Positions 1 to 64,000 of a stretch of 64,000 nucleotides of DNA are shown piece after piece. The stretch spans positions 404,426,001-404,490,000 of the forward strand of contig OZ024741.1 in assembly GCA_964016885.1 (NCBI GenBank), given 5' to 3'. Both the position numbers and the translations under genes were made by a program. A model generated the notes under the pieces. It had not been told where the DNA came from. It searched no databases and saw only the letters and a program-made list of their open reading frames with translations. Every line of letters begins with the position of its first letter. Positions within the stretch are counted from its first letter, which is position 1. Origin of the DNA: Eledone cirrhosa (lineage: Eukaryota).

Positions 1-200
1 TGAGCTATGGCAACTATAGTGTTCTTGGCCCCAGGGCCACCTACCAACTCATCGCCATCGGCACAGAATTAGCTACCCGCAGGTCTGAGCCTTGGGAGCT
101 GGAATGACTCTTCCAATACGTCTCCTTCACCATTCCTCTGGGAAATCCCTTCTCTGATCTATTCCTCAGTGCAGGTGGGACGGCCTTTCATGGACCCCCA
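1..200 (+). mobile_element. Degenerate 3' fragment of a CRE-clade non-LTR retrotransposon
   Basis: Similar to 30590-30774 (GCTACCCGCAGGTCTGAGCCTTGGGAGCTGGAATGACTCTTCCA...GGAAA); contains a stop and indels. Confidence 0.6.
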
Positions 201-208
201 TTTGCTCA

Positions 209-591
209 TAATAATTGTTTCTACTTTTGGCACAAAGTCAACAATTACCTCAGTGTATTACTGGTACTTTATTTTATCGACTCCGTAAGGATGAGAGGCA
301 AAGTTAAACCCCGCGGGATTTGAACTCAAATTGGCAAGGGCCGTAACTCTATGCGTCAAAGCATGACGTCCGTCCCTCTACCGTTACTGCCAATCCATCG
401 CATTTGCTAATAATAATTGTTTCTACTTTTGGCACAAGGCCATAAATTAGCTAGTACATTACTGGTACTTTTTTATCGACCCCACAAGGATGAAAGGCAA
501 AGTTAACCTTGGCGGGATTTGAACTCATAATAGCAAGGGCCGTAACTCTATGCGTCAAAGCATGGTGTCCGACCCTCTACCGATACTGCCA
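209..591 (-). mobile_element. Two tandem tRNA-derived SINEs (Nin/Deu-like central domain)
   Basis: Reverse complement of GGATTGGCAGTA...GAGTTCAAATCCCG (A/B boxes) followed by GTTAACTTTGCCTTTCATCCTTACGGGGTCGATAAAATAAAGTACCAG. Confidence 0.85.
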
Positions 592-691
592 GAGCGAGAG
601 AGACGGGTACAGTGAGAGAAAGCGAGAGAACATCAACACTTATTTACGTATCTATTCCTTTGTATTCGAAATGGTTACAGTTAATCGATTC

Positions 692-741
<50 letters not shown>

Positions 742-742
742 C

Positions 743-904
<162 letters not shown>

Positions 905-994
905 GGAACACTATAATATATATGTAGAGATAATAAGACGATTACCGTTATCGGATACAGACGATACTGCTTCAGAATTTGTAGTTCTTATGTA

Positions 995-1545
995 TATCCA
1001 ATTACTAGAGAATTCATACAAATTAATCAACTAACTTACACTAGTGATGTGGTCTGGGAATAAAATAGCAATCGTCTGGAAAAGAATGAATATTAAAATA
1101 TCTTATAGAACATATATAACTAGCAATTGTACCCGGAGTTGCCTCGGTATTTAGATAACCGTTTTTTATTTTATACACAATTAGCCGAAAATTGTTAAAA
1201 TTAATCCAACTTAACAAACTTACACTAGTATTGTGTTTTGTGAATAAAATCTCAATCGTTTGGAAGAGAAAGAGGGACTCAATATTAAAATAATTCATAG
1301 AATAAATACAACTAGTAGTTGCTCCCAGAGTCGCTCAGGTCCCGAATATCTAGAAACAAGTTTTTTATATACCCAATCCTCAGAGAATCGATACAAAGTA
1401 ATCCCACTTAGCTAAATTACAATAGTATGGTGTTCTGTGAATAATATCTCAATCATTTGGAAAAGGCTGAAGATTAAAATATCTCATAGAATATATATAA
1501 TTAGTAGTTGGCCCCGGGGTTTCCCGTGTCACTAATATTTAGGAA
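995..1545. repeat. Three diverged ~190-bp tandem units containing a Helitron-like 3'-end motif
   Basis: (A/T)CTAG...CCCGG(A/G)GTT(G/T)CC-type motif recurs at ~1119, ~1311 and ~1501, along with AAAT...CAATC.T.TGGAA. Confidence 0.6.
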
Positions 1546-1702
1546 AATGTCCATTTAGTTTTTTTCTTTCTGGGTTTGTTTATTCAGGTTAAAGAATATC
1601 GGTTAGCAATATAAACAAAGTAAATGGATAATACCATTATAAATGCATTTCTGGCTTTTATACCGAATAATAATAATATAATAATATTATTAATATTCGA
1701 TT

Positions 1703-1893
1703 GGGCGGTGGATTGGCAGTATCGGTAGAGAATCGGACGCCATGCTTTCCAGCATAGTTACGTCCCTTTACGGTCCGAGTTCAAATCCCGCCGCGGTTAA
1801 CTTTGCCTTTCTTCCTTACGGGGTCAATAAAATAAAGTACCAGTAATGAACTGGGTAATTGCTGGCCTTGTGCCAAAAGTAGAAACAATTATT
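1703..1893 (+). mobile_element. tRNA-derived SINE (Nin/Deu-like)
   Basis: Full-length copy from GGGCGGTGGATTGGCAGTATCGGTAGAG to GTGCCAAAAGTAGAAACAATTATT. Confidence 0.9.
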
Positions 1894-1989
1894 AATATTC
1901 GATTCGGTTCATAACGCTATATGTTTTTAGACGAATGCATTTACGTATCCGTTTGTGAAAACAAATTTTGTTTGTAACATTAAAAAACA

Positions 1990-2178
1990 AATAATTGTTT
2001 CTACTTTTGGTACATCTCCAGCAATTATCACAGTGTATTACTGGTACTTTATTTTATCGACCCCGTAAGGATGAAAGGCAAAGTTAACCTCGGCGGGATT
2101 TGCACTCATAATGGCAAGGGCCGTAACTCTTTGCTGCAAAGCATGGCGTCCGACTCTCTAGCGATACTGACAATCCAT
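1990..2178 (-). mobile_element. tRNA-derived SINE (Nin/Deu-like)
   Basis: Reverse complement of the 1703-1893 family. Confidence 0.9.
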
Positions 2179-2252
2179 ACGGCTATGTATCTCCCCCCCC
2201 CCTCCCCCCAACCAGACACTACGACACTGGTGTTTCTTTATACAAATTAAAC

Positions 2253-2282
<30 letters not shown>

Positions 2283-2284
<2 letters not shown>

Positions 2285-2482
2285 CGAAGGAAATGTGGTA
2301 AGGAACCAGGTGGACCATAACGCACCAAAGTACTCAATACTTAGGGTAGTAGAGTGGGTAATAGGAACAAGTAAGACCCCAACGGCTGAGCTCAAGCCGT
2401 TTCGACGGCTAATTCTGTACTGGATTAGTACAGAATTAGCCATCGAAACGGCTTGAGCTCAGCCGTCGGGGTCTTACTTGTT

Positions 2483-2484
<2 letters not shown>
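2283..2484. mobile_element. Family B fold-back element in (TA)n (long left arm, short right arm)
   Basis: Inverted arms ~2362-2421 and ~2427-2484; contains GAAA-CGGCT-TGAGCTC-AGCCG-TC (HHR 3' half); both flanks are (TA)n. Confidence 0.85.
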
Positions 2485-2539
<55 letters not shown>

Positions 2540-2790
2540 TGTTATATTTAGGGATGGTCATGTTACCAATATTGTCAATAAAAAACAAACAGACTATTTG
2601 ATTTTTACTTCAGCTTATTGTTAGTTGTTAATTAGTTCATCAAATGTTTTCGTCACACTCTGTATAGCCTCCTCAATGACAAGTTGTTTTCCTTTGTGCC
2701 TCTTTTTTTCTGGTTTTGTTTTCTTTACTCCATCTTGTCTTTCACATCTTGCAATAGAAATACATAAATGTATATATGAATTTATAGTCA
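2540..2790 (-). mobile_element. Diverged PLE 3'-end (pLTR) fragment related to family A, with decayed HHR
   Basis: TGTTATATTTAGGGATGGTCATGTTACCAAT resembles 8721-8750; the minus strand reads GTCA-TTGAGGAG...GTGTGAC-GAAA. Confidence 0.6.
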
Positions 2791-3634
2791 AATATATTGA
2801 TATATTGCAATGACTGTGTCTGTATGTGGATAGATAGAACAATTCAGAAGGAAAAAGAGAAAGTGGACGAGAGAGATAAAACGAGAGAGATATGGGGACC
2901 GGCGGAAATGGAAAACATTTTGTGATAAAATGGCGTATCTCGACCGTCCACTAAATCCCCATTTAAAATGGTGGTCGTCCTTTCTTCCCACTATCTACCT
3001 TAATTCATTTCTCTATCTTCTATCCTGTATTATCCTTGTTTCACCCCAGGACTATCACAGATCAGGGAACTTTTGGTTAATGTATTATTCGCTCATCGAG
3101 ATGGATCTTGTGGCAAATTTTGTGAAAGAGTGATGATGTTTCAAGACAAATATTTATACTCACTAGTTAGATGTATCATCATATTGAAGTGTCATTATTA
3201 GTGTCATATAAATATTTATATTTAAATGTTAATTCTATTTATTGTTTATAACTTCCTACGTCATATATATGTCTTAGATATTGTAAATAAAATGAAATGT
3301 TTAATAACCTCAATAGGACACTGAGGTGCCATCAAAGTCATAACCATTATCTGGTGTGTCGAGATCAGGTCAATTTTGTCAAGTGACGTCTTTCTCGGGT
3401 TATAGAGTACGATCAAAAATCGTAAGTATGACAAAAGAAATAAATACCTTAATATAGATTTGAAACTCTGCTGCTGAAATGGCTCAGCGATATCAAACTG
3501 TCATCCTGGTGTACTGAGCAAACTTTATAGTCTATGTGCGCAAGATTGGCCTGTTAGAAATAACGGTTGAATTCCCCATACTTTTAACCCCATTGTCTAA
3601 AAGAAATTGAAGGCCACGTTTGATAACGTACTTC

Positions 3635-3915
3635 TATATAACAAACAGATGTGGTGATGCCATCTGGAATACATCTATATTACAAACAGATGTGGTAATC
3701 CCTTCTGGAATGCTTCTATATAACAAACTGATGTGGTGATCTCCTCTGGAATACATATATATAACAAACAGATGTGGTGATCTTTTCTGGAATACTACTA
3801 TATAACAAACATATGTGGTAATCCCATCTGGAATACATCTATATAACAAACAGATGTGGTGATCCCATCTGGAATACTTCTATATAACCAACAGATGTGA
3901 TGATCCTTTCTAGAT
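3635..3915. repeat. 42-bp minisatellite, ~6.5 copies
   Basis: Unit TATATAACAAACAGATGTGGTGATCCCATCTGGAATAC(A/T)TC with an internal CAGATG/CATCTG hairpin. Confidence 0.9.
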
Positions 3916-4653
3916 TATCTTTGGCCAGATATCTTCTGAAATAGCGCTAACGTGAGATAAAGGACAAAAACAATAACTTGGAAATATGAAGAAACAATTT
4001 GATAGAATTATGGTATCACTCCTGGTCAATGAATTCAACGTAGTGTTATTAGCGAATATATCTTTTATCTAAACATATACACACGTTTCTATTGTATCTT
4101 GTATAACGAATGATATGTTGCTTTTGTTTTATTTCATTCGTATTGTTAGTATGAGTAACAGTTCTTACACCATACGTTTAGTCTTTCTTCCCCGACACAA
4201 GAACTAGTACTATAAATTATAAATTAGCTGCTGATAATATAAGCATTAGCATCTTCTAATATAGATTCTACAAAGTGTGAAGAATTTCTTACAAATACTT
4301 GCAGGGAATAACATACATAAAGGTCCCTGCCGTCTTCCTGTCTTTACCACTTTCTCACTGTCTCTATTGCTTTTCTGTGTACCTAACACAAACACCTATC
4401 ACACACATAACTGACAGATAAAGTTTATATTCTCTTACTCTTTCTTTCTCACGCTCTCTCCCCCCCTCTCTCTCTCGCCCCTCTCTCTGGCTTTACCCTC
4501 TTTCTATCTTTCACTCTCTCTTTCTCTGTCCCTATCCCGTTCTCGCTGTCTTTTACACACACACACACACTCTCTCTCTCTCTGATTCTACTTCGTTCTC
4601 TCTTTCTTTCACTCTCTCTCTCTATCTCTCTCTCTCTCTCTTTCTCTCTTTCT

Positions 4654-4716
<63 letters not shown>

Positions 4717-5490
4717 TCTACCCCGTTCTCTCTATCTTTCACTCTCTCTGGTTCTGGCTCTACTCCCTTCTCGTTGTCTTTGCTGTATACATATACTCAG
4801 ACACAAACATATATACAACAAAACAGATTTTATACTCTTTTTCTTTCTCTTTCTATGGCTCTGCCTGTCACTGTATCCTTCCTCATTTCCAGATATTCAC
4901 ACACAAACATATACACAGCCAGAGCCAGACAGATAAATAATTTGGGGAAAAAAGTGCTTTAAGCCTAAAAAGAAAATCAAACAGCTTTATCGGGAAATAA
5001 ATCTTCTGGAATATATTTGTTCTGATGTCGCAAGCAGCCTTGTGTGAATGAAATTTTCTAAAATGAAAAAAAAAAAGAAAGAATTTTTCTTGTGCATTTT
5101 CTTCTTATGAAGACATTTGTACGGCAAAGAAATATTACAAACTGCTTTCTTTGCGAACAACTTCTTTTTTTTTCTCCAATATATTTTAGAAAACAACTAA
5201 AAAACCAGCGACAGGAAATTAAAGAATTATCAACGTTGACGCGAAACATTTTTTTAAAATTGAAATATCAAGAAAAACATTAATGATATAATGATGCATA
5301 TTTTAATCTTTATCTTCAGCAAATTATTTTATTTTTTTAAAAGTATTTCGGGGGGAAGGAGGATATGAAAAGAATTATATTAGCTAGGAACTTCTTTTTT
5401 TTTTACATAGCTTGAATGTAACTAAAAATAAATAAATTTTAAAATTGTTAAAAAAAAATAATAATACAATTTTCTTTCGTTGTTGTTTAG

Positions 5491-5610
5491 CATCAGATCG
5501 ACTTCGATTGAGCAGATCTATTATCAAACATGTTGTAGTTCTGACTATCCGTACTTTTATTTAGACAATGCATGCACGACTGCACTATTGAATGTGTGTT
5601 TTTATAACGA
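5491..5610 (+). CDS. Candidate host exon (Cys-rich segment)
   Basis: Polypyrimidine tract TTTTCTTTCGTTGTTGTTTAG; only one open frame (IRSTSIEQIYYQTCCSSDYPYFYLDNACTTALLNVCFYN); donor GA|GTGAG; phase compatible with 6715-6832. Confidence 0.45.
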
Positions 5611-5698
5611 GTGAGGTTTGAGGCAAATTTAGCTGCAATATCTAGCAGACTGAGATCGAACATTTTCTGTCTCCTGTTGGTACACTCAGTCTCTAAAA

Positions 5699-5699
<1 letters not shown>

Positions 5700-5729
<30 letters not shown>

Positions 5730-6020
5730 CTTCTTCTTCTTCTTCTTCTTCTTCTTCTTCTTCTTCTTCTTCTTCTTCTTCTTCTTCTTCTTCTTCTTCT
5801 TCACTCACTTATTCCCGAGAGGGCCATCGGGGCTCGCAAAATCTGTCCAGCGATTCTGTCCTGAGACATTCTAACTATACGTCCATAGTATCTGAGTTGT
5901 GACCTCTCAACTAGGAAAAGTAATAGCTCTACATGGAGTGACTCACTGATCTCCGAACTACACACTCTATTGAGTAACGATACTCTAATGACCCTTCGGA
6001 GGAACCCCATTTCTGCCGCT
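5700..6020 (-). mobile_element. RTE-clade LINE 3' fragment abutting a (GAA)n tract
   Basis: Minus-strand translation MGFLRRVIRVSLLNRVCSSEISESLHVELLLFLVERSQLRYYGRIVRM matches the RTE ORF C-terminal pattern; (TTC)n at 5700-5802. Confidence 0.75.
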
Positions 6021-6189
6021 ATCGGTCAAAAGGAGCAGGTAACTGCTAGATTAATACAATTCTCCAGAATGTGTTACAGGTTGATATATTATGTATGTAA
6101 AATCTGAAATGTCCTTACGCGTGAATCTGTTTATTAGATCGGACGAGTCTGGGGTTAAATAAAAGTTGAAAGGGCCGCACCAACAACAA

Positions 6190-6635
6190 TGATAACTGTT
6201 TCTACGTTTGGCACAAGACCAATAATTTTGGGGGTGGGGAAAGTCGATTAAATCGACCCCAGTGTGCTACTAGTACTATATTTTATCGTCCCCACAAGGA
6301 TGAAAAGCAAAGTTAACCTCGACGGGATTTGAACATAGAAAATTAAAGGGCCGTAACTATATGCCGTAAAGCATTTTGTCCGGTGCTCTACCGACACTTC
6401 TAATCCTCCGCCCTAGCAACAACAACAATTGTTCCTACTTTTGGCACAAGGCCAGCAATTATCCCAGTACATTACTGGTACTTTATTGTATCGACCACGT
6501 AAGGATGAAAGGCAGCGTTAACCTTGGCGGGAGCAACAAGGCTGATTATGATGAAACAAACGTTAAAGGGCCGTAACTATATGCCGTAAAGCATTTTGTC
6601 CTGTACTCTACCGACACTGCTAATCCACCACCCTA
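6190..6635 (-). mobile_element. Cluster of tRNA-derived SINE copies and fragments
   Basis: Same Nin-like family in reverse orientation, partially duplicated. Confidence 0.8.
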
Positions 6636-6714
6636 GCAACAACAATAATAACAACAACAAGGCTGATTACGATGAAACAAACGGCGAGAACAACACCCAA
6701 GACAACTTTTACAG

Positions 6715-6832
6715 ATACCATATTGTTGCGAGCATTCAGACCTGGTCTATGGTATATGGAGGAGTCATTATCTTCACGTTCCCTATAGCGAACTATGTCA
6801 TAGACTCCTCATTCTCTCTCGTCTTTAATCTG
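6715..6832 (+). CDS. Candidate host exon (hydrophobic, membrane-like)
   Basis: Acceptor TTTTACAG; open frame YHIVASIQTWSMVYGGVIIFTFPIANYVIDSSFSLVFNL; donor CTG|GTATGT. Confidence 0.45.
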
Positions 6833-7319
6833 GTATGTCCAGTAAAAGACAATAGTCACTATATAAACAATTTGTATCTGTGGAAATTTTCAGGAATCTC
6901 GTGTATATATTCTTGTACATGTTCCAGTTGACTGGCTGAGGCCATGCTGGGGCACCGTCTTGACGCTACACTTTCGATAGCCAGTCTTTCTTGGTTGGCC
7001 ATTGTTGTAAGATGGAGTTTGTTGCTTCCGCCCTTATTTGGATTTCGCCTCGTGCTGTGGGTTCATCCGGAAACTTAGTTAACAGAATGTCGAGATGTTC
7101 CTTGAAAACATCTACGAGGGTAGACTGAAACGTTAAGAAGCCGAAAATGAAGGAGTGATGCTAGAGCTTTGAAATCTTGCTCGCATTAATTTCTACTTGT
7201 CTTATTAATAATATTTGCATTGTCTTAAATCTTAAATTTCTATAATAAAAATGTGCGTTCTAAACGGATGAGGTTCTAGTTTAACAGAATGCTAGAGCTG
7301 GTTATTGAAAAAATATGAT

Positions 7320-7470
7320 ATGCTTTGATGCAGAGTTACGGCCCTTGCCATTCTGAGTTCAAATCCCGCCAAGGTTAACTTTGCCTTTCATCCTTACGGG
7401 GTCGATAAAATAAAGTACCAGGAATGCACTGGGATAATTGCTGGCCTTGTGCCCAAAGTAGAAACAATTA
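7320..7470 (+). mobile_element. 5'-truncated tRNA-derived SINE
   Basis: B box GAGTTCAAATCCCG plus Nin-like body. Confidence 0.85.
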
Positions 7471-7485
7471 TATTTATCATATATA

Positions 7486-7685
7486 TACAATGGTGAGCTG
7501 AAAAGTTCATTGCCTGACTATGACGGAGTGATGCTAGGCTGGGAAATCTTGCATGCTTTAATTTCAACTCTTCTTATTAATAACTGCCTTGTTTCCTCCT
7601 AGAAACTATATTGGAAAATAAACCTCCTTTGGTCATTCCATGAGAGTATCTTGGTCAGTCTATGAACTTCTCAGTCGACCACGTG
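7486..7685. mobile_element. Mariner-like MITE
   Basis: Imperfect TIRs GGTGAGCTGAAAAGTTCAT / ATGAACTTCTCAGTCGACC; related copies at ~7114-7230, 32228-32465 and 50480-50680. Confidence 0.7.
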
Positions 7686-8120
7686 GACACCATATAAACA
7701 TTATATTAAACCCACAAATTCCTCATTCGTAACATACACTATTTTCTATATTGGACAACACTGCCTATGTCTTCTAAACCACAAGAAATAAATGAAAGTT
7801 CTTATTTAATATCAAAATGTATATTTTACTAATGGAAAATATAAAAAATTTATAAAGTTTGTCTTTGGCAAATGCCTTAATAGCATCATTAAAATTTATC
7901 CCTAGGGAAAACAAGATGGCGCACTGCTGAAATCTATTCTACGCGTTGCCATCCGATATCCACATTAAACTACAATATATAATCAGAGAGAGAACTGGAT
8001 ATTTTATATGAGAGGAATATTCTTTTATCTCTGACTGTTTTCTTCTTTCTACGTCGTTCTATCTCTTCCATTCTCTTTCCAATATTCCATCATAAGCATA
8101 TATAGAAATCTATATGCTTG

Positions 8121-8507
8121 TACGTGGTTTTGTCTTTGCGTGCTTTTGTTCTCCACGCTCTACATATGACTTATTATCTTCGTTTTTTCGTTCATTGCCA
8201 GAGAACGTCTCTATGCACCACCTAAGAGAACATTAGTCTACGACCTCTTTTATACCATAAACGTGGTTTTGTCTTTTCGCGTAGTTGTTTTTCACCGCTC
8301 CTATTAATGACGTATTATTCGTTTTTTCCCGTTCTTTGCCAGCGAACGTTACCACGAACCAAAGTATCGTCTTCCTGTCTTCCTCCGGTTGCAACGTTTT
8401 TTGAAATATCCAGTTCTGCGTTTACAGATTGACTTTGATAGTTTCAGAAGATCCCATTAAGGGTGAAAGCAGCGATTCTTTGCTTAAACTTTAATCTGTT
8501 ATTTTAA
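8121..8507 (+). mobile_element. Family H PLE 3'-end fragment (short terminus) abutting (TA)n
   Basis: Near-identical reverse complement of 59660-60043. Confidence 0.9.
8440..8490 (+). ncRNA. Type-I hammerhead-like motif with variant core CAGAAGA (family H)
   Basis: Stem I AGTTT/AAACT; core CAGAAGA; stem II CCC/GGG; GAAA; stem III GCA/TGC; predicted cut after CUU. Confidence 0.6.
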
Positions 8508-8604
8508 TAAATAAATATATATATATATATATGTGTATGAATATATATATATATGCATATATACACGCACACACACACATACACGCACACACACACACAC
8601 ACAT

Positions 8605-8662
<58 letters not shown>

Positions 8663-9171
8663 CGTTTCTGAATTTGTTTAGCAAGATTCTTTATCTGAAA
8701 TCGTGTGTTGAAACCGATATTGTTATACTTTGGGAGGGTCATGTTGCCAATAAGAAACACACGCACCAGTTGCTTTCACTTCAATTTATTATATATTTAT
8801 AAATTTACAAATTTACAAATCTACAAACTTATAAATTTCTGGTTGGTTGGTTGGTTCCACAACCAGATAGTTGTTTATATATAGTGATAGTCCTTTCGTC
8901 ACACACTCTGTGACCTCTTCAGTGACTGGGGATACCTTTCTTTGTTTCTGTGCCTTTCCTTTCTTCTGTCTTACGCCATTTTGTTTCTGTGTGTGTGTTG
9001 TGTGCTCAGTTTGCGCATGCGCCACATCCGGGTGTCTGTGTGTGTTTGTGTTCATTTATCTATTTGTTTATTTATTTATTTATTTATTGTTGGTTGGTTG
9101 TTTGTTCTATGTGTGTGTGTGTTTTCATTTAGTCCTTAATTGTAAGTTGTGATGTTGCTGTTCCACTCACT

Positions 9172-10251
9172 CAGGAACTAGAGAAAAACACAATGGAAAG
9201 CATCCAGCAAATAGCAAACTCCATCCACCAGAGCATTAAAGTTACTATAGACTACCCAAGTAGACACCCCAACCATCGATTACCTGTACTAGACACAGAG
9301 CTCTGGTTAGATACCATTAACAACCAAAAACAAATCCTCCATTCCCATTATGCCAAACCCATGACTTCCAAACATCTGATCCACCGAAACTCGGCCATTT
9401 CGGACCATACCAACATCAACATACTGATTGCGGATTTGGTACGGGTGATGAGAAATGTGTCCCGCATGTGCAACCCCGAAGAACTAGAGAGACACATACA
9501 ACACTTCATCCACCGTATGCAGTTCTCTGGCTACAATCAGTGAGATAGAATCAGAGTGTATAGAGGAGCCAGAACCAAATGGGAAAAAATGGTAAATAAT
9601 GACATAAATGGGACCTGCCCCTTGTATAGGAGCAAATTTTGGAATAGAATAGAAAGAACTAGGAACAAGGCCAATAGAATAAACTCATGGTATGATAGCA
9701 ATAAATACCAGAGTGTAATGTTCATCAATACAACCCCTAGAGGCGAACTAACCTACAAATTTAGAAGGGCCCTAAATAAACATAAACTCAATATTAAGAT
9801 AGTAGAAAGACCAGGTACCTCCGTAAAAACACTTATTAGTAAGACATACCCGTTCCAAAGACCCTCATGTATAGATAAGAAATGTATAACCTGTAAAATA
9901 AGCCCCCATATTAACTGTAAAACTAGAAATGTGGTGTATAGCATAAGATGTACTGAAGGACAATGTAGAAACAAAAATATAGTGTACATAGGTGAGACAG
10001 CTCGTAGTATAGGGGAACGAATAAATGAACACTGGCGAGACTTTCAAGATAATAAAGAATCATCTGTGCTCTACCAACATGCTAAGATAGAACACAGGGG
10101 TAAATTAGATAACATAGAAATAAAAATAGAATCCACACACAGAAAAGATGCAATGTTTAGGCAAATTACAGAGGCAGTAAGCATAAAAGAATTACAACCA
10201 AAATTAAATAGAAAATATGAGTGGAACAGCAACATCACAACTTACAATTAA
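9172..10251 (+). pseudogene. PLE RT C-terminus + GIY-YIG endonuclease, 5'-truncated, one in-frame TGA (9541-9543)
   Basis: IANSI..IKVTIDYPS..RLPVLD, RMQFSGY, C-x4-C-x2-C linker, NVVYSIRC..YIGETARSIGERINEH; ORFs 9193-9543 and 9556-10251 share a frame. Confidence 0.88.
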
Positions 10252-10459
10252 GGACTAAATGAAAACACACACACACATAGAACAAACAACCAACCAACAA
10301 TAAATAAATAAATAAATAAACAAATAGATAAATGAACACAAACACACACAGACACCCGGATGTGGCGCATGCGCAAACTGAGCACACAACACACACACAG
10401 AAACAAAATGGCGTAGCACAGAAGAAAGGAAAGGCACAGAAACAAAGAAAGGAATCCCC

Positions 10460-10504
10460 AGTCACTGAAGAGGTCACAGAGTGTGTGACGAAAGGACTAT
10501 GACT
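10460..10504 (+). ncRNA. Minimal type-I hammerhead ribozyme (family A)
   Basis: Stem I AGTCA/TGACT; CTGAAGA; stem II GTCACA/TGTGAC; GAAA-GGAC-TA. Further copies at 8883-8927 (-) and 54854-54896 (+). Confidence 0.85.
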
Positions 10505-10662
10505 ATATATAAACAACTATCTGGTTGTGGAACCAACCAACCAACCAGAAATTTATAAGTTTGTAGATTTGTAAATTTATAAATTTATAAATATATAATA
10601 AATTGAAGTGAAAGCAACTGGTGCGTGTGTTTCTTATTGGCAACATGACCCTCCAAAAGTAT

Positions 10663-10714
<52 letters not shown>

Positions 10715-10900
10715 TAAATTTACAAATTACTACAGATTTACGGAGTAGTGCTTGTAAAATGGTTCACTCAGTTCATTTGCCGGGAGAAGAAACAATCTGA
10801 TGTATCCAGCCCTTGACATTTCTCCTCCTCCTTCTGTTCCTCCTCCTCTCCCTCCGCCTCCTCCTCCGAGAGCGAGAAGAGAGAGTAGTTGGAGTAGGTA

Positions 10901-10979
<79 letters not shown>

Positions 10980-11055
10980 GAAAAAGAGATACAGGAAAAG
11001 TTATATATTCATAACTTCCAATATATCAATTTATGTATCTATCTATCTATCCATC

Positions 11056-11694
11056 GTCCCTGGCCTGGCAGTGCCTGGTGCGCGCATTTGTACACTGCCC
11101 GAGCGTTACCGACCTGTGGGGCTATGTAGAACGACTATTGTCGCGGGTGGGACCAATCCAGTTGACCACCGAGTCCATTGTCATGATCAAACCTCCACCC
11201 TCCTTCAAAAATGAGGGAGAGGTGGTTTTCCTGTTTGTTATGGCTATGGTGAAAGAGGTTATATGGTGGACGAGGTTAAAAGAGCTAGGGTCAGACACCT
11301 TTCTCTCCGGCGAGCAACTAATTCGTTTTTTTCAAATATTATTTTGGAAGAAGAATCAGGATGGAGAGAGAGGTGATGTACCCCAGCAAAGTTTATAAAA
11401 GGTGGGTGAATGTGGCAAAGATGGCCCGAGTGGTTGGGCCTTCTCTCTATATAAGACTGTAGGTTGAGGAAAAAGAGGAAGAGAGGAAGGGAGTACTCAC
11501 TCTTGGTGCTCCTGGAGATGAGGGTTGTACATTTTTTCGGGGTGTGTACAACCCTTGTGTAACGCCTCCCTCCCCTATTGGGATTTCAATTGTTATTTGT
11601 TATTGTATTAATAGTTTTATTTTCATATACCTGTATGTAAACTCTCCATTTGTATTTGTCCCCTTCTTTTGTGCCCTTGTGGCTAATAAAGAAA
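11056..11694 (+). mobile_element. Tx1-clade LINE 3' fragment in (TATC)n
   Basis: Similar to 43991-44737 with an internal deletion; ends GGCTAATAAAGAAA followed by TATC repeats. Confidence 0.9.
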
Positions 11695-11809
11695 TGTATC
11701 TATCTATCTATCCATCTCTCTCTATATACATATAAATATATACATATATATATAGGTGTATATATATATATCACACACACACACAAATATATACATATAC
11801 ATTATCTTA

Positions 11810-11975
11810 GGGGAGTAAAACCACTCCGCAGTAACGTCGATTTCGATTGTTATTTTATTTTATATATAGTTTATTGTTGTTTGTTAATGTTAAAGTTATA
11901 TAAATGTATATACCCCCCCCCCCCGTTATGTCTTGTAAGGTCCCTTGTACGCCCAAGTGGAAAATAAAGAAATCT
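11810..11975 (+). mobile_element. Probable 3' UTR fragment of a related Tx1 family
   Basis: Ends ...GTCCCTTGTACGCCCAAGTGGAAAATAAAGAAA followed by (TCTA)n, like the other Tx1 ends. Confidence 0.5.
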
Positions 11976-11995
11976 ATTTATCTATCCATCTATCC

Positions 11996-12032
<37 letters not shown>

Positions 12033-12191
12033 CATATATATATCTATAGTGTATCTAAAAAAATGTATACACATATTTATTAGAGTGTGTATACATATTT
12101 GGAGGACACCCTGTATATATCTAAAAACCTATCTATCTCTCCACCCTCTCTCTAGCTATATATAGATATATATATATATATATATATATGT

Positions 12192-12575
12192 ATAATATAA
12201 AATAAAAAAGATGGTTAAAAGAGTTCCATGTATTTTATTATGCGCATTTCAAAAACAAATATTTTCATGGGATGATATTTGCGTTCTCATCAGATAAGAT
12301 AGGAAGACATGATATGAAGCTTAAAAAACATTGCAAGCAGTGAAGTGTTAAATCGACATATGAAAAATAAAATAAGATGGATATATGAGATTGGAAAAAA
12401 GGAGTAAAAGGGGGAAGGAAAAGGTAAGGAAGATTTTATATTGTTTATTGATTTTATATTATTTATCGATTTTATATTATTTATTGATTTTATATTATTT
12501 ATACTCCAGTCCTATAAACTTTTGTTATTTCTGTTTACTTTTTACATACATACATATATACATACATATATACAT

Positions 12576-12615
<40 letters not shown>

Positions 12616-12747
12616 AGATCAAAAGATGGTTAAAGGAGTTCCATGTATTTTATTATGCGCATTTCAAAAAAAAACATCATCATGCAATGATATTTGTGTT
12701 TTCATCAGATAAAACAGGAGAACATGATATGAAGGCTAAAAAACACT

Positions 12748-12748
<1 letters not shown>
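12192..12748. mobile_element. Family C pLTR fragments (two minus-strand HHR copies) and a chimeric family C/E end
   Basis: TTTTATTATGCGCATTTC...TCATCAGATAA at ~12232-12297 and ~12647-12714. Confidence 0.8.
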
Positions 12749-12801
<53 letters not shown>

Positions 12802-12819
12802 CGTGTGTGTGTATGAATG

Positions 12820-13022
12820 GACCTGTTATTTTTATCTAAAGACAATTTTTCCAATTTCAACCCGCCCGTCCCCTCAATCTATCTTATTTCTCATTCTTTC
12901 TTCTGATGAAGCACTAGCGTCCGAAACGTTAAGACTCTCTCCCTGCTATATGAAGCGTTAACCTAATATATACCTTTCATATACTGTACCGATTGTGTTG
13001 TTATTTCTGTTTACCTTTTACA
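12820..13022 (+). mobile_element. Family E PLE-type 3'-end fragment
   Basis: Reverse-complement homologues at 49748-49828 and 55653-55840; carries an HHR. Confidence 0.8.
12899..12934 (+). ncRNA. Minimal type-I hammerhead ribozyme (family E)
   Basis: TCTT-CTGATGA-A-G(C/G)AC-TAGC-GTCC-GAAA-CG-TT-AAGA with palindromic AACGTT; the copy at 55741-55776 (-) has a perfect GGAC/GTCC stem II. Confidence 0.8.
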
Positions 13023-13051
13023 TACATACATATATACATACATATATAGAT

Positions 13052-13089
<38 letters not shown>

Positions 13090-13097
<8 letters not shown>

Positions 13098-14490
13098 AGA
13101 TCAAAAGATGGTTAAAGGAGTTCCATGTATTTTATTATGCGCATTTCAAAAACAAACATCATCATGCAATAATATTTGTCTTTTCATCAGATAAAACAGG
13201 AGAACATGATATGAAGGCTAAAAAACACTTGTGGATAGTGCAGTTTTAAATCAACATATGAAAAGTAGTTTTAGATTGATGTGTGATATGGGGAAAAATA
13301 TTTTATTTAGAGAGGGGCGGGGGAAGGATGAAAAAAAGGGGAGGAGATGAGAGTGAAGGTGGAGAGGGAGAGATGGGTGATAGAGAGAAAGAGATAGTTT
13401 TTATAACTGAGAAAAGATATATTGTTTTACATAGAGAGTTTGAGAACCGTTGGAAGATAATGTATAAATTAAAAGAATTTGAAAATTAACGAAGGGAAAG
13501 AGAGGGAGTATTGAGATTAATGTATTGAGATTAAAAAGTTTGAACATAGAGAGAAAAAAATAATAATTGCGGATGAATATTCTAACGTCAAAAAGGTGTA
13601 TGTTTATAAGTATTATAGCAATTCCAAAATTAATTTTCAAATTTCAAATTCTTTTAATTTACACATTATCTTCCAACGGTTCTCAACCTCTCTATGTAAA
13701 ACAATATATCTTTTCTCAGTTATAAAAACTATCTCTTTCTCTCTATCACCCATCTCTCCCTCTCCACCTTCACTCTCATCTCCTCTCCTTTTTTCATCCT
13801 TCCCCCCCCCCTCTCTAAATAAAATAATTTTCCTCGTACATATTTTTCCCTTCGTTAATTTTCAAATTCTTTTAATTCATACATTATCTTCCAACGGTTC
13901 TCAACCTCTCTATGTAAAACAATATATCTTTTCTCAGTTATAAAAACTATCTCTTTCTCTCTATCACCCATCTCTCCCTCTCCACCTTCACTCTCATCTC
14001 CTCCCCTTTTTTCATCCTTTCCACCCCACTCTCTAAATAAAATAATTTTTCCTCGTACATATTTTTCCCTTCGTTAATTTTCAAATTCTTTTAATTTATA
14101 CATTATCTTCCAACGGTTTTCAACCTCTCTATGTAAAACAATATATCTTCTCTCAGTTATAAAAACTATCTCTTTCTCTCTATCACCCATCTCTCCCTCT
14201 CCACCTTTACTCTCATCTCCTCCCCTTTTTTTCATCCTTTCCACCACCCCCCTCTCTAAATAAAATATTTTTCCCAATATCACACATCAATCTAAAACTA
14301 CTTTTCATATGTTGATTTAAAACTGCACTATCCACAAGTGTTTTTTAGCCTTCATATCATGTTCTCCTGTTTTATCTGATGAAAAGACAAATATTATTGC
14401 ATGATGATGTTTGTTTTTGAAATGCGCATAATAAAATACATGGAACTCCTTTAACCATCTTTTGATCTTATATATTATGTATACTCCAGT

Positions 14491-14492
<2 letters not shown>
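13090..14492. mobile_element. Family C non-coding inverted insertion (two 3' ends head to head)
   Basis: Minus arm ~13090-13633, plus arm ~13630-14492, joined at TTAA; HHRs at 13130-13196 (-) and 14370-14436 (+); three ~220-bp sub-repeats. Confidence 0.9.
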
Positions 14493-14536
<44 letters not shown>

Positions 14537-16328
14537 GGAGGTGAGTTTTATTGTAGTACAATAAAGCAATGCAGATATCGGATAAGAAGCACTCTACAGT
14601 TTGTAGGACTGGAGTATACATAATATAAGATGAAAAGATGGTTAAAGGAGTTCCATGTATTTTATTATGCGCATTTCAAAAAAAAACATCATCATGCAAT
14701 AATATTTGTGTTTTCATCAGATAAAACAGGAGAACATGATATGAAGGCTAAAAAACACTTGTGGATAGTGCAGTTTTAAATTAACATATGAAAAGTGGTT
14801 TTAGATTGATGTGTGATATTGGGAAAAATATTTTATTTAGAGAGGGGGTGGGTGGAAAGGATGAAAAAGGGGAGGAGATGAGAGGGAGAGATGGGTGATA
14901 GAGAGAAAGAGATAGTTTTTATAACTGAGAGGAGATATATTGTTTTACATAGAGAGGTTGAGAACCGTTGGAAGATAATGTATAAATTAAAGGAATTTGA
15001 AAATTAACGAAGGGAATTTATGTATGAAGATAGAGAGAAAAAATAATAATTGTGGATGAATATTCTAACGTCAAAAAAAGTGTATGTTGATAAGTATTGT
15101 GGCAATTTCAAAATTAACGAAGAGAAAAATTATTAAGGTTTGTGTGTAGAAGGATTTGAGAAAAATAATGTGAAGTTAAAGTTTGTATATTGAAGGAATT
15201 GATAATATATGCGAATAAAGAGTTAATATGTATTAAGAATGAGTTCGTTGATGGGGAGAAAAAAATAATAAATTAAGGATGAAATTGAGATTAAAAAGAT
15301 TTATGATAGAGAGAAAAAATAATAATGATTGCGGATGAATATTCTAACGTCAAAAAAACAAATGTATATGTTATGAAGGATTTTACAAGGTGAAGATAGA
15401 ATGAGGGTAATGAGTAAACAAGTATTATAGAGTGTATAATGCCCTTTAAAGTAAGGTAGGAAGATGGGTATATTTTAAAGAGGTGTATGTATATGTGCCT
15501 TTGAGAAAAGATTCTAAATTGATAAAGAATTGAATATTAACTGTATACTTTGTGAAAAGTCCTATGGAATTTATGCAGGCAGATAGAAAACAAATCTGTA
15601 CGTCTATTTATTATAGAATCTAGGTTAGAGATAATGGTAAATTTTTCATTTAGGCAGAGATTACAGATTTTAGATAGAGAGCTGTTCAAGTATGAGGATG
15701 CAGAAGAAACCTTCTTCCAAAAGATGGTATATTTAATGTTTTTGTCTTTTAAGGACCATATGAGTTCTGAGAGAGCAGTGTTGGTTCTTTTAAGTTTGTA
15801 TTTGAAAGATGAATGATGATTATAGAGACGAACTTTAAAAGAGGTGGAAGTGGAGCCAAAATAGGTGAAGGAATTGGTGCTAGTTATAATTTTACATTCA
15901 TAAATTAAGTTTTTATCGAGACAATGGTTGTTGAGAGGACATTTATTTTTAATGCGGCAGTTGCAATTAGAGAGATTATTAATGAGTGACCTAGTGTTAT
16001 CTATAGAAGGAATTGGATTGGAGAAGTTGTTTGCGATAGGAATAATAGGAATAATAGTTTCTTGATTTAGAGTTGGATTATGAACATTTAGCGAAGTTGT
16101 GTTTGACGTTGTATTTGGGTTTACAGAAGTTAGCCTAGGGTTTACAATGACGTCGGGAGTACTATTACTGTTATTATGAAATTCAATGTTGGAAGGAAGA
16201 GATTTAGTATTTAGTATTTTATTGTTGTGTTTAGAGATGATGTTGGAAATATTGGAGGATGTAGAATAAGAAAATTTGATGGTGCACTATCCACAAGTGT
16301 TTTTTAGCCTTCATATCATGTTCGCCTG

Positions 16329-16395
16329 TTTTATCTGATGAAAACACAAATATTATTGCATGATGATGTTTGTTTTTGAAATGCGCATAATAAAA
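16329..16395 (+). ncRNA. Type-I hammerhead ribozyme in 5' pLTR (family C)
   Basis: Stem I TTTTAT/ATAAAA; CTGATGA; 12-bp stem II ACAAATATTATT/GATGATGTTTGT with GCAT loop; GAAA; palindromic ATGCGCAT; predicted cut after 16389. Confidence 0.9.
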
Positions 16396-16601
16396 TACAT
16401 GGAACTCCTTTAACCATCGTTTGATCCTATATTATGTATACTCCAGTCCTACAAACTGTAGAGTGCTTCTTATCCGATATCTGCATTGCTTTATTGTACT
16501 ACAATAAAACTCACCTCCTACATTAACTTGCTCCTTAACGGTTGAGCGCTTACTCTCATATCGGATACCTTTTGATGGTCCTTCACCTCTTCTTCTACAA
16601 C

Positions 16602-19004
16602 ATGGATTATTACAACATAACCAATTCAACTAAAGACATTCCTATACCTGGTAAATCTGAATTCACCAAACTTCTTATTGAAAAAACTGACTCCTTCGTA
16701 AGAAGACTTAGATGGACAGCCTATTTCTATGACCAGCGCCTAAAAGGGAACTTCCATACCAAAGAACATAACTTCCTCGATCATCTTTTTAATTCTAGAC
16801 GAAATCCCCCTTCCAACAAAAATCTAGTACAATTCGAGGAAGAATTAACTAAAATAATAAAAAATCTTAAATTCAAGAGATACCCTTACAAAGGACAAGA
16901 GCACCTTGTAAATCTCAAGAACACAATCTCTAACCTAAATTCCTCAAAAAATGTTTTAGTCCACTCTGACAAAACCAATAACTTATATGGTATTTCCAAG
17001 GATAATTATAACAACCTTATCCTAAAGGAACTTAGGAAAAAGTATCGTAAAACCAACCATGAAAATTTAGAATACATAAACCTTGAAGCCTCTGAGATTA
17101 TGTCAAAACTTGGCATTGAAAAAAAGACCGAACCATTCCTCCCAAGAACTCCGAGGATAAATCTCAAGGATCACAAAAACAATTTTCGCACTGAACTACC
17201 TGTTAGATTAATCGCCCCCTCTAAATCTGATCTGGGGGTTGTTAGTAAAGCCATCTTGGATAGAATTATCCCACAGGTTAGTTCTAATTGCTCTTCTTTG
17301 AACCTAAATTTATGGTTTGGTACTTCTGAGGTGATTGGCTGGTTCAACAAATTGGATAATAAAAACAAACTAAAATTTATTCAATTTGATATTGCCAGCT
17401 ACTATTCCTCCATTTCGCCTTCACTTCTCAATAATGCTCTATCTTTCGCACTTAAATATTCTGACATCACCACAGATGAACTTCACATCATCCTCACCGC
17501 ACGTAAAACCATCCTAGAGTTCAACAACGAATATTGGACCAGAGCCGATATCTCTAACAACTTCGACATCACAATGGGAGCATCCGATTCATCCCAATTG
17601 ACTGATTTAATTGGTATCTTCATTTTGAACTCTTTGAGTCGGAAAATTTCTCAACTTCGCGGTGGAATTTATCGTGACGATGGACTCTTTACTATCCTAA
17701 ATTGCAATATAGTTAACCTTAATATTATTAAGAACAATATACGTAATCTCTTTAACCAAAATAACCTAAAAATTGAATTTGATAATAGTATCAAACTAGC
17801 TAATTTCTTGGATGTATCTCTTAATCTTGACACTGGCCTATATTACCCTTACCATAAAAACAATGAGAACCTAAATTATATTAACTTTAAATCTAACCAT
17901 CCTACCAATATCAAGAATGCTATAGTTAGTAATATTGGAAAAAGAATATCTAACATATCCTCTAATAAAAACATCTTTGATGCTAACGCCAATTACTATA
18001 ATAACGCACTTTCTAAAGCCGGCTATCCAGATAAAATCAAATATAGTAAAGAAACAAATTCTAGAAAAACTTACAGTAGAATAATTAATCATGATCATTC
18101 CAATAATTTTAATAAAAGACCTAGATTCAAAAACATAATCTGGTATAATGCTCCATTCTCCATCTCTATTAATAACAATATTCCTAAATTATTTTTTAGT
18201 GCCTTAAATAAATGCTTCCCTCCCTCACATATCTATAGTAAAATATTTAACAAACACACCATCAAATTTTCTTATTCTACATCCTCCAATATTTCCAACA
18301 TCATCTCTAAACACAACAATAAAATACTAAATACTAAATCTCTTCCTTCCAACATTGAATTTCATAATAACAGTAATAGTACTCCCGGCGTCATTGTAAA
18401 CCCTAGGCTAACTTCTGTAAACCCAAATACAACGTCAAACACAACTTCGCTAAATGTTCATAATCCAACTCTAAATCAAGAAACTATTATTCCTATTATT
18501 CCTATCGCAAACAACTTCTCCAATCCAATTCCTTCTATAGATAACACTAGGTCACTCATTAATAATCTCTCTAATTGCAACTGCCGCATTAAAAATAAAT
18601 GTCCTCTCAACAACCATTGTCTCGATAAAAACTTAATTTATGAATGTAAAATTATAACTAGCACCAATTCCTTCACCTATTTTGGCTCCACTTCCACCTC
18701 TTTTAAAGTTCGTCTCTATAATCATCATTCATCTTTCAAATACAAACTTAAAAGAACCAACACTGCTCTCTCAGAACTCATATGGTCCTTAAAAGACAAA
18801 AACATTAAATATACCATCTTTTGGAAGAAGGTTTCTTCTGCATCCTCATACTTGAACAGCTCTCTATCTAAAATCTGTAATCTCTGCCTAAATGAAAAAT
18901 TTACCATTATCTCTAACCTAGATTCTATAATAAATAGACGTACAGATTTGTTTTCTATCTGCCTGCATAAATTCCATAGGACTTTTCACAAAGTATACAG
19001 TTAA
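16602..19004 (+). CDS. PLE polyprotein: reverse transcriptase + C-terminal GIY-YIG endonuclease (800 aa from this ATG)
   Basis: Uninterrupted ORF with FIQFDIASYYSSI, FDITMG, GIYRDDGL, NFLDV, then CNCR..CPL..CL, LIYECK..YFGST..FKVRLYNH, CNLCLNEK. The start codon could instead be 16575. Confidence 0.95.
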   Translation: MDYYNITNSTKDIPIPGKSEFTKLLIEKTDSFVRRLRWTAYFYDQRLKGNFHTKEHNFLDHLFNSRRNPPSNKNLVQFEEELTKIIKNLKFKRYPYKGQEHLVNLKNTISNLNSSKNVLVHSDKTNNLYGISKDNYNNLILKELRKKYRKTNHENLEYINLEASEIMSKLGIEKKTEPFLPRTPRINLKDHKNNFRTELPVRLIAPSKSDLGVVSKAILDRIIPQVSSNCSSLNLNLWFGTSEVIGWFNKLDNKNKLKFIQFDIASYYSSISPSLLNNALSFALKYSDITTDELHIILTARKTILEFNNEYWTRADISNNFDITMGASDSSQLTDLIGIFILNSLSRKISQLRGGIYRDDGLFTILNCNIVNLNIIKNNIRNLFNQNNLKIEFDNSIKLANFLDVSLNLDTGLYYPYHKNNENLNYINFKSNHPTNIKNAIVSNIGKRISNISSNKNIFDANANYYNNALSKAGYPDKIKYSKETNSRKTYSRIINHDHSNNFNKRPRFKNIIWYNAPFSISINNNIPKLFFSALNKCFPPSHIYSKIFNKHTIKFSYSTSSNISNIISKHNNKILNTKSLPSNIEFHNNSNSTPGVIVNPRLTSVNPNTTSNTTSLNVHNPTLNQETIIPIIPIANNFSNPIPSIDNTRSLINNLSNCNCRIKNKCPLNNHCLDKNLIYECKIITSTNSFTYFGSTSTSFKVRLYNHHSSFKYKLKRTNTALSELIWSLKDKNIKYTIFWKKVSSASSYLNSSLSKICNLCLNEKFTIISNLDSIINRRTDLFSICLHKFHRTFHKVYS

Positions 19005-20037
19005 TATTCAATTCTTTATCAATTTAGAATCTTTTCTCAAAGGCACATATACATACACCTCTTTAAAATATACCCATCTTCCTACCTTACTTTAAAGGGC
19101 ATTATACACTCTATAATACTTGTTTACTCATTACCCTCATTCTATCTTCACCTTGTAAAATCCTTCATAACATATACATTTGTTTTTTTGACGTTAGAAT
19201 ATTCATCCGCAATCATTATTATTTTTTCTCTCTATCATAAATCTTTTTAATCTCAATTTCATCCTTAATTTATTATTTTTTTCTCCCCATCAACGAACTC
19301 ATTCTTAATACATATTAACTCTTTATTCGCATATATTATCAATTCCTTCAATATACAAACTTTAACTTCACATTATTTTTCTCAAATCCTTCTACACACA
19401 AACCTTAATAATTTTTCTCTTCGTTAATTTTGAAATTGCCACAATACTTATCAACATACACTTTTTTTGACGTTAGAATATTCATCCACCATTATTATTT
19501 TTTCTCTCTATCTTCATACATAAATTCCCTTCGTTAATTTTCAAATTCCTTTAATTTATACATTATCTTCCAACGGTTCTCAACCTCTCTATGTAAAACA
19601 ATATATCTTTTTCTCAGTTATAAAAACTATCTCTTTCTCTCTATCACCCATCTCTCCCTCTCCACCTTCACTCTCATCTCCTCCCCCTTTTTTCATCCTT
19701 TCCACCCACCCCCTCCCTAAATAAAATATTTTTTCCTCGCACATATCCTCCCTTCCTTAATTTTCAAATTTTTTTAATTTATACATTATCTTCCAACGGT
19801 TTTCAACCTCTCTATGTAAAACAATATATCTCCTCTCAGTTATAAAAACTATCTCTTTCTCTCTATCACCCATCTTTCCCTCTCATCTCCTCCCCTTTTT
19901 CATCCTTTCCACCCCCACCCTCTCTAAATAAAATATTTTTCCCAATATCACACATCAATCTAAAACCACTTTTCATATGTTGATCTAAAACTGCACTATC
20001 CACAAGTGTTTTTTAGACTTCATATCATGTTCTCCTG

Positions 20038-20104
20038 TTTTATCTGATGAAAAGACAAATATTATTGCATGATGATGTTTGTTTTTGAAATGCGCATAAT
20101 AAAA
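20038..20104 (+). ncRNA. Type-I hammerhead ribozyme in 3' pLTR (family C)
   Basis: Same structure as 16329-16395; predicted cut after 20098. Confidence 0.9.
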
Positions 20105-20134
20105 TACATGGAACTCCTTTAACCATCTTTTGAT

Positions 20135-20194
<60 letters not shown>

Positions 20195-20199
<5 letters not shown>

Positions 20200-20575
20200 A
20201 AGGTCCTTGTAAGGTCCTTGGTACACTTAGGTATATTTTAAAAAAAGGAAAAGAATGACTTAATTTGTAGTTCTAAATAATTTGATTTATAATATAATAA
20301 TATGAGTTGGTACCGTGGATTGGCTGTATCGGTAGAGGGTCGGACGTCATGAATTGAAGCATAGAGTTACCTCCCTGTATGATCTGAGTTCAAATCCCGC
20401 CGAGGTTAGCTTTGCGTTTCATCCTTACGGGGTCGATAAAATAAAGTACCAGTAATACACTGGTATAATTGGTGGCCTTGTGCCAAAAGTAGAAACAATT
20501 ATTATAATATTATAAAATTAAATCAAATTATTTAGAACTACAAGTGAAGTCATTCTTTTCCTTTTTTTCAAATAT
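20195..20575. mobile_element. Fold-back element in (TA)n with a SINE at its centre
   Basis: AAAAAAGGAAAAGAATGACTT..TTGTAGTTCTAAATAATTTGATTTA (~20240-20289) is inverted at ~20519-20568; the left arm is longer. Confidence 0.7.
20303..20503 (+). mobile_element. tRNA-derived SINE (Nin/Deu-like)
   Basis: Matches the family consensus. Confidence 0.9.
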
Positions 20576-20670
20576 ATATATATATATATATTTGAGTCTA
20601 AAGGCCGCTAATCACTCGAAATTGCGTCACTCGACCTTAAATACAGTGTGTATCTCTGATCAAATTATCG

Positions 20671-20714
<44 letters not shown>

Positions 20715-21193
20715 GTTCGAAGATAATTGAAATATTAATTTTTGAAATGGCAAGAAGCAGCATAAAATATATTTCTTTATGACTCAAATTCTTTAGAAGA
20801 TACGATCTACGATGCCAAAAATGTGATATAATCGTTAGATAATAGAATTCTAAAGGAAATAGTAAAGTAGTTATGTTGAAGAGAAAGTCTGAGAATTACA
20901 TTATGTCATAAAGACTGTCATGAAATTCTTAAAATGTCGTATGTTCATTTCTATTTGCAATATTATAAACTCACTGCACTACATTAAATAATCTAGGCTA
21001 GGAAGATAGAAGTAGTATTGATTATATTGGAAATGTCTAGCAAATAATATATATCTAATTGCATCAACAACCAAAGTACTAATTAGATATTTATGTTTCC
21101 TAGTTATGTGAAAGTTTGATTAGTAATTTAATTATATAATTTCGAACGTGATTTTTAAAAAATACATCAATTCCATAAACACAAACACACAAT

Positions 21194-21355
<162 letters not shown>

Positions 21356-21356
21356 T

Positions 21357-21555
21357 GGGGAAAGAATTAGAAACCCGACGGCTGAGCTCCGGCCGTTTTG
21401 ACAGCTAGATCCGAGCGTTCGGATCTAGCTGTCGAAACGGCCGGAGCTCAGCCGTCGGGGTCCTGACTTTTTCCTATTACCCACTCTACCACCATATATG
21501 TCGAGTACTCTGCTGCGTTATAGTCCGCCTGGTTCCTTACCACACTTTCTTTGTT
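21357..21555. mobile_element. Family B fold-back (diverged subfamily; short left arm, long right arm)
   Basis: CCCGACGGCTGAGCTCCGGCCG...AGATCCGA-GCGT-TCGGATCT...GAAACGGCCGGAGCTCAGCCGTCGGGG. Confidence 0.85.
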
Positions 21556-21686
21556 ATACACACACACACACACACACACTTATATATATATATATAACAT
21601 GTAGTTTCCCCGGTTATGTGTGAGGATAACCACAGTTCAAAAAGTTACTCAATGCATTGTTAACCCATTGGCATCTTTATTATATA

Positions 21687-21870
21687 TGGGCGATGGCAGT
21701 GTCGGTAGACGATCGGACGCCATGCTTTGCAGCAGAAGGTTACTATCTTTTATGATCTGAGTTCAAATCCCGGCGAGGTTAACTTTCATCCTTACGCGGT
21801 CGATAGAATAAAGTACCAGTAATATACTGGGGTAATTGCTGAACTTGTGCCAAATGTAGAAACAATTATA
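21687..21870 (+). mobile_element. tRNA-derived SINE (Nin/Deu-like)
   Basis: Matches the family consensus. Confidence 0.85.
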
Positions 21871-22032
21871 TATATAGAAAGAGAGATATGTCTTCACATC
21901 TTGAAGAAATAATTTTTATACATGTATGTATAATATCTATCAATGAATCTATCTATCTATCTATCTGTCTATCTATCTAGCTATCTGTCTACCTATCTAT
22001 CTATCTCCCCCTCTCTCTCCCTTTATGTATAG

Positions 22033-22224
22033 GATCGCTCGACTTTCGTCAAAGCGGACTGAAGAAGCAATATTTCCGTTGGTCTTTCCAATTGCTAATA
22101 CTATCTATCGGTCGCAACTGCAGTTAGAAGGAGCAACGTGAAACAAAGTGTCTTGCCTAATGACATAACGCATCGCCCGGTCTGGGAATCGAACTCACAA
22201 CCTCAAGATTGTGAATCCAATTCT

Positions 22225-22225
<1 letters not shown>
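22033..22225 (-). mobile_element. Second tRNA-derived SINE family (Meta/V-like domain)
   Basis: Reverse complement of 29502-29716, including the GTCCTTGAACAAGACACTTTATTTCACGTTGCTCC-type domain. Confidence 0.8.
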
Positions 22226-22277
<52 letters not shown>

Positions 22278-22278
<1 letters not shown>

Positions 22279-23083
22279 TAGCAGCAGTACCCAGCGTTGC
22301 CTGGGTAGGTAAAATAATATCTGCTTTGATGAAAAGGTGTTAGTCTTAGCGACTGCTTCTCAATGACATCTATGGCCACACACAGGCCATGCGGGGGAGG
22401 GTGGTGATTACCTCTATAACTGAGAAACGTGGGTGACACACGAAGTGGCATGCTGGGGGAATGAGTTTCGAATTTGAACGAAATCGGTTGAAAAGTGTGG
22501 GAGCTAGAGCTCAAAAGGTGGAAATATGAGCGAAAAGGTGGTATGTTTGAATAATTAAGCGGCTGCCACGCCGTTCCTGAACAAAAAATGCAAAATGTAA
22601 AACCATTTTAAGACGTGAAATAATCAGATCTAGCGTAGTGTAAAATTTGAACAAAGTAGGTTGGTGTATGTGGGAGCTAGAGCCGAAAAAGTGGAAATTT
22701 GAGTCTAAAAGTGGTATTTTTGAATATTTAAGCGGCTGACACGCCGTTCCCGAACAACAAATTTAAAATATAAAGCCATTACAAGATGTGCAATGATAAA
22801 TTCTATTTTGCTTTAAAATTTGAACGAAATCGGTGGCAAAATGTGAGAGCTAGAACCAAAGATCTTATTTTTCGATACCTAAAAAAAGTGACGCCCCCTA
22901 TCGATTTTTATCTGCAGAATGACCCAGGAATAAAAAAAACGATACGCTGATATTTAGAAAACATTCCCCGATGACTAATCTATGAGAGTGTAAAGATTCA
23001 TGAAAATCGGTCGCAAGGTGTAGGCCCCTATAGGTAATACATAGACATACACACGCACATACTTAATTTTATATATATACAGA
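22278..23083 (-). mobile_element. Non-autonomous Helitron
   Basis: Minus strand begins TCTGTATATATATAAAA and ends CCCAGGCAACGCTGGG (hairpin)...CTAG; inserted between A and T; internal ~176-bp sub-repeats. Confidence 0.8.
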
Positions 23084-23289
23084 TATATATATAAATATGT
23101 GTGTGTATGGCGCAGAACAAAATACCTGTTGATAACGTGACATTCCTTGTTCGATCATTATACCAAAAGCTTATGGTTTTAAGCAGACAGTATTACTGAT
23201 TTAGGGGTCATAGAAACCCTGTATTTGGATTTTACTATCAATTCCTTTGGGTCCAGGTTTGTTATATAGATATGTGTATATGTATATAT

Positions 23290-23521
23290 ATATATATATG
23301 TGTGTATGATTTTATCATTTATTTTGTCTGACCTGTTTAGCTTGACTTGTTTTTTGGCTTAGGTGGTTAATGCCTTCTTGACCGCCTTCTTAGGTTGTAT
23401 GGTGTTTATAACATATGTTTAGCTCTGGTTTTTTAAACTATGGAGCGCTTGCCTGCATGACTCTGAATTTGCGTTACGTTTCGCTTTTTCTACCCACCGA
23501 AATGCGATTCTCGCTAAATTT
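23290..23521 (+). mobile_element. Family I (TA)n-flanked repeat ending CCGAAATGCGATTCTCGCTAA
   Basis: Homologues at 27722-27957 (+) and 40500-40680 (-), all ending at (TA)n. Confidence 0.7.
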
Positions 23522-23835
23522 ATATTTATATGTGTATGTATATATATATATAGAGAAAGTGAGATAGAGAGAGAGAGAGGAAGAATAAGTAGAATCGAAA
23601 TTAGTGTTGCAACATATGTACGAACCTTAGCTTAATAAAATTGCTTTCATATCGATCAGCTCAGGACCCGACACTTCCCCGGCATTTCTTCAGACATGTG
23701 ACCTTGTTTGTGCAAAGAGACAGCTGAACTGCACACGATACCCACCTTAACTCTGGAATATAACACGAGACTGATCTCGTAACAGCAGTGAATGTATCGA
23801 ACGCCTGCTATAAAGGTAGTTACACAAGTAACTAT

Positions 23836-23895
<60 letters not shown>

Positions 23896-23919
23896 TGTGT
23901 GTGTGTGTTTGTGTGTGTT

Positions 23920-23950
<31 letters not shown>

Positions 23951-24174
23951 ATGTGTGTGTGTATATGTATGTATGTTTGTATATTTAAAACGACAACAGA
24001 AGGCCGTACTGCAAGAGAGGGTGTACATTTTACTTCCGTGAAATTACTATACATATTTCAAAGGCCCAGCTCCATCATCCATTTATGATGCAGAACGATC
24101 TCATTAGGTGACTTCAACAGAATTACAAAACAGGGTTACGTTGAACCCATACTTATATATATATATATATCACA

Positions 24175-24402
24175 CCCTCCCACTACAAAGTGGTCGTGAA
24201 GGTGCCACGGCAAAAAAGCACCCAGCACTCACTGTAAATGAGGTTGGTGTTAGGAATGGCGTCCAGCTGTAGAAATCAAGCCAAAATCAGTTCCTGTATG
24301 AGCAAGGCATGGTCAGCCGAGCAGACACTGCCCACAACAGGACAACCCGTCTAACCCATGCTACCATGGAAGAACGGACGTAAAACGGTGATGATGATGA
24401 TA
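24175..24402 (+). mobile_element. SINE/LINE-type 3' end with (TGA)n tail
   Basis: ...CTAACCCATGCTACCATGGAAGAACGGACGTAAAACGGTGATGATGATGA. Confidence 0.55.
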
Positions 24403-24403
24403 T

Positions 24404-24522
24404 AGTAATAATAGTAATAATAATAAATTTGAAGACTAAAATCCAAAGATAAGGATAAATATATGTGAATTAATATATGTGAAAGTAGCGATTGTTTGCT
24501 TAAACTTTAATCTGTTATTTTA

Positions 24523-24527
<5 letters not shown>
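24404..24527. mobile_element. Family H miniature: long terminus (-) joined to short terminus (+)
   Basis: GTAATAATAATAAATTTGAAGACTAAAATCC matches 59567+; GTGAAAG..TTGCTTAAACTTTAATCTGTTATTTTAA matches 8463-8507. Confidence 0.8.
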
Positions 24528-24571
<44 letters not shown>

Positions 24572-24923
24572 TATGTATATATATTTTATATACATAATAT
24601 AATCCAAAGGCAGAGGATAAAACTTACTAATCCTCTGCCTTAACTTCAAATCTCCAGTCAAATGTTTGTCTAGTGTCTTATTCGCTAAGTTCCTTAGACT
24701 TATTCCTAAATTCTTTAGAATATTTTCATCGCTATGTCTACTTATTTATCTTTTATTTCCATTACATAAATTATTGATTCGTTAGCAGGTTTTGTTTCTG
24801 ATTCTAGAATATACGATGTTGTCTTCAGCAAACTTTGGCTGGTAACAGGCTTAAAAGTCATATTTGTCTGTACGACATTAATAAAGCATAGACTTTTCTT
24901 GGAATTTTCAGATACTGAGTTAA

Positions 24924-25142
24924 CCCTTTAGCATTTACATTATTCTATATTTACTATTGTATTTTCACAGTGAAGGCTTTATCTTACATAATTATCTCAC
25001 CTAATATCGAATCTATGAGATTTTTGTTATTCACTTTGAAAACAATACCTTAGTATAGGTATGAGTGGTCAGTTACAGCCAGTTTGAACAGAAAGAGGTG
25101 AGGAAGTTCTGGCCGGATATGGCCGGTTTAAATGATAAAGGG
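24924..25142. mobile_element. piggyBac-like MITE
   Basis: TTAA|CCCTTTAGCATTTA ... TAAATGATAAAGGG|TTAC. Confidence 0.65.
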
Positions 25143-25723
25143 TTACACATGCATTTATAAATCCGGAAATCGACTTTCATTTATATAAACAAACTACACC
25201 AAGGATACGATAGCATTGCTGGGTTCCCGAAAGATCTCTTCCTTTGTGGCCATTTCTTCATCAGGTTTTGGCATCTCATAGTTAATTAATTTGATATTAA
25301 GAGCTTCGGATAGACGAGATATATCGTAGAGTGTTCGCGTGTAAATGTTTTTTTCTTGTACTTATCCCAGCTTATATAGGGTTAATTACTTCTACAGTTT
25401 GTGAATGTAGCAGCAAAGTCTTATCTAACCGGTCCCTCGAGGGATTATTATTTTCTCCAATGTCTGCTCCCAATGTTGCAGGAGTCATCGTAAATCTTAT
25501 GTATATTCCTATGTTGTACATATCTTTCCTGCAGATCATTGGAGATCATCAAATGATATCGATCTTGAAACTGCAGAGAAATAGCCAAATATAAAACCAG
25601 ATATATCACTGGATTTATGAATATAACTACGTCTAATGTCATCAATAATTATGATTTCTCTGTTTGATTCGCCTTCTTAACACTGCTACTGTTTATTTGA
25701 CTGCTTTTAATTATTTCATAAAA

Positions 25724-26094
25724 GATCCCGCTGAGGTTAGCTTTGCCGTTTATCGTCACGGGATCCATAAAATAAAGTACCAGTAATGCACTGGAGTCGA
25801 TTTACTCAACTTTCACTTCCCAACATCTTGTTAACATTGTGCGTAAGTCAGAAACTATTATTAGATTAGAACTAAGGGCGGGAAATTGATAGAATCAGTA
25901 GAGCATCGAACATCAGGTTTGCGGCATATAGTTACGGTCTTTTACGTTCTGAGTTCAAATGCCACCGAGGCTAGCTTTCCCTGTCATCACTATGGTGTCG
26001 ATAAAATAAAGTACTAGTCACGCAGCAGGGTCGATTTATTCGATATTCGCCTCCCCTAAAATTATTGGCCTTGTGCCTAAGTCATAAACTATTA
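25724..26094 (+). mobile_element. Two older tRNA-derived SINE copies
   Basis: Diverged Nin-like bodies. Confidence 0.75.
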
Positions 26095-26601
26095 TTTCAC
26101 AAGTAGCCTGTGGGGTCATCAACACATTCCTCATCTAGAATAGATTGCAAAAGCCAGTGAAATTAACGTTAAATTGTCTCACTGATGAGGTGTAACCAAA
26201 TTGAACTACATACTCAGTCAATTCACCAGATGGACTGATATGTTGATCACTATTTGGTTGCGGTGGTGGATATTTCAGACAAGATCCATCTTAGAAACGC
26301 TATATTGGCGAAAAGAGAGAGGAGAAATGGAAGGATTAGAAAAGCTTACATTTTTTACACGGATTTGAAATCTCAGATATAAACACCGCTCCTAATACAG
26401 GTCAAATAATCATAAATATGTTGCTGATGATGTTTGATCTGAAGACTCTGAAATATATACAGATTTATCCCGGGTTCAATCGGGGATAACCACAGTAAGT
26501 AAGGTACTCAATACAAAGGAGAGTCTAAATATTCCTGATGGTTTCTCCCGAATGAAACAGTTCTAGTCCTGTAGAAGCCTTTTCTATATTATATATATAT
26601 A

Positions 26602-26992
26602 CTTAAGGTAAACATTGATGCAATTCAATTCAAGCACTCACCGTACTTTTTCTACATAGGAATGACGGAGTATATTTAGAATAAGAAAATGCGAAGGAGT
26701 TTCAGATGTTAAAGCCCTTTAATGATAATGTTGTGATACATATTTCAATGACGACACTGGTCACACGATTCGGTGTACCCAGTGCCATGACATCATCGGA
26801 CAGCTTCTTATATAATATGGTCATGTTCCCGATGCAATCCAAATTGAATCGATCTTATTATATAAGAAGCTGTCTGATGATGTCACGGCACTGGGTACAC
26901 CGAAGCGTGTGACCAGTGTCGTCATTGAAATATGTATCACAACATTATCATTAAAGGACTTTAACATCTGAAACTCCTTCGAATTTTCTTAT
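26602..26992. mobile_element. Family F fold-back element in TA-rich flanks
   Basis: Inverted arms 26681-26817 and 26857-26992; the left arm extends ~80 nt further. Confidence 0.9.
26869..26943 (+). ncRNA. Type-I hammerhead ribozyme (family F)
   Basis: GCTGT-CTGATGA-[ACGGCACTGG...CCAGTGTCGT stem II]-GAAA-TATGTA-TC-ACAAC; mirror copy at ~26728-26803. Confidence 0.8.
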
Positions 26993-27016
26993 AATATATA
27001 AATATATATATATATA

Positions 27017-27257
27017 CAGATAAATCTACCACTCAATGGTAGGGTCTAAACCGTATAAAGAACTCATTGTAATCGGTATGTAGAAGATGTCGTGAAGCAA
27101 AGTTTAAAATACAAACATTTTTATCAACGATATAATTCAATTGGATACAGAATCAAAATAGAAATATTAAAACAATGAAATTAAACACAAACTGTTAATT
27201 CATAGTAAAACACATGTGTTTTACTATGAATTAACAGTTTTGTGTTTAATTTCATTG

Positions 27258-27263
<6 letters not shown>
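27017..27263. mobile_element. Fold-back element related to the family D terminus
   Basis: Near-perfect palindrome ~27161-27265 centred on ACACATGTGT; left tail AGATAAATCTACC..GGTAG..GAACTC resembles 45721-45780. Confidence 0.75.
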
Positions 27264-27303
<40 letters not shown>

Positions 27304-27307
<4 letters not shown>

Positions 27308-27702
27308 GGAGGTGAGTTTTATTGTAGTACAATAAAGCAATGCAGATATTGGATAAGTAGCACTCTACAGTTTGTAGGACTGGAGTATAAATAATAATAT
27401 ATAAGATCAAAAGATGGTTAAAAGAGTTCCATGTATTTTATTATGCGCATTTCAAAAACAAATATCATCATGCAATAACATTTGCATTTTCATCAGATAA
27501 AATAGGGAGACATGATATGAAGGTTAAAACACACTTGTGAATTGTTGATTTAAAACTGCACTATTCACAAGTGTGTTTTAACCTTCATATCATGTCTCCC
27601 TATTTTATCTGATGAAAACGCAAATGTTATTGCATGATGATATTTGTTTCTGAAATGCGCATAATAAAATACATGGAACTCTTTTAACCATCTTTTGATC
27701 TT
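27304..27702. mobile_element. Family C fold-back (long left arm, short right arm) with two HHRs
   Basis: Same termini as 14533 and 20138; HHRs at ~27436-27502 (-) and ~27603-27669 (+). Confidence 0.9.
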
Positions 27703-27721
27703 ATATATATATATATATATT

Positions 27722-27953
27722 ACCACCGTTTCCAGGGGTCGGGGTATTTTCAATCCTATTTTATTATTTGTTTGACCCGAATAGCTTGGTCGTTTCTATG
27801 GCTTTGCGGTTAATGGTTTAACCATCGTCTCAGTGTGTTTGGCCTTTTAACGTACGTTGTTGCTCAAGTTCACTAGTTTCAATGGAGCGCTTGCCACACA
27901 TCTCGGAAGTTGTTTTTCGCTAATTTCCAATAGCCGAAATGCGATTCTCGCTA

Positions 27954-27957
<4 letters not shown>
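27722..27957 (+). mobile_element. Family I copy
   Basis: Ends CCGAAATGCGATTCTCGCTAATTT followed by (AT)n. Confidence 0.7.
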
Positions 27958-28015
<58 letters not shown>

Positions 28016-28021
<6 letters not shown>

Positions 28022-28197
28022 GTATGACCCCGACGGCAGAGCTCAAACCGTTTCGACGGCTATTTCTGGACTAGTCATTTTCCTATTACCGATTACATAT
28101 TACCCATACATTTTCCTATTACCCACTCTACTACCCTAAGTATTGAGTACTCTGGTGTGTTATGGTCCATCTGGTTCCTTACCACAACTCCTTCGTT
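28016..28197. mobile_element. Family B inverted insertion
   Basis: Short minus arm GACCCCGACGGCAGAGCTC..., long plus arm ending CCTTCGTT followed by (AT)n. Confidence 0.8.
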
Positions 28198-28658
28198 ATA
28201 TATATATACACAGGACACAATAATCATGCACACATACATATACACAGTATATATTTGTTTATACAAGTCAAACAGACAGAGAGACATGTATAAATGTCTG
28301 AAATGTATCGTTCTACATCTTTGATCCGGCATGTTTCGCCGGTGAACGCAACATGAATACATCAGAGACTAATTTCTAAGCTACCGAATAAATATGAAGG
28401 TTGCTGAGTCAGTAGTTAACTATATAGTATAGAGGTGACCATCAAGTGCTGCGTTGCAGCATCACTTACGATAAAAGCTCCTTGACCAAATTATTTCTCC
28501 TTGATTGAAATAATACGGTAACTACAGTAGAATATATAGTTATTGATTTCTATGGTAGTGTCTGAGAATGAATTGGATATGATGTGTAGTCTGATGAGCT
28601 TCCTTTCAGCTTTGATTATTGTTGGAACATCATGTATACAGACATATATACAGACAGC

Positions 28659-28753
<95 letters not shown>

Positions 28754-28806
28754 GTAATAATAATAAATGCATATAATACATACACACACATACATATATA
28801 TAAATA

Positions 28807-28873
<67 letters not shown>

Positions 28874-28995
28874 ATGTATATATATGTATATATATATAAT
28901 ATATATATATTTATGTATCTATATATATTACACACATACACACATATATATTACACATACATACATATATTATATATATATATATATATACATAC

Positions 28996-29145
<150 letters not shown>

Positions 29146-29501
29146 AAATAGTGTGACTATATTTTTTACTCAATAACCGTTACGAATTAGAAGCTAACAT
29201 TGCAGACGTAGCGACTGATGTTTAGAAACAAAAGCTGTCTGGGAGTTCAATGAATAGGAGAGAAAAGAGAAAAGAAAACTAGATATTGATGGCATTGTTT
29301 GCTTATAATAAAATACTGTGTAGTTTATACATATACACCTACACCTATATGCCCACACACATAAACACACACACACACACACATATATACAATTATATAT
29401 TTATATATGAGCATGTATATGTATATATGCATATTTATATATATATATATACATATATATATGCATATATTTGCATATATATATATGTATATGTATGTGA
29501 A

Positions 29502-29716
29502 GGCGTGTGGCTGAGTAGTTAGAGAATTGGATTCACAATCTTGAGGTTGTGAGTTTGATTCCTGGACCGGGCGATGCGTTATGTCCTTGAACAAGACACT
29601 TTATTTCACGTTGCTCCTTCTACCTGGAGTTGCGACCGATAGATAGTATTAGCAACTGGAAAGACCGACGGAAACATTGTTTACTCGGTCCGATTTGACG
29701 AAAGTCGATCGATCCT
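29502..29716 (+). mobile_element. tRNA-derived SINE (Meta/V-like)
   Basis: GGCGTGTGGCTGAGTAGTTAG...GAGTTTGATTCC...GTCCTTGAACAAGACACTT. Confidence 0.85.
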
Positions 29717-29719
29717 TTT

Positions 29720-29785
<66 letters not shown>

Positions 29786-30001
29786 GTAAGTATGTATATA
29801 TATATATATCTATATATATATATACATACATATATATGCAAATATAGGCATATATATATGAATATATATATATTTATACATATACCCATGTATATATATA
29901 TGTATGTAAAAATATAAATATATATATATATGGATACCTATGTATATATATATATATACAAACATATATATATATGTGGCTGTGTGTCTGTGTATATATA
30001 T

Positions 30002-30059
<58 letters not shown>

Positions 30060-30060
<1 letters not shown>

Positions 30061-30110
30061 GGAACAAGTAAGACCCCCGACGGCTGAGCTCAAGCCGTTT
30101 CGACGGCTAA
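30060..30110 (-). mobile_element. Family B single short arm between (TA)n runs
   Basis: GGAACAAGTAAGACCCCCGACGGCTGAGCTCAAGCCGTTTCGACGGCTAA. Confidence 0.85.
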
Positions 30111-30184
30111 TATATATATATATATATACACACATAAGTGTATGTAGATATAATTATATATGTATGTGTATATATATATATATG

Positions 30185-30224
<40 letters not shown>

Positions 30225-30479
30225 TATACGTATGTAAACGAAAGCAGTAAAATCTCCAATACCTATAATCATAGTCCAGTAATCACTAACCACAATCAAT
30301 TACAATGCTTTATTTTGAATGCAGCCTGTGTAATGAGTAGTTGGAAATTTCAAAATCGATTGGAAGGCAATAAAGCGTTGATTGAAACTTCCCCTGGTAT
30401 TTACTCCCAGTGAACACAACCCCACAGCCGTCTTTCTACGACGTTATTCGATCTGTTAAAATTAACACCAATATCCTAA

Positions 30480-30774
30480 AGAAGGCAGCCGATACCTGGT
30501 GCAGTCTGCGACTAACCCAGGTTCTGCTGCACGTAGGGCTGAGGAGGCCAAACTCTGCGACAGGTTTTCGGTTGTACTCTTGGGAGTGGAGACTTCTGGT
30601 GTCCTCGACCATAGGGCTACCTCCCTACTCACCACCATAGGTGCTGAGCTGGCCAGCCGCAGGTGTGAGCCTCGCAAGCTGGAATGGCTTTTCCAGCGCG
30701 TCTCCTTTGCCGTCCTCCGGGGAAACGCCTCCTCCATTCAGTCCGCCGGGGCTGTGGGGAGGCCACCAATATGA
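30480..30774 (+). mobile_element. CRE-clade retrotransposon 3' fragment (restriction-like endonuclease C-terminus)
   Basis: GSAARRAEEAK...GVETSG...WLFQRVSFAVLRGNASSI. Confidence 0.8.
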
Positions 30775-31539
30775 TTGACTGACTTATCATTTTATTAGTC
30801 AGATGTTCTAATGATTCTCTCTCTATATATATACGTTCATATATATATATTTGTTATATAGAACATTGGAGAGTGTAGAATTAGAGATCCGATGTCTGAA
30901 TGAAAGGCGGATGGGTTGTTAACATTGCAATATATTTGATCCCTGGTCTGATCCTTGTTAGTTGAGCTGAGGTTAAACAACAGCAACCAACAGAAATGGA
31001 TATCTGATCATTTTTGATCATTTTAGATCAATGCTAACGAGAGAAATCCTTAGATTTACCTGGCTGATCCCCTAAATACGGTCAGTATTGGGCTCGCTTT
31101 TAGGGCCTGGCACCTCATCCCGTCGTATATTCGGTCCTGCTTGCTAGCCAGATGAAATGCCCGCTATAGAAAATATTTGAAAACAGACGTTGCTTTGTCT
31201 CAACACTATTTTACTTCTGGTTTTAGCTGAGGTTAGATGTGGTTTGGAGAATTTCTCTCGACCTCCTTGAACAAGGGAGGCTGAGTACGTGGATTACTTT
31301 CCTTCATGGTGTCGAATAACTTAGATAATAGTGTGGGTCAAAACTAACAAAGCACGCATTAGTCAATGGGTTTGAAATATATCCTCTGAAATATATCCTT
31401 TATTTCATCGTTTCAAACTTCTCTGCTAATCAACACGACTTTCAATCGATGGAGTGAGCGAGGTTTCAGGTAAGTGGCTTTAGGTCGTTCTATAGACATT
31501 TAATTGTGAGAAAATTGACGAAAATTACCGGGAAAAATT

Positions 31540-32150
31540 AGGATGTTCCCGAAAATCAACTGGCTATTCTGGCCTGGTGGACTCTCAGTCCAGGACCTAT
31601 GGATATTTTCAGAAAACTATGGCATTAACATCTTCCGTGGGATATTGGCATTACGGAATAAATTCTACAGACACAGAAGTGCCGTCAGCTGGGCCTGTTC
31701 GGTTTGCGTGCAAGGCGGCCCATGCCCATCCGTCCAAAATTTAGCCGTTCTGTTAGCTACCATTGCTAACTTGTGGAGATATATCGAACAGCAGCTATCC
31801 GCTGATTTCATTGTCAATGTCCCTTCACCGTCTTTAGCTAGGAAATGCAAGCGGTATATATATGTTTGGCGGTAATTGCGAAAGAGGCTATGGTGTGCAG
31901 GGGATTGAATGGAAACGTTTCTGTCTGACCAAGCCCTCTACGAATTCCTCTAGTGTCCCTTGAAAAGTAAATTGAAGATAGAAAGAGAAGTGCTGACTTC
32001 AGAACATATTGAAGAAAGACGGATGTGGGTGGCGAGTACTGTCAGAGTGAATGAATCTTCCCAGTGCATACAACTGTAGATTGAGGGGAGACAACTCGAC
32101 GAGGGCCTTGCATTAGTGCAGAAGATAACTGTCTTTTGTGTGTGTTTGTC
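31540..32150 (+). mobile_element. Old degenerate Tx1-like LINE 3' fragment
   Basis: FRGILALRNKFYRH..CSVC..ANLWRYIEQQLS parallels YRGALPVRDKLYRH..CPRC..DLWGYVERLLS in 42561-44501. Confidence 0.7.
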
Positions 32151-32567
32151 ACACGAGATCTCAGACGTCTCGAGGCTATTGGAGAATTATATTGTTACCA
32201 ATTTTATTTCTGTTGTCTCCCCTTTTTACTGAAAGGTTCATCGGCTGACTATGAAGCAGTGATGCTAGAGCTGTGAAATATTGCATGCATTAATTTCAAC
32301 TCTTCTTATTAACAATTTCATTGTTTCTTTCCAGTCTATGTTGAAAAATAAACAACATTTGGTCATTCCATGAGAGTATCTTGGTCAGCCTATGAAGTAG
32401 TGACGCTAGGGCTGTGAAATCTTGAATGTATTAATTTCAACTCTTATTAACAACTGCAATTGTAAATTATTGTGCTTTAAAAGAGACATTATGATTAGTG
32501 TTGTTGTTATTACTATTACTATTTTTATTATTATATAAATTTATTTATTTATTTTTATTATTATATA

Positions 32568-32974
32568 GAACGCAAGATTAGCAGTAACAGTAGAGCGTCG
32601 GACACCATGCCTTACAGTATAGAGTTATGGCCCTTTACGGTATGGGTTCATATCCTGCCGAGGTTAGCTTTGCCTTTCATCCTTATGAGGTCGATAAAAT
32701 AAAGTACCACTGGGATCGATTTAATCGATTTTCTCCTCCCCAAAAATTGCTGGCCTTGTTCCTATAGTAGAAATCCTTATTATTCTTATCATGTTATAAG
32801 AATAATAATGATTTAAACTTCTTTGCAGCATAGAGTTAGGGCCCTTTACGGTTTAAGTTCATATCTCGCCGAGGTTAACTTTACCTTTCATCTTTACGGG
32901 GTCAATAAAATAAAGTACCAGTAATGCACTGGGATAATTGCTAGCCTTGTGCCAAAAGTGGAAACAATTATTAT
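32568..32974 (+). mobile_element. Two tRNA-derived SINE copies
   Basis: Nin-like bodies. Confidence 0.8.
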
Positions 32975-34660
32975 TCTTATTTTGGTGTTGTCGTCGTTGT
33001 TGTTGTTGTTGTTGGTGTTGGTGTTGTTGTTGTTGTTTTTGTTTATAGCGATGCCTTTTGTCATGTTTCTGTCGACTGTCTCTGTCTATGACATAGCTTT
33101 AATCTTGCTAAAACACTATCAAAGGTGTGTATCCTTCCTCTTTAGGCACCAGATATACCCCCATAAACTTACATCTGGAGGTTTTCTATCGATTCCTATA
33201 TACACAATGTTTCTTCTTATTTTTTCTTTGTACGAAACATAAAAAGCCAGCCGCCTGATCGATAAGTCTGCATTTACAGAAAACACACTTTGCTGCGTTC
33301 TTTCTATTTCTTAAATATGTAGTTCTCCTCTTCTGCTCATCCTAATCTGTCAGTTCACCACCCACACATAACTACTGAATACACCAGCTAACGAGCAATT
33401 TTTATACGCAGTCATTCAGGTTACTAGAAATAGCAGTAATATATTCCTTAAATCACAACCTTAAAATATAGAAAGCAACACTTAGGAAAATGTAGTCTTA
33501 CATATTCTTAGATAGTTGATATAGGAATGTCTAGAATGAGTTTGATGATAAGCCTTCAGACTTCACCCAGAGTTAAATAAGACAAACACTAACTGGTTAA
33601 CCCATTTTTCAATTTAATGTCATTGTTTTATTCCATTAAATCATATAACAAATCATGGACGTGTGGTGAGTAACTTCCCAACCCTCCTAGTATACTCCCA
33701 TTGGTCAATTGTAATATAGTTTAGTGAGTAACTTCCCAACTCTGCTAGTCCTAGTATGTACCCATTCATAAATTTGTAGAAAAGGGATTTGAGATAAGAT
33801 GGCCAAATGGTTTAACAAGTTTGCTTCACAATCATTGCGTCCCAAGTTCAATTTCACCGTGTGCTATCTTGGGCAAGTGTTATTTACCGTACCTTTAGGT
33901 GAACCCATGTCTTGTCAGTGAAACTGGGTGGATGGGAACTGTTTGGAAGCCTGTTAGATGGACTGTACCGTATACTAATAGATGATAGCTTTTCTTATAT
34001 AATTATACTTCACAAAATACTTCAGCAATGCTGGTATAGTCTCTACCCCCGTCTCTCTTGCTCTCCTCTCTCTGTCTTCCAGTATATCTTCGGATTGACC
34101 TAAGATATGTTCATTTGTATAGACCGGAAGAGTACAGAAACTGGTAGGATGCCTAAAATATGTTCTTGAATGGCAGAATTGATTCATTTTTCAGACTATA
34201 CGTATTTAGATAGGGAGGTTATTTGCCTGTAAATTAACCATGAGTCGTGATTCTCCTGTTTTTTTTTCTACGCCAAACCAACCATAGAGGCTTTCCTAAA
34301 GCCCATATTCAAAAAAAAAGAAAAAATATATATATATATAGTATAGGGAAAAAAATAAGTAGATATGGATTGTTGCGCCGGCATAAGAAATATAAAAGTC
34401 ATGAAACTCTAAATGGTTTACCAGACTGTGAGCTAAGGTATCTAGAGTTCATAATCAGTCTTGTATCAAATTCTTAACTAATACATATATAGCATGTATA
34501 TATATCACTTCTGATAATGATGGTCTTACTGTTAGTCGAAGATTCTTTGTTTTCAGTTATTTAGTTAGTGTTCACCTTCAAAGAAGCTAAGATCATTCTG
34601 GAGCACTGCCACAGCGAGGAATAATTTATGCGTTTGTATCGTCATTATATACGATCAAAA

Positions 34661-34844
34661 GGGCGGTGAATTGGCAGTATCGGTAGAGGGTGGGACGCCC
34701 TGCTTTGACGCATAGAATTACGGCCCTTAGAGTTCAAATCCCGCCGAGGTCAACTTTGCCTTTCATCCTTACGGGGTCGATAAAATAAAGTACCAATAAT
34801 GTACTGGGTATTTGCTGGCCTTGTCCCAAAAGTAGAAACAATTA
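34661..34844 (+). mobile_element. tRNA-derived SINE (Nin/Deu-like)
   Basis: Matches the family consensus. Confidence 0.9.
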
Positions 34845-35144
34845 TATACGATCAAATAATGAATACATTTTTCTTTTGGTGTTCATGCTATTTCTAAGTG
34901 TTGAATCAAAAAATTGGTGTGGACTCTGGAATACACGAGCAACATTTAAAAGTTTCAGGGAAAATTTTGTTCTGGGAGCAATTGTACAACATCGGGTTTT
35001 TACACTAGAAATTGCGTTCCTATATGAGAGTTTGAGAAGGGAAGTATTTGGATCTGACACTACCATTCCTTATCTGGTTTCTTTCTTGTATGACGAGAAA
35101 CCTATATATTTATTTAATGTAGAAAATGATGTTTAAGAAGGCTA

Positions 35145-35542
35145 AGATAATTGTTTCTACTTTTGGCACAAGGCCAGCAATAATTCCAGTGTATTACTGG
35201 TACTTTATGTTATCGACCCCGTAAGGATGAAAGACAAAGTTAACCTCGGCAGATTTGAACTCAGACCATAAAAGGCCATAACTCTTTGCTGCAAAGCATG
35301 GCGTCAGACCCTCTACTGATACTGCCACACCACCACTAGATAAGAAGGCTAAGATAATTGTTTCCACTTTTGGCACAAGGCCAGCACATACCCAGTGTAT
35401 TACTGGTACTTTATTTTATCGACCATGTAAGGATGAAAGGCAAAGTTAACCTCGGCAGGATTCGAACACAGAATGGCAACGGCCGTAACTCTGTGCGTGA
35501 AAGCATGGCGTCCAACCCTCTACCGATACTACAAATCCACCG
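35145..35542 (-). mobile_element. Two tandem tRNA-derived SINEs
   Basis: Each is preceded by AAGAAGGCTAAGATAATTG on the plus strand. Confidence 0.88.
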
Positions 35543-35674
35543 CACATTGAACGCTAAGATAATGCGGAATAAAAGACGTACCTTTTATGTAACATATAAT
35601 TCACGTCAGCTTTTAAGAGAGTAGAGATGTAATGGGTGGAAATGTTCGGAGTTGTTAAAGTTTTTAAATTTGAC

Positions 35675-37252
35675 TTAGGGTTAGAGCGTCGGTCTTACAA
35701 TTAAGAGGTTGGGAGTTCGATTCTCGGACCGGGTAATGAGCTATGTCGTTAAGCAAGACACTTTATTTCACGTTGCTGCAGTTTACTCAGCTGTAGACAT
35801 GAATTGTAATGTCAATGGTGCCAAGCTATATCGGCCATTGCCTTTCCCTTGGAGAACATAATATATAGTGTATATTTAGAGTATATAGTGTATAGAGTGT
35901 ATATATAGAGTATAGAGTGTATATTTAGAGTATATAGTGTATCGAGTGTATATATAGAGTATAGACTGTATATATAGAGTATATATAGAATGTATATAGT
36001 GTATATAGAGAGAATATATAGTGTATAGAGTGTATATATAGAGTATAGAGTGTATATATAGTGTATATATAGAGTATAGAGTGTATATATAGTGTATATA
36101 TAGAGTATAGAGTGTATATATAGAGTATAGAGTGTATATTTAGAGTATATAGTGTATATATAGTGTATGTTTAGAGTATAGAGTGTATATATAGTGTATA
36201 TATAGAGTGTATATAGTGTATATATAGAGAATATATAGTGTATAGAGTGTATATATAGAGTATAGAGTGTATATATATAGTGTATATATATAGAGTATAG
36301 AGTGTATATATAGTGTATATATATAGAGTATAGAGTGTATATATAGAGTATAGAGTGTATATATAGTGTATATATATAGAGTATAGAGTGTATATATAGT
36401 GTATATATATAGAGTATAGAGTGTATATATAGTGTATATATATAGAGTATAGAGTGTATATTTAGAGTATAGAGTGTATATATAGTGTATATATAGAGTA
36501 TAGAGTGTATATATAGTGTATATATAGAGTGTATATAGTGTATATATAGAGAATATATAGTGTATAGAGTGTATATATAGAGTATATAGTGTATATATAG
36601 AGAATATATAGTGTATAGAGTGTATATATAGAGTATAGAGTGTATATATAGTGTATATATATAGAGTATAGAGTGTATATATAGTGTATAGAGTGTATAT
36701 ATAGAGTATAGAGTGTATATATAGTGTATATATAGAGTATAGAGTGTATATAGAGAGTATAGAGTGTATATATAGTGTATATATAGAGTATAGAGTGTAT
36801 ATATAGAGTATAGAGTGTATATATAGTGTATATATAGAGTGTATATAGTGTATATATAGAGACTATATAGTGTATAGAGTGTATATATAGAGTATATAGT
36901 GTATATATAGTGTATATATAGAGTATAGAGTGTATATATAGAGTATAGAGTGTATATATACAGTGTATATATAGTGTATATATAGTGTGTATAGAGAGTA
37001 TAGAGTGTATATATATAGTGTATATATAGTGTATATATAGTGTATATATAGTATATATTGTGATGTCACAGGTGCCAAGCTGTATCTGCCTTTGTCTTTC
37101 CGAAGGATAACATCGATGGCGTGTAGAAGAGAGGTTGGTATACATGGGGGACTGCTGGTCTTCCACAAACAACCTTGTCCGGACTTGTACCTCAGAGGGT
37201 AACATTCTAGGTTCAAATCACTCGGTCATCCGTGACCGAACTGGTTTTACCT
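35675..37252 (+). mobile_element. Meta/V-like SINE sequence interrupted by a 1.2-kb satellite
   Basis: Head at 35675-35858, tail at 37057-37252. Confidence 0.65.
35859..37056. repeat. Complex satellite built from TATAGAG/TATAGTG/(TA)n units
   Basis: Directly visible repeat. Confidence 0.95.
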
Positions 37253-37552
37253 TTAACTTTTTGCAATCTCAAATTGTTAGTTAACGGCCTGGCTGCTACT
37301 AGAGCAAACACTTACGTAATAGCACCAGAATGAGATAATTGAATATTTCCTAGTAAATACAGACACCAGTCTTCACTAAAACGTTGACACCAACTACTGG
37401 GCTCCCGTGGGGTTATTGTGTGTGACAGCTCACACCTATGTGTGTGTGTGTGACAGCCCACACCTATGTGTGTGTGTGACAGCTCCAAGGTATATCTCGT
37501 TGGAAGTGTCTTGGGTAATTTAATGATAGGGACTCCAGTCCTATCATCTCAT

Positions 37553-37689
37553 ATCTACAGCTGAGTAAACTGAGGCAACGTGAAATAAAGTGTCTTGCTC
37601 AAGGAAACAACACATCACCCGGTCCGAGAATTGAACTCACAACCTTTCGATTGCAAGCCCAATACTCTAACGACTAAGCCATGCGTCTT
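37553..37689 (-). mobile_element. tRNA-derived SINE (Meta/V-like)
   Basis: CAACGTGAAATAAAGTGTCTTGCTCAAGG...GAATTGAACTC. Confidence 0.8.
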
Positions 37690-37747
37690 CACGAGGTTAT
37701 TGAGTGTCTGTAATTATGTTTAAAGAAACAAGCCTCTTCACAAGTAG

Positions 37748-37935
37748 TGGTGCTGGTGATGATGGTGGTGATGGTGGTGGTGATGGTGGTGGTGGTGGTG
37801 GTGGTGATGATGATGGTGATGATGGTGAGGGTGATGATGGCGGTGATGGTGGTGGTGATGATGATGATGATGGTGATGATGGTTGTGGTGGTGATGATGA
37901 TGATGGTGAACCTGATGATGGTAACGACAATGGTA
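37748..37935. repeat. (GAT/GGT)n low-complexity tract (others at 38705-38905 and 39575-39890)
   Basis: Directly visible. Confidence 0.9.
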
Positions 37936-38214
37936 GGTAGGTGTTCCTGCTCATGGAATGTCTGTTATTGATAAACTATTGTCTAATGAAAGAAACATGT
38001 TCGATTTGAAATAGATGACAGTGTATGCCAGGATCGATAGACAGTTTACAGCACACAGCTGGGGCTAAACATACTACTAGAGATACCGTCTGGGGTAGAT
38101 TGTACTGGGTACACTTAGAGAGGAGGGGGGAGGAGAAGGAGGAGGAAGACTACCGTTTTGTTTCCTAAGTCTGTCATCAGTTATTATTTAATGACATTGT
38201 AGAAGTTATTATTT

Positions 38215-38624
38215 GTCGTATTGAGTTACGGCCCTTTACGTCCTCAGTTCAAATCCCTCCGAGGTTAACTTTGCCTTTCATTCTTACGGGGTCGATATAA
38301 TAAAGTACCAGTAATGCATTGAGGTCGATTTAATCGACTTTCCCCTCCCCAAAGTTGCTGGCCTTGTCCTATAGTAGAGATCATTATTGTTATTATTGTT
38401 GTTGTAATAATAATAATAATTGTTTTTTCTATAGGCATAAGGTCAGGAAGGTGGGGGAGGGGGAGTCGACTAAATACCCCAGTGCATTACTGGTACTTTA
38501 TTTTATCGACCACGTAAGGATGAAAAGCAAAGCTAGCATTGGCGGGATTTGAACTCAGAACGTAAAGGGCCGTAACTCGATGTCATAAAGCATATTGTTC
38601 GACGCTCTACTGATTCGCCGCCCT
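38215..38624. mobile_element. Two SINEs in convergent orientation (38215-38385 +, 38415-38624 -)
   Basis: Nin-like bodies on opposite strands. Confidence 0.85.
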
Positions 38625-38974
38625 TAACAATAATAATAATAATAAAATAATAATAAATAGATATAAAACAGCTGCACACTTACAGCAACACGTTACTAAT
38701 TGGTGTTGATGATGATGATGGTGGTGATGATGATGATGGTGGTGATGATGGTGGTGATGATGGTGATGGTGGTGATGATGGTGGCGATGATGATGATGGT
38801 GGTGATGACGGTGGTGATGATGATGATGGTGATGGTGATGTTGATGACGATGATGGTGATGTGACGATGGTGGTGATGATGATGGTGATGGTGATGATGA
38901 TGTGATGAGAATATATTTATCTTATCAGATCATCATCATCCAATCATCTGAGAATACACAACAAACACGTGAAT

Positions 38975-39575
38975 CGTCACCACAAACAGCATCATCATCA
39001 TCGTCGTCATCACACACAGCATCATCATCATCGTCGTCATCACACACAGCATCATCATCATCGTCGTCATCACACACAGCATCATCATCATCGTCGTCAT
39101 CACACACAGCATCATCATCATCGTCGTCATCACAAACAGCATCATCATCATCGTCGTCATCACACACAGCATCATCATCATCGTCGTCATCACACACAGC
39201 ATCATCATCATCGTCGTCACCACAAACAGCATCATCATCATCGTCGTCATCACACACAGCATCATCATCATCGTCGTCATCACACACAGCATCATCATCA
39301 TCGTCGTCATCACACACAGCATCATCATCATCGTCGTCATCACAAACAGCATCATCATCATCGTCGTCATCACACACAGCATCATCATCATCGTCGTCAC
39401 CACAAACAGCATCATCATCATCGTCGTCATCACACACATCATCATCATCATCGTCGTCACCACAAACAGCATCATCATCATCGTCGTCATCACACACAGC
39501 ATCATCATCATCGTCGTCATCACAAACAGCATCATCATCATCGTCGTCATCACACACAGCATCATCATCATCGTC
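38975..39575. repeat. 30-bp minisatellite, ~20 copies
   Basis: Unit TCGTCGTCATCACACACAGCATCATCATCA. Confidence 0.97.
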
Positions 39576-39916
39576 ATTACCACAATCACCACCTTCTTCC
39601 TCATCATCATTATCATCAACACCATCACCAGTTTCATCACCATCAACACCCCCACCACCATCATCATGCTCACCCCCCAACTCACCACCACCATCATCAT
39701 CCCCACCCCCAACCCATCACCACCACCATCATCATCATCCTCACCCCCCAACCCACCACCCCCATCATCCTCCTCACCACCCCCATCCCCACCACCACCG
39801 TCATCATCCTCACCCCCCATCCCCACCCCCATCATCATCATCCTCACCCCCACCCCACCACCCACTACCACCACCACCATCATCACCATACACTACACTA
39901 TACAGTCTCTCCACTA

Positions 39917-40214
39917 TTCTGCAATAGACATTAATATATTAATTACTACAAAGAGTAAGAAACAACATTTAAAAATGACAACCCACCTGGTATTCTCTTA
40001 AATTTCAAAGAACAACACACCTATATGTATATATGTGTGGGTGTGTGTGTATATATATATGAGTGTGTGTGTGTGTATATATATATATGTGTGTGTGTGT
40101 GTGTGCGTATATATATATGTGTGTGTGTGTGTATACATACACATATATATATATATATATATAGGTGTGTTGTTCTTTGAAATTTAAGAGAATACCAGGT
40201 GGGTTGTCATTTTA
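39917..40214. repeat. Inverted repeat (~53 bp) around a microsatellite spacer
   Basis: AAAAATGACAACCCACCTGGTATTCTCTTAAATTTCAAAGAACAACACACCTA (~39971-40023) is mirrored at ~40162-40213. Confidence 0.85.
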
Positions 40215-40224
40215 TACATGTGTG

Positions 40225-40298
<74 letters not shown>

Positions 40299-40425
40299 CA
40301 TACATAACTAAATACACACCTATATATATACGTGTATACACATACAAACCTAATTATATACATACGGGAATCAAAACATCTCCAGTGCTCACCTGGGTGA
40401 AGCTATAATAACTTCACGTTACAAT

Positions 40426-40498
<73 letters not shown>

Positions 40499-40499
40499 T

Positions 40500-40817
40500 A
40501 TAATTTAGCGAGAATCGCATTTCGGCGGGTAGAAATTAACGAAACGCATCTTCAATAATGTGCAGACAAGCGCTCCATGCATATGAAGAGGATAGCAGAG
40601 CTATAAACATGAGTTAAAATGGTCATACACGCTGAGATGATGGTTAAGAAGCCATAGCCACCATAGCCAAAAAAGCGAGTACTCAATACTTAGGGTAGTA
40701 GAGTGGGAAATAAGAAAATGTAAGACCCCGACGACTGAGCTCGAGCCGTTTCGATGGCTATTTCGGGACTGAAATAGCCGTCGAAACGGCTTGAGCTCTG
40801 CCGTCGGGGTTATACTT

Positions 40818-40822
<5 letters not shown>
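40500..40822. mobile_element. Chimeric family I / family B fold-back
   Basis: Family I terminus (-) 40500-40680 fused through GAGT to the family B hairpin 40677-40822. Confidence 0.75.
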
Positions 40823-40845
<23 letters not shown>

Positions 40846-40848
<3 letters not shown>

Positions 40849-41037
40849 ATTGTTTTTACTTTTTGGCACAAGGCCAGCAATTACACAGTGCATTACTGGT
40901 ACTTTATTTTATCGATCCCGTAAGGATGAAAGGCAAAATTAACCTCGGCGGGATTTGAACTCAGAATGGAAAGGGCCGCAACTCTATGCGTCAAAGCATG
41001 GCGTCGACCCTCTACAGATACTGCCAATCCACCGCCA
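40846..41037 (-). mobile_element. tRNA-derived SINE (Nin/Deu-like)
   Basis: Matches the family consensus. Confidence 0.9.
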
Positions 41038-41214
41038 TATATATAATAGTATTCAAAATATTCATAAATGAAAAATATTCTCATAATCAAAATATATATT
41101 TTATTATACATATTTCAAACGTACAATAGTATTTAAGTACGTTTTCATCAGATAAACTATAAAATTTGATATGTGCCATACCGCTACGGTTTTTATTATT
41201 CAATTCCAATAGTA

Positions 41215-41291
<77 letters not shown>

Positions 41292-41493
41292 AGAGAATGA
41301 GAGACAGGGAGAGAGAGTATGTGGTCCTGAGACCGGGGAGACCACTAATCATTGGTGTGCTCAATGCATGGGGAGATGTAGAGTCAGTATAGAGATATGT
41401 ACAACCCCGACCGCGGTGCCATCTTGTAACTGTCCAAATATTCCAACATGCTTGAAAAAGCTTGCTGAATACACAAGCCGAAATCACTTGGCA

Positions 41494-41578
<85 letters not shown>

Positions 41579-41580
41579 TT

Positions 41581-41611
<31 letters not shown>

Positions 41612-41857
41612 CTTATATATATATATATACATGTACACACACACATAAATATATATATATATATAATATGTGTATAAGATGTATACATATATAGACATAT
41701 ACATTCATGTTTATATATATATATATAGACATATACATTCATGTTTATATATACATATATAGTATACATTCATGTTTATATATATATATATAGACATATA
41801 CATTCATGTTTATATATATATAGACATATACATTCAACGTTTATATATATATATATA

Positions 41858-41905
41858 AGGGTGAAAGCATCGATTACTTGCTTAATCTTTAATCTGTTAT
41901 TTTAA
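41858..41905 (+). mobile_element. Family H short-terminus fragment between TA runs
   Basis: AGGGTGAAAGC..TTGCTTAATCTTTAATCTGTTATTTTAA. Confidence 0.8.
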
Positions 41906-42102
41906 TATATATATAGAGAGAGAGAGCAAACATCACGGGCCCTCTATCTCTAAATTATTTTTGAAAAGCATTAGAAATGCGCAACCAGTAAAAAGTTAAA
42001 ACCAAAAGTGAATACTAACCAATACTATTACTAATTTTTACTTATTCCTAATTAAACTATTTTTCACTGGGAACAATTTGTCAGCATTTTCTTTTCCTTT
42101 TA

Positions 42103-42167
<65 letters not shown>

Positions 42168-42560
42168 TATGTGTGTATGTATATATACGTGTATGTGTGA
42201 GTATGCGTGAGTGTGTATGTATGTGTTCAGCAAGTGAACCTGACTATATTGGAGAGTGGACTAGATGTGATGTAATCATGCCAGTATTTCATTGGATGTA
42301 ATATGACGTTATACGACCTTCAACCATATTGCTGTTCAATGATTCTCTCTATTACATTCTCCATAAACAACTTGTCGCAAGACACCTACCTGATTATATA
42401 GACCACCATATATTTCACTTCTAGTTGCCAAATAATAATGAAGAAGCTGTATTGTAACCTATCTCTCTATCTATTTAGCTATTTATCTCTCTCTCTCTAT
42501 ATATATATCTAATCTAACTATCTATCTATCTATCAATCTATCTATCTATCTATCTATCTA

Positions 42561-44501
42561 GTGGTCACACTAATCAGGAAGGACGAGAATAAGGGGGATG
42601 ACATAGGCAACTTCCGGCCCATAACTCTGCTAAACACAGAGTTACAGATTTTGGCCAAGGTGTTGGCAAAGAGGCTGGCGCTTGTCGTCGAGAACCTGGT
42701 GGGAGAAGCGCAGACATGCGCGATCCCGACCAGGTCCATACACGACAACCTCCACCTCATGCGATACATCATAGAGAGGGTAGGGTGTAAACCCGGCTTC
42801 GGTGGGGCCCTGATCAACTTGGATCAGTCTAAGGCTTTCGATAGGGTTGACCATCGTTACCTGGATGCGGTGCTCGAGGCGGCAGGCTTCGGACCCGTGT
42901 TCAGGGGCTGGATTGCTGCAATGCACAACAGCAACATCTGTTCAAGGGTCAAGGTGAACGGTTACCTCTCGGAGCCGTTCCATATTACGCGATCCATTCG
43001 ACAGGGATGCCCTCTCTCCTCCCTTCTGTACGTACTGACTCTCGAGCCACTACTGCGGAAGCTGGAGCTATTGCAGGGCATCCCTCTGGAACCGGGACTG
43101 CGGAAAGCGGCGTCGGCCTACGCCGACGACGTGACAGTAATGGTGTCGAGCGCCTCGCAAATCGAGAAAGTCGGCACCTTACTAAAGGAATACGAAAGTC
43201 TCACAGGAGCGAAGCTGAACCGGGACAAGTCCATCGGTTTGCAACTCGGATCGTGGAGAGGCAGACCGATGCCTTCCGATGGCGTCGTCGGACGCTGGAC
43301 GGAAGGACCGGTAAAGCTGCTCGGGGTCTGGTTTGGTCCGGACCTCCAGGTGGAGAAGAACTGGAACGAAGTGACGGCCAAGGTGTTTGCACTCACCCAG
43401 AAGTGGGCCGAGTGCAAACTATCCTTGAAAGGTCGAGCGGAGGTGGCGAACACTTTTATAGCGTCCGCCATCTACTACCGCTTGACCGTCGTGCCTTGTC
43501 CAGCCAAAACGCTCGCCAAAATGGAGCGCGCCCTCTTCCGATTCCTTTGGAAGAGGCGGGCTCCTTTGGTAAGAAGATCCATCTGCTGCCAACACCCTTC
43601 TAACGGAGGGCTGGGGATGCCGTGGTTGACGATGCGCAAACACGCGCTCAGGCTGCGGCATCTCTACGTATTCCTCACCGGACAACCGGTGTGGGCCCCG
43701 TTCGTGAGGCGAGCCTTCCCACGACTCGTCTCACTGACCGAGCTGCAGTCCTGGGTCAAGCAGAGACCGAGGAAAATGGGCGACTGGCACATCGAATGTG
43801 CTCAGGCGCTCACAGCCCTCTGGCAGGCGGACCCGGCGATCAGTGGAGACTCCACTTCGTCATTCTATAGAGGGTTGGTCCGCAGCAAGTGCGACGACGC
43901 GCTCGGTGAAACTCTAGGCGTGGAGGAAGATGAACTGGCCAGTCTGTTCGGTAGGACCTTCCGCCCGGGACCGATGGACAACTTCCAAAAGTCCCTGGCC
44001 TGGCAGTGCTACCGAGGAGCTCTACCAGTTCGAGACAAGCTCTACAGACATGGGCGCCCGGGCAGGGACCCTGCAAAAAAGATCTGTCCGAGGTGCGTGC
44101 GAGACGAAGAAACCGTCGCGCACGCATTCATACACTGCCCGGGCGTCACTGACCTGTGGGGATATGTAGAACGACTATTGTCGCGGGTGGGACCAATCCA
44201 GTTGACCACCGAGTCCATTGTCATGATCAAACCGCCACCCTCCTTCAAAAACGAAGGAGAGGCGGTTTTCCTTTGTGTGATAGCTATGGCGAAAGAGGTT
44301 GTATGGTGGACAAGGTTGAAAGGGCTGAGGTCAGACACCTTTCTCTCCGGCCAACAACTGATTCTTTTTTTCAAATACCACTTTGGAAGAAGAATCAGGA
44401 TGGAGAGAGAGGTGCTGTACCGCAGCAAGTTTTATGAAAGGTGGGTGAAAGTGGCGAGAATGGCCCGAGTGAATGGGCCTTCTCTCTATATCAGCCTGTA
44501 G
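42561..44501 (+). CDS. Tx1 ORF2 remnant: RT + CCHC zinc finger (646 codons, no native start)
   Basis: NFRPITLLN, LDQSKAFDRV, IRQGCPLS, AYADD, KLLGVWF, CPRC..ETVAHAFIHC. Confidence 0.9.
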   Translation: MVTLIRKDENKGDDIGNFRPITLLNTELQILAKVLAKRLALVVENLVGEAQTCAIPTRSIHDNLHLMRYIIERVGCKPGFGGALINLDQSKAFDRVDHRYLDAVLEAAGFGPVFRGWIAAMHNSNICSRVKVNGYLSEPFHITRSIRQGCPLSSLLYVLTLEPLLRKLELLQGIPLEPGLRKAASAYADDVTVMVSSASQIEKVGTLLKEYESLTGAKLNRDKSIGLQLGSWRGRPMPSDGVVGRWTEGPVKLLGVWFGPDLQVEKNWNEVTAKVFALTQKWAECKLSLKGRAEVANTFIASAIYYRLTVVPCPAKTLAKMERALFRFLWKRRAPLVRRSICCQHPSNGGLGMPWLTMRKHALRLRHLYVFLTGQPVWAPFVRRAFPRLVSLTELQSWVKQRPRKMGDWHIECAQALTALWQADPAISGDSTSSFYRGLVRSKCDDALGETLGVEEDELASLFGRTFRPGPMDNFQKSLAWQCYRGALPVRDKLYRHGRPGRDPAKKICPRCVRDEETVAHAFIHCPGVTDLWGYVERLLSRVGPIQLTTESIVMIKPPPSFKNEGEAVFLCVIAMAKEVVWWTRLKGLRSDTFLSGQQLILFFKYHFGRRIRMEREVLYRSKFYERWVKVARMARVNGPSLYISL

Positions 44502-44737
44502 ATTGAGGAAAAGGAGGAGGAGAGGAAAGGAGTACAAGCTCTTCGTACTCCTGGAGATGAGGGTTGCACATTTTTTCGGGGGTATGTGTTACCCATATAA
44601 ACTGTCTCCCTCTATTGGGGAAAATCGACTAACTTTTAAATTCCATCTGTGATAACATTTTACACGTTTTTATTGTATGTAAACTTCCCCCTTTGTATTT
44701 GTCCCCTTCTTTTGTGCCCCTGTGGCTAATAAAGAAA
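42561..44737 (+). mobile_element. 5'-truncated Tx1-clade (L1 group) LINE in (TCTA)n
   Basis: GC-rich ORF2 remnant, 3' UTR ending AATAAAGAAA, (TCTA)n on both sides. Confidence 0.93.
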
Positions 44738-44739
44738 TA

Positions 44740-44789
<50 letters not shown>

Positions 44790-44834
44790 ATATATCTATA
44801 TATCTATCTATCTAATTATCTAATCTATCTATCC

Positions 44835-45571
44835 AGGCAGTGCTACCGAGGAGGTCTACCAGTTCGAGACAAGCTCTACAGACATGGGCGCCCGGGCAGG
44901 GACCCTGCAAAAAGATCTGTCCGAGGTGCGTGCGAGACGAAGAAACCGTCGCGCACACATTCATTCACTGCCCGGGCGTCACCGACCTGTGGGGCTATGT
45001 AGAACGACTATTGTCGCGGGTGGGACCAATCCGTTTAACCACCGAGTCCATTGTCATGATCAAACCGCCACCCTCCTTCAAAAACGAAGGAGAGGCGGTT
45101 TTCCTTTGTGTGATAGCTATGGCGAAAGAGGTTGTATGGTGGACGAGGTTGAAAGGGCTGAGGTCAGACATCTTTTTCTCCGGCCAACAACTGATTCTTT
45201 TTTTCAAATACCACTTTGGAAGAAGAGTCAGGATGGAGAGAGAGGTGCTGTACCCCAGCTAGTTTTATGAAAGGTGGGTGAAAGTGGCGAGAATGGCCCG
45301 AGTGAATAGGCCTTCTCTCTATATCAGCCTGTGCGTTGAGGAAAAAGAGGTTGAGAGGAAAGGAGTACAAACTCTTCGTACTCCTGAAGATGAGCGTTGC
45401 ACATTTTATTCGGGGGTATATGTTACCCATATGAAATGTCTCCCCCTATTGGGGAAAATCGGCTAATTTTTAAATTACATTTGTGATAATATTTTACACG
45501 TTTTTATTGTATGTAAACTTCCCCCTTTGTATTTGTCCCCTTCTTTTGTGCCCCTGTGGCTAATATAGAAA
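44835..45571 (+). mobile_element. Second Tx1 3' fragment in (TCTA)n
   Basis: Highly similar to 44002-44737. Confidence 0.92.
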
Positions 45572-45660
45572 CATATCTATATCTATTTATATCTCTATAT
45601 ATAAATAAATATATACATACATGCAAACACACACATATACAAAGATACACAGATACACAC

Positions 45661-45720
<60 letters not shown>

Positions 45721-45725
<5 letters not shown>

Positions 45726-48700
45726 ATTCTACCAAAATATACGGTAGTGTCCAATCCGCAAGAAGAACTCCATGTAATGCAAATATCATCAAAAGAGAAG
45801 ATGCATTCAAAGATTTTCGATGAAAATCATAGGAAAACAGAGTCAAGATAAATTAATAAAAACAATGAAATAAAAACAAAGAACAAGTTCTTTATATTAA
45901 AAAATTCATCATTTTACTATCGTTTCTAGGTTGTATATGTGTGTTGGCATGTATATCATATAGATCTATGTAAAAATATTACAAATTATCAGAGGAAATA
46001 TACATACCTTCACATATATATGCTGTCTACAGAAACGATGAGATTTGTTTATTGAAAAAAAAACAACAAATATTTAATATAAAAGGTCTGTTTGGGAATA
46101 TGTTTCGAATTGACCAATAGAAAAGTAGTTAGAGGTCAAGTTGATAGAATAGTAGTAGTAGAAATTTAATTTAGGGGTAGAGTAGTGCAGACTTATGTTT
46201 TGAATGAAAAGAATACTTTGAATGAAAAGAATACTTTGGGGATGAAAAGAGGTCAAGCCAGTGAAGGGTAAACGACAATTTGATGTTATTAAAGAATAAT
46301 GTTAAAAACGAAATAAAATAAAATTTTAGGGTAAGGGTATTAGTGAGAAATACCAATCTTATTTAAACCACAAGGAATATAGATCTATAACAAGAAATTA
46401 AATAATTGATAGGTATACTTATAGGGATAAATTTATATTAATTCATATGAATGTGATAAATAAGATATAGATGTTATTAAAGAGTGTTGTTAAAAACGAA
46501 GGAAATTAAAATTTTGGGATAAGGGTAGTAGTGAGAAATACCAATCTTATATAAACAACAAGGAATCTAGATTCATAACAGGAAATTAAATTAATTTATA
46601 GGTATACTTTTATGTATTAATTTTAGGAAAAGAGAGCTGTAAGAGGGAAATCAAATTATGAAATTCTCTGTAGTAAAATACTAATTGTAGGTTAAGTAAA
46701 TAAAAAAAATTAATTATAATAATATGTAAAATATAAGTGTAAGGTGTATATTAATTAGTTTTATAATATTTGAAGGTTCCTCTAATTCTATGATTGCAAT
46801 ATATAATCAATTCCTGTCGCTTATTTAATAGAATATCCTTAGATTTCCTGATTTCAAAAATTCCCGGGAGCATAACCTACACTCGTATCTGTTATTTTGA
46901 TAAGGGGTGGCCCTTTTGAGCACTCTCCAGGTCAGGTTGTAATCGATATTCTTCTTTCTATAATTATTAATTGTTTCAGCCAAGGATGTTGTATTAGCTA
47001 ATGCGGCATTTTTAAAACTATGTTTGTGGGTATTAAATCTTACTTTAAATTGGCTAGACATAGCACCTATATATGAATAAGTGGAGTCCTTAGTGCTAAA
47101 TTTACATTTATAGACAATGTTATTAATAAGACAATTTCCCTTTAATGGGCAATTTCTTTTGATTCTACTGTTACAACCATTCGTGAATATTATATCAGGG
47201 GAGTTAGTCAAATTTGGTGTGGAATTTACTCGACTTGTTATAGGTGAAGGAGATGGTGGTTTGTTGCGGTTTATTTTAGTATTATGGTTGGTGTGATGTG
47301 TTGGTGGTATATTTGTAGTTTTTTACATTTATATGCCTTGTACGCACTTATATTTTGTTGTATATATTTGGTAGTGGTGTAGGAAAATTTGACAGTTACA
47401 CATTATACAACAAAATATAAGTGCGTACAACGCATATAAACGTAAAAGAAAACACAAATATACCACCAACACATCAAACCAACCATAATACTAAAATAAA
47501 CCGCAACAAACCACCATCTCCTTCACCTATAACAAGTCGAGTAAATTCCACACCAAATTTGACTAACTCCTCTGATATAATATTCACGAATGGTTGTAAC
47601 TGTAGAATCAAAAGAAATTGCCCATTAAAGGGAAATTGTCTTATTAATAACATAGTCTATAAATGTAAAATTAGCACTAAGGACTCCACTTATTCATATA
47701 TAGGAGCTACGTCTAACCAATTTACAGTAAGATTTAATACCCACAAAAATAGTTTTTAAAATGCCACATTAGCTAATACAACATCCTTGGCTGAAACAAT
47801 TAATAATTATAGAAAGAAGAATATCGATTACAACCTGACCTGGAGTGTGCTCAAAAGGGCCACCCCTTATCAAAATAACAGATACGAGTGTAGGTTATGC
47901 TCCCGGGAATTTTTGAAATCAGGAAATCTAAGGATATTCTATTAAATAAGCGACAGGAATTAATTATATCTTGCAATCATAGAATTAGAGGAACCTTCAA
48001 ATATTATAAAACTAATTAATATACACCTTACACTTATATTTTACATATTATTATAATTAGTATTTTTTATTTAGTTAACCTAAAATTAGTACTTTACTAC
48101 AGAGAATTTCATAATTTTATTTCCCTCTTACAGCTCTCTTTTCCTAAAATTAATACCTAAAAGTATACCTATATATTAATTTAATTTCCTGTTATGAATC
48201 TAGATTCCTTGTAGTTTATATAAGATTGGTATTTCTCTCTACTACCCTTATCCCAAAATTTTACTTTCCTTCGTTTTTAACAACACTCTTTAATAACATC
48301 TAATTCTTATTTATCACATTCATATGAATTAATATAAATTTATCCTTATAAGTATACCTATCAATTAATTTAATTTCTTGTTATAGATCTAGATTCCTTG
48401 TGGTTTAAATAAGATTGGTATTTCTCACTAATACCCTTACCCTAAAATTTTATTTTATTTCGTTTTTAACATTATTCTTTAATAACATCAAATTGTCGTT
48501 TACCCTTCACTGGCTTGACCTCTTTTCATCCCCAAAGTATTCTTTTCATTCAAAGTATTCTTTTCATTCAAAACATAAGTCTGCACTACTCTACCCCTAA
48601 ATTAAATTTCTACTACTACTATTCTATCAACTTGACCTCTAACTACTTTTCTATTGGTCAATTCAAAACCTGTTCCTAAACAGACCTTTTATAAAAAAAT

Positions 48701-48918
48701 ATTTGTTGTTTTTTTTCAATAAACAAATCTCATCATTTCTGAAGACAGCATATATATGTGAAGGTATGTATATTTCATCTGATAATTTGTAATATGTTTA
48801 CATAGATCTATATGATATACATACCAACATATACACCCGAGAAATGATCGTAAAATGATGAATTTTTTAATATAAGGAACTTGTTCTTTGTTTTTATTTC
48901 ATTGTTTTTATTAATTTA
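45721..48918. mobile_element. Family D (Hydra-clade-like) PLE: 3.2-kb head-to-head inverted insertion
   Basis: Minus arm 45721-~47397 and plus arm ~47404-48918, each with a disrupted GIY-YIG (CNCRIKRNCPLKGNCL..IVYKC..YIGAT..RFNTH); the left arm has ~127 extra terminal nt. Confidence 0.93.
48730..48861 (+). ncRNA. Type-I hammerhead ribozyme with ~95-nt stem II insertion (family D)
   Basis: Stem I TCATCATTT/AAATGATGA; CTGAAGA; GAAA-TGATCG-TA (mirror arm CGATAG, consensus palindrome CGATCG). Confidence 0.75.
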
Positions 48919-48937
48919 TATATATATATATATATAT

Positions 48938-49581
48938 AATAACTAGAAATTGATTAACATATATATAAACATGAATAATCACAGGAGATAATTTTTACAA
49001 GTGTGTAACCACGCATTGCTAGTTGGTTAGCAAATAAATAAAGTTGACTAGAACTTCAAAAATAGATACCTTTTAATATGATTAATCTTCCCTGTAGATA
49101 TTCCATTAAAGAAATATATTTCACCAATTAATCTGCTGTGATGTGTAGACACAACACGTGGTAGCGGCCAGTTGAGGATTTGAACTCGCTGTGTAAGCAT
49201 GGATTGCTGGAAATTATTCTTCCTTGTTGATAATCCAATAATATCCACTTTCCGTGACTTACCATCTGATTAATTGGTGAAATATATTTCTTTAACGGAT
49301 ATATATACAGGGAAGATTAATCATATTAAAAGGTATCTATTTTTGAAGTTCTAGTCAACTTTATTTATTTGTTACCCAACTAGAAATGCGTGGTTACACG
49401 CTTGTAAAAAGTATCTCCTGTGATTATTCATGTTTATATATATGTTAATCATTTTCTAGTTATTATAAAATGCTCGGACCTATCTTTGAGCTTATTTTCC
49501 GGGCGATATGGTGCACGCCGTTATGGCATGACACCCACAATTTCGATTTAGATTAAATTCAATTAATTTATCTTAATTTTG
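48938..49581. mobile_element. Family G fold-back (short left arm, long right arm) in (TA)n
   Basis: Inverted arms ~48938-49134 and ~49268-49464, then a ~115-nt tail; HHR-like remnant TTGAAGT-TCTAGT..ACTA-GAAA-TGCGTG..CACGC. Confidence 0.85.
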
Positions 49582-49746
<165 letters not shown>

Positions 49747-49747
49747 A

Positions 49748-49825
49748 TGTAAAAGGTAAAGAGAAATAACAACACAGTCGGTACAGTATATGGAAGGGAT
49801 ATATTAGGTTAATGCTTGATATAGC

Positions 49826-49828
<3 letters not shown>
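49748..49828 (-). mobile_element. Family E terminal fragment
   Basis: Reverse complement of ~12943-13022. Confidence 0.8.
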
Positions 49829-49919
<91 letters not shown>

Positions 49920-49921
<2 letters not shown>

Positions 49922-50112
49922 CGAAGGAAATGTGGTAAGGAACCAGGTGGACCATAACGCACCAAAGTACTCAATACTTAGGGTAGTAGAGTGGGTAATA
50001 GGAACGAGTAGGACCCCGACGGCTGAGCTCAAGCCGTTTCGACTGCTAATTTTTTAGTCCAGAATTAGCCGTCGAAACGGCTTGAGCTCAGCCGTCGGGG
50101 TCCTACTCGTTC
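49920..50112. mobile_element. Family B fold-back (long left arm, short right arm)
   Basis: Near-identical to 2283-2484 with a different loop junction. Confidence 0.9.
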
Positions 50113-50122
50113 ATATATATAT

Positions 50123-50185
<63 letters not shown>

Positions 50186-50231
50186 CATTTAATGGCCTAC
50201 AATGTATCTACATACAAATCTATCTATCTAT

Positions 50232-50345
<114 letters not shown>

Positions 50346-50479
50346 TTTTTTTCTCCCTCTATCTATTTATCTAGAAGAGAGCCTAATGTTAATGAAATCC
50401 TTTAAGCTCGATACAATACCAAAAGATACGATTTTAATATTGCTATCAGCATTAGATAGAGCCACTTATTTGAGCCCCT

Positions 50480-50680
50480 TGCGATGATCAGCTAAAATCT
50501 TCATAGACTGACCAATATATATCTCATAGAATGACCAAATGAGGTTTATTCTTCAGCATGGTCCATGGAAAGAAACAATGCAATTATTAACAAGAGTTGA
50601 AATTAATGCATACAAGATTTCGTAGCTCTAGCACCACTCCTTCCTAGTCAGCCTATGAACTTTTCAGTCCACCCTTGTAT
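50480..50680. mobile_element. Mariner-like MITE
   Basis: Ends GTCAGCCTATGAACTTTTCAGTCCACCCTTGTA. Confidence 0.7.
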
Positions 50681-51467
50681 ATATCGTTACAGTATTCACA
50701 AAAAACATCAACAGCTCATTCGTTTTTCATTTAAACCATCGAATCTTTGTATTTTCCGCAAAGAAACTAATATCCCGGATATGGGAGATGCATTGGTTAC
50801 TTGGATATATTTTGCTTCTTTCCGATTGGATGGTCCTTATATATCCAGTAAAGGCCCTTTAACTCTTCTCCAAAACATGAGTCCGGCACCAATTTTTGCT
50901 TCTTTGGAACTCAGCACTTTTCATATATCAATATAAGGTTAACATATGATCCAACATATCCTCTATAACATCACAAGAATTCTATTTGTAATGATTACCT
51001 TGTAAGACTGTGAAATATAAGATTATATAAGGTAATTTTTCCACTTTACTTCGGCAGGTTTTCGGACAATTGTACGCAATCTGAAAATTAGATATTCATT
51101 GTTTGATCCATATTCTAAGTACAAAGGGTTATTTTACAGTGCAATTTAATAAATGATCATAACGTATATGTATGTATGCATATTTAGAACGTAAAGAGAA
51201 AATAACTTGGTTCAATCTACCCAAATTATAAATGTAATCACCAGCATAGTATGGAGTTTTTGTGACTTAATTGAACATATACCATTTACACATACATATC
51301 ACAAACTCGTTAATAAAAACAACTTTGGGGTGAGCTATTGCTGTCGGGAGGCATGTTTTCAATATCAAACTTTTCCAACTCTCCACATTAATATATATAT
51401 ATTTATATACTTACTTATATATTTAAATATATGTATCTATATATTAATATATATATATATTTGTATG

Positions 51468-51519
<52 letters not shown>

Positions 51520-52221
51520 CAAACATAAGTCAATTGCATGAACACATAATCCTTTATTTACTGCTATATATATTTCGATGATAGCCATTGAATGGATATG
51601 ACCTTATCAGGCAGTTAGTCAGTTCTTAGATATACCAGCTCTGTGTTTATGATGTTGATGGTATCAGAGCCTTGGGACATATGAGCTTGTTAGGAATAAT
51701 TTAATGTTGTCAGCAGGAATAATCTTACTTCTCATTGGTGAGTTTGTAGATGCTAGTAGGGTTGGTATTTGACCTCAAAGAGGTAAGCGGTGTTGTAAAG
51801 TTCAAACCGTCAGGCAAGATGACAATAGTTCCATATGACAGATTTTCACAAAAAGCATTCCTGGTCAGATATATATTCAATTGAGGTTTATAGTATGAAA
51901 TAGATACTACAGTACAGGTCATTCTTAAATTGAGGAAAATGATGGCTAGAGTAGAAAACTAGAAAATTTACATATAAAAAGACATATGTTGGTTGACTTG
52001 CACATACACTCACACCCACCCGCACAGACATACACACACATCCACACATACAAATTGAGGAATCAATGTGGGGTGGTAAACTGAAAATGATGGTTAGAAT
52101 CAAATACTTAGAAAGTTTAGAAATTTTAGAAATAAAAAGACTTATGTTGGTTGACTTGTACATACACTCACACCTACCCCCTCAGACACACACACACAAC
52201 TACACACACAAATCCATACAG

Positions 52222-52279
<58 letters not shown>

Positions 52280-53577
52280 GCACAAGTGCATACATATATA
52301 CAAGAGAGCCCCCCAAATCCAAGTATAAGGCAGACATAAAAATAGGTGGGTGTTATTTTTAAAGAAAAGTAAAGTGGGTGTTTGGAAAAGTTATTGTTTA
52401 GACTAGACAAAGGTAGAGTGTGATATATATCTTCACAGCAATAGCTTGGGGGCTTTGGAGCTTAGGCGAATCCCTTAGTACAGACATATATACCCACCCA
52501 CACTTTAATACCTCTGGATGCGTGTGTATGTCTATATACACATGTGCACTCATACAAGAGAGCATATACAAATATACTCTTAAGCATACACCCGAACATT
52601 TTTCAAATGCAACCTGGGGTATGAGTATTTCGTTGCGTTCGCATGAGTGGGTACATTCCCGTAATCCCAGTATACACACACAATGCACGGTTGCGGGCAC
52701 TCATGCATGCGTATAGGGTTAGTACTTTGGGATAATTGTTCTTCCTGTGTGGGCCACTCCCAGGTGGTGGGTGGGTGGGTGGGGGGTCCTCAGGTTCAAT
52801 AAACGTGGTTTTGTTGACTCCTAACCAGTAGAGAATCTGGTGGACAATCCACCGTAGGGACCACAAACTATGGGTGGTTGTTGTTGTCCATTGGTCATTG
52901 GTCATTATATATATATATGTGTGTGTGTACATACAACAGTGCATTTATTTCGTTTAGTGACAGGTTTCATTGTAGTAATTAGAAGATTTATAGTTACCAG
53001 CTGTTCATATTTTATGTAGCAACGAAACACTAAGACTATCTCTGTGGAACATATAATCCTAATCATGCAGGAGTCGAACCATTTAATGGAAAACATTAAC
53101 TTCACTATATACAGCCATAGACAAGTTTGATACAAATAACTTCAGTGTCGTTTGTATTGTAGTTTCGCTGCATACTTGATAAACATACATCTGTGTTGAA
53201 CTTTCTGCTGTACTTTTTCTCCGAATGCGGGAATCGATATTTTATCAGGCAGTGATGTATATGTTGGTTCTTCAACCTTTTCTACCATAACACCAGATCT
53301 AATCGGGGTCTCCTGATACTGGTGGAGGCGATGAAAATCCTACACAGCCAAACAATCATAGGTGAGTTTGGTGTCGGAGTCTCTCACTGATAGAAAGTAC
53401 GAAACTTCTGAAGAGCCACAAGACCGCGGAAACGTATGAAATTGTGTGAGTCTGAGATTGTGACAGGAGATATCTTTGTCAAACACAATGTGTCAGGTGT
53501 GCCACGTCCTATATTTATTGAGATGCAGTGATCCCTTTTCTCAGCTGCTTTCGACAATGATTTCCAGAGGTATTGTA

Positions 53578-53683
<106 letters not shown>

Positions 53684-53808
53684 CTTTCCCTCCCTTTCTC
53701 TCTTTCTCTCCACACGCAAAAATCACACGCAAACACACACACATATATATATATATATTTTTTTTTTCAATGTGGTCTACCATTGTGTTATTTTACATAT
53801 TCATATCA

Positions 53809-53932
53809 TTGTTTTACGATCGTTTCGGAGGGTTGATTATATTGACATATTGTCTGATCTATAGCAGTTATATAACTGTATACTATCAGAACACATATAT
53901 AGGTTCGATCAGACCGTCTTCTTCGGAAACAA
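53809..53932 (-). ncRNA. Type-I hammerhead-like motif, core CCGAAGA, long stem II
   Basis: Minus strand reads TTGTTT-CCGAAGA-(~93 nt)-GAAA-CGATCG-TA-AAACAA. Confidence 0.65.
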
Positions 53933-54488
53933 TCCGACTAAAATAACTCATCAGTGATGCTCATACTTAAGTATTAAGCGATGGCATTACTCGAAATCGA
54001 GTCGCAGCCATCTTGTATGTATGTGTCATAGAGTGTACTTTAGCTGCAAACATTGGCTCGTAAAGGGACATCTTAGCTGTGTATATAAATATATAAATAA
54101 ATATATATTAATATATGTATATACGGGGTAACAAATAATAGTTATATCCAGTCCCCTTAGGTGTAGTCCAGTTATGGTATTCCGGGTAGTGGATGATATC
54201 AACGCTAGGCTTGGTTTGACTCAACAAGGCGTATTCATAGTGATGTTGCGAGTATGCTGTAATTCCTATGTTGTAAACACTTGGAGTAATAATAAATCAG
54301 GAAAGAAGATTGACATGGTTTGCAATACAAAAAAGGTTTTTAATCTCATAGCTGACAATTGTTTCTCTGAACTGGTAGGTCTAGAGATCGCTATTCGCTT
54401 GTTTTCACGTTACTCGATCGCCAATACAAAATTATAACCAGTCAGTTCTTCAGAGCATGCGAGAATGAAGAGAATATATGTATATATA

Positions 54489-54564
<76 letters not shown>

Positions 54565-54569
<5 letters not shown>

Positions 54570-55104
54570 ATGCTTTGGGAGGGTCATGTTGCCAATAAAA
54601 AACACACGCACCAGTTGCTTTCACTCCAATTTATTATAAATTAAATTTATAAATTTAAGAATTTATAAATTTCTGGTTGGTTGGTTGGTTTCACAACCGG
54701 ACGGTTGTTCATATATTGTCAAATAAACAAATATAAACACACACAGACACCCGGATGTAACACATGCGCTAACTAAGCACACAACGCACACACAAACAAG
54801 ATGGCGTAGGACAGAACAAAGGAGAGGCACAAATACAAAGTAAAGAATCCACAGTCACTGAAGAGGTCACAGAATGTGTAACGAAAGAACTTTGACAATA
54901 TATGAACAACCGTCCGGTTGTGGAACCAACCAACCAACCGGAAATTTATAAATTCTTAAATTTATAATTCTAATTTATAATAAATTGGAGTGAAAGCAGC
55001 TAGTGCGTGTGTTTCTTATTGGCAGCATGACCCTCCGAAAGCATAACAATATCGGTTTCAACACACGTTTTCAGATAAAGAATCTTGCTAAACAAATTCA
55101 GAAA

Positions 55105-55107
<3 letters not shown>
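54565..55107. mobile_element. Family A non-coding inverted insertion (short left arm, long right arm)
   Basis: Same two termini as 8662-10667 in swapped order; HHR at 54854-54896. Confidence 0.9.
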
Positions 55108-55143
<36 letters not shown>

Positions 55144-55144
<1 letters not shown>

Positions 55145-55338
55145 CAAAATGTTCAAGACCCCGACGGTAGGGTTCAAGCCGTTTCGACGGCTATTTCTGG
55201 AGTCCAGAAATAGCCGTCAAAACGGATTGAATTCTGCCGTCGGGTCTTGAACATTTTCCTATTACCCACTCTACTAGCCACAGTATTGAGTACTCTGGTG
55301 CGTTATGGTCCACCAGGTTCCTTAACACACGTCCTTCG

Positions 55339-55340
<2 letters not shown>
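55144..55340. mobile_element. Family B fold-back (short left arm, long right arm)
   Basis: Hairpin centred on TTTCTGGA-G-TCCAGAAA. Confidence 0.88.
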
Positions 55341-55399
<59 letters not shown>

Positions 55400-55652
55400 G
55401 AGAAGAATGAATACTGCGTGGTTGCACATGGGTTACATATGATAAAAATAGTCCTTCATCAGTGATTTTCCAACCTTCATTCGTATTTCATCGCTTTAAA
55501 AATCATATACCTCCAGTTGGTGCGAGCAATAGCTAAATAAAGCTATTGGGACAAGTAAATAGCGTAAAGCGAGCGAGACATATAAACAAACATAGAAGGA
55601 TAGCAACGCAAAGATATGAAAATACAAGCACATACATATATATATACATGTA

Positions 55653-55974
55653 TGTAAAAGGGAAACAGAAATAACAACACAATCGGTACAGTATATGGAA
55701 GGGATATATTAGGTTAACGCTTGAAATAGCAGGAAGTGGGTCTTAACGTCTCGGACGCTAGTCCTTCATCAGAAGAAAGAATGAGAAATAAGATAGATTA
55801 AGGGGATGGGCGGGTTGGAATTGGAAAAAATGTCTTATTGAAGGTACTAGGGTGGGAGTGAAAAATAGACGGATGAGAAGAAGACGGTGGTGTAAGAAGA
55901 AGTAGAGGAAAAGTGATAGAGAGTCGTGGAATATTTAAATGCAAGAAGCAAAGAAAATTTCAATGATACGAAAG

Positions 55975-55980
<6 letters not shown>
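55653..55980 (-). mobile_element. Family E 3' end with HHR (55741-55776)
   Basis: TCTTAACGTCTCGGACGCTAGTCCTTCATCAGAAGA. Confidence 0.8.
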
Positions 55981-56043
<63 letters not shown>

Positions 56044-56115
56044 GGAAGTTTAGTAAAATCGAAGCTTCGGCTGTAGCCAAGCCAACGAGATACAATGAGG
56101 AATTATATATATATA

Positions 56116-56170
<55 letters not shown>

Positions 56171-56285
56171 CCCTTGACCTGCTGCAAAATCAAAACAAGA
56201 TATTTTTGCGAGCAATGAATCTTGATGTAGATTTAACCCCCAAAACTCTTTCCGAACTATATAAGGAACACTTGTGATTATTTAT

Positions 56286-56324
56286 GCCCTTGAGAAGCCC
56301 AACTGGGCGAAACGTACGTAGGTG
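56286..56324 (+). ncRNA. Minimal hammerhead with U3/A8 core
   Basis: CC-TTGAGAA-GCCC-AACT-GGGC-GAAA-CGTACG-TA-GG, just downstream of a short ORF end (..AMNLDVDL..LYKEHL*); stem I is weak. Confidence 0.7.
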
Positions 56325-57043
56325 ATATTTTAAATAAACATGTTTTAACGGTCTATTCTCCGATTTTTTTACTTTCCCACGTGCTTACGCTCTGCTAACT
56401 CTCTAGCCCACTAAATATTAACACTTCGAATATTTAATACTGCCGGCACTAGTATCCAGCACCTTTGGCATACGCTACTTGGCAAATAACTATATGTATC
56501 ACCTATCCCTCTTTTTTTCCCTCTCTTTCTCCATACGTAAATACTATATATATATACATATATATATGTGTGTGTGTGTATGTGTGTGTGTGTGTGTGTA
56601 CTCAATTAATTATTTCTCAAAATCGATAAAAGTTCAAATATCTTTCTATTATACTAATTACCTAAAACTACGTTATTTTATATCATTATAAACATAGTTT
56701 ACACTAGTTTGTTTTACAATCCACTCCTAATGTATTCCAATAAATAACAATATCTATATACATATATATATGGTTAAAGTTGTATTAATTGGAGGATGTA
56801 CCGTAATTATTACAAACATATATATAAGTGATATGGAATTTGAGAGGTTTCTACTATCGCGCAAATCACAGCTTTGTTGTCCTGTATGTATATAATTTAG
56901 ATACTTTCAAATTTCTCTCATCTTATATTAATATATGCATACGTATGTATGTCCTTCTGGTTTTATAATGTTATACATTTTCACCAATAGTGAGTCGGTT
57001 TCTAACATAGACACAAGACGCTGTCATTGGGATTTAACACACG

Positions 57044-57120
<77 letters not shown>

Positions 57121-57414
57121 CAGCCATAATTTCATTTATAACCAATCCAAAAAAAGCCTTCGTGAGCCCCTTTTTTCAAGTAAAAAGAAATTCAAACACT
57201 CGTATATAAAAAAACAACCTGTGACACCCCCCCTCTCTTATTTGAAGAAATATTGTAACGCGAACTGGCGCGAAATTTATTATAATTATTGACCAATCAA
57301 TCAAATTACTTCTCGAAAAACCTGGCATTTCGAGCCACATTTTCCATATAAAACAAGTAACATTCAGAGACCAACCAGATGTGAGAAAAACCACAGACCC
57401 TCCATCTCAACTCA

Positions 57415-57452
57415 CCTTTTGAAAAGCAGAAGAACTGCGAAACCGGTAAAGG
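57415..57452 (+). ncRNA. Minimal hammerhead with U3/A8 core
   Basis: CCTT-TTGAAAA-GCAG-AAGAA-CTGC-GAAA-CCGG-TA-AAGG; all three stems are consistent. Confidence 0.82.
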
Positions 57453-57634
57453 AACCAAATAAATATATATATTTTTTAGAAAAATAAGACTCCAGTTGCA
57501 TTTTCGATTTCATCTCTTTTTCTTTATACTTTCACTCGTGTAGGACACCTCGGTTATTTTTCAATTTGTAAAAAAACCCTCACTTTCTAATATATATATA
57601 TATATATATGCCTCTCTCTTTATCTCTCTCTCTC

Positions 57635-57725
<91 letters not shown>

Positions 57726-59132
57726 CGAGAGAGAGAGAGAGTGAGAGAGAGATAAAGAGAGAGGCAGAATACATATGCATGAATGTCTGTGTATATATAT
57801 GTATGTGTGTATGTATATATGTGTCTGTATGTATGCATATATGTAAGTAATTATGTACGTGTATATGTATGTTTGTATGTATATATGTATGTATGTATGT
57901 ATATATGTATGTATGTATGTATATATGTCAGGTCACCAGTTGGTGCTACTGGTAACATGTATCCCAGTACAACCTGTCTCATGGTCGGGTCGTTGGCGAC
58001 TAAACTGGCAACCCCACCAAGGTTTCTTGGTGAGGAGGGTGACTTTGGACATCCTGCAGGACTAAAAACAAAACCTGTCAAAGAGCAAAGGAGCTCTTAA
58101 GAGTCAATGGCCATCCAAAATCACCGGGAGAGATGACCCCTTAGCCTTTGTCAAGGCAGAATTCTACGAGAAGGAAAACTCTGATATAACACCTGCAACC
58201 CTGATGGTATCCAATGATGTTGACTTGTTCTTCTTTTTGGTAAATATCATCTTGGTTAAGAGAGTGGGACTGGTTTTGTGCAGTGCCTTTTCTCACTATA
58301 AAAGCTTCACGGCACAGGCATTGCTTTATATTTGGAGATCTCTCTGCACTTGTCGTCACATGGTACCATGGGCCCAGCACTATGTGTCAATAATTGTCAC
58401 AAGTGTAGTGTTTGTACCAGAGTTTTCAAGTCGCTGGCTGGACTAAAAAGTCACACTCGTTCAGTGCATCGGTAGGAGTTCTCCTACATGGATATAAAGT
58501 AGTGGCCGTACTCGAAAACTAGTTGGCAGCCATCATATATGTATGTATATATTTCTGGCAGTAAATTTATATGTGCATGTAATTATATGTTATAAATATG
58601 TAGATATTTTTCTTTATCGAGAGATGTAAGGATGCAATATGTATTTGTGGTAGATAAATGTTACACATCGGATGCATTTGTTTAATGATATCGTCTGCTG
58701 CCATTAAAGAAATCTCGCTTCACCTCTTAGCCTTGCTTCACTTATCTAGAAGAATGAAGTCAAATTTTCCTGGTATCTCAGTACATGCTTGACTAAATTC
58801 TTATTTAAGGCAAATGAGGTATATCTCAGAGTAAAATGACTTGGAGTTTCCGCATTTATGTTTCACAGGAAATTTTAGTAATTTGAAATGCGCTAACGTT
58901 CTCACGTGACTTCACATGGAGCTTATATTAACAAAGCATCTAATGTAATGTCTTGAATCAACTCTTGCACATAATTTACCGACCTTTGATATGGAACGCA
59001 ACTATCAAATCTACAGAACCGAACAAATAACTGCATTAGACAGGAAAACACACTTAGTCTAGCTCTGTATTGTTTTGGTCGTGATCATTGACTTCGAAAA
59101 GTATATATATATATATACATATACACACACAC

Positions 59133-59283
<151 letters not shown>

Positions 59284-59313
59284 TGTGTGTGTGTGCGTGT
59301 GTGTATATATATA

Positions 59314-59498
59314 TGTTAGGTTATTCCGATAGAAAAGCAGGGAAAAAAAGAGTGCCCTATGTATAGAACAGAGCTATTTAATTAGAAAGTGAACAACACA
59401 AAAGGTTTCTGGGTCACAGACGATAATAATATGTACGTCTGCGATCCAGAAACCTTTGGTAATGGGATATTTATATTTTGTGTTGTTCACTTTCTAAC

Positions 59499-59504
<6 letters not shown>
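59314..59504. mobile_element. Small fold-back in (TA)n
   Basis: Outer arms ~59375-59403 and ~59476-59504; inner hairpin AAAGGTTTCTGG.TC.CAGACG / CGTCTG.GA.CCAGAAACCTTT; the left side has a ~60-nt tail. Confidence 0.75.
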
Positions 59505-62292
<2,788 letters not shown>

Positions 62293-63019
62293 ATATATAT
62301 GGCTAAAACAGCACGTGCTGTGACCAGCGGCGCCGAATGGCCCCCGACAAACTGGCGGTCAAGGTGATCAAGGTGTTATATATATATATATAGTAATAAT
62401 AATAAATTTGAAGACTAAAATCCGAAGAGGGCTCGATAAGGATAAATATATATCAAATATATAAGGACCGTAGAGCAAATATTTATTAAAATAACAGATT
62501 AAAGTTTAAGCAAAAATCGCTGCTTTCACCCTCAACAGGATCTTCTGAAACAAAAAAATCAATCTGTGAACGCAGAAGTAAATATTTCGAAAACGTTGCA
62601 ACCGAAGGAAGACAGGGAGACGATACTTTGGTTCGTGGAAACGTTCCCTGGCAAAGAACGAAACAACGAAGATAATACGTCATTATGTGGATCGAGGGAA
62701 CAATTACACATAAAGATAAAACCACGTTTATGGTATAACTGAAGTCTATGTAGGAAACCGAATGATTCTCGGCTTCAGAGTTAAGAATAATGTAAATAAA
62801 TTACAGAAGTAATTGAAATCAACAAAAATTAAATATATAAATTCACGCATCCATAAACGTACATACACATGCATACGCAAACACACCCGCCATGGGTATG
62901 CAAATACAAGCACGTACACAAAAAAAACGCACGCACATACAGAACACAAGCAACGCCTGTACCCGCACACATACGAATGTATACACCAAATACACATAGA
63001 AATATATATATATAAATAT

Positions 63020-63640
63020 ATACAATATGTTGAAAAGGTAACACACTAGAGAGAGATATACAGTGCGCTATCAATAAAACAGGGAAAAGCCACCGTGATA
63101 TTTTGCTCCTTATAACATTCTTTTCTCTCTCTCTGTTTGGTTGACCACACTTCTCTGAGTGGTTTTGGGCTGCCCTTTCTAGCAGCTCGTCCCTCAGAGG
63201 CCACTGGTTCACTGCCCTTAAACACGCTGTGACTTCTCTCTCCCACGTGTAGCTGGACAGTCACTTTTAAAATTCTCTTAGTGTTGTCTGAAATGTATAG
63301 CCTTACACACACTGAGGAACCGAGGTTATTCCATTTCTGTGAACAACTTACTGGCGAAACAGATCTCTTTGGATTTGTACGTGTGTTATATAGTTATAGA
63401 GGTATTTATTTACGCTTTAATTTATATTTATAATTATCGTGTCTATAGTCTACCTTTCATAGGTTATAGATTCCATACACTGGTGGTTTTTCCCTGTTTT
63501 ATTGATAGCGCACTGTATATCTCTCTCTAGTGTGTTACCTTTTCAACATATTGTATTTTAAAGAGCTCAGGATTTCTTCTCCTTTGAGCACATTATTTAC
63601 AGGGAATGGCGAGAGTCTATGGCTCCGTTAATTTATCGTG
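63020..63640. mobile_element. Family J inverted-end element nested in family H
   Basis: 75-bp inverted repeat 63020-63094 / 63482-63556, then an 84-nt tail. Confidence 0.85.
63305..63386 (+). ncRNA. Type-I hammerhead ribozyme with full stem III (family J)
   Basis: ACACACA-CTGAGGA-(stem II)-GAAA-CAGATCT-CTTT-GGATTTG-TA-CGTGTGT. Confidence 0.82.
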
Positions 63641-64000
63641 ATATATATAAATATATAAATATATAAATATGTGTGTGTGCGTGTATACATATAATTCTAT
63701 AAACGTATATAAATATACACACATAAATACGTATATAACGCGCGCACACACATACCTGCATGTAAATACACATATGTTCGCTAAACGTACGTCAACGAAA
63801 ATACGAAGTACACATATACACACACCCTACATACGTACGAACCCGCATACTCTCACAGACGCAAAACTCACGTATACACATAACCATATGCACATGTACC
63901 AGTATATATAATATAATATATACGCTTATAACATACAAAAGCAAATATACGTACGATATAGTAAACGTACCTTCACAAAACATACAGGTAATATATACTT

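Follow-up and report, generated by a model that had tools for sequence, protein, structure and literature searches.

The small hairpins found in a 64,000-nt window of the Eledone cirrhosa genome (contig OZ024741.1, positions 404,426,001 to 404,490,000; window positions below count from its first letter) are the smallest insertions of a 3.6-kb Penelope-like element (PLE) of the Hydra clade, which targets (TA)n. Each hairpin very probably stems from two cDNAs. Judging from the sequences at which they end, the arms are likely to be strong-stop cDNAs, copies that ran off the 5′ end of an RNA about 18 nt upstream of the GAAA of a predicted hammerhead ribozyme (relative positions take the G of GAAA as 0 on the sense strand of the element).

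A sequence-only reading of the window had listed seven hairpins. All seven sites exist, within or adjoining (TA)n, but folding identified hairpins at only five of them (2283, 21357, 40677, 49920 and 55144), which form about 60 bp at −87 to −129 kcal/mol and are each asymmetric, with a single ~80-nt tail. The half-ribozyme described there, GAAA-CGGC(N9)GCCG-TC-GGGG, is present in at least one arm at 7/7 sites, with the loop GAGCTC as claimed and GAATTC in the plus-strand arm at 55219, and a tighter pattern gave six exact matches in the window versus none in 100 shuffles. The same reading was right that the 5′ half of the ribozyme core is absent from every window copy, that the arms break just upstream of GAAA (those measured in the window terminate 10-19 nt upstream of it) and that the junctions vary from copy to copy. 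An Rfam scan of the whole window gave no match.

In the first hairpin the tailed arm lies on the minus strand. Its 79-nt tail (2283..2361), assigned to the first bases of the element body by a match to unit positions 1-84 of the parent copy L063, contains bulged hairpin 1 as judged by folding, and the rest of the arm (2362..2421) comprises the helix II 3′ strand, GAAA, helix III, GUC and the helix I 3′ strand, extending to about −19. A 41-nt junction (2404..2444) with about four inserted bases separates the two GAAA anchors, and the untailed arm (2426..2486, plus strand; GAAA at 2445, predicted cut at 2467/2468) continues to the pLTR end and then (TA)n. The hairpin at 21357..21555 (plus strand; locus L121) belongs to an older subfamily, S3, and has its untailed arm on the minus and its tailed arm on the plus strand, with the tail at 21477-21555. 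Subfamily S2 is represented at 40678..40824 (first placed at 40677), where the tailed arm is on the minus strand with a tail shortened to 33 nt and the untailed arm is on the plus strand, and at 55144..55340, with the untailed arm on the minus and the tailed arm on the plus strand (tail at 55262-55340). The hairpin at 49920..50115 (L001), of subfamily S1, has its tailed arm on the minus and its untailed arm on the plus strand. At 28016..28197 no hairpin is formed: an untailed arm on the minus strand (28016-28073, to −19) is joined to reiterated filler and a tailed piece on the plus strand beginning at +28. The last site, first placed at 30060, is a lone 54-nt untailed arm (30058..30111, minus strand) that reaches −10 and is flanked by (TA)n tracts.

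A search of the 3.0-Gb genome with the window copies led to a copy joined to an RT frame, and so recovered the parent retroelement, with an ORF and the stem I partner CCCC, that had been postulated from the window. The parent unit, defined from 20 long loci hand-picked from 40 matches because their arms were visible, spans 3,573 nt and consists of the ~80-nt tail, an ATG at +213, the ORF, a 1.2-kb 3′ UTR and a terminus at +42. Parent copy L063 carries a single open frame of 790 codons with Y.DD and AYIG motifs, in which RT is followed by a C-terminal GIY-YIG. Atlas neighbours of the protein at 0.96-0.98 include some members with GIY-YIG/RVT_1; a Pfam scan of the ORF returned no family and a PDB sequence search with it no match. 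The parent displays the EN+ PLE anatomy of a pLTR, an inverted 5′-truncated copy and a one-sided tail.

Assignment to the Hydra clade is based on motifs, the (TA)n target and by-eye likeness to Hydra-1_Obim and Hydra-1_Ajap. The marks of this clade, in the accessible parts of PMC8557442, are an RWK motif, DKT, a CxCX5C linker, and CxxC and CxH around the EN E/N. Across the 20 long loci, the RWR variant of RWK was counted 14 times, HSDKT gave 18 hits, RPCNLC (CxxC) 18 and ACKH (CxH) 11, and the CxCX5C linker was intact in 5 of the 12 that could be read; a TA run directly follows 171 of 178 short untailed arms, as expected of a (TA)n target. The Naiad clade, with its N-terminal GIY-YIG, was ruled out because the endonuclease motifs come after RT, and the Neptune clade (CX2-5CxxC linker, DKG) because the parent has CxCX5C and DKT. 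A non-LTR retrozyme, in the available descriptions a head-to-tail tandem of monomers with whole ribozymes, was also rejected, the copies here being dispersed, head-to-head and limited to 3′ halves. With the C-terminal EN+ PLEs of the Hydra clade, such as Hydra-1_Obim (Craig et al. 2021, PMC8557442, accessible parts), the element shares the RW-basic motif, DKT, CxCX5C, CxxC, CxH, (TA)n and a hammerhead near the 3′ end. It differs in its ~80-nt tail, in its length (a 3.57-kb unit versus 2.5 kb for Hydra-1_Obim) and in having a U3-A8 core with a long helix II insert and a 5-6 bp helix III where Hydra-1_Obim has CUGAAGA.

In long copies, CCCC and a core of seven bases are followed by G, the 9-bp strand of helix II and an insert of 33 nt, after which comes the half known from the window. 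The parent ribozyme proposed from the window therefore holds in its hammerhead-type (type I) fold but not in its CUGANGA core, which was found upstream of the arms in none of the long copies examined; UUGANAA (95/136 long arms) or CUGANAA (37/136) takes its place. Position 8 is A in 136/136 long arms tallied, most of which had been selected with that A, U3 was counted by eye in 81 of the first 100 among 5,627 genome matches, and N7 is free (G, C, U or A). The U3-A8 variant keeps the 3-8 base pair together with GAAA and GUC, and is a described PLE hammerhead variant (PMC4209133). In 17 related sequences, whose relatedness inflates the shuffle control, 95.6% of helix cells are paired. Three helix II pairs differ between subfamilies on both sides, whereas helices I and III are paired without two-sided change. 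The hammerhead fold lies 0-3 kcal/mol from the MFE in seven copies. For S3, the helix II 5′ strand of the unseen parent was predicted from the copy at 21357, and the resulting pattern matched 98 times, compared to 0 for the control. Similar to the PLE hammerheads with a U3-A8 core (Cervera and de la Pena 2014, PMC4209133, in part available), the ribozyme shows U3-A8 covariation, a long helix II, a 4-5 bp helix I and opposite-strand pairs; unlike them, as far as the available text describes, it has a full helix III with a partly palindromic loop of 7-9 nt, G10.1 is followed by two unpaired bases, C3-A8 is uncompensated in one subfamily, and the hairpins contain 3′ halves only. No clear pile-up of tail-anchored ends was observed at the predicted cut (+23), which is matched exactly in L222 and L298. 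The uncompensated C3-A8 core occurs in near full-length copies (e.g. L040, L061-L079) of S1, an abundant subfamily that, judging from this core, is probably a weak cutter; S1 may thus have spread with a weakened ribozyme.

At least 62,056 S1/S2 arms were counted in the genome (exact pattern; reversed control 0), of which at least 5,627 (9%) hold the whole core. The hairpin census, which used exact patterns with 15-base anchors and in which every count is a lower bound (reversed controls all 0), gave at least 12,477 hairpins with 0-30 nt and at least 1,576 with 31-60 nt between the anchors, hence at least 14,053 in total, bearing out the earlier view that hairpins were generated repeatedly. Exact tail-to-body junctions number at least 75 in one subfamily. 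Hairpins are often inserted beside or into the (TA)n flank of older hairpins (L146, L243, L122, L125, L237 and others), and this serial insertion at (TA)n flanks yields clusters mixing subfamilies.

The architecture of the arms points to two separate copies. Exactly one arm is tailed in 106 of 107 hairpin pairs, a set that excludes loci L001-L030 and includes one pair that is probably a false long-range pairing. An apparent A/C arm difference in L002-L030 is a query selection bias; these loci were retained in the upstream-sequence and shared-variant tallies and in the extra-G set described below. The farther-reaching arm is the tailed one in 45 of 106 hairpins and the untailed one in 39, the two being equal in 22. 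In 20 further insertions the tailed arm stops before GAAA and has no stretch in common with the untailed arm, which mostly extends to −8 to −24, so that neither could have templated the other. One-tailed pairs together with these 20 insertions suggest two separately primed copies, not snap-backs. The same plan is seen in 17 of 20 long insertions (hand-picked and judged by eye), one of the others being without an outer tail and two without an inverted piece. Untailed ends fall at +39 to +42 in 213 of 242 cases, and a 4+4 bp bulged hairpin lies about 5 nt after each of the two end points (+42 and about +122). Junctions are blunt or overlap by 1 nt in 47/107 hairpins, the rest showing overlaps of more than 1 nt, runs of A/T or repeated pieces of the arms, as would be expected of end-joining. 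Two internal RT starts that bracket the tail, on both target strands, were demonstrated in vitro for Poseidon_Ac (Frangieh et al. 2024, PMC11167929); in the accessible parts of that study, the cutting and extension of both target strands and a template at the pLTR-ORF junction match the process proposed for our element, although Poseidon_Ac belongs to another clade. For PLEs, PMC3846280 and PMC8557442 already describe inverted 5′-truncated copies together with tails and palindromes at junctions, and PMC4209133 describes ribozyme pairs on opposite strands. Head-to-head outward-facing 3′ ends, a one-sided tail and palindromic or microhomology junctions are thus common to known EN+ PLE insertion units, for which the parts of PMC8557442 and PMC3846280 available report variable truncation and suggest self-priming, whereas in our element the two units are truncated at a single site, leaving 60 and 140 nt, more than 14,000 times.

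The snap-back in stem II proposed from the window, in which one cDNA would fold back in helix II and copy itself, has a precedent in the self-priming put forward for junction palindromes (PMC3846280), and some junctions are indeed perfect palindromes, and in L134 the switch falls on the 5′ strand of helix II. Variants common to both arms, 18 against about one expected, also speak for it; they recur across loci and look like rare subfamily markers, and one template or later conversion would fit as well. The arms, however, come from two RT start sites and either may be the longer (the untailed one in 39/106), the helix II loop is absent from most hairpins, and the 20 non-overlapping pairs, which cannot copy each other, largely refute the proposal. 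A minority of hairpins could have formed in this way, but as a general route it is highly improbable. We consider it just as far-fetched that the hairpins propagate themselves as a non-autonomous, MITE- or retrozyme-like family, with hairpin masters as the source of new copies. High copy number and a few recurring junction types, such as the 30-nt spacer of 20/107 hairpins, would suit such a family, but most junctions are unique and are found in either orientation with respect to the tail, recurring ones arose independently in three subfamilies, and long insertions follow the same plan.

The position at which arms end was assessed in a position-blind sample made up of 79 stretches on a grid, each 10 kb long, a further 200 kb adjoining the window, and the window itself. 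Among 62 distinct arms, a small sample of 62,056, 3 end before −8, 56 at −8 to −24 (mode −18) and 3 beyond, giving 56/59 stops for arms that pass −8; this split replaced two others (86/6 and 83/6) that included a set depleted of long arms by hand choice and de-duplication. Long arms make up at least 9% genome-wide, and on C1 they account for 16 of the first 100 arms; allowing for this, the real frequency of stops comes closer to 80-95%. The clustering of breakpoints anticipated in the sequence-only reading is strong in the plot of end positions, a pooled histogram that mixes selected sets. The end at −18 is the A of a conserved TTAGT/TCAGT in all three subfamilies. S3 ends at the same base despite its different, longer helix II, and within S3 TTAGT is 93-96% conserved versus 50-90% at −21 to −26. 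This motif resembles an invertebrate initiator. An extra, unexplained G, of the kind that copying of a cap would leave, precedes A(−18) at 10/18 junctions compared to 7/37 at other ends (p 0.011) in a small post hoc test that counted two arms of one insertion three times.

Copies that enter the upstream pLTR from the ORF provide a second pass over the same site. In 41 such junctions from 40 stretches, out of 75, 18 end downstream of −8, 6 at −8 to −24 and 17 beyond −30, so that 6/23 stopped, versus 56/59 on the first pass (Fisher p 5e-10; 2e-7 with a conservative 84/16 split); an older count of 0/15, possibly query-biased, was replaced by 6/23. A stall ought to affect both passes to the same extent, so the plain RT stall proposed earlier is disfavoured; the ends, moreover, have their peak past the foot of helix II. 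The six second-pass stops still exceed background (p 0.005), as is expected of full-length copies of an RNA starting there. ORF-start sequence was captured at junctions in L018 and L385. In the latter (G000:C1:27009300-27009970), a 257-nt unit reaching from about −21 to +236 is repeated head to tail: after ending at the pile-up site, its cDNA continued in the ORF start, so that a template jump can be seen directly; L018 is similar. Comparison of the pLTR-ORF junction with contigs of four runs gave matches from one run of unknown kind, and contigs cannot show an RNA start. In Drosophila virilis Penelope, transcription starts inside the pLTR from an internal promoter, according to the part of PMC2377424 available.

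Two other origins of the −18 end have to be weighed against an RNA start. Both cDNAs may have been primed in the same way on an RNA that extends upstream, RT pausing in or just past helix II, because of its structure or a bound protein, and being released; the ends do fall inside the helix II insert, and helix II itself is supported by covariation. We regard this as unlikely, given that only 6/23 copies stop on the second pass, that the peak at −17/−18 lies beyond the proximal helix (9-10 bp, with its foot at −1 to −3), that stems I and III show no comparable pile-up and that S3, with its longer helix II, ends at the same base. Nevertheless, enzymes already far along may pass pauses more easily, which counts against the RNA-start reading, as does the fact that TTAG/TCAG fits a splice acceptor too. 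An RNA end at about −16 produced by processing, with TTAG/TCAG as a 3′ splice acceptor (in cis or in trans) or a nuclease site, would account for the YAG with T or C at Y and the T-rich sequence ahead of it in S1 and S2, and a 5′-UTR intron is described at the ribozyme of D. virilis Penelope (PMC4209133, PMC2377424, available parts). However, other parts of the element lie within the 30 nt upstream of only 5/268 short S1/S2 arms, with no recurring upstream exon, no leader recurs among the junctions inspected, and the AG is usually retained by the arms, often with more, making processing quite improbable.

Returning to run-off at an RNA 5′ end as the reading we favour, the GIY-YIG domain would cut both strands of (TA)n, and RT would have two internal start sites, +42 and about +122, which lie about 80 nt from each other and each just ahead of a bulged hairpin. 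The template would be an mRNA beginning at the initiator-like TTA/TCA(+1)GT within the helix II insert, so that each cDNA would end after about 60 or 140 nt, and host end-joining could then link the two free ends with trimming, microhomology and templated filler. Trimming must be assumed because the ends spread over 17 nt and not at a single base. Long copies would derive from templates continuing upstream of −18, by read-through, multimer, circle or template jump; since 17/23 ORF-start copies pass −24, a template of this other kind, or a jump, has to be invoked. In LTR elements, minus-strand strong-stop DNA is a short cDNA that stops at the 5′ end of the RNA, and in L1 twin priming two primers at one target lead to an inversion. 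Here, the copies would be target-primed with no tRNA primer and no integrase, and both primers would start near the RNA 5′ end.

It is conceivable, though doubtful, that PLEs normally replicate by a retrovirus-like strong stop and strand transfer. Transcription would start at −18 inside the ribozyme, so that the 5′ copy could not cut itself and the 3′ copy would cut at +23, leaving a 41-nt terminal redundancy. The two target-primed cDNAs would be initiated close to the RNA 5′ end, reach the cap and then have to jump to the 3′ end, failed jumps giving hairpins and successful ones pLTRs, inversions and tails. If so, the hairpins would be a fossil record of a step so far missing from the PLE cycle. 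The accessible parts of PMC8557442 treat as an open question how pLTRs, inverted ends and tails arise in PLEs, the sister group of telomerase RTs. The hairpins boil a whole insertion down to two priming events and one sharp end point in more than 14,000 copies, and fix the two RT starts and a probable RNA start as three coordinates that allow a direct test of PLE self-copying. They also account for the half-ribozymes littering such genomes, which annotation may class as MITEs or SINEs, and could represent tens of thousands of 60-bp double-strand RNA substrates. PLE insertion anatomy and the U3-A8 core are already published; in the literature searched, which leaves aside subscription papers and Repbase, we found neither mass-produced minimal hairpins with fixed ends nor PLE strong-stop products, nor the run-off reading suggested by these sequences or the second-pass test.

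The window contains several other repeats. A dispersed ~240-nt family with CTGATGAAA (12157-12745, 13062-13298, 14268-14828, 16298-16435, 19936-20180 and 27394-27720) gave no hammerhead fold in the window scan. An abundant ~190-nt SINE-like family, in which ARAGORN detected no tRNA, often forms tandem or inverted pairs (199-591, 1705-2178, 6256-6627, 20316-20505, 32581-32974, 34663-34857, 35147-35544, 40846-41035 and others); unit positions 2889-2935 of L063, in the 3′ UTR, are a 47-nt piece of it, indicating that host repeat sequence was captured by the element. CUGANGA...GAAAC motifs with a short helix II at 12903 and 53408 (both plus strand) are possible minimal hammerheads of other families. 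A second (TA)n-ending family, at 8865-8942 (minus strand), 10445-10520 and 54838-54915 (both plus strand), carries a canonical CUGAAGA...GAAA minimal hammerhead with helix I CAGTC/GACT and a 6-bp helix II, and probably represents another PLE family.

Follow-up and report, generated by a model that had tools for sequence, protein, structure and literature searches.

How does a Penelope-like element (PLE) choose the points at which its reverse transcriptase (RT) starts, why do its insertions carry a tail at a single end, and what part do its ribozymes play? The in vitro work that we found on these questions concerns one Poseidon element. We addressed them at a locus of Eledone cirrhosa, within a 64-kb stretch of AT-rich, microsatellite-rich eukaryotic DNA (the window, to which all coordinates refer). 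The central element and its borders are laid out as follows.

14493 to 14533, unstranded: left (TA)n tract, common to the main element and the neighbouring insertion A.
14534 to 16284, minus strand: inverted, 5'-truncated arm with the 3' part of the open reading frame (ORF), the 3' UTR with one repeat unit, a hammerhead (cut 14666) and hairpin 1.
16286 to 16523, plus strand: 5' pseudo-LTR, from 104 nt before the ribozyme cut to 134 nt after it.
16602 to 19004, plus strand: ORF of 800 aa, predicted PLE reverse transcriptase, low-complexity linker and C-terminal Hydra-type GIY-YIG endonuclease.
18318 to 18575, plus strand: linker of 87 aa, with an Asn/Thr/Ser/Pro-rich insertion of ~70 aa.
18576 to 18968, plus strand: predicted endonuclease with CxCx5C, LIY...YFG, R704, H708, CxxC, E765, N778 and CxH.
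19005 to 20098, plus strand: 3' UTR of 1094 nt with two ~220-bp repeat units (19511-19736 and 19737-19943) and no copy of the hairpin.
20099 to 20137, plus strand: short 3' end, about 39-43 nt beyond the cut, stopping before hairpin 1.
20137 to 20195, unstranded: right (TA)n tract.

The element boundaries, 14533 and about 20137, adjoin the (TA)n tracts. The inverted arm meets the 5' pseudo-LTR at a junction with 2 nt of microhomology, and the main strand is composed of 39 + 3709 + 104 nt, that is, 3852 nt, which exceeds one unit.

The stop-to-stop frame 16539-19004 is open throughout. The ATG at 16602, which gives 800 aa, lines up with the starts of homologues; an alternative in-frame ATG at 16575 would give 809 aa. 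RT motifs are found at aa 123-125 (DKT), D263 and aa 357-360 (YRDD). The RT and GIY-YIG assignments are made from motifs and profile comparisons, the profile matching RTs of solved structure weakly (E value = 0.019) and a Pfam-positive GIY-YIG of the same window (E value = 7 × 10−5, probability 62%). Searches of Pfam returned no family in the 800-aa ORF at an E value of ≤0.01 and none at a useful E value for 14 aligned members, and a single-sequence PDB search with the protein gave chance matches only. The linker is 13 to 25 aa long in most homologues, and 4 of 41 homologues also have a long one (36 to 237 aa). Of 103 strongly conserved columns, 8 hold a different residue in the protein, a deviation equalled or exceeded by 10 of the 41 homologues; among the altered positions are two near-invariant prolines (P269S and P517A). 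A preliminary description of this DNA had reported an uninterrupted 800-aa RT and GIY-YIG ORF, and the open frame, the motifs and the profiles bear this out. These results support the reading of the element as an autonomous-looking PLE with every catalytic residue in place.

Judged by its sequence traits, the element is a new family within the Hydra clade of PLEs. Hammerheads, inverted arms and a preference for (TA)n were already published for this clade (Craig et al. 2021, PMC8557442), as were the protein traits DKT, CxCx5C, the lack of CCHH, and CxxC and CxH around the catalytic E/N (PMC8557442). PLEs at large are described as typically having pseudo-LTRs, inverted 5' copies and a tail at a single end (PMC8557442). 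Here, a single ORF has the RT followed by a C-terminal GIY-YIG; DKG is replaced by DKT (aa 123-125); the CxCX5C linker is present (C659, C661 and C667, in columns invariant in 42 of 42 sequences); and the endonuclease lacks CCHH and has CxxC and CxH (C759, C762, E765, N778, C787 and H789), with no Cys pair between the GIY and YIG positions of the ORF. A canonical hammerhead is predicted in the pseudo-LTRs by motif, with no match in Rfam, and all eight outer ends lie in (TA)n. The N-terminal RWK position reads RWT; among 42 sequences it has K in 14, R in 9 and another residue in 5 (RWT included), and the pattern was not found in 14. The unit departs from a published tendency, given as such, for Hydra elements to be generally under 3 kb (PMC8557442): it measures 3709 nt, the surplus coming from the 3' UTR repeats and the linker.

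Membership in other groups was considered and rejected. The missing CX2-5CxxC linker and CCHH rule out Neptune and Nematis, the C-terminal rather than N-terminal endonuclease rules out Naiad and Chlamys, and the non-LTR retrozymes, which are non-coding tandem repeats, are ruled out by a unit that codes and by short copies that form inverted pairs. The best database relatives of the protein are 33 to 46% identical to it. A tree built with a quick method, marked by long branches and compositional warnings and containing no named Hydra references, groups the element with two window fragments and two proteins. A search for a full-length Neptune-like outgroup scored 0 of 196 candidates.

Two predicted ribozymes delimit the unit.

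16317 to 16401, plus strand: 5' type I hammerhead found by the descriptor, core at 16335, predicted cut after 16389.
20026 to 20110, plus strand: 3' type I hammerhead found by the descriptor, core at 20044, predicted cut after 20098.

Both predicted cuts follow an AUA triplet and they lie 3709 nt apart. The 5' hammerhead has a 16-bp stem II with one mismatch and a palindromic 8-nt stem III, which forms an 8-bp duplex of −10.5 kcal/mol and suggests dimeric cleavage. The type I descriptor hit nine loci in the window and none in any of 100 dinucleotide-shuffled windows; seven of these are family copies (out of nine), another is a variant at 41151 and the last, at 62096, is probably a chance match. 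The ribozyme cores are intact and invariant in 9 of 9 copies. Rfam gave no ribozyme match in the window at the gathering score and no hammerhead model at an E value of ≤5, the matches being chance snoRNAs. Folding z-scores of the ribozymes are weak (−0.08 and −1.91), and that of the whole 5' pseudo-LTR (−0.59) leaves a larger structure unsupported. Cores and descriptor together agree with the earlier account of two ribozymes whose cuts, after 16389 and 20098, enclose a 3709-nt unit with the whole ORF. That account had also noted A-U/G-U exchanges that keep stem II paired. The description is correct, with 6 of 16 pairs varying on one side (A-U/G-U and U-G/C-G) and 4 departing by unpaired cells, but the exchanges are not covariation: among the nine family copies no pair changes on both sides, and no covariation measure rises above shuffles. 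Stem II covariation was therefore dropped as evidence.

Further copies of the family lie in the window.

13098 to 14493, unstranded: insertion A, a non-coding head-to-head pair of the same family with three 3' UTR repeat units on its plus arm.
27303 to 27710, unstranded: insertion C, a short head-to-head pair of a ~10% diverged subfamily, with one long end (at the same base as in the arm) and one short end.
12195 to 12751, minus strand: short copies E (12195-12400) and D (12600-12751).

At each of the family's eight outer ends the sequence passes into (TA)6 or longer, versus 1.8% for a random position; about six of the eight are independent, as two share a tract and copy D duplicates the end and flank of insertion A. 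Every one of these ends extends 39 to 138 nt beyond the ribozyme cut and none lies at it, so the ribozyme cut does not define insertion ends. The arm and insertion C, despite ~10% divergence, end at the same base. Scanning contigs, we obtained 21 loci encoding relatives of the element's protein, most likely animal sequences that ended up in assemblies of marine symbionts or bacteria through binning. One of them, L003, has two ribozymes 2487 nt apart around an intact ORF, the same layout as in the main element. Their 33 ribozyme copies, some of which may belong to other PLE families, include 22 with a TA tract within 400 nt; all of these tracts start between +31 and +119, in a near and a far group, and none of the 33 copies has one starting before +31.

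These positions bear on whether the template is the linear RNA 16390-20098, released by the ribozymes and copied from its 3' end; a linear or circular monomer had been suggested earlier. The linear RNA would contain the whole ORF, yet ends 39 to 138 nt past the cut mean that a cleaved linear monomer is not the direct template, and with 0 of 8 ends at the cut and no TA tract before +31 at the related loci we consider this model very improbable indeed. A linear monomer whose RT jumps from its 5' to its 3' end is equivalent to the circle or jump models weighed below. The preliminary description had further cast the element as a candidate source enzyme for the (TA)n-targeting system. This is plausible for the short copies at 12195-14493 and 27303-27710, but it does not extend to the whole window, where other PLE families also sit in (TA)n: at least two further Hydra-like coding families (protein identity of about 31 to 35%) and a Neptune-like one.

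What most of the ends compared do share is their distance from a small RNA motif, present twice between the 5' ribozyme and the start codon.

16440 to 16467, plus strand: bulged hairpin copy 1; the short ends of the family lie just upstream, in an AU-rich stretch.
16530 to 16550, plus strand: second copy of the bulged hairpin, with the start codon 51 nt downstream; the long ends of the arm and of C (at 27303) are found 6 nt upstream of it.

In the hairpin, a 4-bp helix and a 2-nt bulge on the 3' side enclose a variable inner stem-loop, and a tail of 3 nt completes it; no copy occurs between the stop codon and the right (TA)n of the main element. A strict pattern matched 20 times in 163 kb, versus a mean of 0.88 in 50 shuffles. 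For covariation we used 20 sequences with one start each, dropping four strict matches (two far from a ribozyme and two duplicates) and adding four from a relaxed pattern; the inner pairs lie outside both search patterns. The first inner pair is Watson-Crick in 20 of 20 (11 C-G and 9 U-A; shuffle P value = 5 × 10−5), the second in 16 and the third in 15, against shuffle expectations of 10.1, 5.2 and 6.2, respectively. Two-sided covarying cells numbered 25 versus 7.0 expected, a count reached in 0 of 500 shuffles and far lower in slid registers; relatedness among the sequences can inflate such counts. Taken alone, the hairpins are not unusually stable (z = −1.15 and −0.30), and Rfam gave no hairpin match at the gathering score in the window or in five loci.

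Two copies precede the start codon in the main element and, 62 to 68 nt apart, in L003, L004, L005, L008 and L018. Other loci that reach the N-terminus are L001, where an inverted arm has replaced the 5' UTR, and L009, truncated ~20 nt before a single copy. By eye, the published consensus of Hydra-1_Ajap also has two hairpin copies before its ATG. L005 is outside the training set of the hairpin model.

We compared 18 ends with a continuing copy: 12 lie 4 to 6 nt upstream of a hairpin, 5 could not be placed (TA-rich element) and 1 is an exception, the end at 14493, which falls inside hairpin 1. This rule was found after viewing the data, and many of the ends share a family or a host record. By eye, the L011/L017 family has its long end 5 nt upstream of hairpin copy 2, as that copy is seen in L009. 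A covariance model of the hairpin gave 18 matches in the window at an E value of ≤2, of which 4 are the main family; we examined 13 of the other 14. Ten of these have an opposite-strand partner, and eight of the ten end 0 to 8 nt upstream, the remaining two at 11 and 15 nt. Most of the further matches belong to small elements arranged head-to-head, one end short and the other long, and the Neptune-like element at 8660-10667 has no match. In the openly available text searched, the paired hairpin was not found described.

From these data we think it fairly probable that a Hydra-clade PLE protein primes cDNA internally, just 5' of two hairpins, and so yields inverted (TA)n insertions. The ORF, the ribozyme motifs, the head-to-head layout, the hairpin conservation and the end positions are read directly from the sequence, and from them we infer binding, nicking and priming. 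The RT-endonuclease, probably as a dimer, would bind the two hairpins on its own RNA and nick both strands of a (TA)n tract. From each nick, cDNA would be primed at an internal site just 5' of each hairpin, and the two cDNAs, joined to opposite strands, would form an inverted pair whose ends are unequal, short where synthesis began at site 1 and long where it began at site 2; the 90-nt difference between the sites would be the "tail". At this locus one cDNA would have run 3852 nt and the other stopped after about 1.75 kb, with the two joined by microhomology. A Poseidon PLE is reported to cut and extend both strands, to use two internal start sites and to be predicted dimeric, and it works with a dead ribozyme, its mutants inserting normally (PMC11167929). 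Alternatively, the hairpin could act at the DNA level, as an element for the endonuclease. We also considered whether long base-pairing with the target primes synthesis; with only 2 nt matching at the long end, such pairing cannot explain that site. Pair A carries two short-type ends, an observation that goes against the two-hairpin scheme.

We then asked how old the insertion is. In reverse complement, the inverted arm corresponds to 18257-20137 followed by the 5' UTR as far as 16523. Its outer end is of the long type, reaching 134 nt past the cut and stopping 6 nt before hairpin 2. Exactly one substitution (16153/18388, Gly596Asp) separates arm and main copy in the coding overlap (18257-19004), as had been noted beforehand. 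The distal 335 nt contain 9 mismatches, and one 223-bp repeat unit is missing from the arm. Divergence is thus 0.15% inside (2 of 1,323 nt) and 2.7% at the ends, an 18-fold contrast (Fisher's test, P value = 2 × 10−5, with the border set after the fact). The two pseudo-LTRs of the main element differ at 5 of 146 nt, and in the 92 nt leading up to the long end the arm matches the 5' pseudo-LTR without a single difference. A divergence so biased towards the ends is not explained by one RNA template and a uniform clock; gene conversion, mixed templates or assembly polishing could each have caused it.

That the ORF is still open argues for a young insertion. When we simulated 1.35 to 1.7% change per copy, the ORF stayed open in 29 to 35% of runs with substitutions only and in 2 to 5% with an assumed 7% of indels. 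Recency, as labelled earlier, is probable, but two internal clocks, the inner arm and the ends, disagree. The insertion might be older than it looks and inactive, the inner identity being due to gene conversion or assembly polishing. Divergence of 2.7 to 3.4% at the ends, the two changed prolines and the long double-stranded RNA that arm and unit would form if read through fit such a history; the low simulated survival of an open ORF, above all with indels, and the intact catalytic residues speak against it, and we think it unlikely. We conclude that the element is an intact, probably young new family of a known clade.

Hairpin priming also bears on the choice of template. An RNA from this locus would have the hairpins only at its 5' end, because the insertion falls short of both on its 3' side; to be copied in full length, the element then needs a circular template, a jump of the RT between strands or a parent arranged in tandem. 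On the proposed scheme, a full-length daughter of RNA from this locus would arise only by circularisation or by a jump from 5' to 3' pseudo-LTR; otherwise the locus would be a protein donor in trans. The first possibility is a circular 3709-nt RNA, made when both ribozymes cut (as a dimer via the palindromic stem III) and the ends are ligated, with the RT setting out from a hairpin, passing the junction and going round. This model, proposed in 2014 (PMC4209133), is compatible with hairpin priming and would answer the template question. It agrees with ribozyme cores intact in every copy, with the stable stem III duplex and with a main copy longer than the unit, but a single circle should give identical pseudo-LTRs, and here 5 of 146 nt differ. 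Moreover, ribozyme mutants of the anole element insert normally, with no reads ending at the cut (PMC11167929), and PLE ribozymes cleave poorly in vitro (PMC4209133). We regard the circle as possible and rather doubtful. The circular assembly of L018 was set aside as evidence for circular RNA, being a DNA assembly.

Alternatively, the template would be an uncleaved linear transcript beginning ~100 to 120 nt before the 5' ribozyme, along which the RT copies back as far as the 5' end before jumping to a 3' pseudo-LTR, often on another RNA. By eye, four of the eight 5' ends form a cluster, at approximately −97, −101, −104 and −121 relative to the cut; 6 of the 11 arm/main mismatches fall within the last 156 nt; and in L004, too, the pseudo-LTRs (5 of 147 nt) are more diverged than the arm (4 of 602 nt). 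These ends are few, however, with one not independent and borders chosen afterwards, and truncation alone predicts short 5' ends. The pseudo-LTRs of L003 differ at merely 2 of 391 nt, and the 92-nt identity of the arm with the 5' pseudo-LTR is a further difficulty; we regard the jump, too, as possible and rather doubtful.

Similar doubt attaches to a third template, a read-through RNA from a genomic tandem elsewhere that carries the unit and both hairpins and is renewed by insertion into its own AT-rich stretch before hairpin 1. The present locus would then be a dead-end product that may still supply protein. A scenario of this kind is outlined in PMC11167929, L008 has (TA)n directly before hairpin 1 of a coding unit, and L018 assembles as a 2394-nt terminal-repeat unit, like collapsed tandems; no such tandem lies within the 64-kb window.

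More generally, we tentatively propose that a doubled hairpin is found throughout the Hydra clade of PLEs, where its two copies would dock the two halves of a dimeric RT-endonuclease and set the priming sites ~5 nt upstream, one per (TA)n strand; we hold this to be somewhat less likely than not. If true, docking hairpins would account for arms that stand head-to-head and for PLE insertions having a tail on one side. New copies lose the downstream hairpins, and on this proposal each generation would have to pass through either a protein-coding circular RNA made by the ribozymes or a strand jump like that of LTR elements. The clade, its ribozymes, inverted arms and (TA)n preference were known beforehand; the family is new, and the paired hairpin with its fixed distance to ends appears to be so. 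A covarying short RNA motif at a set distance from ends, together with an intact ORF, allows a direct mutational test, and the hairpin offers a means to annotate Hydra-type ends. A protein that, controlled by a 25-nt signal, inserts DNA encoded by RNA into (TA)n could be useful as a research tool, too.

Finally, we compared the element with known systems (further sources: bioRxiv 10.64898/2026.07.22.740005 and PMC13282606). It resembles Hydra-1_Obim, Hydra-1_Ajap and Penelope-n_HM in its single ORF with C-terminal GIY-YIG, DKT, CxCx5C, lack of CCHH and CxxC/CxH (PMC8557442), and the named Hydra elements are also alike in their type I hammerhead, (TA)n insertion and 5'-attached inverted copy (PMC8557442). 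By eye, it differs from Hydra-1_Obim, an octopus family, in the N-terminus and the ribozyme. Against the clade as described in that text, it has 3.7 kb rather than less than 3 kb, a 1.1-kb 3' UTR with repeats, an 87-aa linker and RWT instead of RWK, and its ribozyme has a 16-bp stem II and AUA where the listed Hydra ribozymes have 3 to 7 bp and GUH. Neptune and Nematis share the C-terminal GIY-YIG, an upstream Cys linker and a microsatellite bias, but they carry CX2-5CxxC and CCHH, both missing from the element.

PAc, the Poseidon element of Anolis carolinensis (Frangieh et al. 2024, PMC11167929), is alike in having two internal RT starts downstream of a ribozyme, both strands used, an AT-rich target and a tail between the sites. 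It belongs to another clade, and its sites, shown in vitro, lie inside the ORF at one AC-rich stem-loop, about 30 to 40 nt apart, whereas our element has its putative sites in the 5' UTR, separated by 90 nt, and each of them precedes a separate copy of the conserved bulged hairpin. With hammerhead PLEs (Cervera and de la Pena 2014, PMC4209133) and the animal non-LTR retrozymes the element shares pseudo-LTR ribozymes, a palindromic stem III and a possible circular monomer; it differs in that it is protein-coding and 3.7 kb long and that its short copies stand head-to-head rather than in tandem arrays.

The 5' ends of four main-family copies (16286, 27545, 27525 and 12751) clustered 97 to 121 nt upstream of the ribozyme cut, a position that may mark either a transcription start or a reverse transcriptase stop. 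Insertion A (the head-to-head insertion at 13098..14493) had its end and flank duplicated locally at 95% identity (12524-12751 and 13000-13233), and a 37-nt piece of tail was inverted next to that duplication, at 12484-12520. Within the main element, mismatches were concentrated in the ribozyme-bearing ends (19803-20137 versus 14534-14961), with the arms nearly identical in their coding parts. The same distribution was observed at L004 (2705-2851 versus 4905-5055), one of the 21 loci that encode relatives of the main ORF. These 21 loci, L001 to L021, are Hydra-type PLEs within GTDB bacterial genome records, and a single assembly supplied 10 of them; they are probably animal host DNA binned into bacterial assemblies.

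The window also contained the following elements.

2272-2510, 21336-21570, 28017-28200, 40480-40822, 49909-50135 and 55118-55351: small head-to-head element family bearing the hairpin
59346-59500, 63020-63640 and 23414-23454: other small elements matching the hairpin model
8660-10667 and 54858: Neptune-like PLE, head-to-head pair in (TA)n
45720-48915: second Hydra-like family, decayed inverted pair
59560-61546, 8400-8515 and 62423-62700: third family of Hydra-like type
12903 (+), 55772 (-): minimal hammerhead belonging to a different repeat family
41085-41175 (-): lone hammerhead variant

The members of the small head-to-head family were abundant, each lying between (TA)n tracts and carrying the bulged hairpin found 5' of the main ORF. 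Their short arm stopped 5 to 8 nt upstream of the hairpin, their long arm ended ~72 nt past the hairpin start, and they have the 3' half of a probable hammerhead with a long stem III. Two of the other small elements (59346-59500 and 63020-63640) were head-to-head pairs adjoining (TA)n. The Neptune-like PLE at 8660-10667 encoded a GIY-YIG domain with CCHH (9544-10251) and had its own hammerhead, without a match to the hairpin model.

Endonuclease fragments of the second Hydra-like family (46772-47286 and 47484-47998) were 35% identical to the main ORF; this family had 3' UTR repeats of 189 bp, and of its two ends one was short and the other long. In the third, thumb and endonuclease sequences (60697-61467) shared 31% identity with the main ORF, the hairpin loop was long and AT-rich, and the hammerhead-like core opened with CA, not CU, in every copy seen. 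A non-LTR retrotransposon reverse transcriptase was also present as a 662-aa open frame (42513-44501; Pfam RVT_1 and zf-RVT). Long low-complexity tandem arrays at 38860-39930 and 35862-37058, with units of 30 bp and 20 to 51 bp, produced spurious open frames.

The microsatellite at the 3' end of the minimal-hammerhead repeat at 12903 was the site of insertion A. A SINE-like repeat of ~200 bp was abundant (20289-20511 and more than 10 other places), and a SINE-like repeat followed the lone hammerhead variant. This variant had stem I and the AUA cut site as in the main element, a stem II of 8 bp and a palindromic stem III with a G-C to A-U change.
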